Origin: Anthoceros angustus
Taxonomy: Eukaryota > Plantae > Anthocerotophyta
DNA length: 64,000 nucleotides
Assembly (NCBI GenBank): GCA_010909165.1
Contig: VJWM01000326.1
Coordinates: forward strand, 4,664 to 68,663
Direction: 5' to 3'
How positions within the stretch are numbered: the stretch's first letter is position 1; every line of letters starts with the position of its first letter. Of this stretch, positions 1-64,000 are shown piece after piece. The position numbers and the translations under genes were made by a program. Under the pieces are notes generated by a model. The model saw only the letters and a list, made by a program, of their open reading frames with translations. It was not told the origin of the DNA and made no database searches.

Positions 1-1922
1 GAGGGACAGGAGTGCTTGGTGCTTTGCTAAAGGAGGTGCCGCACCACAGGACATTATTGCCGGAAGGAATCCCTCAAAAGATAGGCGGAGGATGTGCGGA
101 GGACTTGCAAGGAGAAGTTGTAGGATTTGAAGTTTGGACCGCGGAGGATGCGGAGATGGAAGGTAGGATAGATCCTACCATGGCGGGAATCCCGCGAGGG
201 TGGGAGGTGTTCCACGGTGGTTTGGGACCCCTCCTCTCATGACAAGACTACGGTGGCGGGAATTAGTCCTACCACGGTAGGAAGTAGTCTACGGTAGGAG
301 CACCTCCTACCACGGTAGGAGGAAAGGAAGTCACGGTTTGGAAGCTCCCAAGAGGGAGATAAGAAGGCAACCGGCCCGTTAGGTGGGCGAGCGGATGGAG
401 TCACGGTGGGAGTTGCCCCAAGTGATGGCGGGGAGCTCATCATAGGGAAGCAAGGGATGTAAGATCCCATGAGCAAGGCAAAGGCCTTGAGTCTCCGGAG
501 GTAAGAAAGGAGACTTGGACATGTTGGAGGAGATGTCATGGGGAGATGTTCAGCAAGGTAGATAGGAGCCGCCAAGAGGAGGAGTTGAATTCTTGAAGAC
601 GGAGGCGGAAGACAAGGACCTACCAAGCAAGGGAAATTGCGGGTAGGCGGCGGAAACCCAGGCGGGGAGGATGTTATGAGGATGGAAGCTCAAGTGGAGC
701 ACTTGGAAAAGAGTCTTGAAACAAGGCGGCAGGAGGCAAACCATCATATTCGGAGAACAAGGCTCTTACCAAGCAATTGGCTCGAGAGGAGAAGGTGGAG
801 CAACTTGCTCACATGGTGCGCATGGAAAAGAAGGAAGACAAGCAAGTGCTGCTAATGGAGGAAAGGTCAAGACGAGAGCAATCTCTGCAAATGAGGCCAA
901 AAGGCAAGTAGGCGCACATGAGCGGGTCATAGCCACAATGAAGATTAGTGACATGGAAAAGGAGCTGGGAGAAATCCGGAGGCTGGAATTGAAGGAAGAA
1001 GAGCTGGAACGGACACATTTTGTCCAAAGATTGGAAATGGAACGAGAAGTCCAGAACGGAATGCACAACTCCCTAGGAGGATAGGGGAGTTGGAGGAAGA
1101 AATGGCAAAGGAGAAAGGCCGTCATGAGGCGGTTGCATATGTTGGCGGTGAGGAGGCGAGATTTGGTGATTATGCCCTACAAGAGATTGATCCGCCAAGA
1201 TGAGAGGACGGAGAATGTGGCTCTCCATGTCAAGGCTGAGTGAGCGCCTTGGGCGAGATGCTTACAAAAGCAAGTGTGAGCATGGAGTATGGCTTGAGGA
1301 TTACGAAGAATTGGAGATGGCACAACAACGATTTGCAGCCCATCTTCACAACAAGGTGCTCAAGGCCACTAACGAGAGTTGTTGCGACTTCTTGAGAGGA
1401 GGATGTTGGGACCTCATGACGATGATAGGGGAGGCCCTCATGCAAGTCCAACCGGAAGCCTTAGACTTGGAGAGTGTCCCAAGCAAGGGGTGAAGACTTC
1501 CACTGTGGAGGGGTGAGGGGAGAAGCTGCAGTGGAGAATCACCCAGGTAAGGAAGAAGAAACACCGGTAGGAACTCCTACCGTGGTAGGAGGACTACCGT
1601 GGTAGGAGGACTCCGTGGTGAGAAGGTCCTACCATGGTAGGAGGGCCGGAAGAAGCGGATTCAAAGGTGCTAGCATGGATTTGACGGCAAGGAGGCGAGT
1701 ACCTTGGCCCTTGCAGAAAGAAGGAAGAGGGGTTGATCTTGCGGGGAATGGAGCAAGAATCACAAGGAGAAGACCAACCTCCTAACATGGGTGCGAGAGC
1801 TCACTTGCTCCACAAGTGAGGAAGAGGAGAAGGCGAGGATGAGCCGGTGGCTAAGAGAGCCGGGCTATTTTATTGGAGGAAGGAACTCAAGATAGGCATC
1901 AAGATAAGGAAGGGATTCATAA
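1..1922 (+). pseudogene. C-terminal half of the LTR-embedded ORF (coiled-coil part), frameshifted
   Basis: Fragments MEAQVEHLEKSLE, MKISDMEKELGEIRRLELKEEELE, LEMAQQRFAAHLHNKVLKATNE; terminal ...HQDKEGDS* motif shared with other copies. Confidence 0.7.
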
Positions 1923-3046
1923 GAAGTCCTTAAATTAGCTTGAAGACATGGGGCAAGATGCCACTTGGGAAGACTTTTCTTTAGAGGAGGAGGCATTAAT
2001 GCTTGTCAGAGAGTGTGTTGACTAGCTAGATAGGAATGTTGGGGAGCCATTAAGGCTCACATAGGTGAATTTGCTAGAATAGAATTTTACCCAAGATGCT
2101 TGGATGTCGAACTTAAAATCGTGAGGATACACTAAAATAAGGAGTAAGGCGGTGCAGGAGGGCGCTGAGGAGGCATGTGAGGACCTCCCTATAAAAGGAG
2201 GAGCTTGTGAAGTAAAATTATCGTGCTCCCATCCTCCCGAGTCCTTCACTTTGTGTGAATTTCGTCGCAAGCCAACGCAGAGGAGAGGAGAAGCGGCGGT
2301 CGGAGTCGGGCGGAGGGCTTGCTCTTTGCGCCGCTAGCTCCCCTTGTGAATGGTTGCTGTGTGAATTGTTTTGCTTTGAGTGTGTGGCGATGCTCAAGGA
2401 ACTCTCGGCTTGAGGGTAGACTGCAGGGAAAGACTCCCTGGAGGTTCTCGCTGTCTGGTACAAACCACATAGCAACCGGCCCAAGGAAGAACTCGTTAAT
2501 TTCCGGACGGACCCAGATTGTGCCGTAAGGCGAGTTGGAATTAATGAGCCAGCAATTGGTGTTAGAGTAGGAGATTGTGGAGGAAGGAAGGGGTAGATGA
2601 GTAGAGAAGAAGAGGCGTTGTTGATTGAGAGAGTTGTGAGGAGGATTAGTGTAGGAAAAGCGGAGGCCAGTGAGCCTAAGGGACGAATCCCAAATCGCAA
2701 GTAAGAGGCGCTCACGTGTGGAGAAGAGTGTCTTAGGAGTAGGGACGGTTGCGGTGTGGGTCGGGGTCCACAGGCGCCCGTGATAGACACTTCTCTAAGA
2801 CGTAACTGCAATTGTGTGGTGTCGTTGTAGGTTGAGGTTTGGTGAGTTCTGAAGCGGCGGATAGCCGTAGAGGAGCGTGAGAGGCGCCTTGTTTAGAAGG
2901 CTGAGGTAGTGTGTAGTGCGGTAGTGACGGATTTCTCAAGATTCGTTCCCCAAGTCTCATGGGACGAAACCCAAGCGTCTGGCAGCAGTGGGATAAGTGT
3001 GGCCGCTAGAGGTGCATCTCGGAGTGCCCGGGGTTTTCCTCCCACA
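1..3046 (+). repeat. Family-A long LTR, 3' ~3 kb (5' part outside window); ends ...TTTTCCTCCCACA, no PBS after it (3' or solo LTR)
   Basis: Colinear with 6100-9189 and 15431-18520; ends in the shared terminus GGGATAAGTGTGGCCGCTAGAG...CCTCCCACA at 3046. Confidence 0.85.
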
Positions 3047-3720
3047 AGATCTCGACTTGCTCCTTAGGGAGGTGGCTTACTAGCGGGAGGTTGATGTGAG
3101 GACCTCCTCAAGAGCTCAAAGTCCCACATTCTTCGCGAGCTCCGAGTTGGAAGCGCCAAGCGTCTTTAGTGAAATCCTCAAGAGGAATTGGCGGAGTGCT
3201 TATGGAGGCTCATCGCAACCAGACTCCCCGGGGAGGAGTTGTGAATGTTTGCTTTGAGTGTGTGGCGATGCTCAAGGAACTCTCGGCTTGAGGGTCCTCA
3301 GGGAAAGACTCCACAGGTTCTCACGATGCACACCATGCCAAGGAAGCTTTTGGTGTGTACCCAGACAGCTCCTGGAATGGGCTAAACTAGTTGGGGCAGG
3401 AAGGAGGAGATGGTATTTTTGTTATAACCACACGGGCCACCTCGAATCCCAACTGCAGTGGCACTCCACACATGGAGAGATGGTCTTAGGAGTAGGGACG
3501 GTTGCGGTGTGGTTCCCACCGCCCGTGATCTCACACCACACTAATTTTGTGCTTGAGGCGTGGTGAATAGAGGAAGAGGAGGAGGAAGAAGAGGGCGCCT
3601 TGCTTGTTTAGAAGGGTATAGTGCCCTCTGGCGATTGTCAACCCACCACACAAGTCTCATGAAAAAACCCACTTTTACGTGGGATAGTGTGCGCTAAGCC
3701 TCAAGCCCTTTTCCTCCACA
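3047..3720 (+). repeat. Degraded 3' end of a diverged family-A-like LTR
   Basis: Contains in order GTGAGGACCTCC, TTTGAGTGTGTGGCGATGCTCAAGGAACTC, GAGTAGGGACGGTTGCGGTGTGG, GAGGGCGCCTTGCTTGTTTAGAAGG, CAAGTCTCATG; ends TTTTCCTCCACA at 3720. Confidence 0.65.
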
Positions 3721-4068
3721 TAAAGCATGATCTGTTGCTAGCCCTCAATCTTGTAACAGCCCACAATCATGGGCCTCTTCCATGACTCTTACAAGGAGTC
3801 CGCCCTTGCATGGAACAAGGTGTGAGCCTCCCAACGCATGAAATTCTGCCTTAAAGCAGCCAAGTCTTGGAATCCCACTCCAGGGAATCCATGAAGGAAT
3901 GCTCTTCCTCGCCTTCAATCTTGTGAAGTAAATGATACCTCATCCACCGCCATCCTTGATTAAAGGACGTAGATTCTCTTCACTAACATCTGCACAATTT
4001 CTTTTGAGTTGACTTGAGCTTGTCACATAGTCTTCCTCGTGAAGAAGTGCAGCCTCTCCCAAGTTATG

Positions 4069-7000
4069 GTGTCAAAAGTTTGGGCAACTAGCTTAAATGA
4101 GTTGCAAACAGCCCACTCTTTTGCTAGAATGGTTTGGTGAAGACATGCAAGGAAATTTTTGCTCCTTTTGAGCGGGAGTTGTAGGACCATGGGAAGGCAG
4201 AGGATATGCAGAAAGCGGGTCAAAACGACCTCGGTGAGGAGAAAAGGTAACCTGAGTGGTAGGAGGTGTCCTACCACCGTAGGAGAAACTCCTACCATGG
4301 TAGACGAGGGTAGGAGAGATCCTACCACCGTGAGAATGACCCCTAGTGTTTTGATCACCTACCGGTGTGGGATTAGTAGGAGAGGGTAGGAAGGTATCCA
4401 CCGTGGGAGTGACTCCTACCGTGGTAGGAGAAAGGGAAGCTACCATGGTAGGAGGTGTCCTACCACGGTAGGAGATGGGTTCTAAGGAAGGTAGCTTATG
4501 TTTTAGGCGATAGGCTTGCTATATATAGAGTCTTTTAGTGGACTAGATAAATAGGCCAAAATAGGTAATTAAGAAATTAGAGGCTAATTTTCAGAATTAG
4601 AAATTAGAAAATAGGGAAATGGTATTTTAGTATAAGGAATTAGGAAACTAACATCAACGGTGAGAGGGGACGTGGCACACATCCAAGGGGCAGGATAGAA
4701 TGGTAGTTACTTTTCTAACCCTTGGGTGACTTATAAAAGTGGTGTGCTGCAGGAGGCCACAACTCGAAACTTGAGGAGGCCTCCACGGAAGGCGCCGCCA
4801 CACTCAAGCTTCCCAAGGCCCCCATACAGCCGCGCCCGACGCATCCTGAGGAGGAGAAGGAGGGCGCTCAACAAGGAGGCGGAAATCGCGCCCAAGAGAG
4901 AGGGGAGGAGGAAGAAGAGAAGGAGAAGAAGGTTGGGCAACCCAACACTTGCCAAGCTCGTGAGGGTGCCTAGGAGGGTGGAGCGTGGCAAGATTGCTAG
5001 GAAACCGCAGGAAGGGCTCCTAAATTGCTGGCAGTGTGTAAGAGTCCTGGGGAATTTTGGTGAGCTTTGCAGGAGAAATCGGGGTTTTGGGGACGCCAAG
5101 GTGTAAGGACTGCAGGAGGAGAGCAAGGGGCAAGGACCTTTGAGCTGTGAGCAAGAGCAAATCAGAGGAGGAGAAAACGTTTGCAAGGATAGGAAGTCAG
5201 CCGCAGGAATTGCAGAGGCATCACTTTTCTTCAATTTCTGCAAGTACTAACCAAGGAGGCCATGACCAAGCCTACCATGACCAAGGGGCAAGGAGGTAGT
5301 AGCCAAGGAAGGAGCGTCCACCAAGGGAGGTGGCGCAGGAGCGGGCAAGAGGTCTAAGGAGGATCACCGAGGGTGGAAATTTGACATGCCCTTATTTACG
5401 TGCTGGGCCAGCTATCCTCTAGAGACCTTTCGACTTTCGACCTTGGGCAGCAGAGGAGAATATTCAGCTAGAGTGGGTGTATGGGCGACATTGGTCTTAC
5501 ACCAACCTTGAATTGATAGAGGAGTGTTTTGCTAATCGTGCAGACGGAAGAGGAATTGGCCGCCTTACCGATAGAACGCACGGACGGATCCACGGTGTTG
5601 GATTGTAAGGAGCATACGCATATGGCGGCCGGATAGCGAGGATAGCGGAATCACGTTGATGGAAGGAACGAGCGGAGGCAAGCGTGCATCAACGGCGGAT
5701 CTTCCCAAGGGAGCCCTTACCCTTATGCAAGGGGCATGAAGGCTAAGTCCAAGAACGGTTGGTGACGGACCAAATCTTGGAGCCCAAGTGGAGATTGTTC
5801 ACAAGAATTGTTTTGGGCTTGGTGAGCAATCCAAGGGTGTCATATTTCAGCACTACCTTCCTCCATTTTCTATGGAAGATCACTCAAGGAGCGAAGCGGA
5901 TTGGGGCTCATCATGTATGAAGCATACACCTACCAAGCAAGGGAAAAGTTGCTGAAACCCAACGTCGGATGAAGATAGTCCACGGCCGTGCTATCTTAGC
6001 ACTTATCTAGTGCATTTGTGGGAAGTAGAGGGGCTGCTCACAAGTAAGGAGTTGGATGATTCCAAGCATCCCTTTAACATTGTGTACTTACTGACCGGAG
6101 AGGGACGAGTGCTTGGTGCTTTGCAGCTAAAGGAGGTGAGGGCACCCTCAGGACATTATTGGAAGGAATCCTCCGAAAGATAGGCCGGAGGATGCAGGAG
6201 GACTTGCAAGGAGAAGTTGTAGGGGATTTGAAGTTTGGACCGGAGGATGCGGAGATGGAAGGTAGGATAGATCCTACCATGGGTGAATCACGAGGGTGGG
6301 AGGTGTTCCCACGGTGGTTTGGGACCCCTTTCGTCCTCTCATGACAAGACCTACGGTGGCGATTAGTCCTACCACGGTAGGGAAGTAGTCCACTTGGAGC
6401 ACCTCCTACCACGGTAGGAGGGAAAGGAAGTCACGGTTTGGAAGCTCCCAAGCGGGAGATAAGAAGGCAACCGGCCCGTAGGTGGGCGAGCGGATGGAGT
6501 CACGGTGGGAGGAGTTGCCCACCAAGTGATGAGCGGGAGCTCATCATAGGGAAGCAAGGGATGTAAGATCCCATGAGCAAGGCAAAGGCCTTGAGTCTCC
6601 CGGAGGTAAGAAAGGAGACTTGGACATGTTGGAGGAGATGCTGCGCATAGGGGAGATGTTCAGCAAGGTAGAGATAAGCCGCCAGAGGAGAGTTGAATTC
6701 TTGAAGACGGAGGCGGAGAAGACAAGGACCTACCAAGCAAGGGAAATTGCGGGTGGCGGCGGAAACCCAATGGCGGAGGATGTTATGAGGATGGAAGCTC
6801 AAGTGGAGCACTTGGAAAGAGTCTTGAGACAAGGCAACAGGCAAACAATCATATTCGGAGAACAAGGCTCTTACCAAGCAATTGGCAGCTCGAGAGGAGA
6901 AGGTGGAGCAACTTGCTCACATGGTGCTGGGAAAAGAAGGCGGAAGACAAGCAAGTGCTGCTAATGGAGGAAAGGTCAAGACGAGAGCAATCTCTGCAAA

Positions 7001-9189
7001 TGAGGGCAAAGGCAAGTAGGCGCACATGAGCGGGTCATAGCCACAGTGTGAAGATTAGTGACATGGAAAAGGAGCTGGGAGAAATCCACGAGGCTGGAAT
7101 TGAAGGAAGAAGAGCTGGAAGAACGGACACATTTTGTCCAAAGATTGGAAATGGAACGAGAAGTCCAAGCGGAGAATGCACAACTCCCTAGGAGGATAGG
7201 GGAGTTGGAGGAAGAAATGGCAAAGGAGAAAGGCCGTCATGAGGCGGTGGTGCGCATATGTTGGCGGTGAGGGAGGCGATTGGTGATTATGCCCTACAAG
7301 AGATTGATCCGCCAACCGCAGAATGAGAGGACGGAGAATGTGGCTCTCCATGTCAAGACCGTGGTGAGCTGGCCTTGGGCGAGATGCTTACAAAAGCAAG
7401 TGTGAGCATGGAGTATGGCTTGAGGATTGAAGAATTGGAGATGGCACAACAACGATTTGCAGCCCATCTTCACAACAAGGTGCTCAAGGCCACTAACGAG
7501 TTGTTGCGACTTCTGAAAGGAGAATGTTGGGACCTCATGATGATGATAGGGAGGCCCTCATGCAAGTCCAACCGAAGCCTTAGACTTGGAGAGTGTCCCA
7601 AGCAAGGTGAAGAAACTTCGCACTGGGAGAAGCAAGTGGGCGGAAGGCTGGGAGAGAATCACCCTGTGAAGGGGTAAGGAAGAAGAAACGACCCGGTAGG
7701 AACTCCTACCGTGGTAGGAGGAGTTCCCGTGGTAGGAGGGACTCCTACCGTGGTAGGAAGGTCCTACCATGGTAGGAGATTGTGGAGGAAGAAGCGGATT
7801 CAAAGGCATGGATTTGGCAAGGCGAGTACCTTGGCCCTTGCGGAAAGAAGGAAGAGGGGTTGATCTTGCAGGAATGGAGCAAGAATCACCAGGAGAAGAC
7901 CAACCTCCTAACATGGGTGCAGGAGCAAGGAGCTCACTTGCTCCACAAGTGAGAGGAAGAGGAGAAGCTGAGGATGAGCCAGTGGCTAAGAGAGCCCGGG
8001 CTATTTTATTGGAGGAAGAAACTCAAGATAGGCATCAAGATAAGGAAGGGGATTCATAAGAAGTCCTTAAATTAGCTTGAAGACATGGGACAAGATGCCA
8101 CTTGGGAAGACTTTTCTTTAGAGGAGGGAGCATTAATGCTTGTCACCCAAGAGTGTGTTGACTAGCTAGATAGGAATGTTGGAGCCATTAAGGCTCACAT
8201 AGGTGAATTTGCTAGAATAGAATTTTACCCAAGATGCTTGGATGTCAGAACTTAAAGTCTGACAATAGGATACACTAAAATAAGGAGTAAGGCAGTGCCA
8301 GGAGGGCGCGCCAGGGGGAGGCTGTATGTGAGGACCTCCCTATAAAAGGAGGGAGCTTGTGAAGTAAAATTATCGTGTCTTGCGCTCCCATCCTCCTGAG
8401 TCCTTCACTTTGTGCAGGAATTTCGTGCGGCAAGCCAAGCGTCCGTAGAGAGGGAGGGAGGCGGTCCAGTCGGTGGAGGGCTCTTTCTGGCGCCACGCTC
8501 CCTTGTGAATGGTTCGTGTGAATTGTTTTGCTTTGAGTGTGTGGCGATGCTCAAGGAACTCTCGGCTTGAGGGTAGACTGGAAAAGACTCTGGAGGTTCT
8601 CTGTCCGTACAAACCACATAGCAACCGCCCAAGGAAGAACTCGTTAATTTCCGGACGGACCCAGCAGCCGTAAGGCGAGTTGGAATTAATGAGCCAGCAA
8701 TTGGTGTTAGAGTAGGAGATTGTGGAGGAAGGAAGGGTAGATGAGTAGAGAAGAAGAGGGCGTTGTTGATTGAGAGAGTTGTGAGGAGGATTAGAGTGTA
8801 GGAAAACTAAGGCCTGGCGAGCCTAAGGGACGAATCCCAAACTGCAAGTAAGAGGCGCTCCCTGTGGAGAAGAGTGTCTTAGGAGTAGGACGGTTGCGGT
8901 GTGGGTCGGGGGTCCCGGCGCCCGTGATAGACACCTTGTTAAGACGAACACAATTGTGTGGGTGTAGGTTGAGGTTTGGTGAGTTCTGAGCGATGCAGGC
9001 GTAGGCTGTAGAGGAGCGTGAGGGCGCCTTGCTTGTTTAGAAGGCTGAGGTAGTGTGTAGCTGCAGTGTGTGATTTCTCAAGATCGACTACCCAAGTCTC
9101 ATGGGACGAAACCCAACGCACGAAACGACAGTGGGATAAGTGTGGCCGCTAGAGGGGAATCTCGGAGTGCCCCGGGTTTTCCTCCCACA
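4069..9189 (+). repeat. 5' LTR of gypsy copy 1 (~5.1 kb)
   Basis: Begins ~GTGTCAAAAGTTTGGGCAAC (degenerate TGTGGAACGCAAAAG); ends CCTCCCACA immediately before the PBS. Confidence 0.85.
5262..8059 (+). pseudogene. LTR-embedded additional ORF (~930 codons when frames are joined): N-terminal conserved domain plus coiled coil; frameshifted as read
   Basis: ATG ACC AAG CCT ACC ATG at 5262; peptides shared with all other copies through ...QDRHQDKEGDS* at 8059. Confidence 0.7.
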
Positions 9190-9193
9190 TTTT

Positions 9194-9211
9194 TGGCGCC
9201 GTTGCTTGGGG
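9194..9211 (+). other. Primer-binding site, tRNA-Asp type (Athila-like)
   Basis: TGGCGCCGTTGCTTGGGG 5 nt after the LTR-terminal CA; close to the known Athila PBS TGGCGCCGTTGCCGGGGA. Confidence 0.85.
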
Positions 9212-10386
9212 GACGCTGGAGGAGAAGATCTTGTAAGGAGGTGGAGGGGGGTCCTGAAGAGAAAAGGATCCACGTGCCCGAAGGTGTGCGTGTTCCCTGA
9301 CAACAATGGGAGAGGTTGAGGAAGGCTTGGATGTCTGAGGAGAGGGGAACCATAGGAGGTCAAGAGATCTTGCAAGAGATCTGAGAAGAGCTCCGAGGCT
9401 GGGCCTTGCCTTTTGCCTTGAGGAGGAGGTGATCCACAACTTCCGGAGGAAGGAAGAAGAGGTAGTTGTCTAAGAGCAAGAGGAGGAAGAAGCGGAGGAG
9501 GAAGCACCTTCGAGCCGATCAGTCACGCCCAGCTCACCTCTTGGGATCCCACACCTGGGGAGAACATCCTGGAAGAATCTTTTTGCAAGGACACCCTTCT
9601 GGAGAACTTTGGTTGGAGAATTTACTGCAGGAGAGGAAGGGAATGAGTTCACCTAGCTCATCTGGACCAAGCAACATGAGTGGAGCAGGGGAGGGGATTG
9701 CTGTTTGGATAGTTGTGTGTTGAGGGGTGTGAGCGTGCTTGCGTAAGTCTAGTCGGGGAGGGAGGAAGTAATTTCGTGTAGGAGTTGAGAGGAGATCACC
9801 CCGCCTTTGTCTGCAAGGGATTTGTGAACTGAATGGAGAAATCATGTGTGAAGAAAGCTTAGTTGCTCTGATGTGCAAAGGAAGAAGCGGAGGAGAGAGC
9901 TCTTGGGAGGAAGCTACATGTGCTAACATCTTCAAGGGTTCCGTTGAGGAAGAAGAGGTAGTTGTCTAAGAGCAAGAGGAGGTTGTGCTCACGGACGAGA
10001 GGAAGGAGGTTGTTGCCGAGGAGTTGCTGATCAAGGGTGAGGGTCAAGAATCCGAGCCAGCGTTAATAATTTCAAGGTACATCTTCCGTTCCTGCAAGAG
10101 GAGGACTTTTTCGGCGTGGATTGTTGAGCTCTTCTAGCTCGAGTTGGTCGTCGTAAGAGGAGGAAGGCAAGAGGGTGAGATTTGGCGGTGAGAAGTTGGG
10201 GTAGATCTAATGGTGAGCTTGCAAGGTCTTGATCGAATCGCCCATCTTGCTGCCCTTTCAACCTTGCTTGTTAAGAGGACTGAGGCGCTTGTGTGCCCAA
10301 GTCTGTGTATAGTACATCCGCAGGCATTGTTCGCCGACAGGGGAGTTTCTTGGGAGGTGTGCCACGGTTTGTGGACGCCCTCAACC

Positions 10387-10960
10387 ATGAGTGGAGGAAG
10401 TGGAGGTGGTGGAAGTCGGTCCACCCCAGCAATATGGGAGATTTGGGGAGAAGAAACAAGGTGAAGATGATGAGGCTTTTGTGCAAACTTTTGAACAGTG
10501 ACTCATGCGAATTTGGAAGTCTCGTGGATTGTCTCCAAATTTTCCTAGAGTACTTCGAGGTCATGCCCAGCAGCGGTATAGTCACACGTGTGGGCTGCAT
10601 CATGATTGGGTTGGGATGATTTGAGAGCTGTATCTTTGAACCGGTTTTGTGGCTTAAGCTATGCACATCACACGTTGGTCCGGTTGAGGACTCAAGGAAG
10701 AGGAGGGAGTCTTTGTATGATTACATAGAGGAGAGAGTACCACCACGGCCACCAAGGATGTAGCTTCGCAAAAGCAAGGCCTATGGTATGACCTTTCTTG
10801 ATAAAGGTTGGGAAACTAGGAAGGAGTTAGAGGGAACACATGTAGATCCATGTGCCATAGAAAAATTAGAGCTAGAATGTGGTAAGGTGGTGAAGATTTC
10901 TAAGTGTAGAGGAGATGGTAGAGTTTAAGAAGGTGCGGAAGAGCATGAGAATGCGTTTCA
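10387..10960 (+). pseudogene. gag: gag relic (retrotransposon gag domain) of gypsy copy 1
   Basis: MSGGSGGGGS start; GWDDLRAVSLNRFCG and GESLYDYIE fit the W..L...F..RF / Q...E...DY pattern of Ty3 gag; repeated at 36828. Confidence 0.55.
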
Positions 10961-12689
10961 TTTTCGAAACCGGAGAGCGACTTGAGGCCACGATGACCGA
11001 TTTCGACGAGGAGTTGGTTGCCACGGCCGGGTTGAAGGGGAGGACGTGAGCATGTTGTAGACGGCCTAAGGATTGATCAGCAAGCCTTGCTGCCAGCAGA
11101 GGTCAAATGAGCAAGAAGGGAGCGCGTGTGAAAGGCAACAGGACAACTGGAAATCCGAGAGGGATAAAGGGCGCCAGTATGGGCGCGAGGAGGAGGCTGG
11201 AATGCTCCTCAAGGGTGAGCAGTCAGGAGGGCTGCAAGTGGAGGCCATCACGATGGCAAAGAAAGAAGCAAAACGGACATGGGGCGTTTTGAGTGAGGCG
11301 CCCCACTTGGCGAGGTCAAGCCAGGCGCCATGGGGCCGAGGAGGAGAAGGCCCTAGGGAGGTGGACACGAGGGCGAAGGAGGAGATGCGCCATGAAAGTT
11401 TGAGCAAGCAGGAAGGGAGGTTGGCGATCATGGGGCAATCACTCAAAATTCGCCATGGAAGTGCAGCAAGGCGAGGAGGTCGCCATGGGAGCGATCTGGA
11501 CCTGGACATGAGGCTAGGCCAACAAGAAGGAGGAAATCGGAACTTGGTTGGAGGAGGAGCATGCGGTGCAAAAAACTTGCGCATTGGCAAAGGGAGAAAC
11601 GGTTTTGTGAATGAGGTTGAGCATGTAACAACGACGCCGGGCTGCTGGTAAGCGAGCTAGCAGGCCACGATGGTGGCAAGGATGATGGAGAAATTGCGAA
11701 GAAATCACAATTTGGAGGAAGGAGAAGTGGCACACAAAAATGGTGTCTTGAGTCTGTCAGAGCCAGGGGCGAGGATGGCTCTATGGTGATGTGTATGAAG
11801 GAGGATTGTGGAGAAATCACACCTCAAGATATGCTTGCGTGGAATTGCAAGGAGAGTCGACCAATTCACGGTCGATTTGGAATTGCAGGCAGCAATGTAA
11901 GAGATCGCTGCTGAGCGCGATCTAGGGCTAGACATGAGTCTAGAAGGTCGGGAGATGGTGTACCAGCGATGATGCAGCAGTCCACGACTGCACCGCATAC
12001 TGATGTCGGCGTGGAGAAGCTAGTTTTGTGAGCCGAGTTGAAGGCGGGGTTGTGGCCAGCACCAACATCCACCGGTGAACAAGCTAGATGGAAACAAGCA
12101 AGGCGTGGCTGGCCTAGAGGTTGAAGAGCAAGTCATCGTTAGAAAGGATCCGTGAAGGGAGTTTTGTGAGATGTTGCAACCCAATGAATTGGGGATTGAG
12201 CGAGGAGAAAGGGTGAGCAGTCAAGAGGGCTGCAAGTGGAGGCCACGGTTGGCAAAGGGAGAAGAGAAACGGAAATCGGAGGACTCCCACATGGCGTGTG
12301 TGGGGCGCTTGATGGAGCCTCGGAGTAGGGACGGCTCGAGGATGGTGTGCATGGAAAGGAGCGGTGAAGAAACTGCGATCCAAGGGGCAGGAAAGCAGAG
12401 GGAAAAATTGGCGAATTCATGGCGGGGAAGCCACTTTTTGGGTACGGCATGTCGAGAGTATTGTCGTGGGAGGAGCTCAGCCAGAGCCTAAGGTTATCAT
12501 GGCGGGACCACGCAAGAAGAGCAGTTGGCCTGCGCGTGGATACTGCACCGTCGATGCAAGGAGCAGCGATCCACGGTCATAATGTACATGGGGCTGGCCA
12601 CCCTCCGTGGTGGGCGTAGTAGGAAGTGGCGAAAGTGCATGGGAAGAGGAGGTTAGAACGTGAAGGACTCCCATGTCCACGTTATTGAA

Positions 12690-13330
12690 TGGTGAGGAAA
12701 TTTCTTGGAGCACGGAATCATGCTGGATAGTTTGTCTAGGGAAGGGCGTCTGTCTTTCTCCCTAGAGTTGTGCCTTATTGTCTAAGAGATGGGGTCTTAT
12801 ACAAGCTTGGTTTGGATGAGAAGATCCGACGTTGTTTGGAAGGAAGCTTCTCTTCTTAAAGAAGCTTTGCATGCGTAAGAGGTTGGAGGCCATTATTAGA
12901 ATCACGGTGAAGAAGATCTTAGATCAGGCATTGTGTGGGACAGGAGAAAGACTATATTATTTAACGAATGATGCCCATTGAATTTGAAGTACCTACCTAT
13001 AGAATCATGGAGGATGAGCATGGACAGAGGAGGTCGGAGTTAGACTAGAGTCTTTCATAGAGCATGAGGAACGTGGGGAAGATGCTTTAGAAGAAACTCA
13101 ATCGGGAGCTTAGAAAGGATAGGCATGATGGGAAGTTGAGGAAGCAAGAAGCTATCATGGCGGGGTTGGTTCTTCTATATGATAGCCGATATATGGACTT
13201 CCAGGAAGCTTAGGGAGATGGATGGGACCTTGTGAGGTGGTGGCAGTGTGAGAATGGATCCGCAACGAGTCGGATGGGGATTTTTGCCAACTAGAGTGAA
13301 TGGGTGGAAGGTTAAGTACCTTCACCGAGA
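12690..13330 (+). pseudogene. Fused N- and C-terminal tips of gypsy integrase; catalytic core absent
   Basis: FLEHGIMLDSLSREG, YCLRDGVLYKLGLDEKIRRCL, ITVKKILD, then directly MPIEFEVPTYRI and LVLLYDSRYMDF..L..WMGP (GPY/F region). Confidence 0.75.
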
Positions 13331-13348
13331 TCTGTTGAGGGCAACAAT

Positions 13349-13359
13349 GAGGAGGGGAG
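13349..13359 (+). other. Polypurine tract of gypsy copy 1
   Basis: GAGGAGGGGAG then TA and TGTGG; identical at 39951-39961. Confidence 0.85.
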
Positions 13360-13989
13360 TATGTGGAACGCAAAAGTTTGGGCAACAAGCTTAAATGAGT
13401 TTGCTTTGAAACAGCCCACACTCTTTGCTAGAATGGTTTGGTGAAGACATGCAAGGAAATTTTTGCTCCTTTTGAGCGGGAGTTGTAGGACCATGTCGGG
13501 AAGGCAAGGATATGCAGGAAAAGAAACGGGTCAAAACGACCTCTGGTGAGGAGAAAAGGTAACCTACATGAGTGGTAGGAGGTGTCCTACCACCGGAGAA
13601 ACTCCTACCATGGTGGGGGTAGGAGAGATCCTACCAAGGAGAATGACCTAGTGTTTTGATCACCTACCGAGGAATAGCTCCTACCATGGTAGGAGAGGGT
13701 AGGAGAGATCCTACCACCGTAGGAGAAACTCCTACCGTGGTAGGAGAAAAGGAAAACGCCTACCATGGTAGGAGGATGTCCTACCACGGTGGGAGATAGG
13801 TTTCTAAGGAAGTAGCTTATGTTTTAGGCAGGATAGGCTTGCTATAGAGTCTTTTAGTGGACTAGATAAATAGGCCAAAATAGGTAATTAAGAAATTAGA
13901 GGCTAATTTTTAATTAGAAATTAGAAAATAGGGAAATTGGTATTTTAGTATAAGGAAATTAGGAAACTAACATCAATGGTGAGAAAGGG

Positions 13990-14059
13990 GCCACGTGGCA
14001 CACATCCAAGGGCAGGATAGAATGGTAGTTACTTTCTAACCCTTGGGTGACTTATAAAA
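13990..14059 (+). promoter_or_regulatory. Candidate promoter of the LTR-embedded ORF: G-box palindrome plus TATA
   Basis: GCCACGTGGC at 13990-13999 and TATAAAA at 14053-14059; same pair upstream of the ORF in the LTRs starting at 29760 and 39964, and with a variant G-box (GACGTGGC) in the LTR at 4069. Confidence 0.5.
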
Positions 14060-14591
14060 GTGGGTGCAGTGCTGCAGAGGCCCCTCGAAACTTGAGGAGG
14101 CGGCCTCCACGCCAAGGCGCCACCCTGCTCAAGGCCCCATACAGCCGCACACCGCGTGTGAGGAGGAGAAGGAGGGCGCAAGCTCAGCAAGGAGGCGGAA
14201 ATCCGAGGCGCCAAGAGAGGAAGAAGGAGGAAGAAGAAGAGAAGGGAGAAGAAGGTTGGGGCGCAACCCAACACTTGCCAAGCTCGTGAGGGTGCCTAGG
14301 AGGGTGGAGCGTGGCAAGATTGCTAGGAAACCGTGCAGGAAGGGCTCCTAAATTGTGGTGGTGTAAGAGTCCGGGAGAATTTTGGTGAGCTTTCTCTTGG
14401 GAGAAATCGGGGTTTTGAGGGGCCAAGGTGTAAGGACTGCAGGAGGAGAGCAAGGGCAAGGACCTTTGAGCTGTGAGCAAGAGCAAATCACGAGGAGGAG
14501 AAACGCTTTGCAAGGATAGAAGTGGCGGGGGCAGAATTGCAGAGAGGCATCACTTTTCTTCAATTTCGTGCAAGTACTAACCAAGGAGGCC

Positions 14592-17412
14592 ATGACCAAG
14601 CCTACCATGACCAAGGGCAAGGAGGTAGTAGCTAAGGAAGGAGCGTCCACCAAGGAGGTGGCGCAGAGCGGCAAGAGGTCTAAGCGGGAGGATCGGACCC
14701 GGAGGGTGGAAATTTGACATGCCATTATTTACGTGCTATGCAGGCCAGCTGTCCTCTAGAGACCTTTCAGACTTTCGACCTTGGGCAGCAGAGGAGAATA
14801 TTCAGCTAGAGTGGGTGTATGGGCGACATTGGTCTTACACCAACCTTGAATTGATAGAGGAGTGTTTTGCTAATCTGCAACAGACGGAAGAGGAATTGGC
14901 TGCCTTACCGGATAGAAACGCACGGACGGATCCACGGTGCTGGACCGTAAGGAGCATACGCCGTATATGGCAGGCGGATAGCGAGGATAGCGGAATCACG
15001 CTTGATGGAAGGAACGAGCGGAGGCAAGCGTGCATCAACGGCGGATCTTCCCAAGGGAGCCCTTACACTTATGCAAGGGGCATGAAGGCTAAGTCCAAGA
15101 ACGGTTGGCGACGGACCAAATCTTGGAGCCCAAGTGGAGATTGTTCACAAGAATTGTTTTGGGCTTGGTGAGCAATCCAAGGGTGTCATATTTCAGCACT
15201 ACCTTCCTCCATTTTCTATGGAAGATCACTCAAGGAGCGAAGCCGGATTGGGGCTCATCATGTATGAAGCATACACCTACCACCGGGAAAAGTTCAAACC
15301 CAACGCGGATGAAGATGTCAAGGCCATGCTATCTTAGCACTTATCTAGTGCATTTGTGGGAAGGGCTACTCACAAGTAAGGAGTTGGATGATTCCAAGCA
15401 TCCCTTTAACATTGTGTACTTACACCGAGAGAGGGACAGGAGTGCTTGGTGCTTTGGCTAAAGGAGGTGCCGGCACCACGGACATTATTCGGAAGGAATC
15501 CTCCAAAGATAGGCCGAGGATGCGGAGGACTTGCAAGGAGAAGTTGTAGGGGATTTGAAGTTTGGACCGCGGAGGATGCGGAGATGGAAGGTAGGATAGA
15601 TCCTACCATGGGGAATCCGCTGCGAGGGTGGGAGGTGTTCCCACTGGTTTGGGACCCCTTTGTCCTCTCATGACAAGGACTGGCAGAATTAGTCCTACCA
15701 CGGTAGGGAAGTAGTCCTACTGGAGCACCTCCTACCACGGTAGGAGGAAAGGAAGTCACGGTTTGGAAGCTCCCAAGAGGGAGATAAGAAGGCAACCGGC
15801 CCGTTAGGTGGGCGAGGATGGAGTCACGGTGGGAGGAGTTGCCCACCAAGTGATGAGCGGGAGCTCATCATAGGGAAGCAAGGGATGTAAGATCCCATGA
15901 GCAAGGCAAAGGCCTTGAGTCTCCGGAGGTAAGAAAGGAGACTTAGACATGTTGGAGGAGATGTCTGCGCATAGGGGAGATGTTCAGAAGGTAGACTAGG
16001 AGCCGCCAAGAGGAGAGTTGAATTCTTGAAGACGGAGGCGGAGAAGACAAGGACCTACCAAGCAAGGGAAATTGCGGGTAGGCGGCGAAACCCAATGCGG
16101 AGGATGTTATGAGGATGGAAGCTCAAGTGGAGCACTTGGAAAAGAGTCTTGAAACAAGGCCAGGAGGCAAACAATCATATTCGGAGAACAAGGCTCTTAC
16201 CAAGCAATTGGCAGCTCGAGAGGAGAAGGTGGAGCAACTTGCTCACATGGTGCGCACATGGAAAAGAAGGCGAAGACAAGCAAGTCTGCTAATGGAGGAA
16301 AGGTCAAGACGAGAGCAATCTGCAGAATGAGGGACAAAGGCAAGTAGGCGACATGAGCGGGTCATAGCCACACAGTGTGAAGATTAGTGACATGGAAAAG
16401 GAGCTGGGAGAAATCCACGAGGCTGGAATTGAAGGAAGAAGAGCTGGAAGAACGGACACATTTTGTCCAAAGATTGGAAATGGAACGAGAAGTCCAAAGA
16501 ACGGAGAGCACAACTCCCTAGGAGGATAGGGGAGTTGGAGGAAGAAATGGCAAAGGAGAAAGGCCGTCATGAGGCGGTGGTGCAGCATATGTTGGCGGTG
16601 AGGGAGGCAGATTTCGGGCTGATTATGCCCTACAAGAGAGATTGATCCGCCAACCGCAGAATGAGAGGACGGAGAATGTGGCTCCATGTCAAGACCGTGA
16701 GTGAGCTGGCCTTGGAGCGAGATGCTTACAAAAGCAAGTGTGAGCATGGAGTATGGCTTGAGGATTACAAGAATTGGAGATGGCACAACAACGATTTGCA
16801 GCCCATCTTCACAACAAGGTGCTCAAGGCCACTAACGAGTTGTTGCGACTTGCTGAAAGGAGAATGTTGGGACCTCATGATGATGAAAGGGAGGCCCTCA
16901 TGCAAGTCCAACCGGAAGCCTTAGACTTGGAGAGTGTCCCAAGCAATGGGGTGAAGAACTTGCACTGTGGAGAAGCAAGTGAAGCGGAAGCTGCAGTGGA
17001 GAGAATCACCCGTGAAGGGGTAAGGAAGAAGAAACGACCGTAGGAACTCCTACCGTGGTAGGAGGAGTTCCTACCGTGGTAGGAGGAGTTCCTACTGGTA
17101 GGAGAGGGTCCTACCATGGTAGGAGGGCCGGAAGAAGCAGCGGATTCAAAGGTCGCTAGCATGGATTTGACGGCAAGGGAGGCGAGTACCTTGGCCCTTG
17201 CAGAAAGAAGGAAGAGGGGTTGATCTTGCAGAATGGAGCAAGAATCACAAGGAGAAGACCAACCTCCTAACATGGGTGCAGGGCAAGGAGCTCACTTGCT
17301 CCACAAGTGAGAGGAAGAGGAGAAGTCGAGGATGAGCCGGCTAAGAGAGCCCGGCTATTTTATTGGAGGAAGGAACTCAAGATAGGCATCAAGATAAGGA
17401 AGGGATTCATAA
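14592..17412 (+). pseudogene. LTR-embedded additional ORF, copy in 3' LTR 1
   Basis: MPLFTCYAGQLSSRDLSDFRPWAAEENIQLEWVYGRHWSYTNLELIEECFANLQ; WRLFTRIVLGLVSNPRVSYFSTTFLHFLWKITQGAKPDWG; PCYLSTYLVHLWEGLL; coiled-coil block. Confidence 0.72.
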
Positions 17413-17680
17413 GAAGTCCTTAAATTAGCTTGAAGACATGGGGCAAGATGCCACTTGGGAAGACTTTTCTTTAGAGGAGGACAGCATTAATGCTTGTCAC
17501 CCGAGTGTGTTGACTAGCTAGATAGGAATGTTGTGAGCCATTAAGGCTCACATAGGTGAATTTTGCTAGAATAGAATTTTACCCAAGATGCTTGGATGTC
17601 GAACTTAAAGTCGGCAATAGGATACACTAAAATAAGGAGTAGGCGTGCGGAGGGCGCGGGGGAGGCATGTGAGGACCTCC

Positions 17681-17687
17681 TATAAAA
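17681..17687 (+). promoter_or_regulatory. Second TATA box in the 3' part of the LTR (candidate genomic-RNA promoter)
   Basis: CCTATAAAAGGAG conserved at ~2190, 8341, 17681, ~34245, ~47130. Confidence 0.45.
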
Positions 17688-18902
17688 GGAGGGAGCTTGT
17701 GAAGTAAAATTATCGTGTCTTGCGCCCCATCCTCCCGAGTCCTTCACTTTGTGCAGAATTTCGTGCAAGCGCAACGCAGGTCCGTAGAGAGGGAGAACGC
17801 GGCCGGAGGGCTTGCTCTTTGGCGCCCAGCTCCCTTGTGAATGGTTCTTGTGTGAATTGTTTTGCTTTGAGTGTGTGGCGATGCTCAAGGAACTCTCGGC
17901 TTGAGGGTAGGGTAGAAAAAGACTCCTGGAGGTTCTCGTCGTGCAAACCACATAGCAACCGCCCAAGGAAGAACTCGTTAATTTCCTGGACGGACCCAGG
18001 CTTGTGCGTAAGGGCGAGTTGGAATTAATGAGCCAGCAATTGGTGTTAGAGTAGGAGATTGTGGAGGAAGGAAGGGTAGATGAGTAGAGAAGAAGAGGGC
18101 GTTGTTGATTGAGAGAGTTGTGAGGAGGATTAGAGTGTAGGAAAACTAAGGCCACAGAGCCTAAGGGACGAATCCCAACTGCAAGTAAGAGGCGCTCCTG
18201 TGTGGAGAAGAGTGTCTTAGGAGTAGGGACGGTTGCGGTGTGGGTCGGGGGTCCCCGGCGCCCGTGATAGACACCTTGCTAAGACGAACCTCAATTGTGT
18301 GTCGTTGTAGGTTGAGGTTTGGTGAGTTTACGGGGGCGAGGCTGTGTAGAGGGAGCGTGAGAGGCGCCTTGCTTGTTTAGAAGGCCGAGGTAGTGTGTAG
18401 CTGCAGTGACGGATTTCTCAAGATTCACTGTCCCAAGTCTCATGGGACCCAACGACGACAGGGATAAGTGTGGCCGCTAGAGGGGGAATCACGGGAGTGC
18501 CCCGGGGTTTTCCTCCCACAATGAACTGTGGGTATGTCATCTTCATTAGTAGAGACTGCACTCCTTTTTCCCTTTTTCCACTATCTTCCATCCGCTTGCT
18601 CCTCGATTTGACTGCGATTTCCAGCAACTCCTACTTCTCTGTTTCCTTTCCTCTTGCGCATTGCCCTATTGAGATCTGCTATAATGAGCTCGTTCCTGGA
18701 TGGTCTTTTGCCTTCTTCCATTGGACTTGGGGATCTCCTTCTCGATGACTGGCCAGGCCCACTGCCACCCGTTTTCCTTGATGGCGGTCTTCCGGTACTT
18801 GGTGCCCTCAAAGGTCTATTACCTACATCATCAGCGCGGACAGCCCCAACCATTGTGGATGGGTGACGATGGCCCTGGGATGATGAAGGTTGGACGCTGG
18901 CA

Positions 18903-19105
18903 TGCCGGCGTCTATAACGATAGTTTAGTATCGTCTAGTTAAACCTAAACACATGGTTACATATATAGTGGTCATGTAAATTAGGGTTATACACGAAGGG
19001 TCGTGTAGATAGTGTTTTAAACATTTTTGTGTGTGCATTTTTTATTATTCAATCTAGCTATCAAGAGTTTATGCAAGCTTTCTCGCTCCTGCTCGATAAT
19101 TCACA
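18903..19105 (+). repeat. 5' LTR of copia B (start approximate)
   Basis: Ends TTTCTCGCTCCTGCTCGATAATTCACA, loosely similar to the copia C LTR end; followed by PBS. Confidence 0.55.
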
Positions 19106-19117
19106 TGGTATCAGAGC
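19106..19117 (+). other. PBS (tRNA-iMet) of copia B
   Basis: TGGTATCAGAGC directly after CA. Confidence 0.9.
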
Positions 19118-19134
19118 ATGGTGCTCTGCTTCCT

Positions 19135-19440
19135 GCTAACAGATCCTAAGAATGCCGAGGCAGGGCGGCTGTAGGGGAAGTCGGCGTGGTGCACTTCCAA
19201 GGAATCAAAATCAGGAAGTCCATTCATGAAGACAAACAAAGAATCGTCCCTATCAACATTGTCTTTGGACCCCACGAGCACGCACTCGTGACTTTATTAT
19301 TTTGTGGCTCAACAAAGACTCTGGACCGCTAACAGATCCTAAGAATGCCGAGGCAGGGCGGCTGTAGGGGAAGTTGGCATGGTGCACTTCCAAGGAATCA
19401 AAATCAGGAAGTCCATTCACGAAGACAAACAGCAACTGTC
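19135..19440 (+). repeat. ~193-bp tandem duplication in copia B leader
   Basis: GCTAACAGATCCTAAGAATGCCGAGGCAGGGCGGCTGTAGGGGAAG... at 19135 and 19328; second unit is cut by copia A and resumes at 26536. Confidence 0.85.
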
Positions 19441-19665
19441 TGATGAGAATCATACACAAGCTCTAGCAATATGTGTTGCATTACATTCATAATAGAAAGT
19501 ACATGCCTTTATGTAGGCAAGGTAGTTGTAACCAATAAGTGGTTGTAACAACTAACCAATTAAAATAACTACTAAAAGAAACTACCTAGAGCCCTAAGGA
19601 CTAAATTAATTATTAAGTCCTAGGTGCCCTAGTGAAGAGTGCCCTAATAGTAAGCTATTTTATCA
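19441..19665 (-). repeat. 3' LTR of copia A
   Basis: TGATGAG...TTTTATCA; about 2 differences from the other LTR by eye. Confidence 0.95.
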
Positions 19666-21324
19666 CTCCCACTCACTATGAACTAGGGGTGATTTTCGAC
19701 CAAAAAGAGGTCTAGGAAAACTAGTCTAGTAAAAACTAGTCCCTAACTAAACTTTACTTAAAGGCATAAAGTAAAACTTAAGGTAAAACTGAAAGTAATA
19801 ATCACTATTAAAATAACTCCCACTTAAGGAGAACGAGATGAGAAACTAATAACCCAACTTCAAATAGGTGGAATTAAAACTAATTAAAAGTATTTAAGCG
19901 GATTTATATATAGGAAAATCCAGAAAATACCCTAATTTCCGAAAAGGAAAATCAAAAGGATAATGGATAATACCCTTCTTCCTCAAACTTCACGAACGCG
20001 ATCCCGACAACTTGGTGGTTGGTACATGTGCGGTGATGGCGATGAGGGGTGGCTACCCGCAGCAAGGCGCCCAATCGCCACGGAGGAGGCGCCCACGGGG
20101 CGCCATCGCGCCTGTGTCCCGAGCCCCGCTGGCCTCCGCGCGCCGCGCTGGGCCGTAGGCGCGCCTTCCGCCCACCGCCCCGGCCTCAGGGGACGCCACG
20201 GCGCTACTGGCGCCCAAACAAAAGGGGAGGCGCCTACCGCTGATGCATCTAGTCGTGTCCTGCTGGTGATGAAGAGTCTCCTCCACGGACCTCGTCCTTC
20301 CTGCACCTTCAAAGAAATCTCGCATTTGTCATTGATCGACCTCATCCTCGGAGGATGAAGCGAACCGAGATGCCTAAGGATCCTACAGGGACGCCTCCCG
20401 AAGAGGAAGCAAGTCCAAGTGTAAGATTGCGTCTTCATTTCCGCCATGTCTTCATTTCCGCCATGTCTTCATTTGTGAAGCAATTGTGGATGTGCTCACC
20501 AAAGGGGAGGAAGCGCAGCCTAGGTGATGAGGACGTGCCCTCCCCTCAATGAATGATGCTCGCCGCAAAATGCCCACCGCCAAAAGTGTTTGTAGGAAAG
20601 ATTGCTGCCCATCTTATGCTTCTAAGAAGAAGCTATGACACAAGTGGATTACAAGGATGCTAACGACTTGATGGATAAGAGGCGACACTTGTGTGGCGAC
20701 GCTGAATGGGTGGAGACGGCATGGGAGGATATGACAAGGAAGGCTGAAAAGAAAGGTGCAATATATTAAAATAAGGTTATCCAAGATTTTAAGCATCCTA
20801 ATTTCTATATGAGTTTTAGGATCGAATAACCTAGCATAAATTTTCTGCATTGATGCGTAAACACATTTTGTTTCCTAAGTGTATTAAAGACAAAAACATG
20901 GGCTATTATAAGCGAATTCTACCAAAAGGTGACCGGAAAATAAAGTATACATACTCACCTTAGGTTTAAGTGAAAAGGGGAGATGTCCGGACTCCTATAT
21001 ATGTGAGGAAACTACCATCCACATGATAAAAATAGCAAGTCTCCCATGTGAGGAATTTCCAGGACATATCAAACATATTTTCCGTAGGTGCCTTTGGTGC
21101 TAAGGGAATTTATTGTTTTAATCACATAAATACTGCTTAAATATTATTTTTATTTTTAATATAAATATTCCAGGTTCTATGTTGGCTATGAAGAGGAAGG
21201 GGATGACCTAAGCTATTTTGAGATAGAAGAAGAAAATGTTCAGAAAAATAGTAAGACAATAATTTTTGGGCTAAGATTTTAAGGTTATCTTAAATCGGCC
21301 CTAAGGCGCTAGGGTGAGTATTAG

Positions 21325-24300
21325 GTTAAAGGTTTGGACAGGTGTCCATTATACCCAAACATTTCATGTGTTTCCTATGTAACTCAATTCCCAATGACTT
21401 TGTTAATAAATCAGATTGTCTAAAGTTTGAACATAACTAATATTTATGGTTTGATCTTCTAACTTTTCCCTTATGTAGTGATACTCAACAGCTATATGTT
21501 TAGTTCTAGAATGAAAAGGATTTCGTGCAAGTGCAATGGCACCGCTATCACTAAACAAAGATGTAGGCTTAAGTTGAGGATGGTGAAGTTCACTCAAAAC
21601 TAACTGGACCACACTATGTCTTTAGAACCGAGGTTAGTACCACTATTCTGACTTGACAAAGCTATAGTAGGTTGTTTCTTACTTGACCAGATATTGGTGC
21701 TCCTCCTAAGAGTAATACATACCCGACTGATTGTGTGTCGGGGTCACCAAGATAGTCGATCGATATGCCGTTAGAGTTAATGTGTTGATAGCTGGTGTAT
21801 GCTTGAACATCGACATACATAGTGCCTTTAAGGTATCGAATATACGCTTAAGACATCCAAAGGCTCACGCCCGTGGTTCTCCAAGAATTGTGAGCGTGAA
21901 CCGACTTCAAAAGATATATCCGGTCTCGTAAAATTGCATAAATATATTAGAGTGCCAAGATGTGGTATGGAATCACGACATTTCTAGCTTTTCTTCATGC
22001 TTTTGGGACTCATATCGAGGTAAGCCTAACACCACTTGCAAAAGGTGTGGGTGTGCTTTGCATCCTCAAGTCCAAATTTAGCTAAACTCTCCTTAATATA
22101 CTTGGTTTGAACTATACTTAGAGTCTTATTACCTCTATTTCGTATAATATTAACACCAAGTGCATATGTCATTTCTCCTAGATCGGACATCTCAAATAGA
22201 GTCCTAAGCCATGCTTTAGTTTCGCTAGGAGAGTGAGGGAGTTTGTTGCCATAAAACATCATCAACATAAAGTAGAAGATAAAATATATCAATATTAGGA
22301 TGTACATACAAGCATCACCGGCTTTGCTTAAATCCTCTCCCAATAAGTTGTACATGTATGGTTAAGTTCCAATTCTTGCTCGATCGCTTAAGGCCATACA
22401 AACCTTTGATGAGTCGGCATACCCAATCTTCTTTGCCTTTGACTTCAGAACTCGTTGTCTCATGTATATTTCCTCTTGCGTGCGCCATACAAATATCTTG
22501 TCTTAACATCCATCATGTGGAGTTCAAGATCATGTTGGGCACATAAGGCAAATATCATTCAAGTGTGGCAAATTTGGCTCTGGGGCATAAGTGGCCCAAG
22601 GTATGTAATCTAGACCAAGAATTTGCGTAAAACCTCTGGCTACTAGACGTGCCTTATACCTTTCTATAGAACCATCTCCTTTTCTTTTAATTTTGAATAC
22701 CCATTTGCTGGTTACTATCTTCCTACCCCTAGGTGGTTTGACCAATTCCATGTAGAGTTATTAACTAGGGAATTATATTCGAATCTACTACCTTCCATAA
22801 GTCTTTTCGGAGAAGAGAAAGCTTGTTTTAAGGTAAGAGGTTCTTCCGGGTCTATAGTTGCCTTGTAGACATTTTGAGAATAAAGTGATATAGGGGTATA
22901 GGATCATCAAAACAGCTAGGTATCCTAAAGGAGGTTCCTTCCAACTGCAGGACTCGAGATAGTAGGTCGGGATCTAAGGTTGTACCTTTGTGCATCATCC
23001 ATGGAGGCGGGATCAACGAGGATCTGCTGGCTCCACAATGTCATCCTCCGGAGGGTCATCAAACTCATCATCATGAGTGTCAATCGGCGCCGGGATGTCA
23101 ACATCGTGTCTGCCCGGGTTGTGGAATAGATGCTAACTCCTCCTCCTCGCATAATAGGTTCAACTAAAGGAACACGAGCGTGAATGGGAAATGGAGTGAA
23201 ATAATCAAGATCAAAATAAGAAGGGTCAATGGTCTCATCAAGAGGAGGACCAAGCCTATCAGCTCCCACTGTGGGGGAAAAGAGGTAAGACTCATGAAAA
23301 GTAACACTCCGGGCGTATAAAAGTTGCCTTGTAGAAGGGTTGAACAATTTGTACCCTTTGATACCTTCGGTGTAGCCAATGAAAGTGTACTTAGCTGCTT
23401 TGGGATCCAACTTCTTACGCAATGCTTTGGGAATAAAAACATATGCAGGGGATCCAAAAATTCGAAGGTGGTCAATAGAAGGCTTCTTGCCAATGAATGC
23501 TTCATATGGAGTCATACCTTGAACCGATGTAGGCAATCGATTCATGAGATAGGTTCTTAGGAGGGCCTCCCAATAAGCCTTAGATAACTTAGCTTGTACC
23601 AATAAGCAACCTGTGATCTCTTGGAGGCGTAGATTCTTGTTCGGCCACGCCATTTTGTTGAGGAGTGTAGACAATCGTAAGTTGTTGAGCTATACCTTCA
23701 CTCGACAAAATCCTCAAAAGATGTAAACTCTCCACCATTGTCGGAACGTAAGGTCTTGAGTTTGTGATCGTAAGTCTCTCACCCATTTCATGTAGTCCTT
23801 GAAGAAGTGAAAGGCATCACTCTTGTTTTTCGGGATGTAGGAAAAGACAAACGAGAGAAATCATCTGTGAAGGTCAAAAATATCTACTACCACTAAAGGA
23901 GGGTGTAGACAAGGGTCCACAATGTCTGTGCACTATCTCTAAAGGTGACTTGGCCCTTTGTGGAGATTTATTTTTGAAAGGCTCTTGATGTCGTTTAGTG
24001 AGGACACAAGATTCGCACCAAGGTAGGTGTTCAACCTTTGCAAGGCAAGGGTTCTATATAAAGCTCCCTTAGACATTTGGATTAATTTTTGACTATTAGG
24101 ATGACCAAGGCGACAATGCCAAAGCATGGTTTGGGTAGGTGTCATGGTTTGGAATGGCAACATTAGCGAATGGGTGGCTCCCACTTGTCGACAATCTATA
24201 GAGACCATCATCTAAAGTGCAGTGCATTGTATAGTTTCTATCACTTATGAAAGAGAGAAGACAACTATCGCATAAAGGATCACCGCAGAGTGTGTTCTTG

Positions 24301-25503
24301 ACAAAGACTTGCAGATACTAGATTCTTGCACATTGAAGGAACATGGAGGACGTGATGAAGATGAAGAACGACAATCACACTTGAATACAATCGAACCAAC
24401 ACCCGCAATGGGTAGGTTGTGATCATCTCGGAGGAGATGTCCTGGGGTCGGTGAGTAAGACTCAAAAGAGTTTGTTGTAACAAATATGTGAAGTAGCTCC
24501 ATCTAAGTACCATGAGGTATTGGAGGGCTTGGAAGAAGCCAAGCACACAGTGAGCACACTGGAGTTGAGGAAGATTGTTTCTTCACGCAATGTTAGCTCT
24601 GTGGGGCCTCCTTGAGGTTCCCCATTCTTCTTCTTACGACAATCCTTTTCCATGTGATTTGGGATTACGCACCAATTACATATAATCCCGCCTTCTTGTT
24701 ACCTCTTGCGGTGTTGAAGAAGATGCCTCTCCATCATGGAAAGTATGTGCGGATATGGGGTCTGGAAAGTAGAACCTCGGCCTCGCCGTCCTCTTCCTCT
24801 ACCCCTTTGTGAATACATCACCGCTTGTTGGCTGGAGTGATGATGACGTCGCTTGCCTCCTCCTGTAGCAATGCTCCAATAAGTTCTAAACACGATGTCC
24901 GGCTCTTCATTTGGATCTTCATCTGCTTTTCCGACATTGCGAATCACGCATTTTGAGTTGTAATGAAAGCCCTATAAGAAGGTGGCAATGAAGATAAGAG
25001 AATGACGTAAGCCTCCATCTCGAGATAGGTACGCCATTGAAGATTCCAAATGGGATCGTGCCAATCGAAATGCATTAACATGATGTTCGATGGTGTCGGA
25101 CTCCTTCATTGAGAGGTTGCGGAAGTTACGTGAAGTCAACAATACTCATTACATCTCGAGATGAATATAATTGAGCAAGGTGAGTCCACATATCCTTGGA
25201 GGTCTTGCAGCGACATGTCTCACCATATGTTGAGAAAGTCCACCGACCAATAAATCTTGTGCCTTCTCGCCGGCGTCCGGAAGGTTGAAGTTCACGTTCA
25301 AATCGGGCGTGGCCTTGGAATTGATCCATCGACGATGCCCCAAAGGTCTCTTTGCCGCAAAGCTCCTCGCATTCTCAATGACCGATGTCATAATCCCTTC
25401 CATTGAATCTATCTTTCTCTTTGAATCACACCATAATGATAATGCAATGAAGTGTTAGCATTATCATTACCCAATGGGGAATTAGGAACAGTTTGTTCTT
25501 CAT
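21325..25503 (-). pseudogene. pol: gag-pol of copia A (frameshifted as read)
   Basis: EKDRFNGRDYDI; CCHC CNWCVIPNHMEKDC (24639-24680); WYLDGATSHIC protease; LWHCRLGHPN; TLRSDNGGE and YTPQQNGVAE integrase; KWVFKIKRKGDGSIERYKARLVARGFTQ and YVDD RT; HSRTKHIAVEYHYIRE RNase H. Confidence 0.92.
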
Positions 25504-26311
25504 TATTGATCACTCCAGCCATTGTAGGTGATTTAGAGGACTAGGCCTCGCAGGTACAGCCTCTCATCTTCTTTATTGCACGCGCGAAACTCTTCTCTTG
25601 CATCATAGTCTGATTCGGATGATGATAGCATGCTCTCAAATCTCTGCGCATTATCAACCTTAGAGAGAATAGACAATTTTGTCCTTAATTCAGATAATTC
25701 TCCTTAAGATCAAAGGATTGGATTCTAAGAGTTGCTAATTGACTATCAATTTCTTGAAATCTAAGAGTTTCTATGCTATTTTGTCTCAGACTAGAAGATA
25801 AAGGAGTACTAATACCGATTCAAATTTGGGATATGTTGGAGAGCTAATTCTAATGCCTTGACGTGAATTGGACTAAAAACTTCTAGCAAATCACGTCTAG
25901 CTAGCTTGATAAACTTCCCTTGATCCGGTTTAGAAATTAAAATAGATGCAATGAAGTTTGCTATACAAGAGGAGGTTTCTACTATCTCTCCTCTATAGCT
26001 TGTTGTCTTCTATTGCTTCTATGTGTTGGGCTCCTAATTTGTTCTTGTTGTCTTGGGACTACTTCTCTTCTTAACTCTATGCCTTCTCCTTCTAAGGGAA
26101 CACAAATCCATGGAGGAAGGACAAAGAATTAGTGCATAAAAGCATTGTTAGAAGAGAAATGTTAGCATAAAAAGAATGCATGCAAAGATAGCAATTCTAG
26201 GATAAACACAATCCATCTAGGCAAATGCTAGATTAGAAAGTGTCTCCTAGATAAGCTACTTAGATGCATGAGGATGCACAAGCAAACAAAGAGCAAGTGT
26301 GCTCGATACCA

Positions 26312-26535
26312 TGATGAGAATCATACACAAGCTCTAGCAATATGTGTTGCATTACATTCATAAAAGAAAGTACATGCCTTTATGTAGGCAAGGTAGTTGT
26401 AACCAATAAGTGGTTGTAACAACTAACCAATTAAATAACTACTAAAAGAAACTACCTAGAGCCCTAAGGACTAAATTAATTATTAAGTCCTAGGTGCCCT
26501 AGTGAAGAGTGCCCTAATAGTAAGCTATTTTATCA
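26312..26535 (-). repeat. 5' LTR of copia A
   Basis: Near-identical to 19441-19665; adjacent PBS. Confidence 0.95.
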
Positions 26536-26540
26536 CTGTC

Positions 26541-27100
26541 CCTATCAACACAAAGGCTGGACCTCTGACAATGGCCACCGCACTTTGGTGCTTTTCCCGA
26601 AGACTCCTCCTGGACCGGCTTACATTCTCAATAGAAATCAGGAGATTGATCGACTGTACAAGAAGCGCTGCCGCAAGAGAGGACAGAACCCAAAATTGTT
26701 CTACAGATCTAAAACTGGAGCATCCTCCTCCTACATAAGTCCCCCTGTGCCACAATAGCAAAGAAACAGCACCATCAGTGACTCCACACAACTCAGGAAT
26801 GACACCAATGGAAGGACTACATTGGTACCTTAGCTCGTGCGGAGAAGGTGTTGACTTTATCGCTAGCCAACCAGGAATCTAACAAGAGCAGAGTTGAGAG
26901 CCTTAATCGCAACACAGAACGAGCCATCTCAAATTGCAAGCTGGAAATCAAGGAGGATCTCAATTACATTACCTATTCCCTGCAAATGATGAAGCTGAGA
27001 CTGCAGGATCTGGGGACTAGCTGCAATCATTCTGCTGTTGGACAGAAGGCCCAAGAATCCTGAGCATTTCCGCTGCGATCGAGTGGAGCGCCCTGGCACA
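26541..27100 (+). pseudogene. Putative extra ORF upstream of gag in copia B (3' part; 5' part from ATG 19152)
   Basis: RAEKVLTLSLANQ and SLQMMKLRLQDL match copia C RVEKVLSLVLSNQ and DLRNMDLKLQNL. Confidence 0.5.
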
Positions 27101-27545
27101 CGAGCAATTCCAGCCAGGATCTGAAGGGGCGCTATTGATCACGCACCCCTTCATTTGAAACTCTTGTTTTGACTGTGATTTGTTCACTTGTGGACGTCTG
27201 TTCACAGGACAGGGACGTGACGGTTAGTCACAAACCCTAATTTCCAGTTTAGTTTTCTGAAACGATATTCATTTTAGGGTTATGTTCATAAACGCAACTG
27301 TTCACTAGTGCCTGAAGGGAAGTTGAGGAGTTCAGCATGAGGAGGGCATAGTTCCTTGGTATCCCCCACCTCGGGCTGAACCCCCCAACCTCCTTTCCTA
27401 CGATATACTAGTTAGTCCCTCAAATCCAACAATGCAGGTTAGGACTCTTATCTGTGAGGTAGGGATCGATAGGTAGTCATATATGTCCTCTTACGATCTT
27501 GACATTGACGGCTACTTCTCTTGGTTGTTTTCCCCCTCACCTGTG

Positions 27546-29760
27546 ATGGCTGCTTCAAACCCTGCACACCCTGCGTTAACTTTTACTTCTGAGTTGAAAG
27601 AGAAGGATCGTTTTAAGGGTAGTGGTTACCTGGTATGGAGAGTCAGGATGAAGGCTATTCTATCAGCTCGTGGAGTCTAGCCAGTCCTGGATGGCACTTT
27701 CAAGAAACCTGATCCAGTTACTCACCTTGATGATCATGCCTAATGGGTTAACCACAATGGAATCGCCATGGCCCTCCTCATCAATGGCCTGGATGCAGCT
27801 CTTGTGCCTAATGTTGAGTTTCTAGATTCAGCTGCGGACATTTGGAATCAGTTAGAAACTACCTGTCATTCCACAAACATGATGTCTTTGTCAGCTGTGT
27901 GTATGGAATTTTATGCCTTGAAAATGAAGGAAGGAGAGGAGATAGCTACATCTGCGTGAAGTTCCAACATCCGAGAGCCTTTGATCACGTCCGGACACAA
28001 GATGCCGAAGTCAAGCCGTATCGCCTTCACGCCTCCCACCTTCATATCGAGTTTTGCCACACCAAATGGCCTTGTTCCCAGCCGGAGCCATCGCTGTCAC
28101 GCCCCCTGTGCTGTTGAGGACATCATCTACAAGACTCTATCGAGAGGAGCAGTCTGCATTTTCCGGGTGCTACTCCTAAGAACAAAGCCTAGAGAGTTTT
28201 AGCTGTGAATTCTCGCCCTTTTAAAGGCAAGGCAAAATTCAAGGGGGGAAATAACCCACCTGGAGGTTCTAGTCAGCGAACTGATTCCGCCAGCTCCTCC
28301 ACTAAAAGACCAGGTTCGTGCAATTGGTGTGGCACCCCTGGCCATTGGGCAAGAGAATGCCGCAAAAAGAAGGCAAGTGAGCCACAACGACAGCTGAGAG
28401 CAAACGCTGCTGTCAAGGAGAAAAATTCTGGAGAATCAAAGGTGCCAATTAAGATACTCACTATCTGCCTTTCCGCCTGACTAATGACACGGCACTACCG
28501 GATTCCGGAGCCAGACCGCATCTCGCAAGCGGATGGGAGTTGTTCACTACCCTTAACCTTGGTCATGTCCATGACAAGGTGTTGCTCGGAGATGAGCAAA
28601 GTACAACCAGCTACTACGTTTACGTACCTTCTGTATGCGTGCTAATTCTAATCACTGCTCCTTCTACAGAAAGGCATATCCAAATACATGTGTTTTCAAA
28701 GGCGGTCTAGACCATGATCTGTATAGGCTGAACATCACTTGCAGCCCTGCCTTTGTTCCCTAGCACGCTGCACATTCCACGTCAAGGAATTCAGTCAGTG
28801 CAAAGCAAGAGGCTGTGTTATGGCATGCTAGATTAAGTCACGTAAATAGGTCCAAGCTTATAGACATGTCTGTAATGGAATGTCACAGGGAGCCACTCCC
28901 TAAGTGTTTTAAGGACTTACCAGTTTGTGAGTCTTGCATTCTGGCTAAGCAGAAGGAATCCCCTTTTCCTAATGCCCCTGCACATAGAACCACGCAAGTC
29001 CTTGAGTTAGTACATGTCGACATATCAGGGAAGATTCATGAGCCTTCCCTAGGAGGTTCACGATACTTCTTTACCCTAACTGACGATTACAGTCGGTATA
29101 CCTGGACATTTCCTATGCATCTGAAAAGTGATACTTTTAGCTACTTCAAGGAATGGCTATCAACTGCTCAACGACAATCTAGGATGCCTCTCAAGATTCT
29201 AAGGACAGACAATGGGTCGGAATTTGTAAACTCATCTTTTGATGAATTGCTTCAGGAGCATGGAATCCTCCGACAGTTGACTATGCCTTACACACCACAG
29301 CAGAACGGTGTCTCAAAGAGGAAAAACCAGACCTTGTTAGGAATGACAAGGAGCATGTTGATATGGGCGTGGCTTACCATGGAGGAGCTGAGCCGTGGAT
29401 TGCAACCTACATCTTGAATGAGGTAGTCCTTACAAGCTGGGCCCACACAAGACCCCATATGAAGTTTTCTGGCATAAGAGGCCAAGCCTCCTTCACTTGC
29501 GGATCTTCGGGTCCAAGGCATATGCTCATATTCCTACTGAGAAGAGGAAGAAGGAGGAGAAACTCCTACCATGGTAGGAGAGGGTAGGAGAAACTCCTAC
29601 CATGGTAGGAGAAACTCCTACCATGGTAGGAGAGGGTAGGAGAGATCCTACCACCGTAGGAGATAGGTTCGATGGTGCTAGCTCGCAGTGTTGTCTTCCT
29701 CGAGCCCACAAAGACTGCAGAGATCCTTTCCATGATTCAAAGACCTCTGAGACTTGGACC
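27546..29760 (+). pseudogene. pol: Copia B gag, protease, integrase
   Basis: MAASNPAHPALTFTSELKEKDRFKGSGYLVWRVRMK; CNWCGTPGHWAREC; LWHARLSHVN; LELVHVDISG..GGSRYFFTLTDDYSRYTW; RTDNGSEF; YTPQQNGVS; SMVLARSVVFLEP. Confidence 0.9.
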
Positions 29761-32700
29761 GTGGAACGCAAAAGTTTGGGCAACAAGCTTAAATGAGTTT
29801 GTTTTGAACAGCCCACACTCTTTGCTAGAAATGGTTTGGTGAAGACATGCAAGGAAATTTTTGCTCCTTTGAGCGGAGTTGTAGGACCATGCCTGGAAGG
29901 CAGAGGATATGGGAAAAGAAACGGGTCAAAACGACCTACTGGTGAGGAGAAAAGGTAACCTACATGAGTGGTAGGAGGTGTCCTACCACCGTAGGAGAAA
30001 CTCCTACCATGGTAGACGAGGGTAGGAGAGATCCTACCACCGTAGGAGGATGACCGCTAGTGTTTTGATCACCTACCTAGGAATAGCTCCTACCATGGTA
30101 GGAGAGGGTAGGAAGGTATCCCACAGGAGTGACTCCTACCGTGGTAGGAGAAAGGGAAAACGCCTACCATGGTAGGAGGATGTCCTACCACCGTAGGAGA
30201 TAGGTTGCTAAGGAAAGTAGCTTATGTTTTAGGCAGGATAGGCTTGCTATATATAGAGTCTTTTAGTGGACTAGATAAATAGGCCAAAATAGGTAATTAA
30301 GAAATTAGAGGCTAATTTTCAATTAGAAATTAGAAAATAGGGAAATGGTATTTTAGTATAAGGAATTAGGAAACTAACATCAATGGTGAGAAAAGGGCCA
30401 CGTGGCACACATCCAAGGGCAGGATAGAATGGTAGTTACTTTTTCTAACCCTTGGGTGACTTATAAAAGTGGTGCAGTGCCCGCAGGAGGCCACAACTCG
30501 AAACTTGAAGAGACTACCACAGCAGAAGGCGCCGCCACACCTCAAGCTGCCCAAGGCCCCATACAGCAACGCGCACACGCGCCTGTGTTGAGGAGGAGAA
30601 GGAGGGCGCAAGCTCAAGGAGGCGTAACCGCCAGCGCCCAAGAGAGGAAGAAGGAGGAAAAGAGGAAGAAGAGAAGGGAGAAGAAGGTTGGGCGCAACCC
30701 AACACTTGCCAAGCTCGTGAGGGTGCCTAGGAGGGTGGAGCGTGGCAAGATTGCTAGGAAACCGTGCAGGAAGGGCTCCTAAATTGCTGGCGGTGTAAGA
30801 GTCCGGGAGAATTTTGGTGAGCTTTCTGCAGGAGAAATCGGGTTTTGAGGGACGCCAAGGTGTAAGGACTGCAGGAGGAGGAGAGCAAGGGCAAGGACCT
30901 TTGAGCTGTGAGCAAGAGCAAATCAGGAGGAGAGCAAGGGCAAGGACCTTTGAGCTGTGAGCAAGAGCAAATCACGAGGAGGAGGAGAAACGTTTGCAAG
31001 GATAAGAAGTCGGTGAGCAGGAATTGCAGGAGAGGCATCACTTTTCTTCAATTTCGCAAGTACTAACCAAGGAGGCCATGACCAAGCCTACCATGACCAA
31101 GGGCAAGGAGGTAGTAGCTAAGGAAGGAGCGTCCACCAAGGAGGTGGCGCAGGAGCGCAAGAGGTCTAAGGCGGAGGATCAGACCGGAGGGTGGAAATTT
31201 GACATGCCCTTGTTTACGTGCTGTGCCAGCTATCCTCTAGAGACCTTTCGACTTTCGACCTTGGGCAGCAGAGGAGAATATTCAGCTAGAGTGGGTGTAT
31301 GGGCGACATTGGTCTTACACCAACCTTGAATTGATAGAGGAGTGTTTTGCTAATTTGCAGCAGAGAAGAGGAATTGGCCGCCTTACCGGATAGAACGCAC
31401 GGACGGATCCACGGTGTTGGAGTAAGGAGCATACGCTGTATATGGCGGATAGCGAGGATAGCGGAATCACGTTGATGGAAGGAACGAGTGGAGGCAAGCG
31501 TGCATCAACGGCGGATCTTCCCAAGGGAGCCCTTACACTTATGCAAGGGGGCATGAAGGCTAAGTCCAAGAACGGTTGGCAGACGGACCAAATCTTGGAG
31601 CCCAAGTGGAGATTGTTCACAAGAATTGTTTTGGGCTTGGTGAGCAATCCAAGGGTGTCATATTTCAGCACTACCTTCCTCCATTTTCTATGGAAGATCA
31701 CTCAAGGAGCGAAGCCGGATTGGGGGCTCATCATGTATGAAGCATACACCTACCACCGGGAGAAGTTGCTGAAACCCAACGCGTCGGATGAAGACAAAGG
31801 CCATGCTATCTTAGCACTTATCTAGTGCATTTGTGGGAAGTAGAGGGCTACTCACAAGTAAGGAGTTGGATGATTCCAAGCATCCCTTTAACATTGTGTA
31901 CTTACAGGAGAGGGACAGGAGTGCTTGGTGCTTTGCGCTAAAGGAGGTGCCGCACCACCGGACATTATTGCCGGAAGGAATCCTCCGAAAGATAGGCCGA
32001 GGATGCAGGAGGACTTGCAAGGAGAAGTTGTAGGGGATTTGAAGTTTGGACCGGAGGATGCGGAGATGGAAGGTAGGATAGATCCTACCATGGTAGGAGA
32101 AGGTCCTACCACGGTGGGAGGTGTTCCCACAGGGTTTGGGACCCCTTCGTCCTCTCATGACAAGGCCTACTGGGGAATTAGTCCTACCACGGTAGGAAGT
32201 AGTCCTACTTGGAGCACCTCCTACCACGGTAGGAGGAAAGGAAGTCACGGTTTGGAAGCTCCCAAGAGGAGATAAGAAGGCAACCGGCCCTGCTAGGTGG
32301 GCGAGCGGATGGAGTCACGGTGGGAGGAGTTGCCCACCAAGTGATGAGCGGGAGCTCATCATAGGGAAGCAAGGGATGTAAGATCCCATGAGCAAGGCAA
32401 AGGCCTTGAGTCTCCGGAGGTAAGAAAGGAGACTTAGACATGTTGGAGGAGATGCTGCGATAGGGGAGATGTTCAGAAGGTAGATAGGAGCCGCCAAGAG
32501 GAGAGTTGAATTCTTGAAGACGGAGGCGAGAAGACAAGGACCTACCAAGCAAGGGAAATTGCGGGTAGGCGAGCGGAAACCCAGGTGGGAGGATGTTATG
32601 AGGATGGAAGCTCAAGTGGAGCACTTGGAAAAGAGTCTTGAAACAAGGCAGGAGGCAAACAATCATATTCGGAGAACAAGGCTCTTACCAAGCAATTGGC

Positions 32701-35135
32701 AGCTCGAGAGGAGAAGGTGGAGCAACTTGCTCACATGGTGCGACATGGAAAAGAAGGCGGAAGACAAGCAAGTGCTGCTAATGGAGGAAAGGTCAAGACG
32801 AGAGCAATCTCGCAAAGAAATGAGGGCAGACAAAGGCAAGTAGGCGACATGAGCGGGTCATAGCCACACAGCCGTGAAGATTAGTGACATGGAAAAGGAG
32901 CTGGGAGAAATCACGGAGGCTGGAATTGAAGGAAGAAGAGCTGGAAGAACGGACACATTTTGTCCAAAGATTGGAAATGGAACGAGAAGTCCAAAGAACG
33001 GAGAATGCACAACTCCCTAGGAGGATAGGGGAGTTGGAGGAAGAAATGGCAAAGGAGAAAGGCCGTCATGAGGCGCAGACATATGTTGGCGGTGAGGGAG
33101 CGAGATTTCGCTGATTATGCCCTACAAGAGAGATTGATCCGCCAACCGCAATGAGAGGACGGAGAATGTGGCTCTCCATGTCAAGGGTGAGCTGGCCTTG
33201 AGCGAGATGCTTACAAAAGCAAGTGTGAGCATGGAGTATGGCTTGAGGATTACAAGAATTGGAGATGGCACAACAACGATTTGCAGCCCATCTTCACAAC
33301 AAGGTGCTCAAGGCCACTAACGAGTTGTTGCGACTTGCGAGAGGAGGATGTTGGGACCTCATGACGATGATAGGGAGGCCCTCATGCAAGTCCAACCGGA
33401 AGCCTTAGACTTGGAGAGTGTCCCAAGCAATTGGCAGCTCGAGAGGAGGAAGAAGAAACTTCGCACTGTGGAGAAGCAAGGAGCTGGGAGAAATCATGTG
33501 GAGAGAATCACCCTGTGAAGGGGTAAGGAAGAAGAAATGGCAAAGGAGAAGGTCCTACCATGGTAGGAGGAGTTCCTACCGTGGTAGGAGGAGTTCCTAC
33601 CGTGGTAGGAGAAGGTCCTACCATGGTAGGAGGGCCGGAAGAAGCAGGATTCAAAGGTCGCTAGCATGGATTTGACGGCAAGGGAGGCGAGTACCTTGGC
33701 CCTTGCAGAATGGAGCAAGAATCACAAGGAAGAGGGGTTGATCTTGCAGAATGGAGCAAGAATCACAAGGAGAAGACCAACCTCCTAACATGGGTGCAGG
33801 AGAAGGAGCTCACTTGCTCCACAAGTGAGAGGAAGAGGAGGAGGAGGAGGAGGAAGAAGAGAGCCCGGGCTATTTTATTGGAGGAAGGAACTCAAGATAG
33901 GCATCAAGATAAGGAAGGGGATTCATAAGAAGTCCTTAAATTAGCTTGAAGACATGGGGCAAGATGCCACTTGGGAAGACTTTTCTTTAGAGGAGGACAG
34001 GCATTAATGCTTGTCAGCCCAGTAGAGTGTGTTGACTAGCTAGATAGGAATGTTGACAGGAGCCATTAAGGCTCACATAGGTGGAATTTGCTAGAATAGA
34101 ATTTTACCCAAGATGCTTGGATGTCAGAACTTAAAGTCTGACAATAGGATACACTAAAATAAGGAGTAAGGAGCTCACTTGCTCCACAAGTGAGAGGAAG
34201 AGCTAAGGGCGCTTGAGGAGGATGCTTGCAGATGTGAGGACCTCCTATAAAAGGAGGGAGCTTGTGAAGTAAAATTATCGTGTCTTGCGCTCCCATCCTC
34301 CCGAGTCCTTCACTTTGTGTGTGGAATTTCGTGCCGCAAGCCAACGCAGGTCCGGTAGAGAGGAAGAGCTAAGGGCGCTTGAGGAGGAGGAAGAGGAGGG
34401 AGCTTGTGAAGTAAAATTATCGTGTCTTGCGCCTCCCTTGTGAATGGTTGCCGTGAATTGTTTTGCTTTGAGTGTGTGGCGATGCTCAAGGAACTCTCGG
34501 CTTGAGGGTAGACTGCAGGAAAGACTCGGAGGTTCTCGTCTGTGCAAACCACATAGCAACCGCCCAAGGAAGAAGAGGGCGTTGTTGATTGAGAGAGTTG
34601 TGAGGAGGAGGAAGAGGAGTTGGAATTAATGAGCCAGCAATTGGTGTTAGAGTAGGAGATTGTGGAGGAAGGAAGGGTAGATGAGTAGAGAAGAAGAGGG
34701 CGTTGTTGATTGAGAGAGTTGTGAGGAGGATTAGAGTGTAGGAAAACTAAGGCCACAGTGCAGCCTAAGGGACGAATCCCAACTGCAAGTAAGAGGGCGC
34801 TCCTGTGTGGAGAAGAGTGTCTTAGGAGTAGGGACGTTGCGGTGTGGGTCGGGGTCCTGGCGCCGTGATAGACACCTTGTCAAGACGAACTGCAATTGTG
34901 TGGTGTCGTTGTAGGTTGAGGTTTGGTGAGTTTACGGCAAGACGGGCGAGCTGCTGTAGAGGGAGCGTGAGAGGGCGCCTTGCTTGTTTAGAAGGCTGAG
35001 GTAGTGTGTAGCGGTAGTGACGATTTCTCAAGATCGACTGCTCCCAAGTCTCATGGGACGAAACCCAACGAAAACGAAAGTGATAAGTGTGGCCGCTAGA
35101 GGGGAATCTCGAGTGCCCCGGGTTTTCCTCCCACA
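29760..35135 (+). repeat. 5' LTR of gypsy copy 2
   Basis: (C)GTGGAACGCAAAAG...CCTCCCACA then TTTT-TGGCGCCGCTGCGGGA. Confidence 0.88.
31078..33928 (+). pseudogene. LTR-embedded additional ORF, copy in 5' LTR 2
   Basis: Same peptides (MTKPTMTKGKE...; DSEDSGITLMEGTSGGKRASTADLPKG...; ...HQDKEGDS*). Confidence 0.7.
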
Positions 35136-35139
35136 TTTT

Positions 35140-35155
35140 TGGCGCCGCTGCGGGA
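35140..35155 (+). other. PBS of gypsy copy 2 (tRNA-Asp type)
   Basis: TGGCGCCGCTGCGGGA after the LTR-terminal CA. Confidence 0.8.
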
Positions 35156-36827
35156 CTTGTGGCAAATTGAAATTTTGAGATTTTTCTTAGCTTGGCATGA
35201 GCTGAGAAGATCTTGTAAGGAGGTGGAGCGGGGGTCTAGGAAGAAGTCTACACGTCCTTGAACTTGTGCGTTGTGAAGGAGGAGCTCCATGCCTCCTGAA
35301 TGATGTGATTTTTGTGTTCCTGCAGCAAGAATGGCGCATGGCAGGAGTTGGCTGATTTTTCTTTAACAACCGGGTTTTGGAGGCTATGAGGATGCTTGCA
35401 GATGTCTAGCAGAGGGAGGGGGAGAGGAGAAAACCATAGGAGGTCACCCCACCATCGCAAGAGATCTAAGAGCGCAAGAAGAAATCAATGGAGGAGGAAA
35501 ACGCAGGTGGTTGAAGAGGAGGTTGTTGCCGAGGAGGAAGAGCTAAGGGCGCTTGAGGAGGAGGCCTTTTGCCCTTGCCTACAAGGGGAGCCAAGTGATC
35601 CAGCAGAAAACGCTCGGAGAAGGGACGAATCCCAACTGCAAGAGGAGGAAGGCAAGAGGAGGAAGGAGGTGGTTGAAGAGGAGGAAGGAGGTGGTTGAAG
35701 AGGAAAGCGAGGAGGAAGCACCTTCGAGCACGATTCAAGTTCAGCTACCAGCACGGGCCTTCTCAACGCTGGACCTTGAGTGGTGGATCTAGCTCAACTC
35801 AAATGTAAAGTGAAGAAGGAGGTGGAGCGGGGTCTAGGAAGAAGAGGTAGTTGTCTAAGAGCAAGAGGAGGGGAGCTTGATAGAATCACTGCTCAGCTCA
35901 CAGTCTTGGGACGCACACCTAGGGGAGACACCATCCCACAACCGTCCCCAATCTTTTGTGCAGGACACCCTTTCTGCAGAGAACTTTGGTTGGAGAATTT
36001 ACCTGCAGGAGAGGAAGGGAGTGTGAGTTCGCCTAGCTCATCTGGACCAAGCAACATGAGTGGAACAGGAGTAGGAGGGGGATTTGCTGTTTGGATAGTT
36101 GTGTGTTGAGGGGAGCGTGAGAGGGCGCTTGAGGGTAGACTGCAGGAGAGGAAGGAGGAAGTAATTTCGTGTAGGAGTTGAGAGGAGATCACCCCGCCTT
36201 TGTCTGCAAGGGATTTGTGAACTGAATGGAGAAATCATGTGTGAAGAAAGCTTAGTTGCTGCTGATGTGCAAAGGAAGAAGTGGAGGAGAGAGCTCTTGG
36301 GAGGAAGCTACATGTGCTAACATCTTCAAGGGTTCCGTTGAGGAAGAAGAGGTAGTTGTCTAAGAGCAAGAGGAGGTTGTGCTCACGGACAGCGAGAGGA
36401 AGGAGGTTGTTGCCGAGGAGTTGCTGATCAAGGGTGAGGGTCAAGAATCAGCCAGTTAATAATTTCAAGGTACATCTTCCGCTCTTGCAAGAGGAGGATT
36501 TTTTGGATTGTTGAGCTCTTCTAGCTCGAGTTGGTCGTCGTAAGAGGAGGAAGGCAAGAGGGTGAGATTTGGGGAGAAGAAATCAATGGAGGAGGAAGTG
36601 GAGGAAGTGGAGGAAGAGCTAAGGGCGCTTGAGGAGGAGGAAGGCAAGAGGAGGGAGTCTTGAACCACGCCCATCTTGCTGCCCTTTCAACCTTGCTTGT
36701 TAAGAGGAGGAGGAGGAAGCTACATGTGCTAACATCTTCAAGGGTTCCGTTGAGGAAGAGCTAAGGGCGCTTGAGGAGGAGGAGAGAGCTCTTGGGAGGT
36801 GTGCCCACATTTGTGGACGCCTCAACC

Positions 36828-37400
36828 ATGAGTGGAGGAAGTGGAGGTGGTGGAAGTCACACACCCAATATATGGGAGATTTGGGGAGAAGAAACGAGGT
36901 GAAGATGATGAGGCTTTTGTGCAAACTTTTGAACATGTGACTCATGCGAATTTGGAAGCTCAACGTGGATTGTCTCCAAATTTTCCTAGAGTACTTCGAG
37001 GTCAAATGAGCAAGAGGAGGAAGAGGAGGAGGAGGAAGGAGGTGGTTGGGATGATTTGAGAGCTGTATCTTTGAACCGGTTTTGTGGCTTAAGCTATGCA
37101 CATCACACGCTGGTCGGCTGAGGACTCAAGGAAGAGGAGGGAGTCTTTGTATGATTACATAGAGGAGAGAGTACCACCACGGCCACCAAGGATGTAGCCT
37201 TCTGCAAAAGCAAGGCCTATGGTATGACCTTTCTTGATAAAAGTTGGGGAAACAGTGTAGGAAGGAGTTAGAGGGAACACATGTAGATCCATGTGCCATA
37301 GAAAAATTAGAGCTAGAATGTGGTAAGGTGGTGAAGATTTCTAAGTGTAGAGGAGATGGTAGAGTTTAAGAAGGTGGTGGAAGAGCATGAGAATGCGTGT
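36828..37400 (+). pseudogene. gag: gag relic of gypsy copy 2
   Basis: Homologous to 10387-10960 (YGRFGEKKRGEDDEAFVQTFEHVTHANLE; WDDLRAVSLNRF). Confidence 0.55.
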
Positions 37401-39244
37401 CATTTCGACCGAACCGGAGAGCGACTTGAGGCCAGATGACCGATTTGACGAGGAGTTGGTTGCCACGGCCCTTGAAGGGAGGACGTGAGCATGTTGTAGA
37501 CGGCCTAAGGATTGATCAGCCTTTGCCAGCAGAGAGGTCAAATGAGCAAGAAGGGAGCGCAGTGAAAAGCCGCAGCAGGACAACTGGAACCGAGAGGGAT
37601 AAAAGGGCGCCAGTATGGGCGCGAGGAGGAGGCTGGAATGCTCAAGGGTGAGCAGTCAGGAGGGCTGCAAGTGGAGGAAGGCAAGAGGAGGAGAAGGAGG
37701 AAGGCAAGAGGAGAGGAGAGGAGGATTGTGGAGGAAGTGGAGGAAGGCGCCCCACTTGGCGAGGTGGCTGTGCGCCATGGGCGCGAGGAGGAGAAGGCCC
37801 TAGGGAGGTGGACACGCAGGGCGAAGGAGGAGATGGTAGAGTTTAAGAAGGTGGTGAAGATTTCTAAGTGTAGAGGAGAGGAGGATTGTGGAGAAATCAC
37901 AAAATTCACCATGGAGGAAGTGGAGGAAGGCAAGAGGAGGTCGCCATGGGAGCGCGATCTGACCTGGACATGAGGCTAGGCCAAGAAGGAGGAGAAGGAG
38001 GAGAAGGAGGAGAAGGAGGAAGGCAAGAGGGTGAGATTTGGGGAGAAGAAGGAGGAAACGGTTTTGTGAATGAGGTTGAGCATGTTGTAGACGGCCTAAG
38101 GAAGGCAAGAGGGCTGCAAGTGGAGGAAGGAGAAGTGGCACACATCCAAGGGCAAGGATGATGGAGAAATTGAAGGAAGAGGAGGATTGTGGAGGAAGGA
38201 GAAGTGGCACACAAAATGGTGTCGAGGAGCTGTGTCGCTAGAGCCAGAGCAAGGATTTATGGTGATGTGTATGAAGGAGGATTGTGGAGAAATCACACCT
38301 CAAGATATGCTAAAGGAATTGCAAGAAGGAGGAAGGAGTTAGAGGAACACATGTAGATCCATGTGCCATAGAAATTAGAGCTAGAATGTGGTAAGGTGGT
38401 GAAGATTTCTAAGTGTAGAGGAGAGGAGAAGGAGGAGAAGGAGGAGATGGTAGAGTTTAAGAAGGTGGTGAAGATTTCTAAGTGTAGAGGAGAGGAGAGG
38501 AGGATTGTGGAGAAGCTAGTTTTGTGAGCCGAGTTGAAGGCGGTTGTGGCCAGACCAACATCCACGTGAACAAGCTAGATGGAAACAAGCAAGGCGGAGG
38601 AGAGCAAGAGCAAGTCTCGATGCCGAGAAAGCCAAGGATCCGTGAAGGGGAGTTTGGTGAAGACATGCAAGGAGGAGAAAAGGTAACCTACATGAGTGGT
38701 AGGAGAGGAGAAAGGGTGAGCAGTCAGGAGGGCTGCAAGTGGAGGCCAGGTTGGCAAGGAGAAGAGAAGGAGGAGAAGGAGGAGAAACTCCTACCATGGT
38801 AGGAGAGGAGAAGGAGGAGGAGGAGGAGGAGGAGAAGGAGGAGGAGGAGGAGGAGAAGGAGGAGAAGGAGGAGAAGGAGGAGGAGAAAAGGTAACCTACA
38901 TGAGTGGTAGGAGGTGTCCTACCATGGTAGGAGGTGTCCTACCACGGTAGGAGGTGTCCTACCATGGTAGGAGGTGTCCTACCATGGTAGGAGGTGTCCT
39001 ACCATGGTAGGAGGTGTCCTACCATGGTAGGAGAGGAGAAGGAGGAGAAAAGGTAACCTACATGAGTGGTAGGAGAAACTCCTACCGTGGTAGGAGAGGA
39101 GAAAAGGTAACCTACATGAGTGGTAGGAGGTGTCCTACCATGGTAGGAGGTGTCCTACCATGGTAGGAGAGGAGAAGGAGGAGGAGAAGGAGGAGGAGGA
39201 AGAGGAGGTTAGAACGTGAAGGACTCCCATGTCCACGTTATTGA

Positions 39245-39920
39245 ATGGTGAGGTATGAAATTTCTTGGAGCACGGAATCATGTTGGATAGTTTGTCTAGG
39301 GAAGGGCGTGCTGTCTTTCTCCCTAGAGCTGTGCCTTATTGTCTAAGAGATGGGGTCTTATACAAGCTTGGTTTGGATGAGAAGATCCGACGTTGTTTGA
39401 AGGGAAGGAAGCTTCTCTTCTTAAAGAAGCTTTGCATGCGTAAGAGGTTGGAGGCCATTATTCGGTAAATCACGGTGAAGAAGATCTTAGATGCATCCAA
39501 GGGCAAGGAGGAGAAAACGGAGAAAGTGACTCCATTATTTAACATATGGCATGTCTCCATTGAATTTGAAGTACCTACCTATAGAATCATGGAGGATGTC
39601 CTACCATGACCAAGGGCAGGATAGGCTTGCTATATAGAGTCTTTCATAGAGCATGAGGAACGAGGGAAGATGCTTTAGAAGAAACTAATCTGTGAGCTTA
39701 GAAAGGATAGGCATGATGGGAAGTTGAGGAAGCAAGAAGCTATCATGGCCGGGATTTGGTTCTTCTATATGATAGCCGTATATGGACTTCCTGTGGAAGC
39801 TTAGGTTGAGATGGATGGGACCTTATGAGGTGGTGGCGTATGAGAATGGATCCGCAACCACGCAGGCCGGATGGGGATTTGCCGCCAACTAGAGTGAATG
39901 GGTGGAAGGTTAAGAAGCAC
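39245..39920 (+). pseudogene. Integrase tips of gypsy copy 2, same core deletion as copy 1
   Basis: EHGIMLDSLSREGRAVFLPRAVPYCLRDGVLYKLGLDEKIRRCL; IEFEVPTYRI; LVLLYDSR..WMGPYEVV. Confidence 0.75.
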
Positions 39921-39963
39921 TGAGATCTCGCTGTTTAGGACGCAAACAGTGAGGAGGGGAGTA

Positions 39964-42900
39964 TGTGGAACGCAAAAGTTTGGGCAACAAGCTTAAATGA
40001 GTTTGCTTTTGAACAGCCCACACTCTTTGCTAGAAATGGTTTGGTGAAGACATGCAAGGAAATTTTTGCTCCTTTTGAGCGGGAGTTGTAGGACCATGTC
40101 GGGAAGGCAGAGAGGATATGCAGGGAAAAAGAAACGGGTCAAAACGACCTACGGTGAGGAGAAAAGGTAACCTACATGAGTGGTAGGAGGTGTCCTACCA
40201 CCGTAGGAGAAACTCCTACCATGGTAGACGAGGGTAGGAGAGATCCTACCACCGTAGGAGGATGACCGCTAGTGTTTTGATCACCTACCACCGTAGGAAT
40301 AGCTCCTACCATGGTAGGAGAGGGTAGGAAGGTAGGATAGATCCTACCATGGTAGGAGAAACTCCTACCGTGGTAGGAGAAGGGAAAACGCCACCATGGT
40401 AGGAGGATGTCCTACCACGGTAGGAGAGGGTAGGAAGGTAGCTTATGTTTTAGGCAGGATAGGCTTGCTATATATAGAGTCTTTTAGTGGACTAGATAAA
40501 TAGGCCAAAATAGGTAATTAAGAAATTAGAGGCTAATTTTCAATAATTAGAAATTAGGAAAATAGGGAAAAATGGTATTTTAGTATAAGGGAATTAGGAA
40601 ACTAACATCAATGGTGGGAGAAGGGCCACGTGGCACACATCCAAGGGCAGGATAGAATGGTAGTTACTTCTTCTAACCCTTGGGTGACTTATAAAAGTGG
40701 TGCAGGAGGCCATGACCAAGGGCAAGGAGGCCACAACTCGTAAACTTGAAGAGACGGCCTCACGCAGAAGGCGCCGCCACACCTCAAGCCCAAGGCCCCA
40801 TACAGCAACGCACTGCATACGTGAAGGAGGAGAAGGAGGGCGCAAGCTCAAGAAGGAGGAAATCGCGCCCAAGAGAGGAAGAAGGAGGAAAAGAGGAAGA
40901 AGAGAAGGGAGAAGAAGGTTGGGGCGCAACCCAACACTTGCCAAGCTCGTGAGGGTGCCTAGGAGGGTGGAGCGTGGCAAGATTGCTAGGAAACCGTGCA
41001 GGAAGGGCTCCTAAATTGCTGGCGGTGTAAGAGTCCGGGAGAATTTTGGTGAGCTTTCTGCAGGAGAAATCGGGGTTTTGAGGACGCCAAGGTGTAAGGA
41101 CTGCAGGAGGAGAGCAAGGGCAAGGACCTTTGAGCTGTGAGCAAGAGCAAATCGAGGAGGAGGAGAAACGCTTTGCAAGGATAAGAAGTCGGTGAGCCGC
41201 AGGAATTGCAGGAGAGGCATCACTTTTCTTCAATTTCGTGCAAGTACTAACCAAGGAGGCCATGACCAAGCCTACCATGACCAAGGGCAAGGAGGTAGTA
41301 GCCAAGGAAGGAGCGTCCACCAAGGGAGGTGGCGCAGGAGCGGGCAAGAGGTCTAAGGCAGGAGGATCAGACCCCGGAGGGTGGAAATTTGACATGCCCT
41401 TGTTTACGTGCTATGCAGGCCAGCTATCCTCTAGAGACCTTTCAGACTTTCGACCTTGGGCAGCAGAGGAGAATATTCAGCTAGAGTGGGTGTATGGGCG
41501 ACATTGGTCTTACACCAACCTTGAATTGATAGAGGAGTGTTTTGCTAATTTGCAGACGGAAGAGGAAGAGGAATTGGCCGCCTTACCGGATAGAAACGAC
41601 GGACGGATCCACGGTGTTGGATAAGGAGCATACGCTGTATATGGCGGTGCCGGATAGCGAGGATAGCGGAATCACGTTGATGGAAGGAACAAGTGGAGGC
41701 AAGCGTGCATCGACGGCGGATCTCCCCAAGGGAGCCCTTACACTTATGCAAGGGGGCATGAAGGCTAAGTCCAAGAATGGTTGGCTGACGGACCAAATCT
41801 TGGAGCCGAAGTGGAGATTGTTCACAAGAATGGTTTTGGGCTTGGTGAGCAATCCAAGGGTGTCATATTTCAGCACTACCTTCCTTCATTTTCTGTGGAA
41901 GATCACTCAAGGAGCGAAGCCGGATTGGGGGCTCATCATGTATGAAGCATACACCTACCACGGTAGGAGGGAAAGGAAGTCACGGTTTGGAAGCTCCCAA
42001 GAGGAGAAGGAGAGCAAGGCATGCTATCTTAGCACTTATCTAGTGCATTTGTGGGAAGTAGAGGGCTACTCACAAGTAAGGAGTTGGATGATTCCAAGCA
42101 TCCCTTTAACATTGTGTACTTATGCCTGTGAGAGGGACAGGAGTGCTTGGTGCTTTGCGCCTAAAGGAGGTGCCGCACCACCGGACATTATTGCCGGAAG
42201 GAATCCTCCAAAGATAGGCCGAGGATGCGGAGGACTTGCAAGGAGAAGTTGTAGGGGATTTGAAGTTTGGACCGGAGGATGCGGAGATGGAAGGTAGGAT
42301 AGATCCTACCATGGCGAATCCCGCGAGGGTGGGAGGTGTTCCCACGTGGTTTGGGACCCCTTCGTCCTCTCATGACAAGGCCTACGGAGGAATTAGTCCT
42401 ACCACGGTAGGAAGTAGTCCCACTGGAGCACCTCCTACCACGGTAGGAGGGAAAGGAAGTCACGGTTTGGAAGCTCCCAAGAGGAGATAAGAAGGCAACC
42501 GGCCCTGCTAGGTGGGCGAGCGGATGGAGTCACGGTGGGAGGAGTTGCCACCAAGTGATGAGCGGGAGCTCATCATAGGGAAGCAAGGGATGTAAGATCC
42601 CATGAGCAAGGCAAAGGCCTTGAGTCTCCGGAGGTAAGAAAGGAGACTTAGACATGTTGGAGGAGATGCTGCATAGGGGAGATGTTCAAGGTAGACATAG
42701 GAGCCGCCAAGAGGAGAGTTGAATTCTTGAAGACGGAGGCGAGAAGACAAGGACCTACCAAGCAAGGGAAATTGCGGTAGTAGCTAAGGAAGGAACTCAA
42801 GATAGGCCGGAGGATGTTATGAGGATGGAAGCTCAAGTGGAGCACTTGGAAAAGAGTCTTGAAACAAGGCACAGGAGGCAAACAATCATATTCGGAGAAC

Positions 42901-45900
42901 AAGGCTCTTACCAAGCAATTGGCAGCTCGAGAGGAGAAGGTGGAGCAACTTGCTCACATGGTGCATGGAAAAGAAGGCGAAGACAAGCAAGTGCTGCTAA
43001 TGGAGGAAAGGTCAAGACGAGAGCAATCGCAAAGAAATGAGGGCAAGACAAAGGCAAGTAGGCGCACATGAGCGGGTCATAGCCACACAATGAAGATTAG
43101 TGACATGGAAAAGGAGCTGGGAGAAATCCGCCGGAGGCTGGAATTGAAGGAAGAAGAGCTGGAAGAACGGACACATTTTGTCCAAAGATTGGAAATGGAA
43201 CGAGAAGTCCAAAGAACGGAGAATGCACAACTCCCTAGGAGGATAGGGGAGTTGGAGGAAGAAATGGCAAAGGAGAAAGGCCGTCATGAGGCGGTAAAGA
43301 TATGTTGGCGGTGAGGGAGCAGAGATTTCGGGCTGATTATGCCCTACAAGAGAGATTGATCCGCCAACTGCAGAATGAGAGGACGGAGAATGTGGCTCTC
43401 CATGTCAAGACTGGTGAGCTGGCCTTGGAGCGAGATGCTTACAAAAGCAAGTGTGAGCATGGTGTATGGCTTGAGGATTATGAAGAATTGGAGATGGCAC
43501 AACAACGATTTGCAGCCCATCTTCACAACAAGGTGCTCAAGGCCACTAACGAGTTGTTGCGACTTGCTTTTGAAAGGAGGATGTTGGGACCTCATGACGA
43601 TGATAGGGAGGCCCTCATGCAAGTCCAACCGGAAGCCTTAGACTTGGAGAGTGTCCCAAGCAACAGGGGTGAAGAAACTTCGCACCATGGAGAAGCAAGT
43701 GAAGCGGGAGAAGCTGCACATGTGGAGAGAATCACCCCAGGAAGGGGTAAGGAAGAAGAAACGACCCCGGTAGGAACTCCTACCGTGGTAGGAGGAGTTC
43801 CTACCGTGGTAGGAGGGACTCCTACCGTGGTAGGAGAAGGTCCTACCATGGTAGGAGGAGTTGGAGGAAGAAGGAGGAGGCTGCTAGCATGGATTTGACG
43901 GCAGGGGAGGCGAGTACCTTGGCCCTTGCAGGAAAGAAGGAAGAGGGGGTTGATCTTGCAGAATGGAGCAAGAATCACAAGGAGAAGACCAACCTCCTAA
44001 CATGGGTGTGGAGAAGGAGCTCACTTGCTCACATGGTGCGACATGGGAAAAGAAGGCAAGACAAGCAAGTGCTGCTAATGGAGGAAAGGTCAAGACGAGA
44101 GCAATCTCAGAAATGAGGGCAAGACAAAGGCAAGTAGGCACATGAGCGGGTCATAGCCACACAGGTGTGAAGATTAGTGACATGGAAAAGGAGCTGGGAG
44201 AAACCAGGAGGCTGGAATTGAAGGAAGAAGAGCTGGAAGAACGGACACATTTTGTCCAAAGATTGGAAATGGAACGAGAAGTCCAAAGAACGGAGAATGC
44301 ACAACTCCCTAGGAGGATAGGGGAGTTGGAGGAAGAAATGGCAAAGGAGAAAGGCCGTCATGAGGCGGTAAAGATATGTTGGCGGTGAGGGAGAGATTTC
44401 CGATTATGCCCTACAAGAGAGATTGATCCGCCAACCGTAATGAGAGGACGGAGAATGTGGCTCTCCATGTCAAGACCGGTGAGCTGGCCTTGGAGCGAGA
44501 TGCTTACAAAAGCAAGTGTGAGCATGGAGTATGGCTTGAGGATTACGAAGAATTGGAGATGGCACAACAACGATTTGCAGCCCATCTTCACAACAAGGTG
44601 CTCAAGGCCACTAACGAGTTGTTGCGACTTGCTGAAAGGAGGATGTTGGGACCTCATGACGATGATAGGGAGGCCCTCATGCAAATCCAACCGGAAGCCT
44701 TGGACTTGGAGAAGATCCCAAGCAACATTGGTGAAGAACCTTCGCACCAGGGAGAAGCAAGTGAAGGAGAAGCAGTGTGGAGAGAATCACCCTGTGAAGG
44801 GGTAAGGAAGAAGAAACGACTGTAGGAACTCCTACTGGTAGGAGGAGTTCCTACCGTGGTAGGAGGGACTCACCGTGGTAGGAGAAGGTCCTACCATGGT
44901 AGGAGGGCCAAGAAGCAGCGGATTCAAAGGTCGCTAGCATGGATTTGACGGCAAGGGAGGCGAGTACCTTGGCCCTTGGGTGAAGAAGGAAGAGAAGGAG
45001 AAGAAGGAGGGCGCAACCCAACACTTGCCAAGCTCGTGAGGGTGCCTAGGAGGGTGGAGCGTGGCAAGATTGCTAGGAAACCGTGCAGAAGGGCTCCTAA
45101 ATTGTGGCAAGGTGTAAGAGTCCGTGGGGAATTTTGTGAGCTTTCTGCAGGAGAAATCGGGTTTTGAGACGCCAAGGTGTAAGGACTGCAGGAGGAGAGC
45201 AAGGGCAAGGACCTTTGAGCTGTGAGCAAGAGCAAATCGAGGAGGAGGAGAAGTCGAGGATGAGCCATGGCTAAGAGAGCCCGGCTATTTTATTGGAGGA
45301 AGAAACTTCGCACTGTGGAGAAGCAAGTGAAGGAGAAGGTCCTACCACGGTAGGAGGATAGGGGAGAGAATCACCTGTGAAGGGGTAAGGAAGAAGAAAC
45401 GACTGTAGGAACTCCTACTGGTAGGAGGAGTTCCTACCGTGGTAGGAGGGACTCACCGTAGGAGAAGGTCCTACCATGGTAGGAGGGCCGGAAGAAGCAG
45501 CGGATTCAAAGGTCGCTAGCATGGATTTGACGGCAAGGGAGGCGAGTACCTTGGCCCTTGCAGAAAGAAGGAAGAGGGGTTGATCTTGCGGTGAATGGAG
45601 CAAGAATCACAAGGAGAAGACCAACCTCCTAACATGGGTGCAGGGAGCTCACTTGCTCCACAAGTGAGAGGAAGAGGAGAAGTCGAGGATGAGCCATGGC
45701 TAAGAGAGCCCGGCTATTTTATTGGAGGAAGGAACTCAAGATAGGCATCAAGATAAGGAAGGGATTCATAAGAAGTCCTTAAATTAGCTTGAAGACATGG
45801 GGCAAGATGCCACTTGGGAAGACTTTTCTTTAGAGGAGGAGGAGCATTAATGCTTGTCAGTTGAGAGTGTGTTGACTAGCTAGATAGGAATGTTGTGAGC

Positions 45901-48900
45901 CATTAAGGCTCACATAGGTGAATTTTGCTAGAATAGAATTTTACCCAAGATGCTTGGATGTCGAACTTAAAGTCCGATAGTAGGATACACTAAAATAAGG
46001 AGTAAGGCGGTGCAGGAGGAGAAGGTCCTACCATGGTAGGAGAAGGTCCTACCATGGTAGGAGAAGGCGCTAGCATGGATTTGACGGCAAGGGAGGCGAG
46101 TACCTTGGCCCTTGCAGAAAGAAGGAAGAGGGGTTGATCTTGCAGAATGGAGCAAGAATCACAAGGAGAAGACCAACCTCCTAACATGGGTGTGGAGAAG
46201 GAGCTCACTTGCTCCACAAGTGAGAGGAAGAGGAGAAGTCGAGGATGAGCCATGGCTAAGAGAGCCCGGCTATTTTATTGGAGGAAGGAACTCAAGATAG
46301 GCATCAAGATAAGGAAGGGATTCATAAGAAGTCCTTAAATTAGCTTGAAGACATGGGGCAAGATGCCACTTGGGAAGACTTTTCTTTAGAGGAGGACAGT
46401 ATTAATGCTTGTCAGTTGAGAGTGTGTTGACTAGCTAGATAGGAATGTTGTGAGCCATTAAGGCTCACATAGGTGAATTTTGCTAGAATAGAATTTTACC
46501 CAAGATGCTTGGATGTCGAACTTAAAGTCCGATAGTAGGATACACTAAAATAAGGAGTAAGGCGGTGCAGGAGGAGGAAGAAGCAGGATTCAAAGGTGCT
46601 AGCATGGATTTGACGGCAAGGGAGGCGAGTACCTTGGCCCTTGCAGAAAGAAGGAAGAGGGGTTGATCTTGCAGAATGGAGCAAGAATCACAAGGAGAAG
46701 ACCAACCTCCTAACATGGGTGTGGAGAAGGAGCTCACTTGCTCCACAAGTGAGAGGAAGAGGAGAAGTCGAGGATGAGCCAAGGCTAAGAGAGCCCGGCT
46801 ATTTTATTGGAGGAAGGAACTCAAGATAGGCATCAAGATAAGGAAGGGATTCATAAGAAGTCCTTAAATTAGCTTGAAGACATGGGGCAAGATGCCACTT
46901 GGGAAGACTTTTCTTTAGAGGAGGACAGTATTAATGCTTGTCACCAAAGAGAGTGTGTTGACTAGCTAGATAGGAATGTTGACAGAGCCATTAAGGCTCA
47001 CATAGGTGAATTTTGCTAGAATAGAATTTTACCCAAGATGCTTGGATGTCGAACTTACCGGCAATAGGATACACTAAAATAAGGAGGCAAAGGCTGTGAG
47101 GGCGCGTGGGAGGTATGTGAGGACCTCCCTATAAAAGGAGGGAGCTTGTGAAGTAAAATTATCGTGTCTTGCGCTCCCATCCTCCCGAGTCCTTCACTTT
47201 GTGTGCGGAATTTCGTGCCGCAAGCCAACGCAGTCCGTAGAGAGGAGAAGGTCCTACCACGGTAGGAGATTGTGGAGGAGGAGGAAGAAGAGGGCGCCTT
47301 GCTTGCTCTTTGCGGCCCACACTCGCTGCTCCTCTTGTGAATGGTTCTTTGTGAATTGTTTTGCTTTGAGTGTGTGGCGATGCTCAAGGAACTCTCGGCT
47401 TGAGGAGGAGGAAGAGGAAAGACTCGGAGGTTCTCGCCCGTGCAAACCACATAGCAACCGCCCAAGGAAGAAGAGGGCGTTGTTGATTGAGAGAGTTGTG
47501 AGGAGGAGAAGGTCCTACCATGGTAGGAGGAGTTGGAATTAATGAGCCAGCAATTGGTGTTAGAGTAGGAGATTGTGGAGGAAGGAAGGGTAGATGAGTA
47601 GAGAAGAAGAGGGCGTTGTTGATTGAGAGAGTTGTGAGGAGGATTAGAGTGTAGGAAAACTAAGGCCACAGGTCGAGCCTAAGGGACGAATCCCAAATCC
47701 ACTGCAAGTAAGAGGGCGCCTCCCGTGTGGAGAAGAGTGTCTTAGGAGTAGGGACGGTTGCGGTGTGGGTCGGGGGTCCTGGCGCCCGTGATAGACACCT
47801 CATTGGGCGTAACACAATTGTGTGGTGTCGTTGTAGGTTGAGGTTTGGTGAGTTCTGAAGCGATGCAGGCGCGTGGCTGTAGAGGGAGCGTGAGAGGGCG
47901 CCTTGCTTGTTTAGAAGGCTGAGGTAGTGTGTAGCTGCGGGTAGTGGTTTCTCAAGATTTGACGGCAAGGGAGGCGAGTACCTTGGCCCTTGCAGAAAGA
48001 AGGAAGAGGGGTTGATCTTGCAGAATGGAGCAAGAATCACAAGGAGAAGACCAACCTCCTAACATGGGTGTGGAGAAGGAGCTCACTTGCTCCACAAGTG
48101 AGAGGAAGAGGAGAAGTCGAGGATGAGCCAAGGCTAAGAGAGCCCGGCTATTTTATTGGAGGAAGGAACTCAAGATAGGCATCAAGATAAGGAAGGGATT
48201 CATAAGAAGTCCTTAAATTAGCTTGAAGACATGGGGCAAGATGCCACTTGGGAAGACTTTTCTTTAGAGGAGGACAGTATTAATGCTTGTCACCAAAGAG
48301 AGTGTGTTGACTAGCTAGATAGGAATGTTGACAGAGCCATTAAGGCTCACATAGGTGAATTTTGCTAGAATAGAATTTTACCCAAGATGCTTGGATGTCG
48401 AACTTACCGGCAATAGGATACACTAAAATAAGGAGGCAAAGGCTGTGAGGGCGCGTGGGAGGTATGTGAGGACCTCCCTATAAAAGGAGGGAGCTTGTGA
48501 AGTAAAATTATCGTGTCTTGCGCCCCATCCTCCCGAGTCCTTCACTTTGTGAATTTCGTGCCGCAAGCCAACGCAGTCCGTAGAGAGGAGAACGGTTCGG
48601 AGGCCGGGGAGGGCTTGCTCTTTGCGCCGCCAGCCTCCCCTTGTGAATGGTTGTGAATTGTTTTGCTTTGAGTGTGTGGCGATGCTCAAGGAACTCTCGG
48701 CTTGAGGGTAGACTGTGGAAAAGACTCGGAGGTTCTCGCCGTCTGCAAACCACATAGCAACCGCCCAAGGAAGAACTCGTTAATTTCCTGACGGACCCGT
48801 GCCAGCCGAAGGGCGAGTTGGAATTAATGAGCCAGCAATTGGTGTTAGAGTAGGAGATTGTGGAGGAAGGAAGGGTAGATGAGTAGAGAAGAAGAGGGCG

Positions 48901-49336
48901 TTGTTGATTGAGAGAGTTGTGAGGAGGATTAGAGTGTAGGAAAACTAAGGCCACGTGTGAGCCTAAGGGACGAATCCCAAATGCAAGTAAGAGGGCGCTC
49001 GTGGAGAAGAGTGTCTTAGGAGTAGGGACGGTTGCGGTGTGGTCAGGGGTCCCTGGCGCCCGTGATAGACACCTTGTCATAAGACGAACCCGCAATTGTG
49101 TGGTGTCGTTGTAGGTTGAGGTTTGGTGAGTTTACGGGCAAGACGCGCGAGGCTGCTGTAGAGGGAGCGTGAGAGGGCGCCTTGCTTGTTTAGAAGGCTG
49201 AGGTAGTGTGTCAGCAGTAGTGACGGATTTCTCAAGATCGACCCCCAAGTCTCATGGGACGAAACCCAACGCATTTAAACGGGGATAAGTGTGGCCGCTA
49301 GAGGGGAATCTCGGAGTGCCCCGGGTTTTCCTCCCA
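39964..49336 (+). repeat. 3' LTR of gypsy copy 2, expanded to ~9.4 kb by internal duplications
   Basis: TGTGGAACGC after PPT; ends CCTCCCA; duplicated blocks at ~44020-44960, ~44980-45240 and ~520-bp units at ~45510, 46070, 46600, 47957. Confidence 0.75.
41272..45771 (+). pseudogene. LTR-embedded additional ORF in 3' LTR 2 (partly duplicated)
   Basis: Longest open pieces 41238-41624, 41542-42297 and 43302-43898 in the ORF track. Confidence 0.68.
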
Positions 49337-51015
49337 TGCGATGATGAAGCGAGAATATCCCTTGGATGACATGGAGCCTGTAGTCATCCCCCCGCAGATT
49401 CCACCTTGGTGCGGGTGGCGGCAGCAATGAGGCCCCGATGCTGACGGGACTTCAGTCACATGATTTTCCAGCCAATGCTAATGCTCACATGGTGCATGGG
49501 AAAAGAAGGAAGAAGGAGGAGAAGGTCCTACCATGGTAGGAGATTGTGGAGGAAGAAGAACCCCGAACCATGAGGATCGGCATCATCCACCACCATCTGA
49601 ATGGGCAGAGCCCCGTTACCAATCTATTGACTTTAGGACTAACCTAGTTGTCAGCCCCGTCATTCCAGATGAGCCTACTTCTCTATCTCAAGCCTTTAAT
49701 GGCCCTGAGTCAGTGCAATGGAAAGTAGCTGTGGAGGACGAATACCAGTCCTTGGTAAAGAACAAGACTTGGGTACTAGCTGACCTACCTCCTGGCCGAA
49801 AGGCAATATCCTGTAAATGGGTTTTTAAGCTAAAGCTAAATGCTAAAGGAGAGGTGGCTAGGTTCAAAGCTCGTCTTGTAGCATGAGGGTTTACACAGGT
49901 TGAGGGTTTGGACTATCAGGAAACATTCTCCCCTGTTGTACATACACAATCCATAAGGATTCTCCTAGCCTATGCAACAGAACACAATCTGGACCTTCAG
50001 CAGATGGATGTTTGCACTGCCTTCTTCTATGGTGCGCTGGACGAAGAGTTATACATGCTGCAGCCAGAAGGGTATGAGGATAAGAAACATCCACACAAAG
50101 TTTTGAAGCTGCTGAAATGTATCTATGGCTTAAAAGCAGTGGGAGAGTTGGATGTGATGCATGTTTACTTAGTATCAACCTGAGCCGCAGTGGCACAAAT
50201 GTCTACAAGCTCACGGTTGGGTCTTCAATTGTGATCCTTGCCCTTTACGTAGATGAGGTGATCATAGCAACCGCCCAAGGAAGAAGAGGGCGTTGTTGAT
50301 TGAGAGAGTTGTGAGGAGGAGGAAGGAAGGGTAGATGAGTAGAGAAGAAGAGAAGGGAGAAGAAGAGGGCGTTGTTGATTGAGAGAGTTGTGAGGAGGAG
50401 GAAGGAAGGGTAGATGAGTAGAGAAGAAGAGAAGGAGGAAGTTCAACCTAGATCAAGCTCGTCCTGCTACAACACCTTTTGCGGTTGGGACTAAACTTAC
50501 GGGAGCGGTGTGCTGGGCGTTGAGGAAATGAACATCGTGATGTACCATGGAACATGCGATGGGTAGCCTCATCTTTTGTAGCTAAGGAAGGAGGAGAAGG
50601 TCCTACCATGGTAGGAGATTGTGGAGGAAGAAGAGGGCGCCCGAGACCACTCGGGTGTGATGGATTTTCGTTATCTTAAAGGCACTCATACAACAGGACT
50701 GGTTTACAGACAAAGTGGGACAACACAACTTACCTTGACAGGGTTTACAGATGCCGACTAGGCTTCTGATTAAGACTCTTGATGCAGCTTGTCAACATAT
50801 TGTTTTACACTTGCGTCGGCATTTGTCTTGAGTTGTATTCTTCTATAGCACCTCTCACAAACAATACAAGTCTTTGTGAAGCTTCCAAGGAAGAAGAGAA
50901 GGGAGAAGAAGAGGAGGATGTTGGGACCTCATGATTTAAGCTGCATCCAACCCACGACTCCTCTGGTCAACACTTGAGTTAGGAGCTAATCCTAAATTCC
51001 ATGCTCGGACCAAAC
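49337..51015 (+). pseudogene. pol: Copia B reverse transcriptase and 5' RNase H, truncated after FHARTK
   Basis: EDEYQSLVKNKTWVLADLPPGRKAISCKWVFKLKLNAKGEVARFKARLVA; DYQETFSPVV; QMDVCTAF; LLKCIYGLK; YVDE; LTGFTDAD; KFHARTK. Confidence 0.88.
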
Positions 51016-53339
51016 TTTGGGAGGGAAAACCCCGGGGCTTCCGAGGCTTCCCCCTCTAGCGGCCACACTTATCCCACTGTCGCTTCGTACGTTGGGTTTC
51101 GTCCCATGAGACTTGTATGAAAGCTCAGAGTCTTGTGGAAAACAATTGCCGCAGGATGTGCACTGCTTAGCCTTCTAAACAAGCAAGGCCCTGCTCTCCC
51201 TCATACAAAGGCGGTGCAGCACCGCGCCAGAAAAATCACCAATCCTCGACCTACAATGACACAACACAATTGCGGGTCCCGCTTAGCGGCGAGCCTATCA
51301 CGGCGCCTGTGACCCCCGATCCACACCGCAATTTGTCTACCTCTAAGACCACTCTTCTCCACTGTGGCGCCTTTACTTGTAGATTTGGGATTCGTCCCTT
51401 GAAACTGCCAGCCTTCCACTGCGCCTACACTTCTAATCCTCTACTCGTCTCCTCACCCTCTTCCTCCTATTCTAACCTCGGTTTGGGCTTACTAGCTTTG
51501 ACTCGCCCTTACGGCACAACTGCCTGGGGTCGGCCTCCACCAGCAAGTTCTTCCTTGGGCCGGTTGTTATGAGTTTGACACCAGTCAGCGAGCACCTCCA
51601 GGGAGTCTTTCCGTGTGGCCTAACCTCAAGCCAAGAGTTCCCTGGGCATTGCCACACACCCAAAGCAAAGCAATTTCACAGCAACCATTCACAAGGGGAG
51701 CAACTCGTTTAGGCACTTGCAGGAGAGGAAGAGGAGAAACTCCTACCACCGTAGGAGAAACTCCTACCACCGTAGGAGAAACTCCTACCGTGGTAGGAGA
51801 AACTCCTACCACCGTAGGAGAAACTCCTACCATGACCAAGGGCAAAGGACTCCATATGGAAGTGCAAGACATGATACTTTACTTTGTGAAATCCTCCTCC
51901 TCTTATAGAAGGCCTTGCACATACAACCTCCCTTGGGTGACCCTACTGCACGTCACCTTTTTTCAATATTCTATTATTTCCTACCGCCAGCATTTAAGGC
52001 CTGGCATCTAAGTCTACTATCTGATCCTAGGTAAATTTTATTCTAGCAACTTCACCTAAGATCATCCTCGAAGGATGTCAGTCTTACACCACCTACTCTT
52101 CCTATTCTCCTGCTCATCATTTATGGCCTTTGACCATACCTAGTCCTCATCCTCTGGGTTAGTGACGCGTCCTTTGGTGATTGGCCCCCTCGCCCTCCTT
52201 TTGCTCTCACCTCTTCCCAGATTTGGTCGCCTTCCTGGTTTGTGGGGCAAGTACCATCCCGCCCCTTCCTCCTACTTTGCGGGGCGGCGCCCTAATCCCT
52301 CTCATCATCCAGCAATCGCGCCCCGCCGCCCTCGAAAGCGTCCTTGCTTCACCTTCGCTCGGGGTTCTCCTTCCTCCATTTTCTATGGAAGATCACTCAA
52401 GGAAGAGGAGGAGAAGGTCCTACCATGGTAGTCTGACCCTCATTCTTTCCTTTCTTCCTCCTATCGGCGCTGTCTCTTGGGTTGGAACCCTCCTTGCTCC
52501 TTTCCTCCTGTTTGGTTTGTCCATACCTATCATGGAGCATTCTTAAAGAGTCTTCCTCCCCCAATTATGGGCCGATGTTTCCACTAACTTCTCCGGGCCC
52601 TTTTTGCGTTAGTCTCCTCTCCTGCCCCGGGCTCTTCCCTTGTTCGTGGGGTGAGGGAACTTCACCCTCCCCTTCCTCGGGGTCGGACTGCCTTGATCTC
52701 TCCGGTGCTGCTCCCTCCACTGCCTTGTCTGCTCACAGGGGGTATGAGACCGGACCCCGGCTCCTTCCATCCACGGCCAGCCTCCACGGCCCGACTCCCC
52801 ATCGAGCTCCCTCGGCCCTGGGGTACACCTTGCCCAAGAAGTCCTTAAATTAGCTTGAAGACATGGGGCAAGATGCCACTTGGGAAGACTTTTCTTTAGA
52901 GGAGGAAGAGGAGAAGGTCCTACCACCGTAGGAGAAGGTCCTACCATGGTAGGAGAAGGTCCTACCACCGTAGGAGAAGGTCCTACCATGGTAGGAGAAG
53001 GTCCTACCACCGTAGGAGAAGGTCCTACCATGGTAGGAGAAGGTCCTACCATGGTAGGGTGACCCCGGGAGGCGGGTTGTCCCCTCTCCTTACTCTCCAA
53101 GCCATCTTGTGCGAGATATGTTTATATAACCTAATATTAAGCTTAAGTCTTTGATAGCATTTAGGTTATGAAAGGTCATTTAGATGAAAGCGACACTATG
53201 GTCAATTTAAGAAGTAGTTTAGACAAACAATTTTTTATTGTACATTTCTGATCTATCGAGTTTGACTTTTCTCGTCTCCTACTCGTTCCTTCACATGGTA
53301 TCAGAGCCATGCTCCGCATCTTGTGCAAAATCTTGAAAT

Positions 53340-54000
53340 ATGCCGAGGCAAGGTGGCAATCGTGAGGTTCACATCTAGGTGGATCCTCTACACTCATCTA
53401 GAAGATGTCCACCAAGACACCGGCACCTGTGCATAGACACGGTGCTTGACCTCTATGAGCAAAACTACCCCGCCTTACAAAGATTTTAACTCAGCGTGAC
53501 CCTACATCTCTTAACTTGGACATTGAGCGGAATCAAGAAGGCGGCTCTATCGAGCACGCCAGGAGAGGACATAACCCCAACCCCCACCTCGACCAGAGCT
53601 TCCACCTCCCCGTTACTTGTTGTTCGCATGCGAAATAACAATCCAGGATCTAATACAGGTAGACCAAGGCCACGCCGACAATCAGTACAAGACACCACAA
53701 CACGTAAATTTAATGCCCACACCGGATTAAGGATCATTGCTGACAAATCACAAGCGATACTCATCCGTGTGGAAAAAGTGCTATCCCTTGTGCTGTCAAA
53801 CCAGGTTTTTCTCAAGAAGCAGTTTGGCGGCACGGATTCCCGAGGCCAGCGAGCAATTCTAATGCAAAGAGCTCAATAGGAAATCGCCACATTCACGATC
53901 TCCGCAACATGGACCTCAAATTGCAGAATCTTAAATAGAGTTGCTTACCTTATGGATCAGATTCCAGTGCCCGTGTCTTGTGAAGCCTCACTCAGAGTAG
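53340..54000 (+). pseudogene. Putative extra ORF upstream of gag in copia C
   Basis: Starts MPRQGG as in copia B (ATG 19152); IRVEKVLSLVLSNQ; DLRNMDLKLQNL. Confidence 0.5.
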
Positions 54001-55479
54001 AGACATCCGTAGCGAGGAATACCCGATCCGAATCGGTGCATTTTTCATTGCACCTCTTTGCTGAATTGCAGCACACAACCACATTGGTCCACCAGAGGTG
54101 TCGCACTGTGATTGGGACATGCTTGATTTGACCTAATCAAACGTCATAAAAATGAAAAGGTATTTTTTTAGGGTTTGCCACGCCTGGCAACCTTTCATAA
54201 TAGCGAGGAAGGAAAGTTGAGGAGTTCAAGACGAGCATGGCATAGCGGCTAGCTACCCTCCTCCGACCTCCCCGATCCCTCCCCGCACATTATGATCATA
54301 ATTACGAAACAAATGATGCATGAATACTTACTGCGTTAGAGCCATAGCTCTCTATAGTTTGTCATGTTCATGTCCACCGCAAGACATCTGAACGCACTCA
54401 TTAACAATTTTCAGCAACTTACTTTACATCAAACCAATCGCCTCACCATGGCAAAGATCAAAGATCCACGCCTTCCTTTACCTCGAACTTAAAGAGAAAG
54501 ATAGGTTTAAAGGATGTGGCTACTCAATATGGAGAGTCCGCATGAGGAGCATGCTTGTTGCTCGTGTTTGGGCTGTGGATGGAACTTCAAGAAACTGCAT
54601 GTACTAATCCTCCACACCGATGACACTGCCAAGTGGGATTTGCTCAATGGCATTGCCATGGCTCTCCTTATCGGAGGCTTAGACGCTGACCTTGTTCCGG
54701 AAGTCGAATTCTTCACTGCTGCAGCTGAGATCTGGAACCAGCTTGAAAAGACATACAAAGTTCAAAACATGATGACTCTTTGCGCAGTTCGGCAAGAGTT
54801 CTATGCACTTAAAATGAAAGAAGGTGACAAGGTGGCAGCTCGAGAGGAGAAGGTCCTACCACCGTAGGAGAAGGTGACAAGGTGCTCAAGGAACTCAAGA
54901 TAGGCATCAAGATAAGGAAGGAGGAGAAGGTCCTACCACCGTAGGAGAAGGTCCTACCACCGTAGGAGAAGGTCCTACCACGGTAGGAACTCCTACCAAG
55001 CATTTGTTACAAGCCAAAACGGACCAATTCGGACAGACACATCGCGACTTCCTCCTGTCAACCTGTGACCATCACTCTAGAAGAAGTGATTGGTGCCTTG
55101 TTCCGTGAGGAGCAAAGCCGCATTCTCACCGGTGTTCCTAAGAGCAAATCACCGAGGAGGAGAAGGTGACAAGGTGCTCAAGGAACTCAAGATAGGCATC
55201 AAGATAAGGAAGGGATTCATAAGAAGTCCTTAAATTAGCTTGAAGACATGGGGCAAGATGCCACTTGGGAAGACTTTTCTTTAGAGGAGGAAGAGGAGAA
55301 GGTCCTACCACCGTAGGAGAAGGTCCTACCACCGTAGGAGAAGGTCCTACCATGGTAGGAGGGACTCCTACCACGGTAGGAGAAGGAGGAAGAGGAGAAG
55401 GTCCTACCACCGTAGGAGAAGGTCCTACCACCGTAGGAGAAGGAGGAGAAGGAGCTCACTTGCTCCACAAGTGAGAGGA

Positions 55480-55800
55480 AGAGGAGAAGGTCCTACCACC
55501 GTAGGAGAAGGTCCTACCACCGTAGGAGAAGGTCCTACCACCGTAGGAGAAGGTCCTACCATGGTAGGAGAAGGTCCTACCACCGTAGGAGAAGGTCCTA
55601 CCACCGTAGGAGAAGGTCCTACCACCGTAGGAGAAGGTCCTACCACCGTAGGAGAAGGTCCTACCACCGTAGGAGAAACTCCTACCACCGTAGGAGAAGG
55701 TCCTACCATGGTAGGAGAAGGTCCTACCACCGTAGGAGAAGGTCCTACCACCGTAGGAGAAGGTCCTACCACCGTAGGAGAAGGTCCTACCACGGTAGGA
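55480..55800 (+). repeat. Homogeneous 21-bp minisatellite (CCACCGTAGGAGAAGGTCCTA)n, about 15 units
   Basis: Direct reading; similar runs at 52905-53057, 51728-51832 and 38900-39030. Confidence 0.9.
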
Positions 55801-56655
55801 ACTCCTCCTCACAACTCTCTCAATCAACAACGCCTCTTCTTCTCTACTCATCTACCTTCCTTCCTCCACAATCTCCTACTCTAACACCAATTGCTGGCTC
55901 ATTAATTCCAACTCGCCTTACAATCGCTGGGTCCGTCCGGAAATTAAGTTCTTCCTTGGGCGGTTGCTATGTGGTTTGCACAGAGAACCTCCGTGGAGTC
56001 TTTCCTGTAGTCTACCCTCAAGCCGAGAGTTCCTTGAGCATCGCCACACACTCAAAGCAAAACAATTCACACAAAGAACCATTCACAAGGGAGCGTGAGA
56101 GGAAGAGGAGAAGGTCCTACCACCGTAGGAGAAGGTCCTACCATGGTAGGACCTTCTCCTCTCTCTACAGACATCGCTTTTTGACGAAATTCGCACAAGT
56201 GAAGGACTCGGGAGGATGGGAGCGCAAGACACGATAATTTTACTTCACAAGCTCCTCCTTTATAGGGAGGTCCTCACAGCTCCTCTGGCGCGCCTCACCG
56301 CCTTACTCCTTATTTTAGTGTATCCTATTGTCGAATTTTAAGTTCGACATCCAAGCATCTTGGGTAAAATTCTATTCTAGCAAATTCCACCTATGTGAGC
56401 CTTAATGGCTCCAACATTCCTATCTAGCTAGTCAACACACTCTCGGGTGACAAGCATTAATGCCTGCCTCCTCTAAAGAAAAGTCTTCCCAAGTGGCATC
56501 TTGCCCCATGTCTTCAAGCTAATTTAAGGACTTCTTATGAATCCCTTCCTTATCTTGATGCCTATCTTGAGTTCCTTCCTCCAATAAAATAGCCCGGCTC
56601 TCTTAGCCAGGCTCATCCTCGCCTTCTCCTCTTCCTCTCACTTGTGGAGCAAGTG
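55795..56655 (-). repeat. Inverted internal fragment of family-A LTR inside copia C
   Basis: Reverse complement of ~7920-8790; no LTR termini. Confidence 0.8.
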
Positions 56656-59600
56656 ATTTGAAGGCATCCGTGAGGATCCTTACCATCTGCTTGTCTAGTT
56701 CTCTACAAGATGAGGTCGGCATTGGATTCTCGTGCCACCACTCATATTTGCGAGACAGTGAATTGTTCACTTCAACCTTGCTCATGTCCATGACAAGGTG
56801 CTTCTTGGTGATGAGCAAGCACAAGTCTCAGATTGAAGGTCGAGGCACATGTGTTTATGCGCATGATCACACATCTCTCGTGTTAGAAGATGTTCTCGTC
56901 TCGGCATGGCCAAGAACCTCATGTGAATCAGTCGCGATTATTACCTTCATGCGTGCATTTTGACACTTGTCGCTTCTAAAAGTCCTAACAGATGTGTTTC
57001 AAAGGCATTTTAGAAAAATGCATAAGATAGACATAATATGTACACGCATGCCCAACATGTCGCTCACTCAACTGGAGCAAAGTCACTTAGCTCAAGAGGC
57101 CATGCTTGTGGCATGCTCGCTAGGACACGCCAATCGCTCCAAACCGATAGACATGTCGCCACCGCGTCATCGAGCCACTCCTAAGTGTTTCAAACACTTG
57201 CCTGTGTGAGTCTTGCATCTTAGCAAAAGTAAGGAATCTCCTTTCCCAATGCACTGCAACACAAGTCCTTGGTTTAGTCCACGCTGACATATCAGGAAAA
57301 ATTCATGAGCCATCACTAGGGGGCTCGCAGTATTTTTTCACATTAACAGATGACTACAGCAGATATACCCGGACATTCCCAATGCAGCTAAAGAGTGATA
57401 CATTCTCATGCTTTAAGGACTGGCTCACTATTGTACAGAGACAGTCTGGCATGCTACTCAAGGTGCTCAGGACGGACAACGGGACAGAGTTTGTAAATCA
57501 AGCTTTTGACGACTTGCTGCAAGAACATGGAGTTCTTCGCCTAATCGTCTTCCATACACGCCACAAGAAACGGTGTGTCGAACGAAAATCAAACTCTTGC
57601 AATGACGCATGTGCTAATTTATGGATTACCTCAGGTTACTTGTGACGCATATCTCGAACAGTTTGACAAGCTCTCCCACAAGACTCCATATGAGGTGTGC
57701 CTGCCGCGTTTGCTACACTTGAAGGTTTTTGCACACATTCCAGCTGATAAGAGGAAGAAGCTTGATCCCCGTTCGAAAGGACTCCTTTTTGTTGGGTACG
57801 GTGACACTGCAAAGGCGTACAAACTGGTCAATACCAAAACCGGATCCATGGTGCTTGCACGAAGTGTGATCTTTATTGAGCCTGCAGCTCCAGCCTCCAT
57901 TGGGGACAACCACCTACCTCCATTATCGGACATTGTAGACCCCTGTGCACGTAATCGATCCCGTGACTATCCTTTTGGACGATATCATGGAGCGCCGTGC
58001 TTGATGAGAATCACAGCCCAAGCCCCACATGTTAACCCCCGCCCAAATGCCATTGCCAATCGTGGATTTGTTGATCTTGCATCCCTTTTACCGATGGCCC
58101 GATCCCAATCCAAATTGATCCCGATCCGAGGTTACCGACCTAGATGCAACAATGATGTTGCTGCACCATGCCCCCCGACTGCATTTTCAGCCGATGAACT
58201 TGACTCGTATGAGCTCGCCCTGACCGACTGCACTCGCACAGGCAATCTACACGACATCGGCCCCCACCTTCAGAATGGAATGAACCCCGCTACACATCTG
58301 TGGATTTTCGAACCCATCTTGTCTCGGCCTATGCTGGTTGGCCTCCTGATGAGCCTACGCCTATCTCAGCCTTTAATGGACTCCAAACATGTGCAAAGGG
58401 AAGTGCGTAAGGAGGATGAATACCAGTCACTTGTTAAGAACAAAACCTAGGTACTTGCAGACCTCCCACCTGGACGCAAGGCCATATCCTGCAAGTGGGT
58501 GTTCAAGTTAAAACTAAATGCCAAAGGGGAAGTTGCCCGTTTTAAAGCTCGACTTGTGACCAGAGGGTTTACGCAAGTGGAGGGGCTCGACTACCAGGAG
58601 ACATTCTCACCTGTAGTTCGCAGCCAATCCATCCGCCTTATACTTGCCCATGCCATAGAATTTGATCTCGATCTCCAGCAGATGGACGTATGCACGGCTT
58701 TTCTGTATGGAGCTCTTGATGAAGAATTATACATGCTCCAGCCAGAGGCTTATGAAGATCCTGCACATCCAGGCAAGGTGTTAAAACTCCTAAAGTGCAT
58801 ATATGGTTTAAAACAAAGCGGGAGAGTGTGGTATATCACCATGCATCCAGATTCATCAAAGATCGATTTTGTTCGTAACACACCGATACCAATGTTTATA
58901 AGCTTTCCCAAGGATCCTCTATAGTGCTTCGCTCAGACGTGATGTTATCCTTGCCACAAACGATCAAGCACTTGTCAATAGTCAAAACTTAACAACAAGT
59001 TTGACATGAAAGATATTGGCGAACTAAAGTTTTGTTTGGGTATACAGCTACGAGTCGTGGAAGTGCCTATGTTCATACACCAAGATAAGTATGTAAACGA
59101 GATACTTAAGAAGTTCAATCTCGATCAAGCACGGCCAAAGAACTACACCTATGCAATCGAACCAAGCTAACACGCCACAAAGGCCTACGTACATCGGATG
59201 AAATCAAAGACATGGAAGACGTACCTGTGCATGCAGCTGGCAGCCTACTCTTCGCTAACTGACCAAAGCATACAATATGCGCCAAGACGGCTTCTTGAGA
59301 ATCATGGAGAGCGACCGATACCGAAAAGGATCTTCCGCTATCAAGGGCACACATAAATATGGTCTCATGTATAAACGCAGTGGTGCATCCAAGCCATCGT
59401 CCGGATTTATGCAGACCGATCGGGCCTCTGACTCAATTTGTTTGCTCTTACTGCTTCCTCCTGCCAATTGGAGTAGTAAAAAATAGCCTTCTATAGCTCT
59501 AAGCTCCATTGAGGCAGAATACAAGTCCATGACCAAGGCAGCCAAAGAAGCTGAGTGGGAACGTAGCCTCCTTGCTGATCTTGGCCAGGCCCAGCACCAG

Positions 59601-62600
59601 CCTACTTTAATCCTCTGCGACAACATGTCAGCACTCGAGTTAGTGGCCAAGCCTACCTTTCACGCCAGAACCAAACACATCGAGATACAACATCACTATA
59701 TCCGTGATGTTGTTGCTCGTGGTGTTATCAAGGTGGACTATATTTGCACAGATGACAACACTGCTGACATCTTAACCAAAGGGCTACCCAAGCACAAGCA
59801 CTATGTTCATATGCAAGGGTTAGGTATTCACGATCTCTCTGCCCATTTTAATCAGTGAGGACACTTATCTGTTTGGGGGGGGAGGGTGGGATTTGGTCCC
59901 AGTTTTGTTGTGTGAATAGTCTTTAAGCTCATCGAGGTTAAGAGGGGGTGTGCAGATATATGTTTATATAACCTAATACTCGCTTAAGTACTGATAGCAT
60001 TTAGGGTTATGAAAGGTCGTTTAGATGAAACGACACTATGGTCAATTTAAGAAGTAGTTTAGACAAACAATTTTGTATTGTACATTTCTGATCTATCTGA
60101 GTTTCAGCTTTCTCGTCTCCTACTCGTTCCTTCACACATCTTCCACCCTTGGCGCGACCACCTCCGCCTCCACCTCTCCTCGGACTCCTCGAGTCCATGT
60201 AAGCCAGGCCTCATCAAGTGCAGCCTCCCATTTGCACTTGTTGCGGTTCCCTCCTGTCATCATCATGAGGACTATTCCTCACACGGCCATTAACCTTCAT
60301 TGTTGGCCTTCAAATCTATTGTGGAGATGGGCCCCCCATGATACATTTAGGGTTTCAACTCCGTGAGCCATTCTCATTCACACCTACCCACCCTTGGGCG
60401 TCTCTACATGAGTGGTCAATTCCCCACCTTCACATGGAGGGTCACGTTCTCCTCCACTTGCTTCTCTCAATTTGGTTGGCCATCTTTGCTCAGGCATAAT
60501 CACCCAAAATCTCCTCTTCCTTACCACCAAAGATCCCATGTACCACTCTTCTGTGGTACTCCTCCTCTGGGACCTCTTTCTCTCCAAGTCCCCGAGTTCT
60601 TGGGCAAGCCCTTCCCTCTCGCTGCCAAGCACTCTTCTCAAGCTCCGACTCCCCAATTCTTTGGTGAGCTTCCGAGCTCCAGCGCTTCTCCTCCAGTTGT
60701 CTTGGGTTCTTCTCAATTCTTCCTCCATGTCCCGGATTTTGATGGCTTGGGTAGCCATCACCTGCTCCTTCGCATCCATTTGCTGGACCGCCACCTTGTC
60801 CCTTCCTAGAGCCTCTGTTTTGCCCTTGCGGTCCTGCTCTAATTGGGCAAAATGCTCTTCCGCCTTCTGTCTCCATGAGTCCCTTTGGGTGGTGGCTCAA
60901 ATAGCTCTCTCCTCGGTCTGTGATAGCCTCCCCTCCAGGACCTTCTCTGCGCACCGCTGGTCCATAAGGTCGCGCTGGAGTTTCTCCACAGCCTTCTCCA
61001 ACTTGGCTGCCTTCTCATCGGACTCCATGGCCTCCAATTGCCACTTGGTCCCTGCTCTCCGCTCTGTCATCTCTTAGGCCTTATTTTCCCGGACTTCCTC
61101 TCGGCATGCCCACAAGGAGGCTGCTAGTTCCCTAGCCCCCTTCAAATCCACACAGCTGAGTGCTTCACAAGCACTCAACAAGTCTCCTAGGGGCCCAAAT
61201 TCCGCCTCACGGCCTCTTGGGAAATCTCCAGCTCCTCGTGACTTCCACTTCACAAGGTGGTCCCTTCTGATGGCCCGCCTCCCACCCAGCCACAGTGATG
61301 GCGGTGACGGGGCCGCGCCTGCCACGCCTCTCCTTCCTCTTCCCTACTGCCAGAGTCAGATGCCTCCTGCAACAGTGGGGTGCCCTCTACCGCGGGCGAT
61401 CCTATCGTGGTAGTCTCCTACCTCACCGTGGTAGGTCGACGCCTACCACGGTAGTCTCGCCTACCACCGGGTAGGCTGCCTCCTCACGGGGTGCCGTGCC
61501 TTCCTAGGCACGAAATGGTGGGGACTCCTCCCACCCTTGGGGCTGTCATCCCTCCCGTGGTAGTCCTCCTCTCATAGACTGCCATCCGGCCCTCCTCGGC
61601 CGAATCTTGCTCCTCTCCTTCCCCTTGCTCTTGTGGGGGAAAGGCCTCCCACTCCGGCAACCTTGTTGCCTCTACTTCCTCCGCCCTCGGTCCTGGTGTG
61701 CTTGTGGAGGTCTGGCCTCCCATGATCTTCGTTAGAGCAAAAGGCAAAGGCCGCTCTAAGCTTGGCTGGAGGTGGATTATCTCAGAAGGATGCCAAGCAT
61801 CCTCAAGCTCTTTGCTGGTCACGAAGCATCCTCAAGCTCTTTGCTTTGCGATGCTCACGCCCTCCGTTTCCCACAAATGCACCAAATAGGTACTGAGGTA
61901 GCATGGCCTTGGCCCCTCCTCATCCACAGAATTTGGCCTAAGGAGCTTCTCCCTGTGATGGATATAGGCCTCATACATTATGGTGCCCCAATCCGGCTTG
62001 GCTCCTCACGAAATCTTCCACAAAAACTGGAGGAATTTGGTGCTGAAATAAGACGTCCGTTGGTAATTCACCAACCCCAACACAATTTTGGCAAAGAGCC
62101 GCCACTTCAGCTCCTTAATACTGTCTGTCTTCCAGCCGTTCTTGGCGTGGGCCTTTACTCCTCCGTCCATCATATCTAGGACCTCCTGCGGAATTTCTGT
62201 GAGGGAAATCCTATTCCCTCCATTCGTCCTCTCGAGGAGAGCAATTCCAGAGCTCTCCTCCTCCGGCCTTTCATAAACCTATCCGATGCTCCTAACGGTC
62301 CAACACCGTGGGTCAGTTCGAGCATTCCTCTCCGGTAGCGCGGCAAGGGCTGCTTCCGATTGATGGAGGTTGATGTAACACTCCTCAATCAATTCCAAAT
62401 TGGTGTAGGCCCATTGGCGGCCATACACCCATCCCAATTGGATGTTTTCCTCCACTGCCCATTGCCTGAAATCTACCAAATCACGGGGATTGAGCTGCCC
62501 CGCAAAACAGTGAATTGAGGCATCTGTTCATCTCCGCAGCCCTCCGCCGCCGCTTCTTTCCTTCCTCCTCGCGAGGAGGAACCCTTGGCAGGCGGTTCCT

Positions 62601-63373
62601 TCCCCTTGCCTTTCCCTGCTCGAGGCATGACGGCGTCTTACTTCCCAAGGGTTCAAAGTGTGGAAGGAATTACTCCCCAATTCCAGCCTCAGCCCTCGCT
62701 GTGGCTTCGCTCAAGTGCTTCTCCTCCCTGCAACGCGCTGCACTTGCCAGACACACCAACCGCCTGATCGGGCGGCGCCCAGCTATCGCCACTTCCTTAC
62801 GGCCCTCCTGTCTCCAAGTAGGTCATGCCCTATGCTCTTAATTCTCACAGCTGCGACGTTCTAGGTGCTCCAAACTCGCGCCTTCCGCCCTTAACCACCG
62901 CCTCTGGCACTTGTGATGCTCAGCGGGCTCCCCACACCTCCCTTCAGCAACTCGCAATGCTCGAGAAGCTCCTCAGCGCTCGGTACCTTCCTCTCCTTCT
63001 CCCTACTCCAGCTAGGGTTTCCTCTCCTTCTTCAGCTCGCGCCTAGTTCCCTTTTGCGCTCGCCTCGACTGCGGTGGTGATGGTGAGGGCGATGGCGGCT
63101 CTCTCCTCCCCTCTTGCGCTTACCCTCTGTGTCCCGCTCTTCGCGAAGTGAGGACGCCTCAGTTTGAAGAGGGAGTTGGCGCTCGAATCGCATTTTGCCT
63201 CCTTGGATGATCGCCACCGAGGCAACTCTAGATTTGGTTCATCATTCTAAAATTCCTAATCCTGCCTAAACTACCTATTTCCCTATCCTATGGATAACCC
63301 CGAATTAATTACCTTCTAATCAATCCTATTCATCTATTCCGCTATTGGTGAGCATATATTGTGGATATCCCCC

Positions 63374-63602
63374 TGTGGGAGGCAGATCCCGGGGCTTCCG
63401 AGATGCACCCTCTAGCGGCCACACTTATCCCACCGCCGTTCAGACGCTGGGTTTCGTCCCATGAGACTTGTGGTGGGATCTTGAGAAACCGTCACTACCG
63501 CAGCCACACACTACCCTCGCCTTCTAAACAAGCAAGGCCCTCTCACGCCTCCCATGCCAGCTACACACCAGCTTCTTAAATTCACCAAGCCTCAATCTAC
63601 AA
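63374..63602 (-). repeat. 3' terminal ~230 bp of another long LTR (minus strand)
   Basis: TGTGGGAGG...CTCTAGCGGCCACACTTATCCC...GTCCCATGAGACTTG...CCTTCTAAACAAGCAAGG is the reverse complement of the LTR end. Confidence 0.85.
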
Positions 63603-63800
63603 GCGCCAGCAGCGTCGGGATGCTTTGGCTCGTCAGCGCCCGATCGTAGATCTGCAGCATGTAGAACGAGCCGGTGAGCGCCAGAACGTTCACAACGCCG
63701 GAAACGACGAACAGGAAGATCAGGACGCCCTGAGATTCCCCAACTCGGTGAGCGGCGTCCGCCGCTTCGTGAAGAGCTTCTTGACCTGCTTCTTACGCAT
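63603..63800 (-). CDS. prtD: N-terminus of a bacterial type I secretion ABC transporter (PrtD/AprD family), truncated, one frameshift
   Basis: MRKKQVKKLFTKRRTPLTELGNL / GVLIFLFVVSGVVNVLALTGSFYMLQIYDRALTSQSIPTLLAL matches the family motif N.L.LT...YMLQ.YDR.L.S.S..TL; GGGGA upstream of the ATG; GC-rich codons. Confidence 0.85.
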
Positions 63801-63838
63801 GACGCAACCATCCCCGACTGAGTTCTTATTAGCGGGCG

Positions 63839-63856
63839 GGGCGGCTTTCGCCACCC
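63839..63856 (-). terminator. Intergenic GNRA hairpin between substrate and transporter genes
   Basis: GGGUGGC-GAAA-GCCGCCC on the minus strand; no clear U-tract, so it may be a stabilising hairpin. Confidence 0.4.
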
Positions 63857-63871
63857 TGGTTACGTTTTGAG

Positions 63872-64000
63872 TTAAGTGAAGTCGGTTCCCGTCAGATGCT
63901 TGCCGGCGACGATGAAGGAGAAGTCGATGTCGGCGTTGCCATCTGTGTTGCCTTCGACGCGCGTGTCGTCGTTGTCAAAGATCAAGCGGATCTGACCGGC
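63872..64000 (-). CDS. C-terminus of a bacterial serralysin/RTX-type T1SS-secreted protein (partial)
   Basis: AGQIRLIFDNDDTRVEGNTDGNADIDFSFIVAGKHLTGTDFT* resembles the serralysin-like C-terminal signature (AGQLR...GD.NGDG.ADF.I.L.G...LT..DF); lies directly upstream of the prtD-like gene. Confidence 0.8.
   Translation of the reverse strand, partial: AGQIRLIFDNDDTRVEGNTDGNADIDFSFIVAGKHLTGTDFT

Follow-up and report, generated by a model that had tools for sequence, protein, structure and literature searches.

Two retrotransposons of the long terminal repeat (LTR) type in the window, by which we mean the whole 64-kb stretch of DNA that was analyzed, were found to carry a protein gene inside the LTR itself, an architecture that is well supported and very probably correct. 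In the explanation that we favor with reasonable confidence, the elements are likely non-autonomous and likely belong to the Athila/Tat group of Gypsy elements, the LTR gene has been under selection, its copies in the window were likely broken by assembly error, and its product is likely a nuclear accessory regulator. The features concerned are listed in Table 1.

Table 1. Positions in the window of the LTR copies, internal regions and putative functional sites
Feature	Position	Strand	Remarks
LTR copy A, 3′ part	1..3046	+	Cut by window start; CCCACA end without a following PBS
5′ LTR, copy B, element 1	4070..9189	+	First bases garbled; ORF span 5262-8075
Internal region of element 1 (4.2 kb)	9190..13361	+	Leader, gag-like pieces, integrase remnants
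PBS TGGCGCCGTTGC, tRNA-Asp/Asn type	9194..9211	+	After TTTT spacer
Polypurine tract GAGGAGGGGAGTA	13349..13361	+	Directly 3′ of integrase remnant; identical at 39951
3′ LTR, copy C, TG...CA (5,159 bp)	13362..18520	+	
Palindrome array, 14-bp CCTACCATGGTAGG	13604..13793		Non-coding U3; 6 sites, up to 2 mismatches
Candidate U3-internal TATA box	14052..14059	+	540 nt upstream of ATG; present in copies B, C, D and E
LTR ORF span	14592..17428	+	ATG 14592, stop 17428; many frameshifts
LTR TATA box	17680..17687	+	Conserved; counterpart 51908 in diverged copy
5′ LTR, copy D, element 2	29761..35135	+	PBS at 35140; ORF span 31078-33944
Internal region of element 2 (4.8 kb)	35136..39963	+	Collinear with element 1; mosaic, artefact-like repeats
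3′ LTR, copy E, element 2	39964..49336	+	Regular to 44030; internal duplications from 44010
Diverged-subfamily LTR, 3′ part	51018..53107	-	ORF end ~52610, TATA 51908, U5, terminus without PBS
Diverged-subfamily LTR, 5′ part	60137..63373	-	AT-rich U3-like region, ORF start ATG ~62627; upstream end lost

LTR boundaries and element lineage

Self-comparison of the window revealed five copies (A to E) of an LTR-type repeat of 5.1-5.4 kb, with a mutual alignment of 86-91% including gaps. These copies have the character of TG...CA terminal direct repeats: (i) TGTGG comes directly after the polypurine tract (PPT) GAGGAGGGGAGTA at 13362 (copy C) and 39964 (copy E); and (ii) CCCACA is followed by a TTTT spacer, then by a primer binding site (PBS), TGGCGCCG, at 9189 (copy B) and 35135 (copy D). 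Both kinds of site had been proposed in the original prediction, which read the second as CCACA and then a tRNA-Asp-type PBS, and all four were confirmed. Each element has a PBS 3′ of its 5′ LTR and a PPT 5′ of its 3′ LTR. One to six bases were garbled at the 5′ ends of copies B (TGT-CAAAAG from 4070) and D (CGTGG) and likewise at the 3′ terminus, 49336, beyond which the host Copia element continues. The LTR/PBS junction agrees with that given for ATHILA in the available part of 10.64898/2026.03.20.713144, namely LTR end, an AT-rich spacer of 3-6 bp, and TGGCGCCGTTGCC. No tRNA genes were found in the window.

Copies B and D have the TG start in common, and the DNA adjoining it is unrelated between the two elements. 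When compared with a sister Copia element, one flank of element 2 matches up to position 57941 and the other to its neighbor 57940, and element 2 is a single-point insertion that splits its Copia host. A clean 5-bp target site duplication (TSD) was not readable for either element, with only ATG common to both sides of element 1 and a single-point host junction for element 2. Copy A, which is inserted in an older diverged LTR (3047-3720), is a 3′ or solo LTR, as its CCCACA end is not followed by a PBS. Searches within the 5-kb unit for a short terminal direct repeat returned palindrome arrays only, and thus the unit is not a nested small element. The gene lies between PPT/TG and CA/PBS, and two independent elements share the TG start; the earlier proposal that the gene belongs to the LTR and is duplicated with it was upheld on these grounds. 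The contig itself is noisy, with clear rearrangements at 44010-49336 and a chimeric end.

In the internal region, pieces that we take by eye to be gag-like lie at ~10400-10800 of element 1, followed by what are presumably an integrase zinc-finger-like remnant (~12770-12930) and an integrase C-terminal GPY/F-like remnant (~12970-13330) that reaches the PPT. Pfam searches with 31 natural fragments gave no relevant family, and the intact gag-PR-RT-RH-IN set of an autonomous Ty3/Gypsy element was not found. Reverse transcriptase (RT) was not detected in the internal region by tblastn with a Tat-type query, whose sensitivity was limited in that the integrase remnant escaped it too; the query did detect Copia RTs, with E-values of 1e-18 or better. 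For Copia RT no relative of more than 63% identity was found. As no RT was detected, the elements are likely non-autonomous. The original prediction had also described the LTR as a self-contained mobile cassette, which overstated the case: a solo LTR, having no PBS, PPT, gag or pol, is immobile, and even the full elements are without detectable RT.

The elements are likely Ty3/Gypsy of the plant Athila/Tat group, the assignment to plants being made because of the PBS type. A PBS of the tRNA-Asp/Asn type behind an AT-rich spacer, as in Athila, is present; in the part of PMC7264820 available, a tRNA-Asp PBS is ascribed to 72% of Athila and 37% of TatII elements. The extra ORF that Athila elements have between pol and the 3′ LTR was not found at that place in these elements, where the integrase remnant abuts the PPT and the ORF begins 1,230 nt inside the LTR.

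Selection, promoters and the encoded protein

As the diverged copy has kept the TATA box at 17680, we place the ORF in a U3 of 4.3 kb, with the U3/R boundary predicted ~30 nt downstream of this box. A contig of short-read run X3, which is RNA only by guess, ends at 17715. The second box, at 14052, is predicted to be the likely promoter of the ORF; the diverged copy has no match to its pattern. Each LTR has 10-16 sites of the 14-bp palindrome (up to 2 mismatches), including sites inside the ORF at 15694, 15731, 17049, 17070 and 17110, and the 11 sites of copy C compare with a mean of 0.04 (maximum 1) in 100 shuffles. The U3 array was also present in short-read contigs, and the diverged copy (60137-63373) has only one site. 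At other places in the window, some of the arrays seem to be artefacts.

The diverged LTR, split by a Copia element (53108-60136) with a perfect 5-bp TSD (AGATG), retains the order of U3-like region, ORF, TATA box, U5 and CA terminus. It is collinear with copy C from 13855 to 18518; its 5′ end is lost, and with it any TG start of this subfamily. Three of five segments scored far above shuffles against copy C; the 5′ segment (63373-62628) was weak (157 against 90-121 in shuffles), and the segment 53107-52000 was out of register with a low score (144 against 91-104), its collinearity being not above shuffles. Over 209 aligned codons, taken as three gap-free blocks chosen from the tblastx output, the diverged copy and copy C differ by 53, 34 and 120 substitutions at codon positions 1, 2 and 3, respectively (pN 0.19; pS 0.83, saturated). 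Identity was 63-79% in the coding frame and 39-51% in the other frames. This pattern shows purifying selection at the protein level and, along with the short-read contig described below, indicates that the LTR gene is real. The diverged copy carries in-frame stops and is thus decayed.

The translated fragments reveal a conserved N-terminal domain of ~270 codons, followed by a linker with PTTVG repeats, a coiled-coil-like part rich in E, K and R, and a basic tail (AKRAR). No significant homologue was found in Pfam, protein and metagenome searches with these fragments, including searches with the copy-E fragment among proteins of 208-2000 aa and with the diverged N-terminal domain among proteins of 119-380 aa, and viral contigs gave no match. 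The natural fragments did not match PF03078, PF20167, PF10536 or PF04195 (E-values up to 1, 0.5 and 10), at query lengths of 87-254 aa that are too short to exclude a distant member. Two candidates were rejected: (i) P0001, a bacterial-type repeat protein and the sole match among 1.84 billion proteins, which agreed over a short stretch only; and (ii) a metagenome match (1 of 117 candidates) of 17 residues in a phage-like locus, which was judged to be chance. The AlphaFold model of an 87-aa fragment was of low confidence (pLDDT 49.6), and Foldseek with this model returned nothing at an E-value of 0.001. A language-model query of the Atlas returned leads, at a score of 0.85 with 104-105 shared features, to a Streptophyta cluster, to PF03078 (ATHILA; 73% of members) and to PF20167 (87%); the available text of PMC11728184 reports PF20167 as a relative of Athila ORF1. 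This provides a weak lead that the protein may be related to Athila ORF1/Transposase_32. A second Atlas fragment was drawn to unrelated bacterial clusters at 0.83-0.84, and these were set aside.

We tentatively suggest, at somewhat less than even chances, that the protein is a nuclear, non-membrane, trans-acting factor in which a globular domain is combined with a coiled coil, and that it acts as a transactivator or an anti-silencing factor; the analogy used is that of the VANDAL anti-silencing proteins, which the portion of PMC11728184 at hand mentions. It would possibly bind the palindrome arrays in U3. There is a small chance that, with the architecture as described, the protein is instead a structural or env-like one whose role lies in the trafficking of particles or RNA and not in transcription. 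The long coiled-coil-like part, with its weak match to KLRAQ (E-value 0.011), would suit such a role, and the sense additional ORFs (aORFs) of Athila are called env-like in what is available of PMC7264820. However, the transmembrane segment of an env-like aORF was not detected: none of the 1,405-1,505 windows per copy (19 residues, hydropathy 1.6; three sense frames, four copies) was transmembrane-like, and the basic AKRAR tail together with the repeated U3 palindromes would fit a nuclear role.

Condition of the LTR gene

A long ORF in every copy, and a complete gene of ~930 codons, had been predicted at the outset; neither is present as such in the assembled DNA. The ATG-to-stop spans correspond to 938 (B), 946 (C) and 956 (D) codons, yet the frame is open across the span in none of the copies, each + frame has 27-46 stops, and no stop-free run in sense orientation exceeds 143 codons in B, 179 in C, 143 in D or 254 in E. 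The copies differ by substitutions at 1.8-2.7%, versus 2.8-5.8 gap events per 100 nt, mostly of 1-2 bases, and in 256 of ~4,250 alignment columns the difference is found in more than one copy. Over 14159-17715, contig 18 of run X3 (4,405 nt) has 3,727 bases, versus 3,557 in the window (~5% more, or ~170 bases), and insertions at 16285, 16681 and 17678 are common to short-read runs X1, X2 and X3. The excess of indels over substitutions and the longer short-read contig point to long-read assembly error as the likely source of the ORF frameshifts. Scaling from the X3 contig gives ~990 codons and anchor chaining across copies ~966 codons up to 17402; the true length is likely 970-990 codons. After frame chaining across copies, the 2.9-kb ORF still had 4 stops, along with 2 unsupported slips, versus 8 in 1.2 kb of upstream and 7 in 1.1 kb of downstream LTR DNA; antisense controls were also stop-poor. 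We consider that the gene is probably intact at present.

That the ORF lies in the LTR but is dead, having been selected in ancestors and now being carried passively in the U3 of a non-autonomous derivative with many of its frameshifts real, is an unlikely reading. It would account for the lack of an open copy, the columns that differ in more than one copy, the stops left after frame chaining and the in-frame stops of the diverged copy. Against it, substitutions between copies amount to only ~2% with gaps two-fold commoner, the X3 contig adds bases, three insertions are common to X1, X2 and X3, and the whole ORF is covered by a contig whose run is, by guess, RNA. This last point is a guess about X3, as none of the runs listed is recorded as RNA. 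In the one study concerned, X3 contigs cover 13079-17715, whereas 17762-18520 and the greater part of the internal region have none. A pol-like loose end occurs in X3 at 12662.

The depth of run X1 hints that the gene, which we hold to be selected, travels with the LTR beyond the window. Depth was 1,732 on average over the ORF, 1,954 at the U5 end and 358 on average over the internal region (maximum 988), a ratio of LTR to internal region of 2-5 that is not a copy number. Within the window, copy A and the LTR at 51018-63373 are solo-LTR candidates without a PBS at the 3′ end; the 5′ ends of both are missing.

Origin, relatives and meaning of a gene in U3

In reverse transcription the sequence from the PPT to R constitutes U3, which is copied into both LTRs. 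With each cycle, a gene in U3 would thus pass from the 3′ LTR to both LTRs, and it would be retained in solo LTRs; mobilization would need the RT and integrase of an autonomous partner. The ORF would be expressed either from the U3-internal TATA box at 14052 or by read-through, with the RNA having its end in a short R just after the TATA box at 17680. For the origin of this arrangement, we propose at about even odds an Athila-like ancestor with the order pol, PPT, accessory ORF, second PPT and short LTR, in which plus-strand priming would have shifted to the upstream PPT and drawn the ORF into U3. For Athila4 and Calypso, an additional PPT within the linker is cited in the part of PMC2829016 available. 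A candidate PPT-like relic at 17474, 46 nt after the stop (2-3 mismatches), may fit this origin and is not significant alone, as 26 sites with up to 3 mismatches occur in the window. It is very unlikely that the true LTR is just the last ~1.1 kb, with the ORF as a usual Athila-type one that follows pol and precedes the 3′ LTR, and with the 5-kb repeats due to tandem or recombinant elements or to mis-assembly: the PPT-like relic, the rearranged and chimeric contig and the unreadable TSDs would allow this, but both elements start at the same TG right after a perfect PPT at unrelated host sites (one splitting Copia at a single point), no ~1.1-kb copy with a TG start at 17480 was found among the self-matches of the window, and depth over the ORF equals that over U5.

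The LTR-borne gene was compared with known systems. Athila (REXdb non-chromovirus|OTA|Athila) is similar in its tRNA-Asp/Asn PBS after an AT-rich spacer, its sense extra ORF downstream of integrase and the weak language-model lead to PF03078 (ATHILA ORF-1)/PF20167 (Transposase_32). It differs in that here the ORF is 3′ of the working PPT and inside the LTR, no Pfam match was obtained, RT is missing, and the LTR is 5.2 kb compared with an ATHILAfinder default of 1-2 kb. Tat/Ogre/Retand elements, in which extra ORFs (eORFs) encoding PMD or Transposase_28 and a coiled coil are known (PMC4408406, as far as available), have a similar globular domain then coiled coil, frequent tRNA-Asp PBSs in TatII (37%) and LTRs of up to ~5 kb, a length that occurs among non-chromoviruses (PMC6317226); unlike these, the present protein matches neither PMD nor Transposase_28. 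Cassandra TRIMs, in the partial sources available, are likewise non-autonomous plant elements with a gene-derived unit in the LTRs, but that unit is a non-coding, 5S rRNA-derived internal promoter and the LTRs are short. Rice Retrosat2/FRetro3 (Tekay) have LTRs of more than 3 kb and also an additional ORF without known function, ORF0, which unlike the ORF described here is upstream of gag-pol and outside the LTR (PMC3485330, portion available).

A few retroviruses already show this layout of a gene in the LTR. In HIV and in foamy virus, nef and bet, respectively, overlap U3. In mouse mammary tumor virus (MMTV), most of sag lies in U3, with a U3-internal promoter, in the accessible text of PMC4667437. 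The sag gene is alike in encoding a protein, being copied into both LTRs and having an internal promoter (only predicted here), but it belongs to a retrovirus and its protein is unrelated, whereas the present ORF of ~970-990 codons is wholly within U3 behind a 1.2-kb upstream region. As to the novelty left open by the original prediction, a gene in U3 was already known from MMTV sag, while a phrase search of open-access literature (titles and abstract starts) listed no plant retrotransposon whose LTR contains a protein gene. Plant aORFs are placed in the internal region in the part of PMC7264820 available (Vicient and Casacuberta 2020), the TatII row of which could conceal a gene-in-LTR layout, and the available parts of PMC5408684, PMC13570524 and PMC13468544 hold nothing on LTR-located ORFs. 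In the 27 TatII elements of REXdb, eORF-5′F stands at 23% and eORF-3′F at 26%.

In catalogues, the extra ORFs of plant elements lie either in the interval from the PBS to gag or in that from pol to the 3′ LTR, with LTRs treated as non-coding. A gene in the LTR would escape pipelines that (i) cap the LTR length or (ii) search for ORFs in the internal region only. A selected U3 gene of ~980 codons would be doubled with each insertion and would survive solo-LTR formation, which normally disarms an element. As gene, promoter and candidate binding sites occupy one 5-kb piece, the family would offer a clean test of the function of Athila/Tat accessory proteins, a question that the available parts of the reviews leave unanswered. 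In its fullest form, which we consider doubtful, our explanation is of a plant Gypsy lineage in which a PPT shift put an accessory gene wholly into U3, such that every LTR, solo ones included, would self-express a palindrome-binding trans-regulator of ~980 residues. If this is true, silencing of the family could be averted by hundreds of solo LTRs that are themselves unable to transpose.

Nested elements in the window

Further transposable elements of the window, together with the LTR-word runs that appear to be misplaced, are listed in the table. LTRs of family members were found to host other members of the same family, and two further diverged LTR 3′ ends belong to the same group as the ORF-bearing LTRs. 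Three Copia-type elements were also detected: the reverse transcriptase (RT) of the 188-bp-LTR element had no relative above 63% identity in an RT similarity search. The two LTRs of the minus-strand element are one substitution and one gap apart. The 3′ LTR of element 2 (44010-49336) carries several tandem partial duplications (~0.55, 1.0, and 1.4 kb), which reflect either real recombination or mis-assembly.

Features of the window
Feature	Position (strand)	Remarks
Copia element	53108-60136	188-bp LTRs; perfect AGATG TSD; nested in ORF of the diverged LTR
Second Copia	27500-29760 + 49337-50900	Interrupted by element 2, which separates its integrase and RT regions
Third Copia-type element	19441-26537 (-)	227-bp LTRs
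Further diverged LTR 3′ ends	3047-3720; 63374-63602 (-)	Same group as the ORF-bearing LTRs
Apparently misplaced LTR-word runs	29566-29648; 38791-39155; 49528; 50603; 52920-53046; 55305-55787	

Suspected artefacts and the contig end

Runs of the 21-nt palindrome unit of the LTR, along with other high-copy LTR words, were found inside unrelated Copia and internal sequence; the sister copy reads other letters at these places. These runs are likely error-correction artefacts. The contig end (63620-64000, minus strand; GC 58%) is joined directly to an LTR end and is bacterial in appearance. Inspected by eye for known motifs, it seems to contain the last part of an RTX-like repeat protein and the first part of a frame resembling a type I secretion ABC transporter. 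It is likely due to a chimeric read or to contamination.

Subfamilies and variants of the element

In the REXdb supplement, TatII sense eORFs are nearly equally shared between the 5′ (23%) and 3′ (26%) positions (n = 27 elements), a balance that could mask ORFs lying in both LTRs. Run X1 contained a variant without 540 nt of the internal region (joint 12095-12635), and thus several deletion derivatives of the element exist. In run X3, possibly RNA, other contigs displayed (i) the same polypurine tract followed by a different LTR start (13350); (ii) a pol-like continuation (12662); or (iii) a diverged version of the ORF (14894-14935). Additional subfamilies therefore exist, and perhaps also an autonomous partner.
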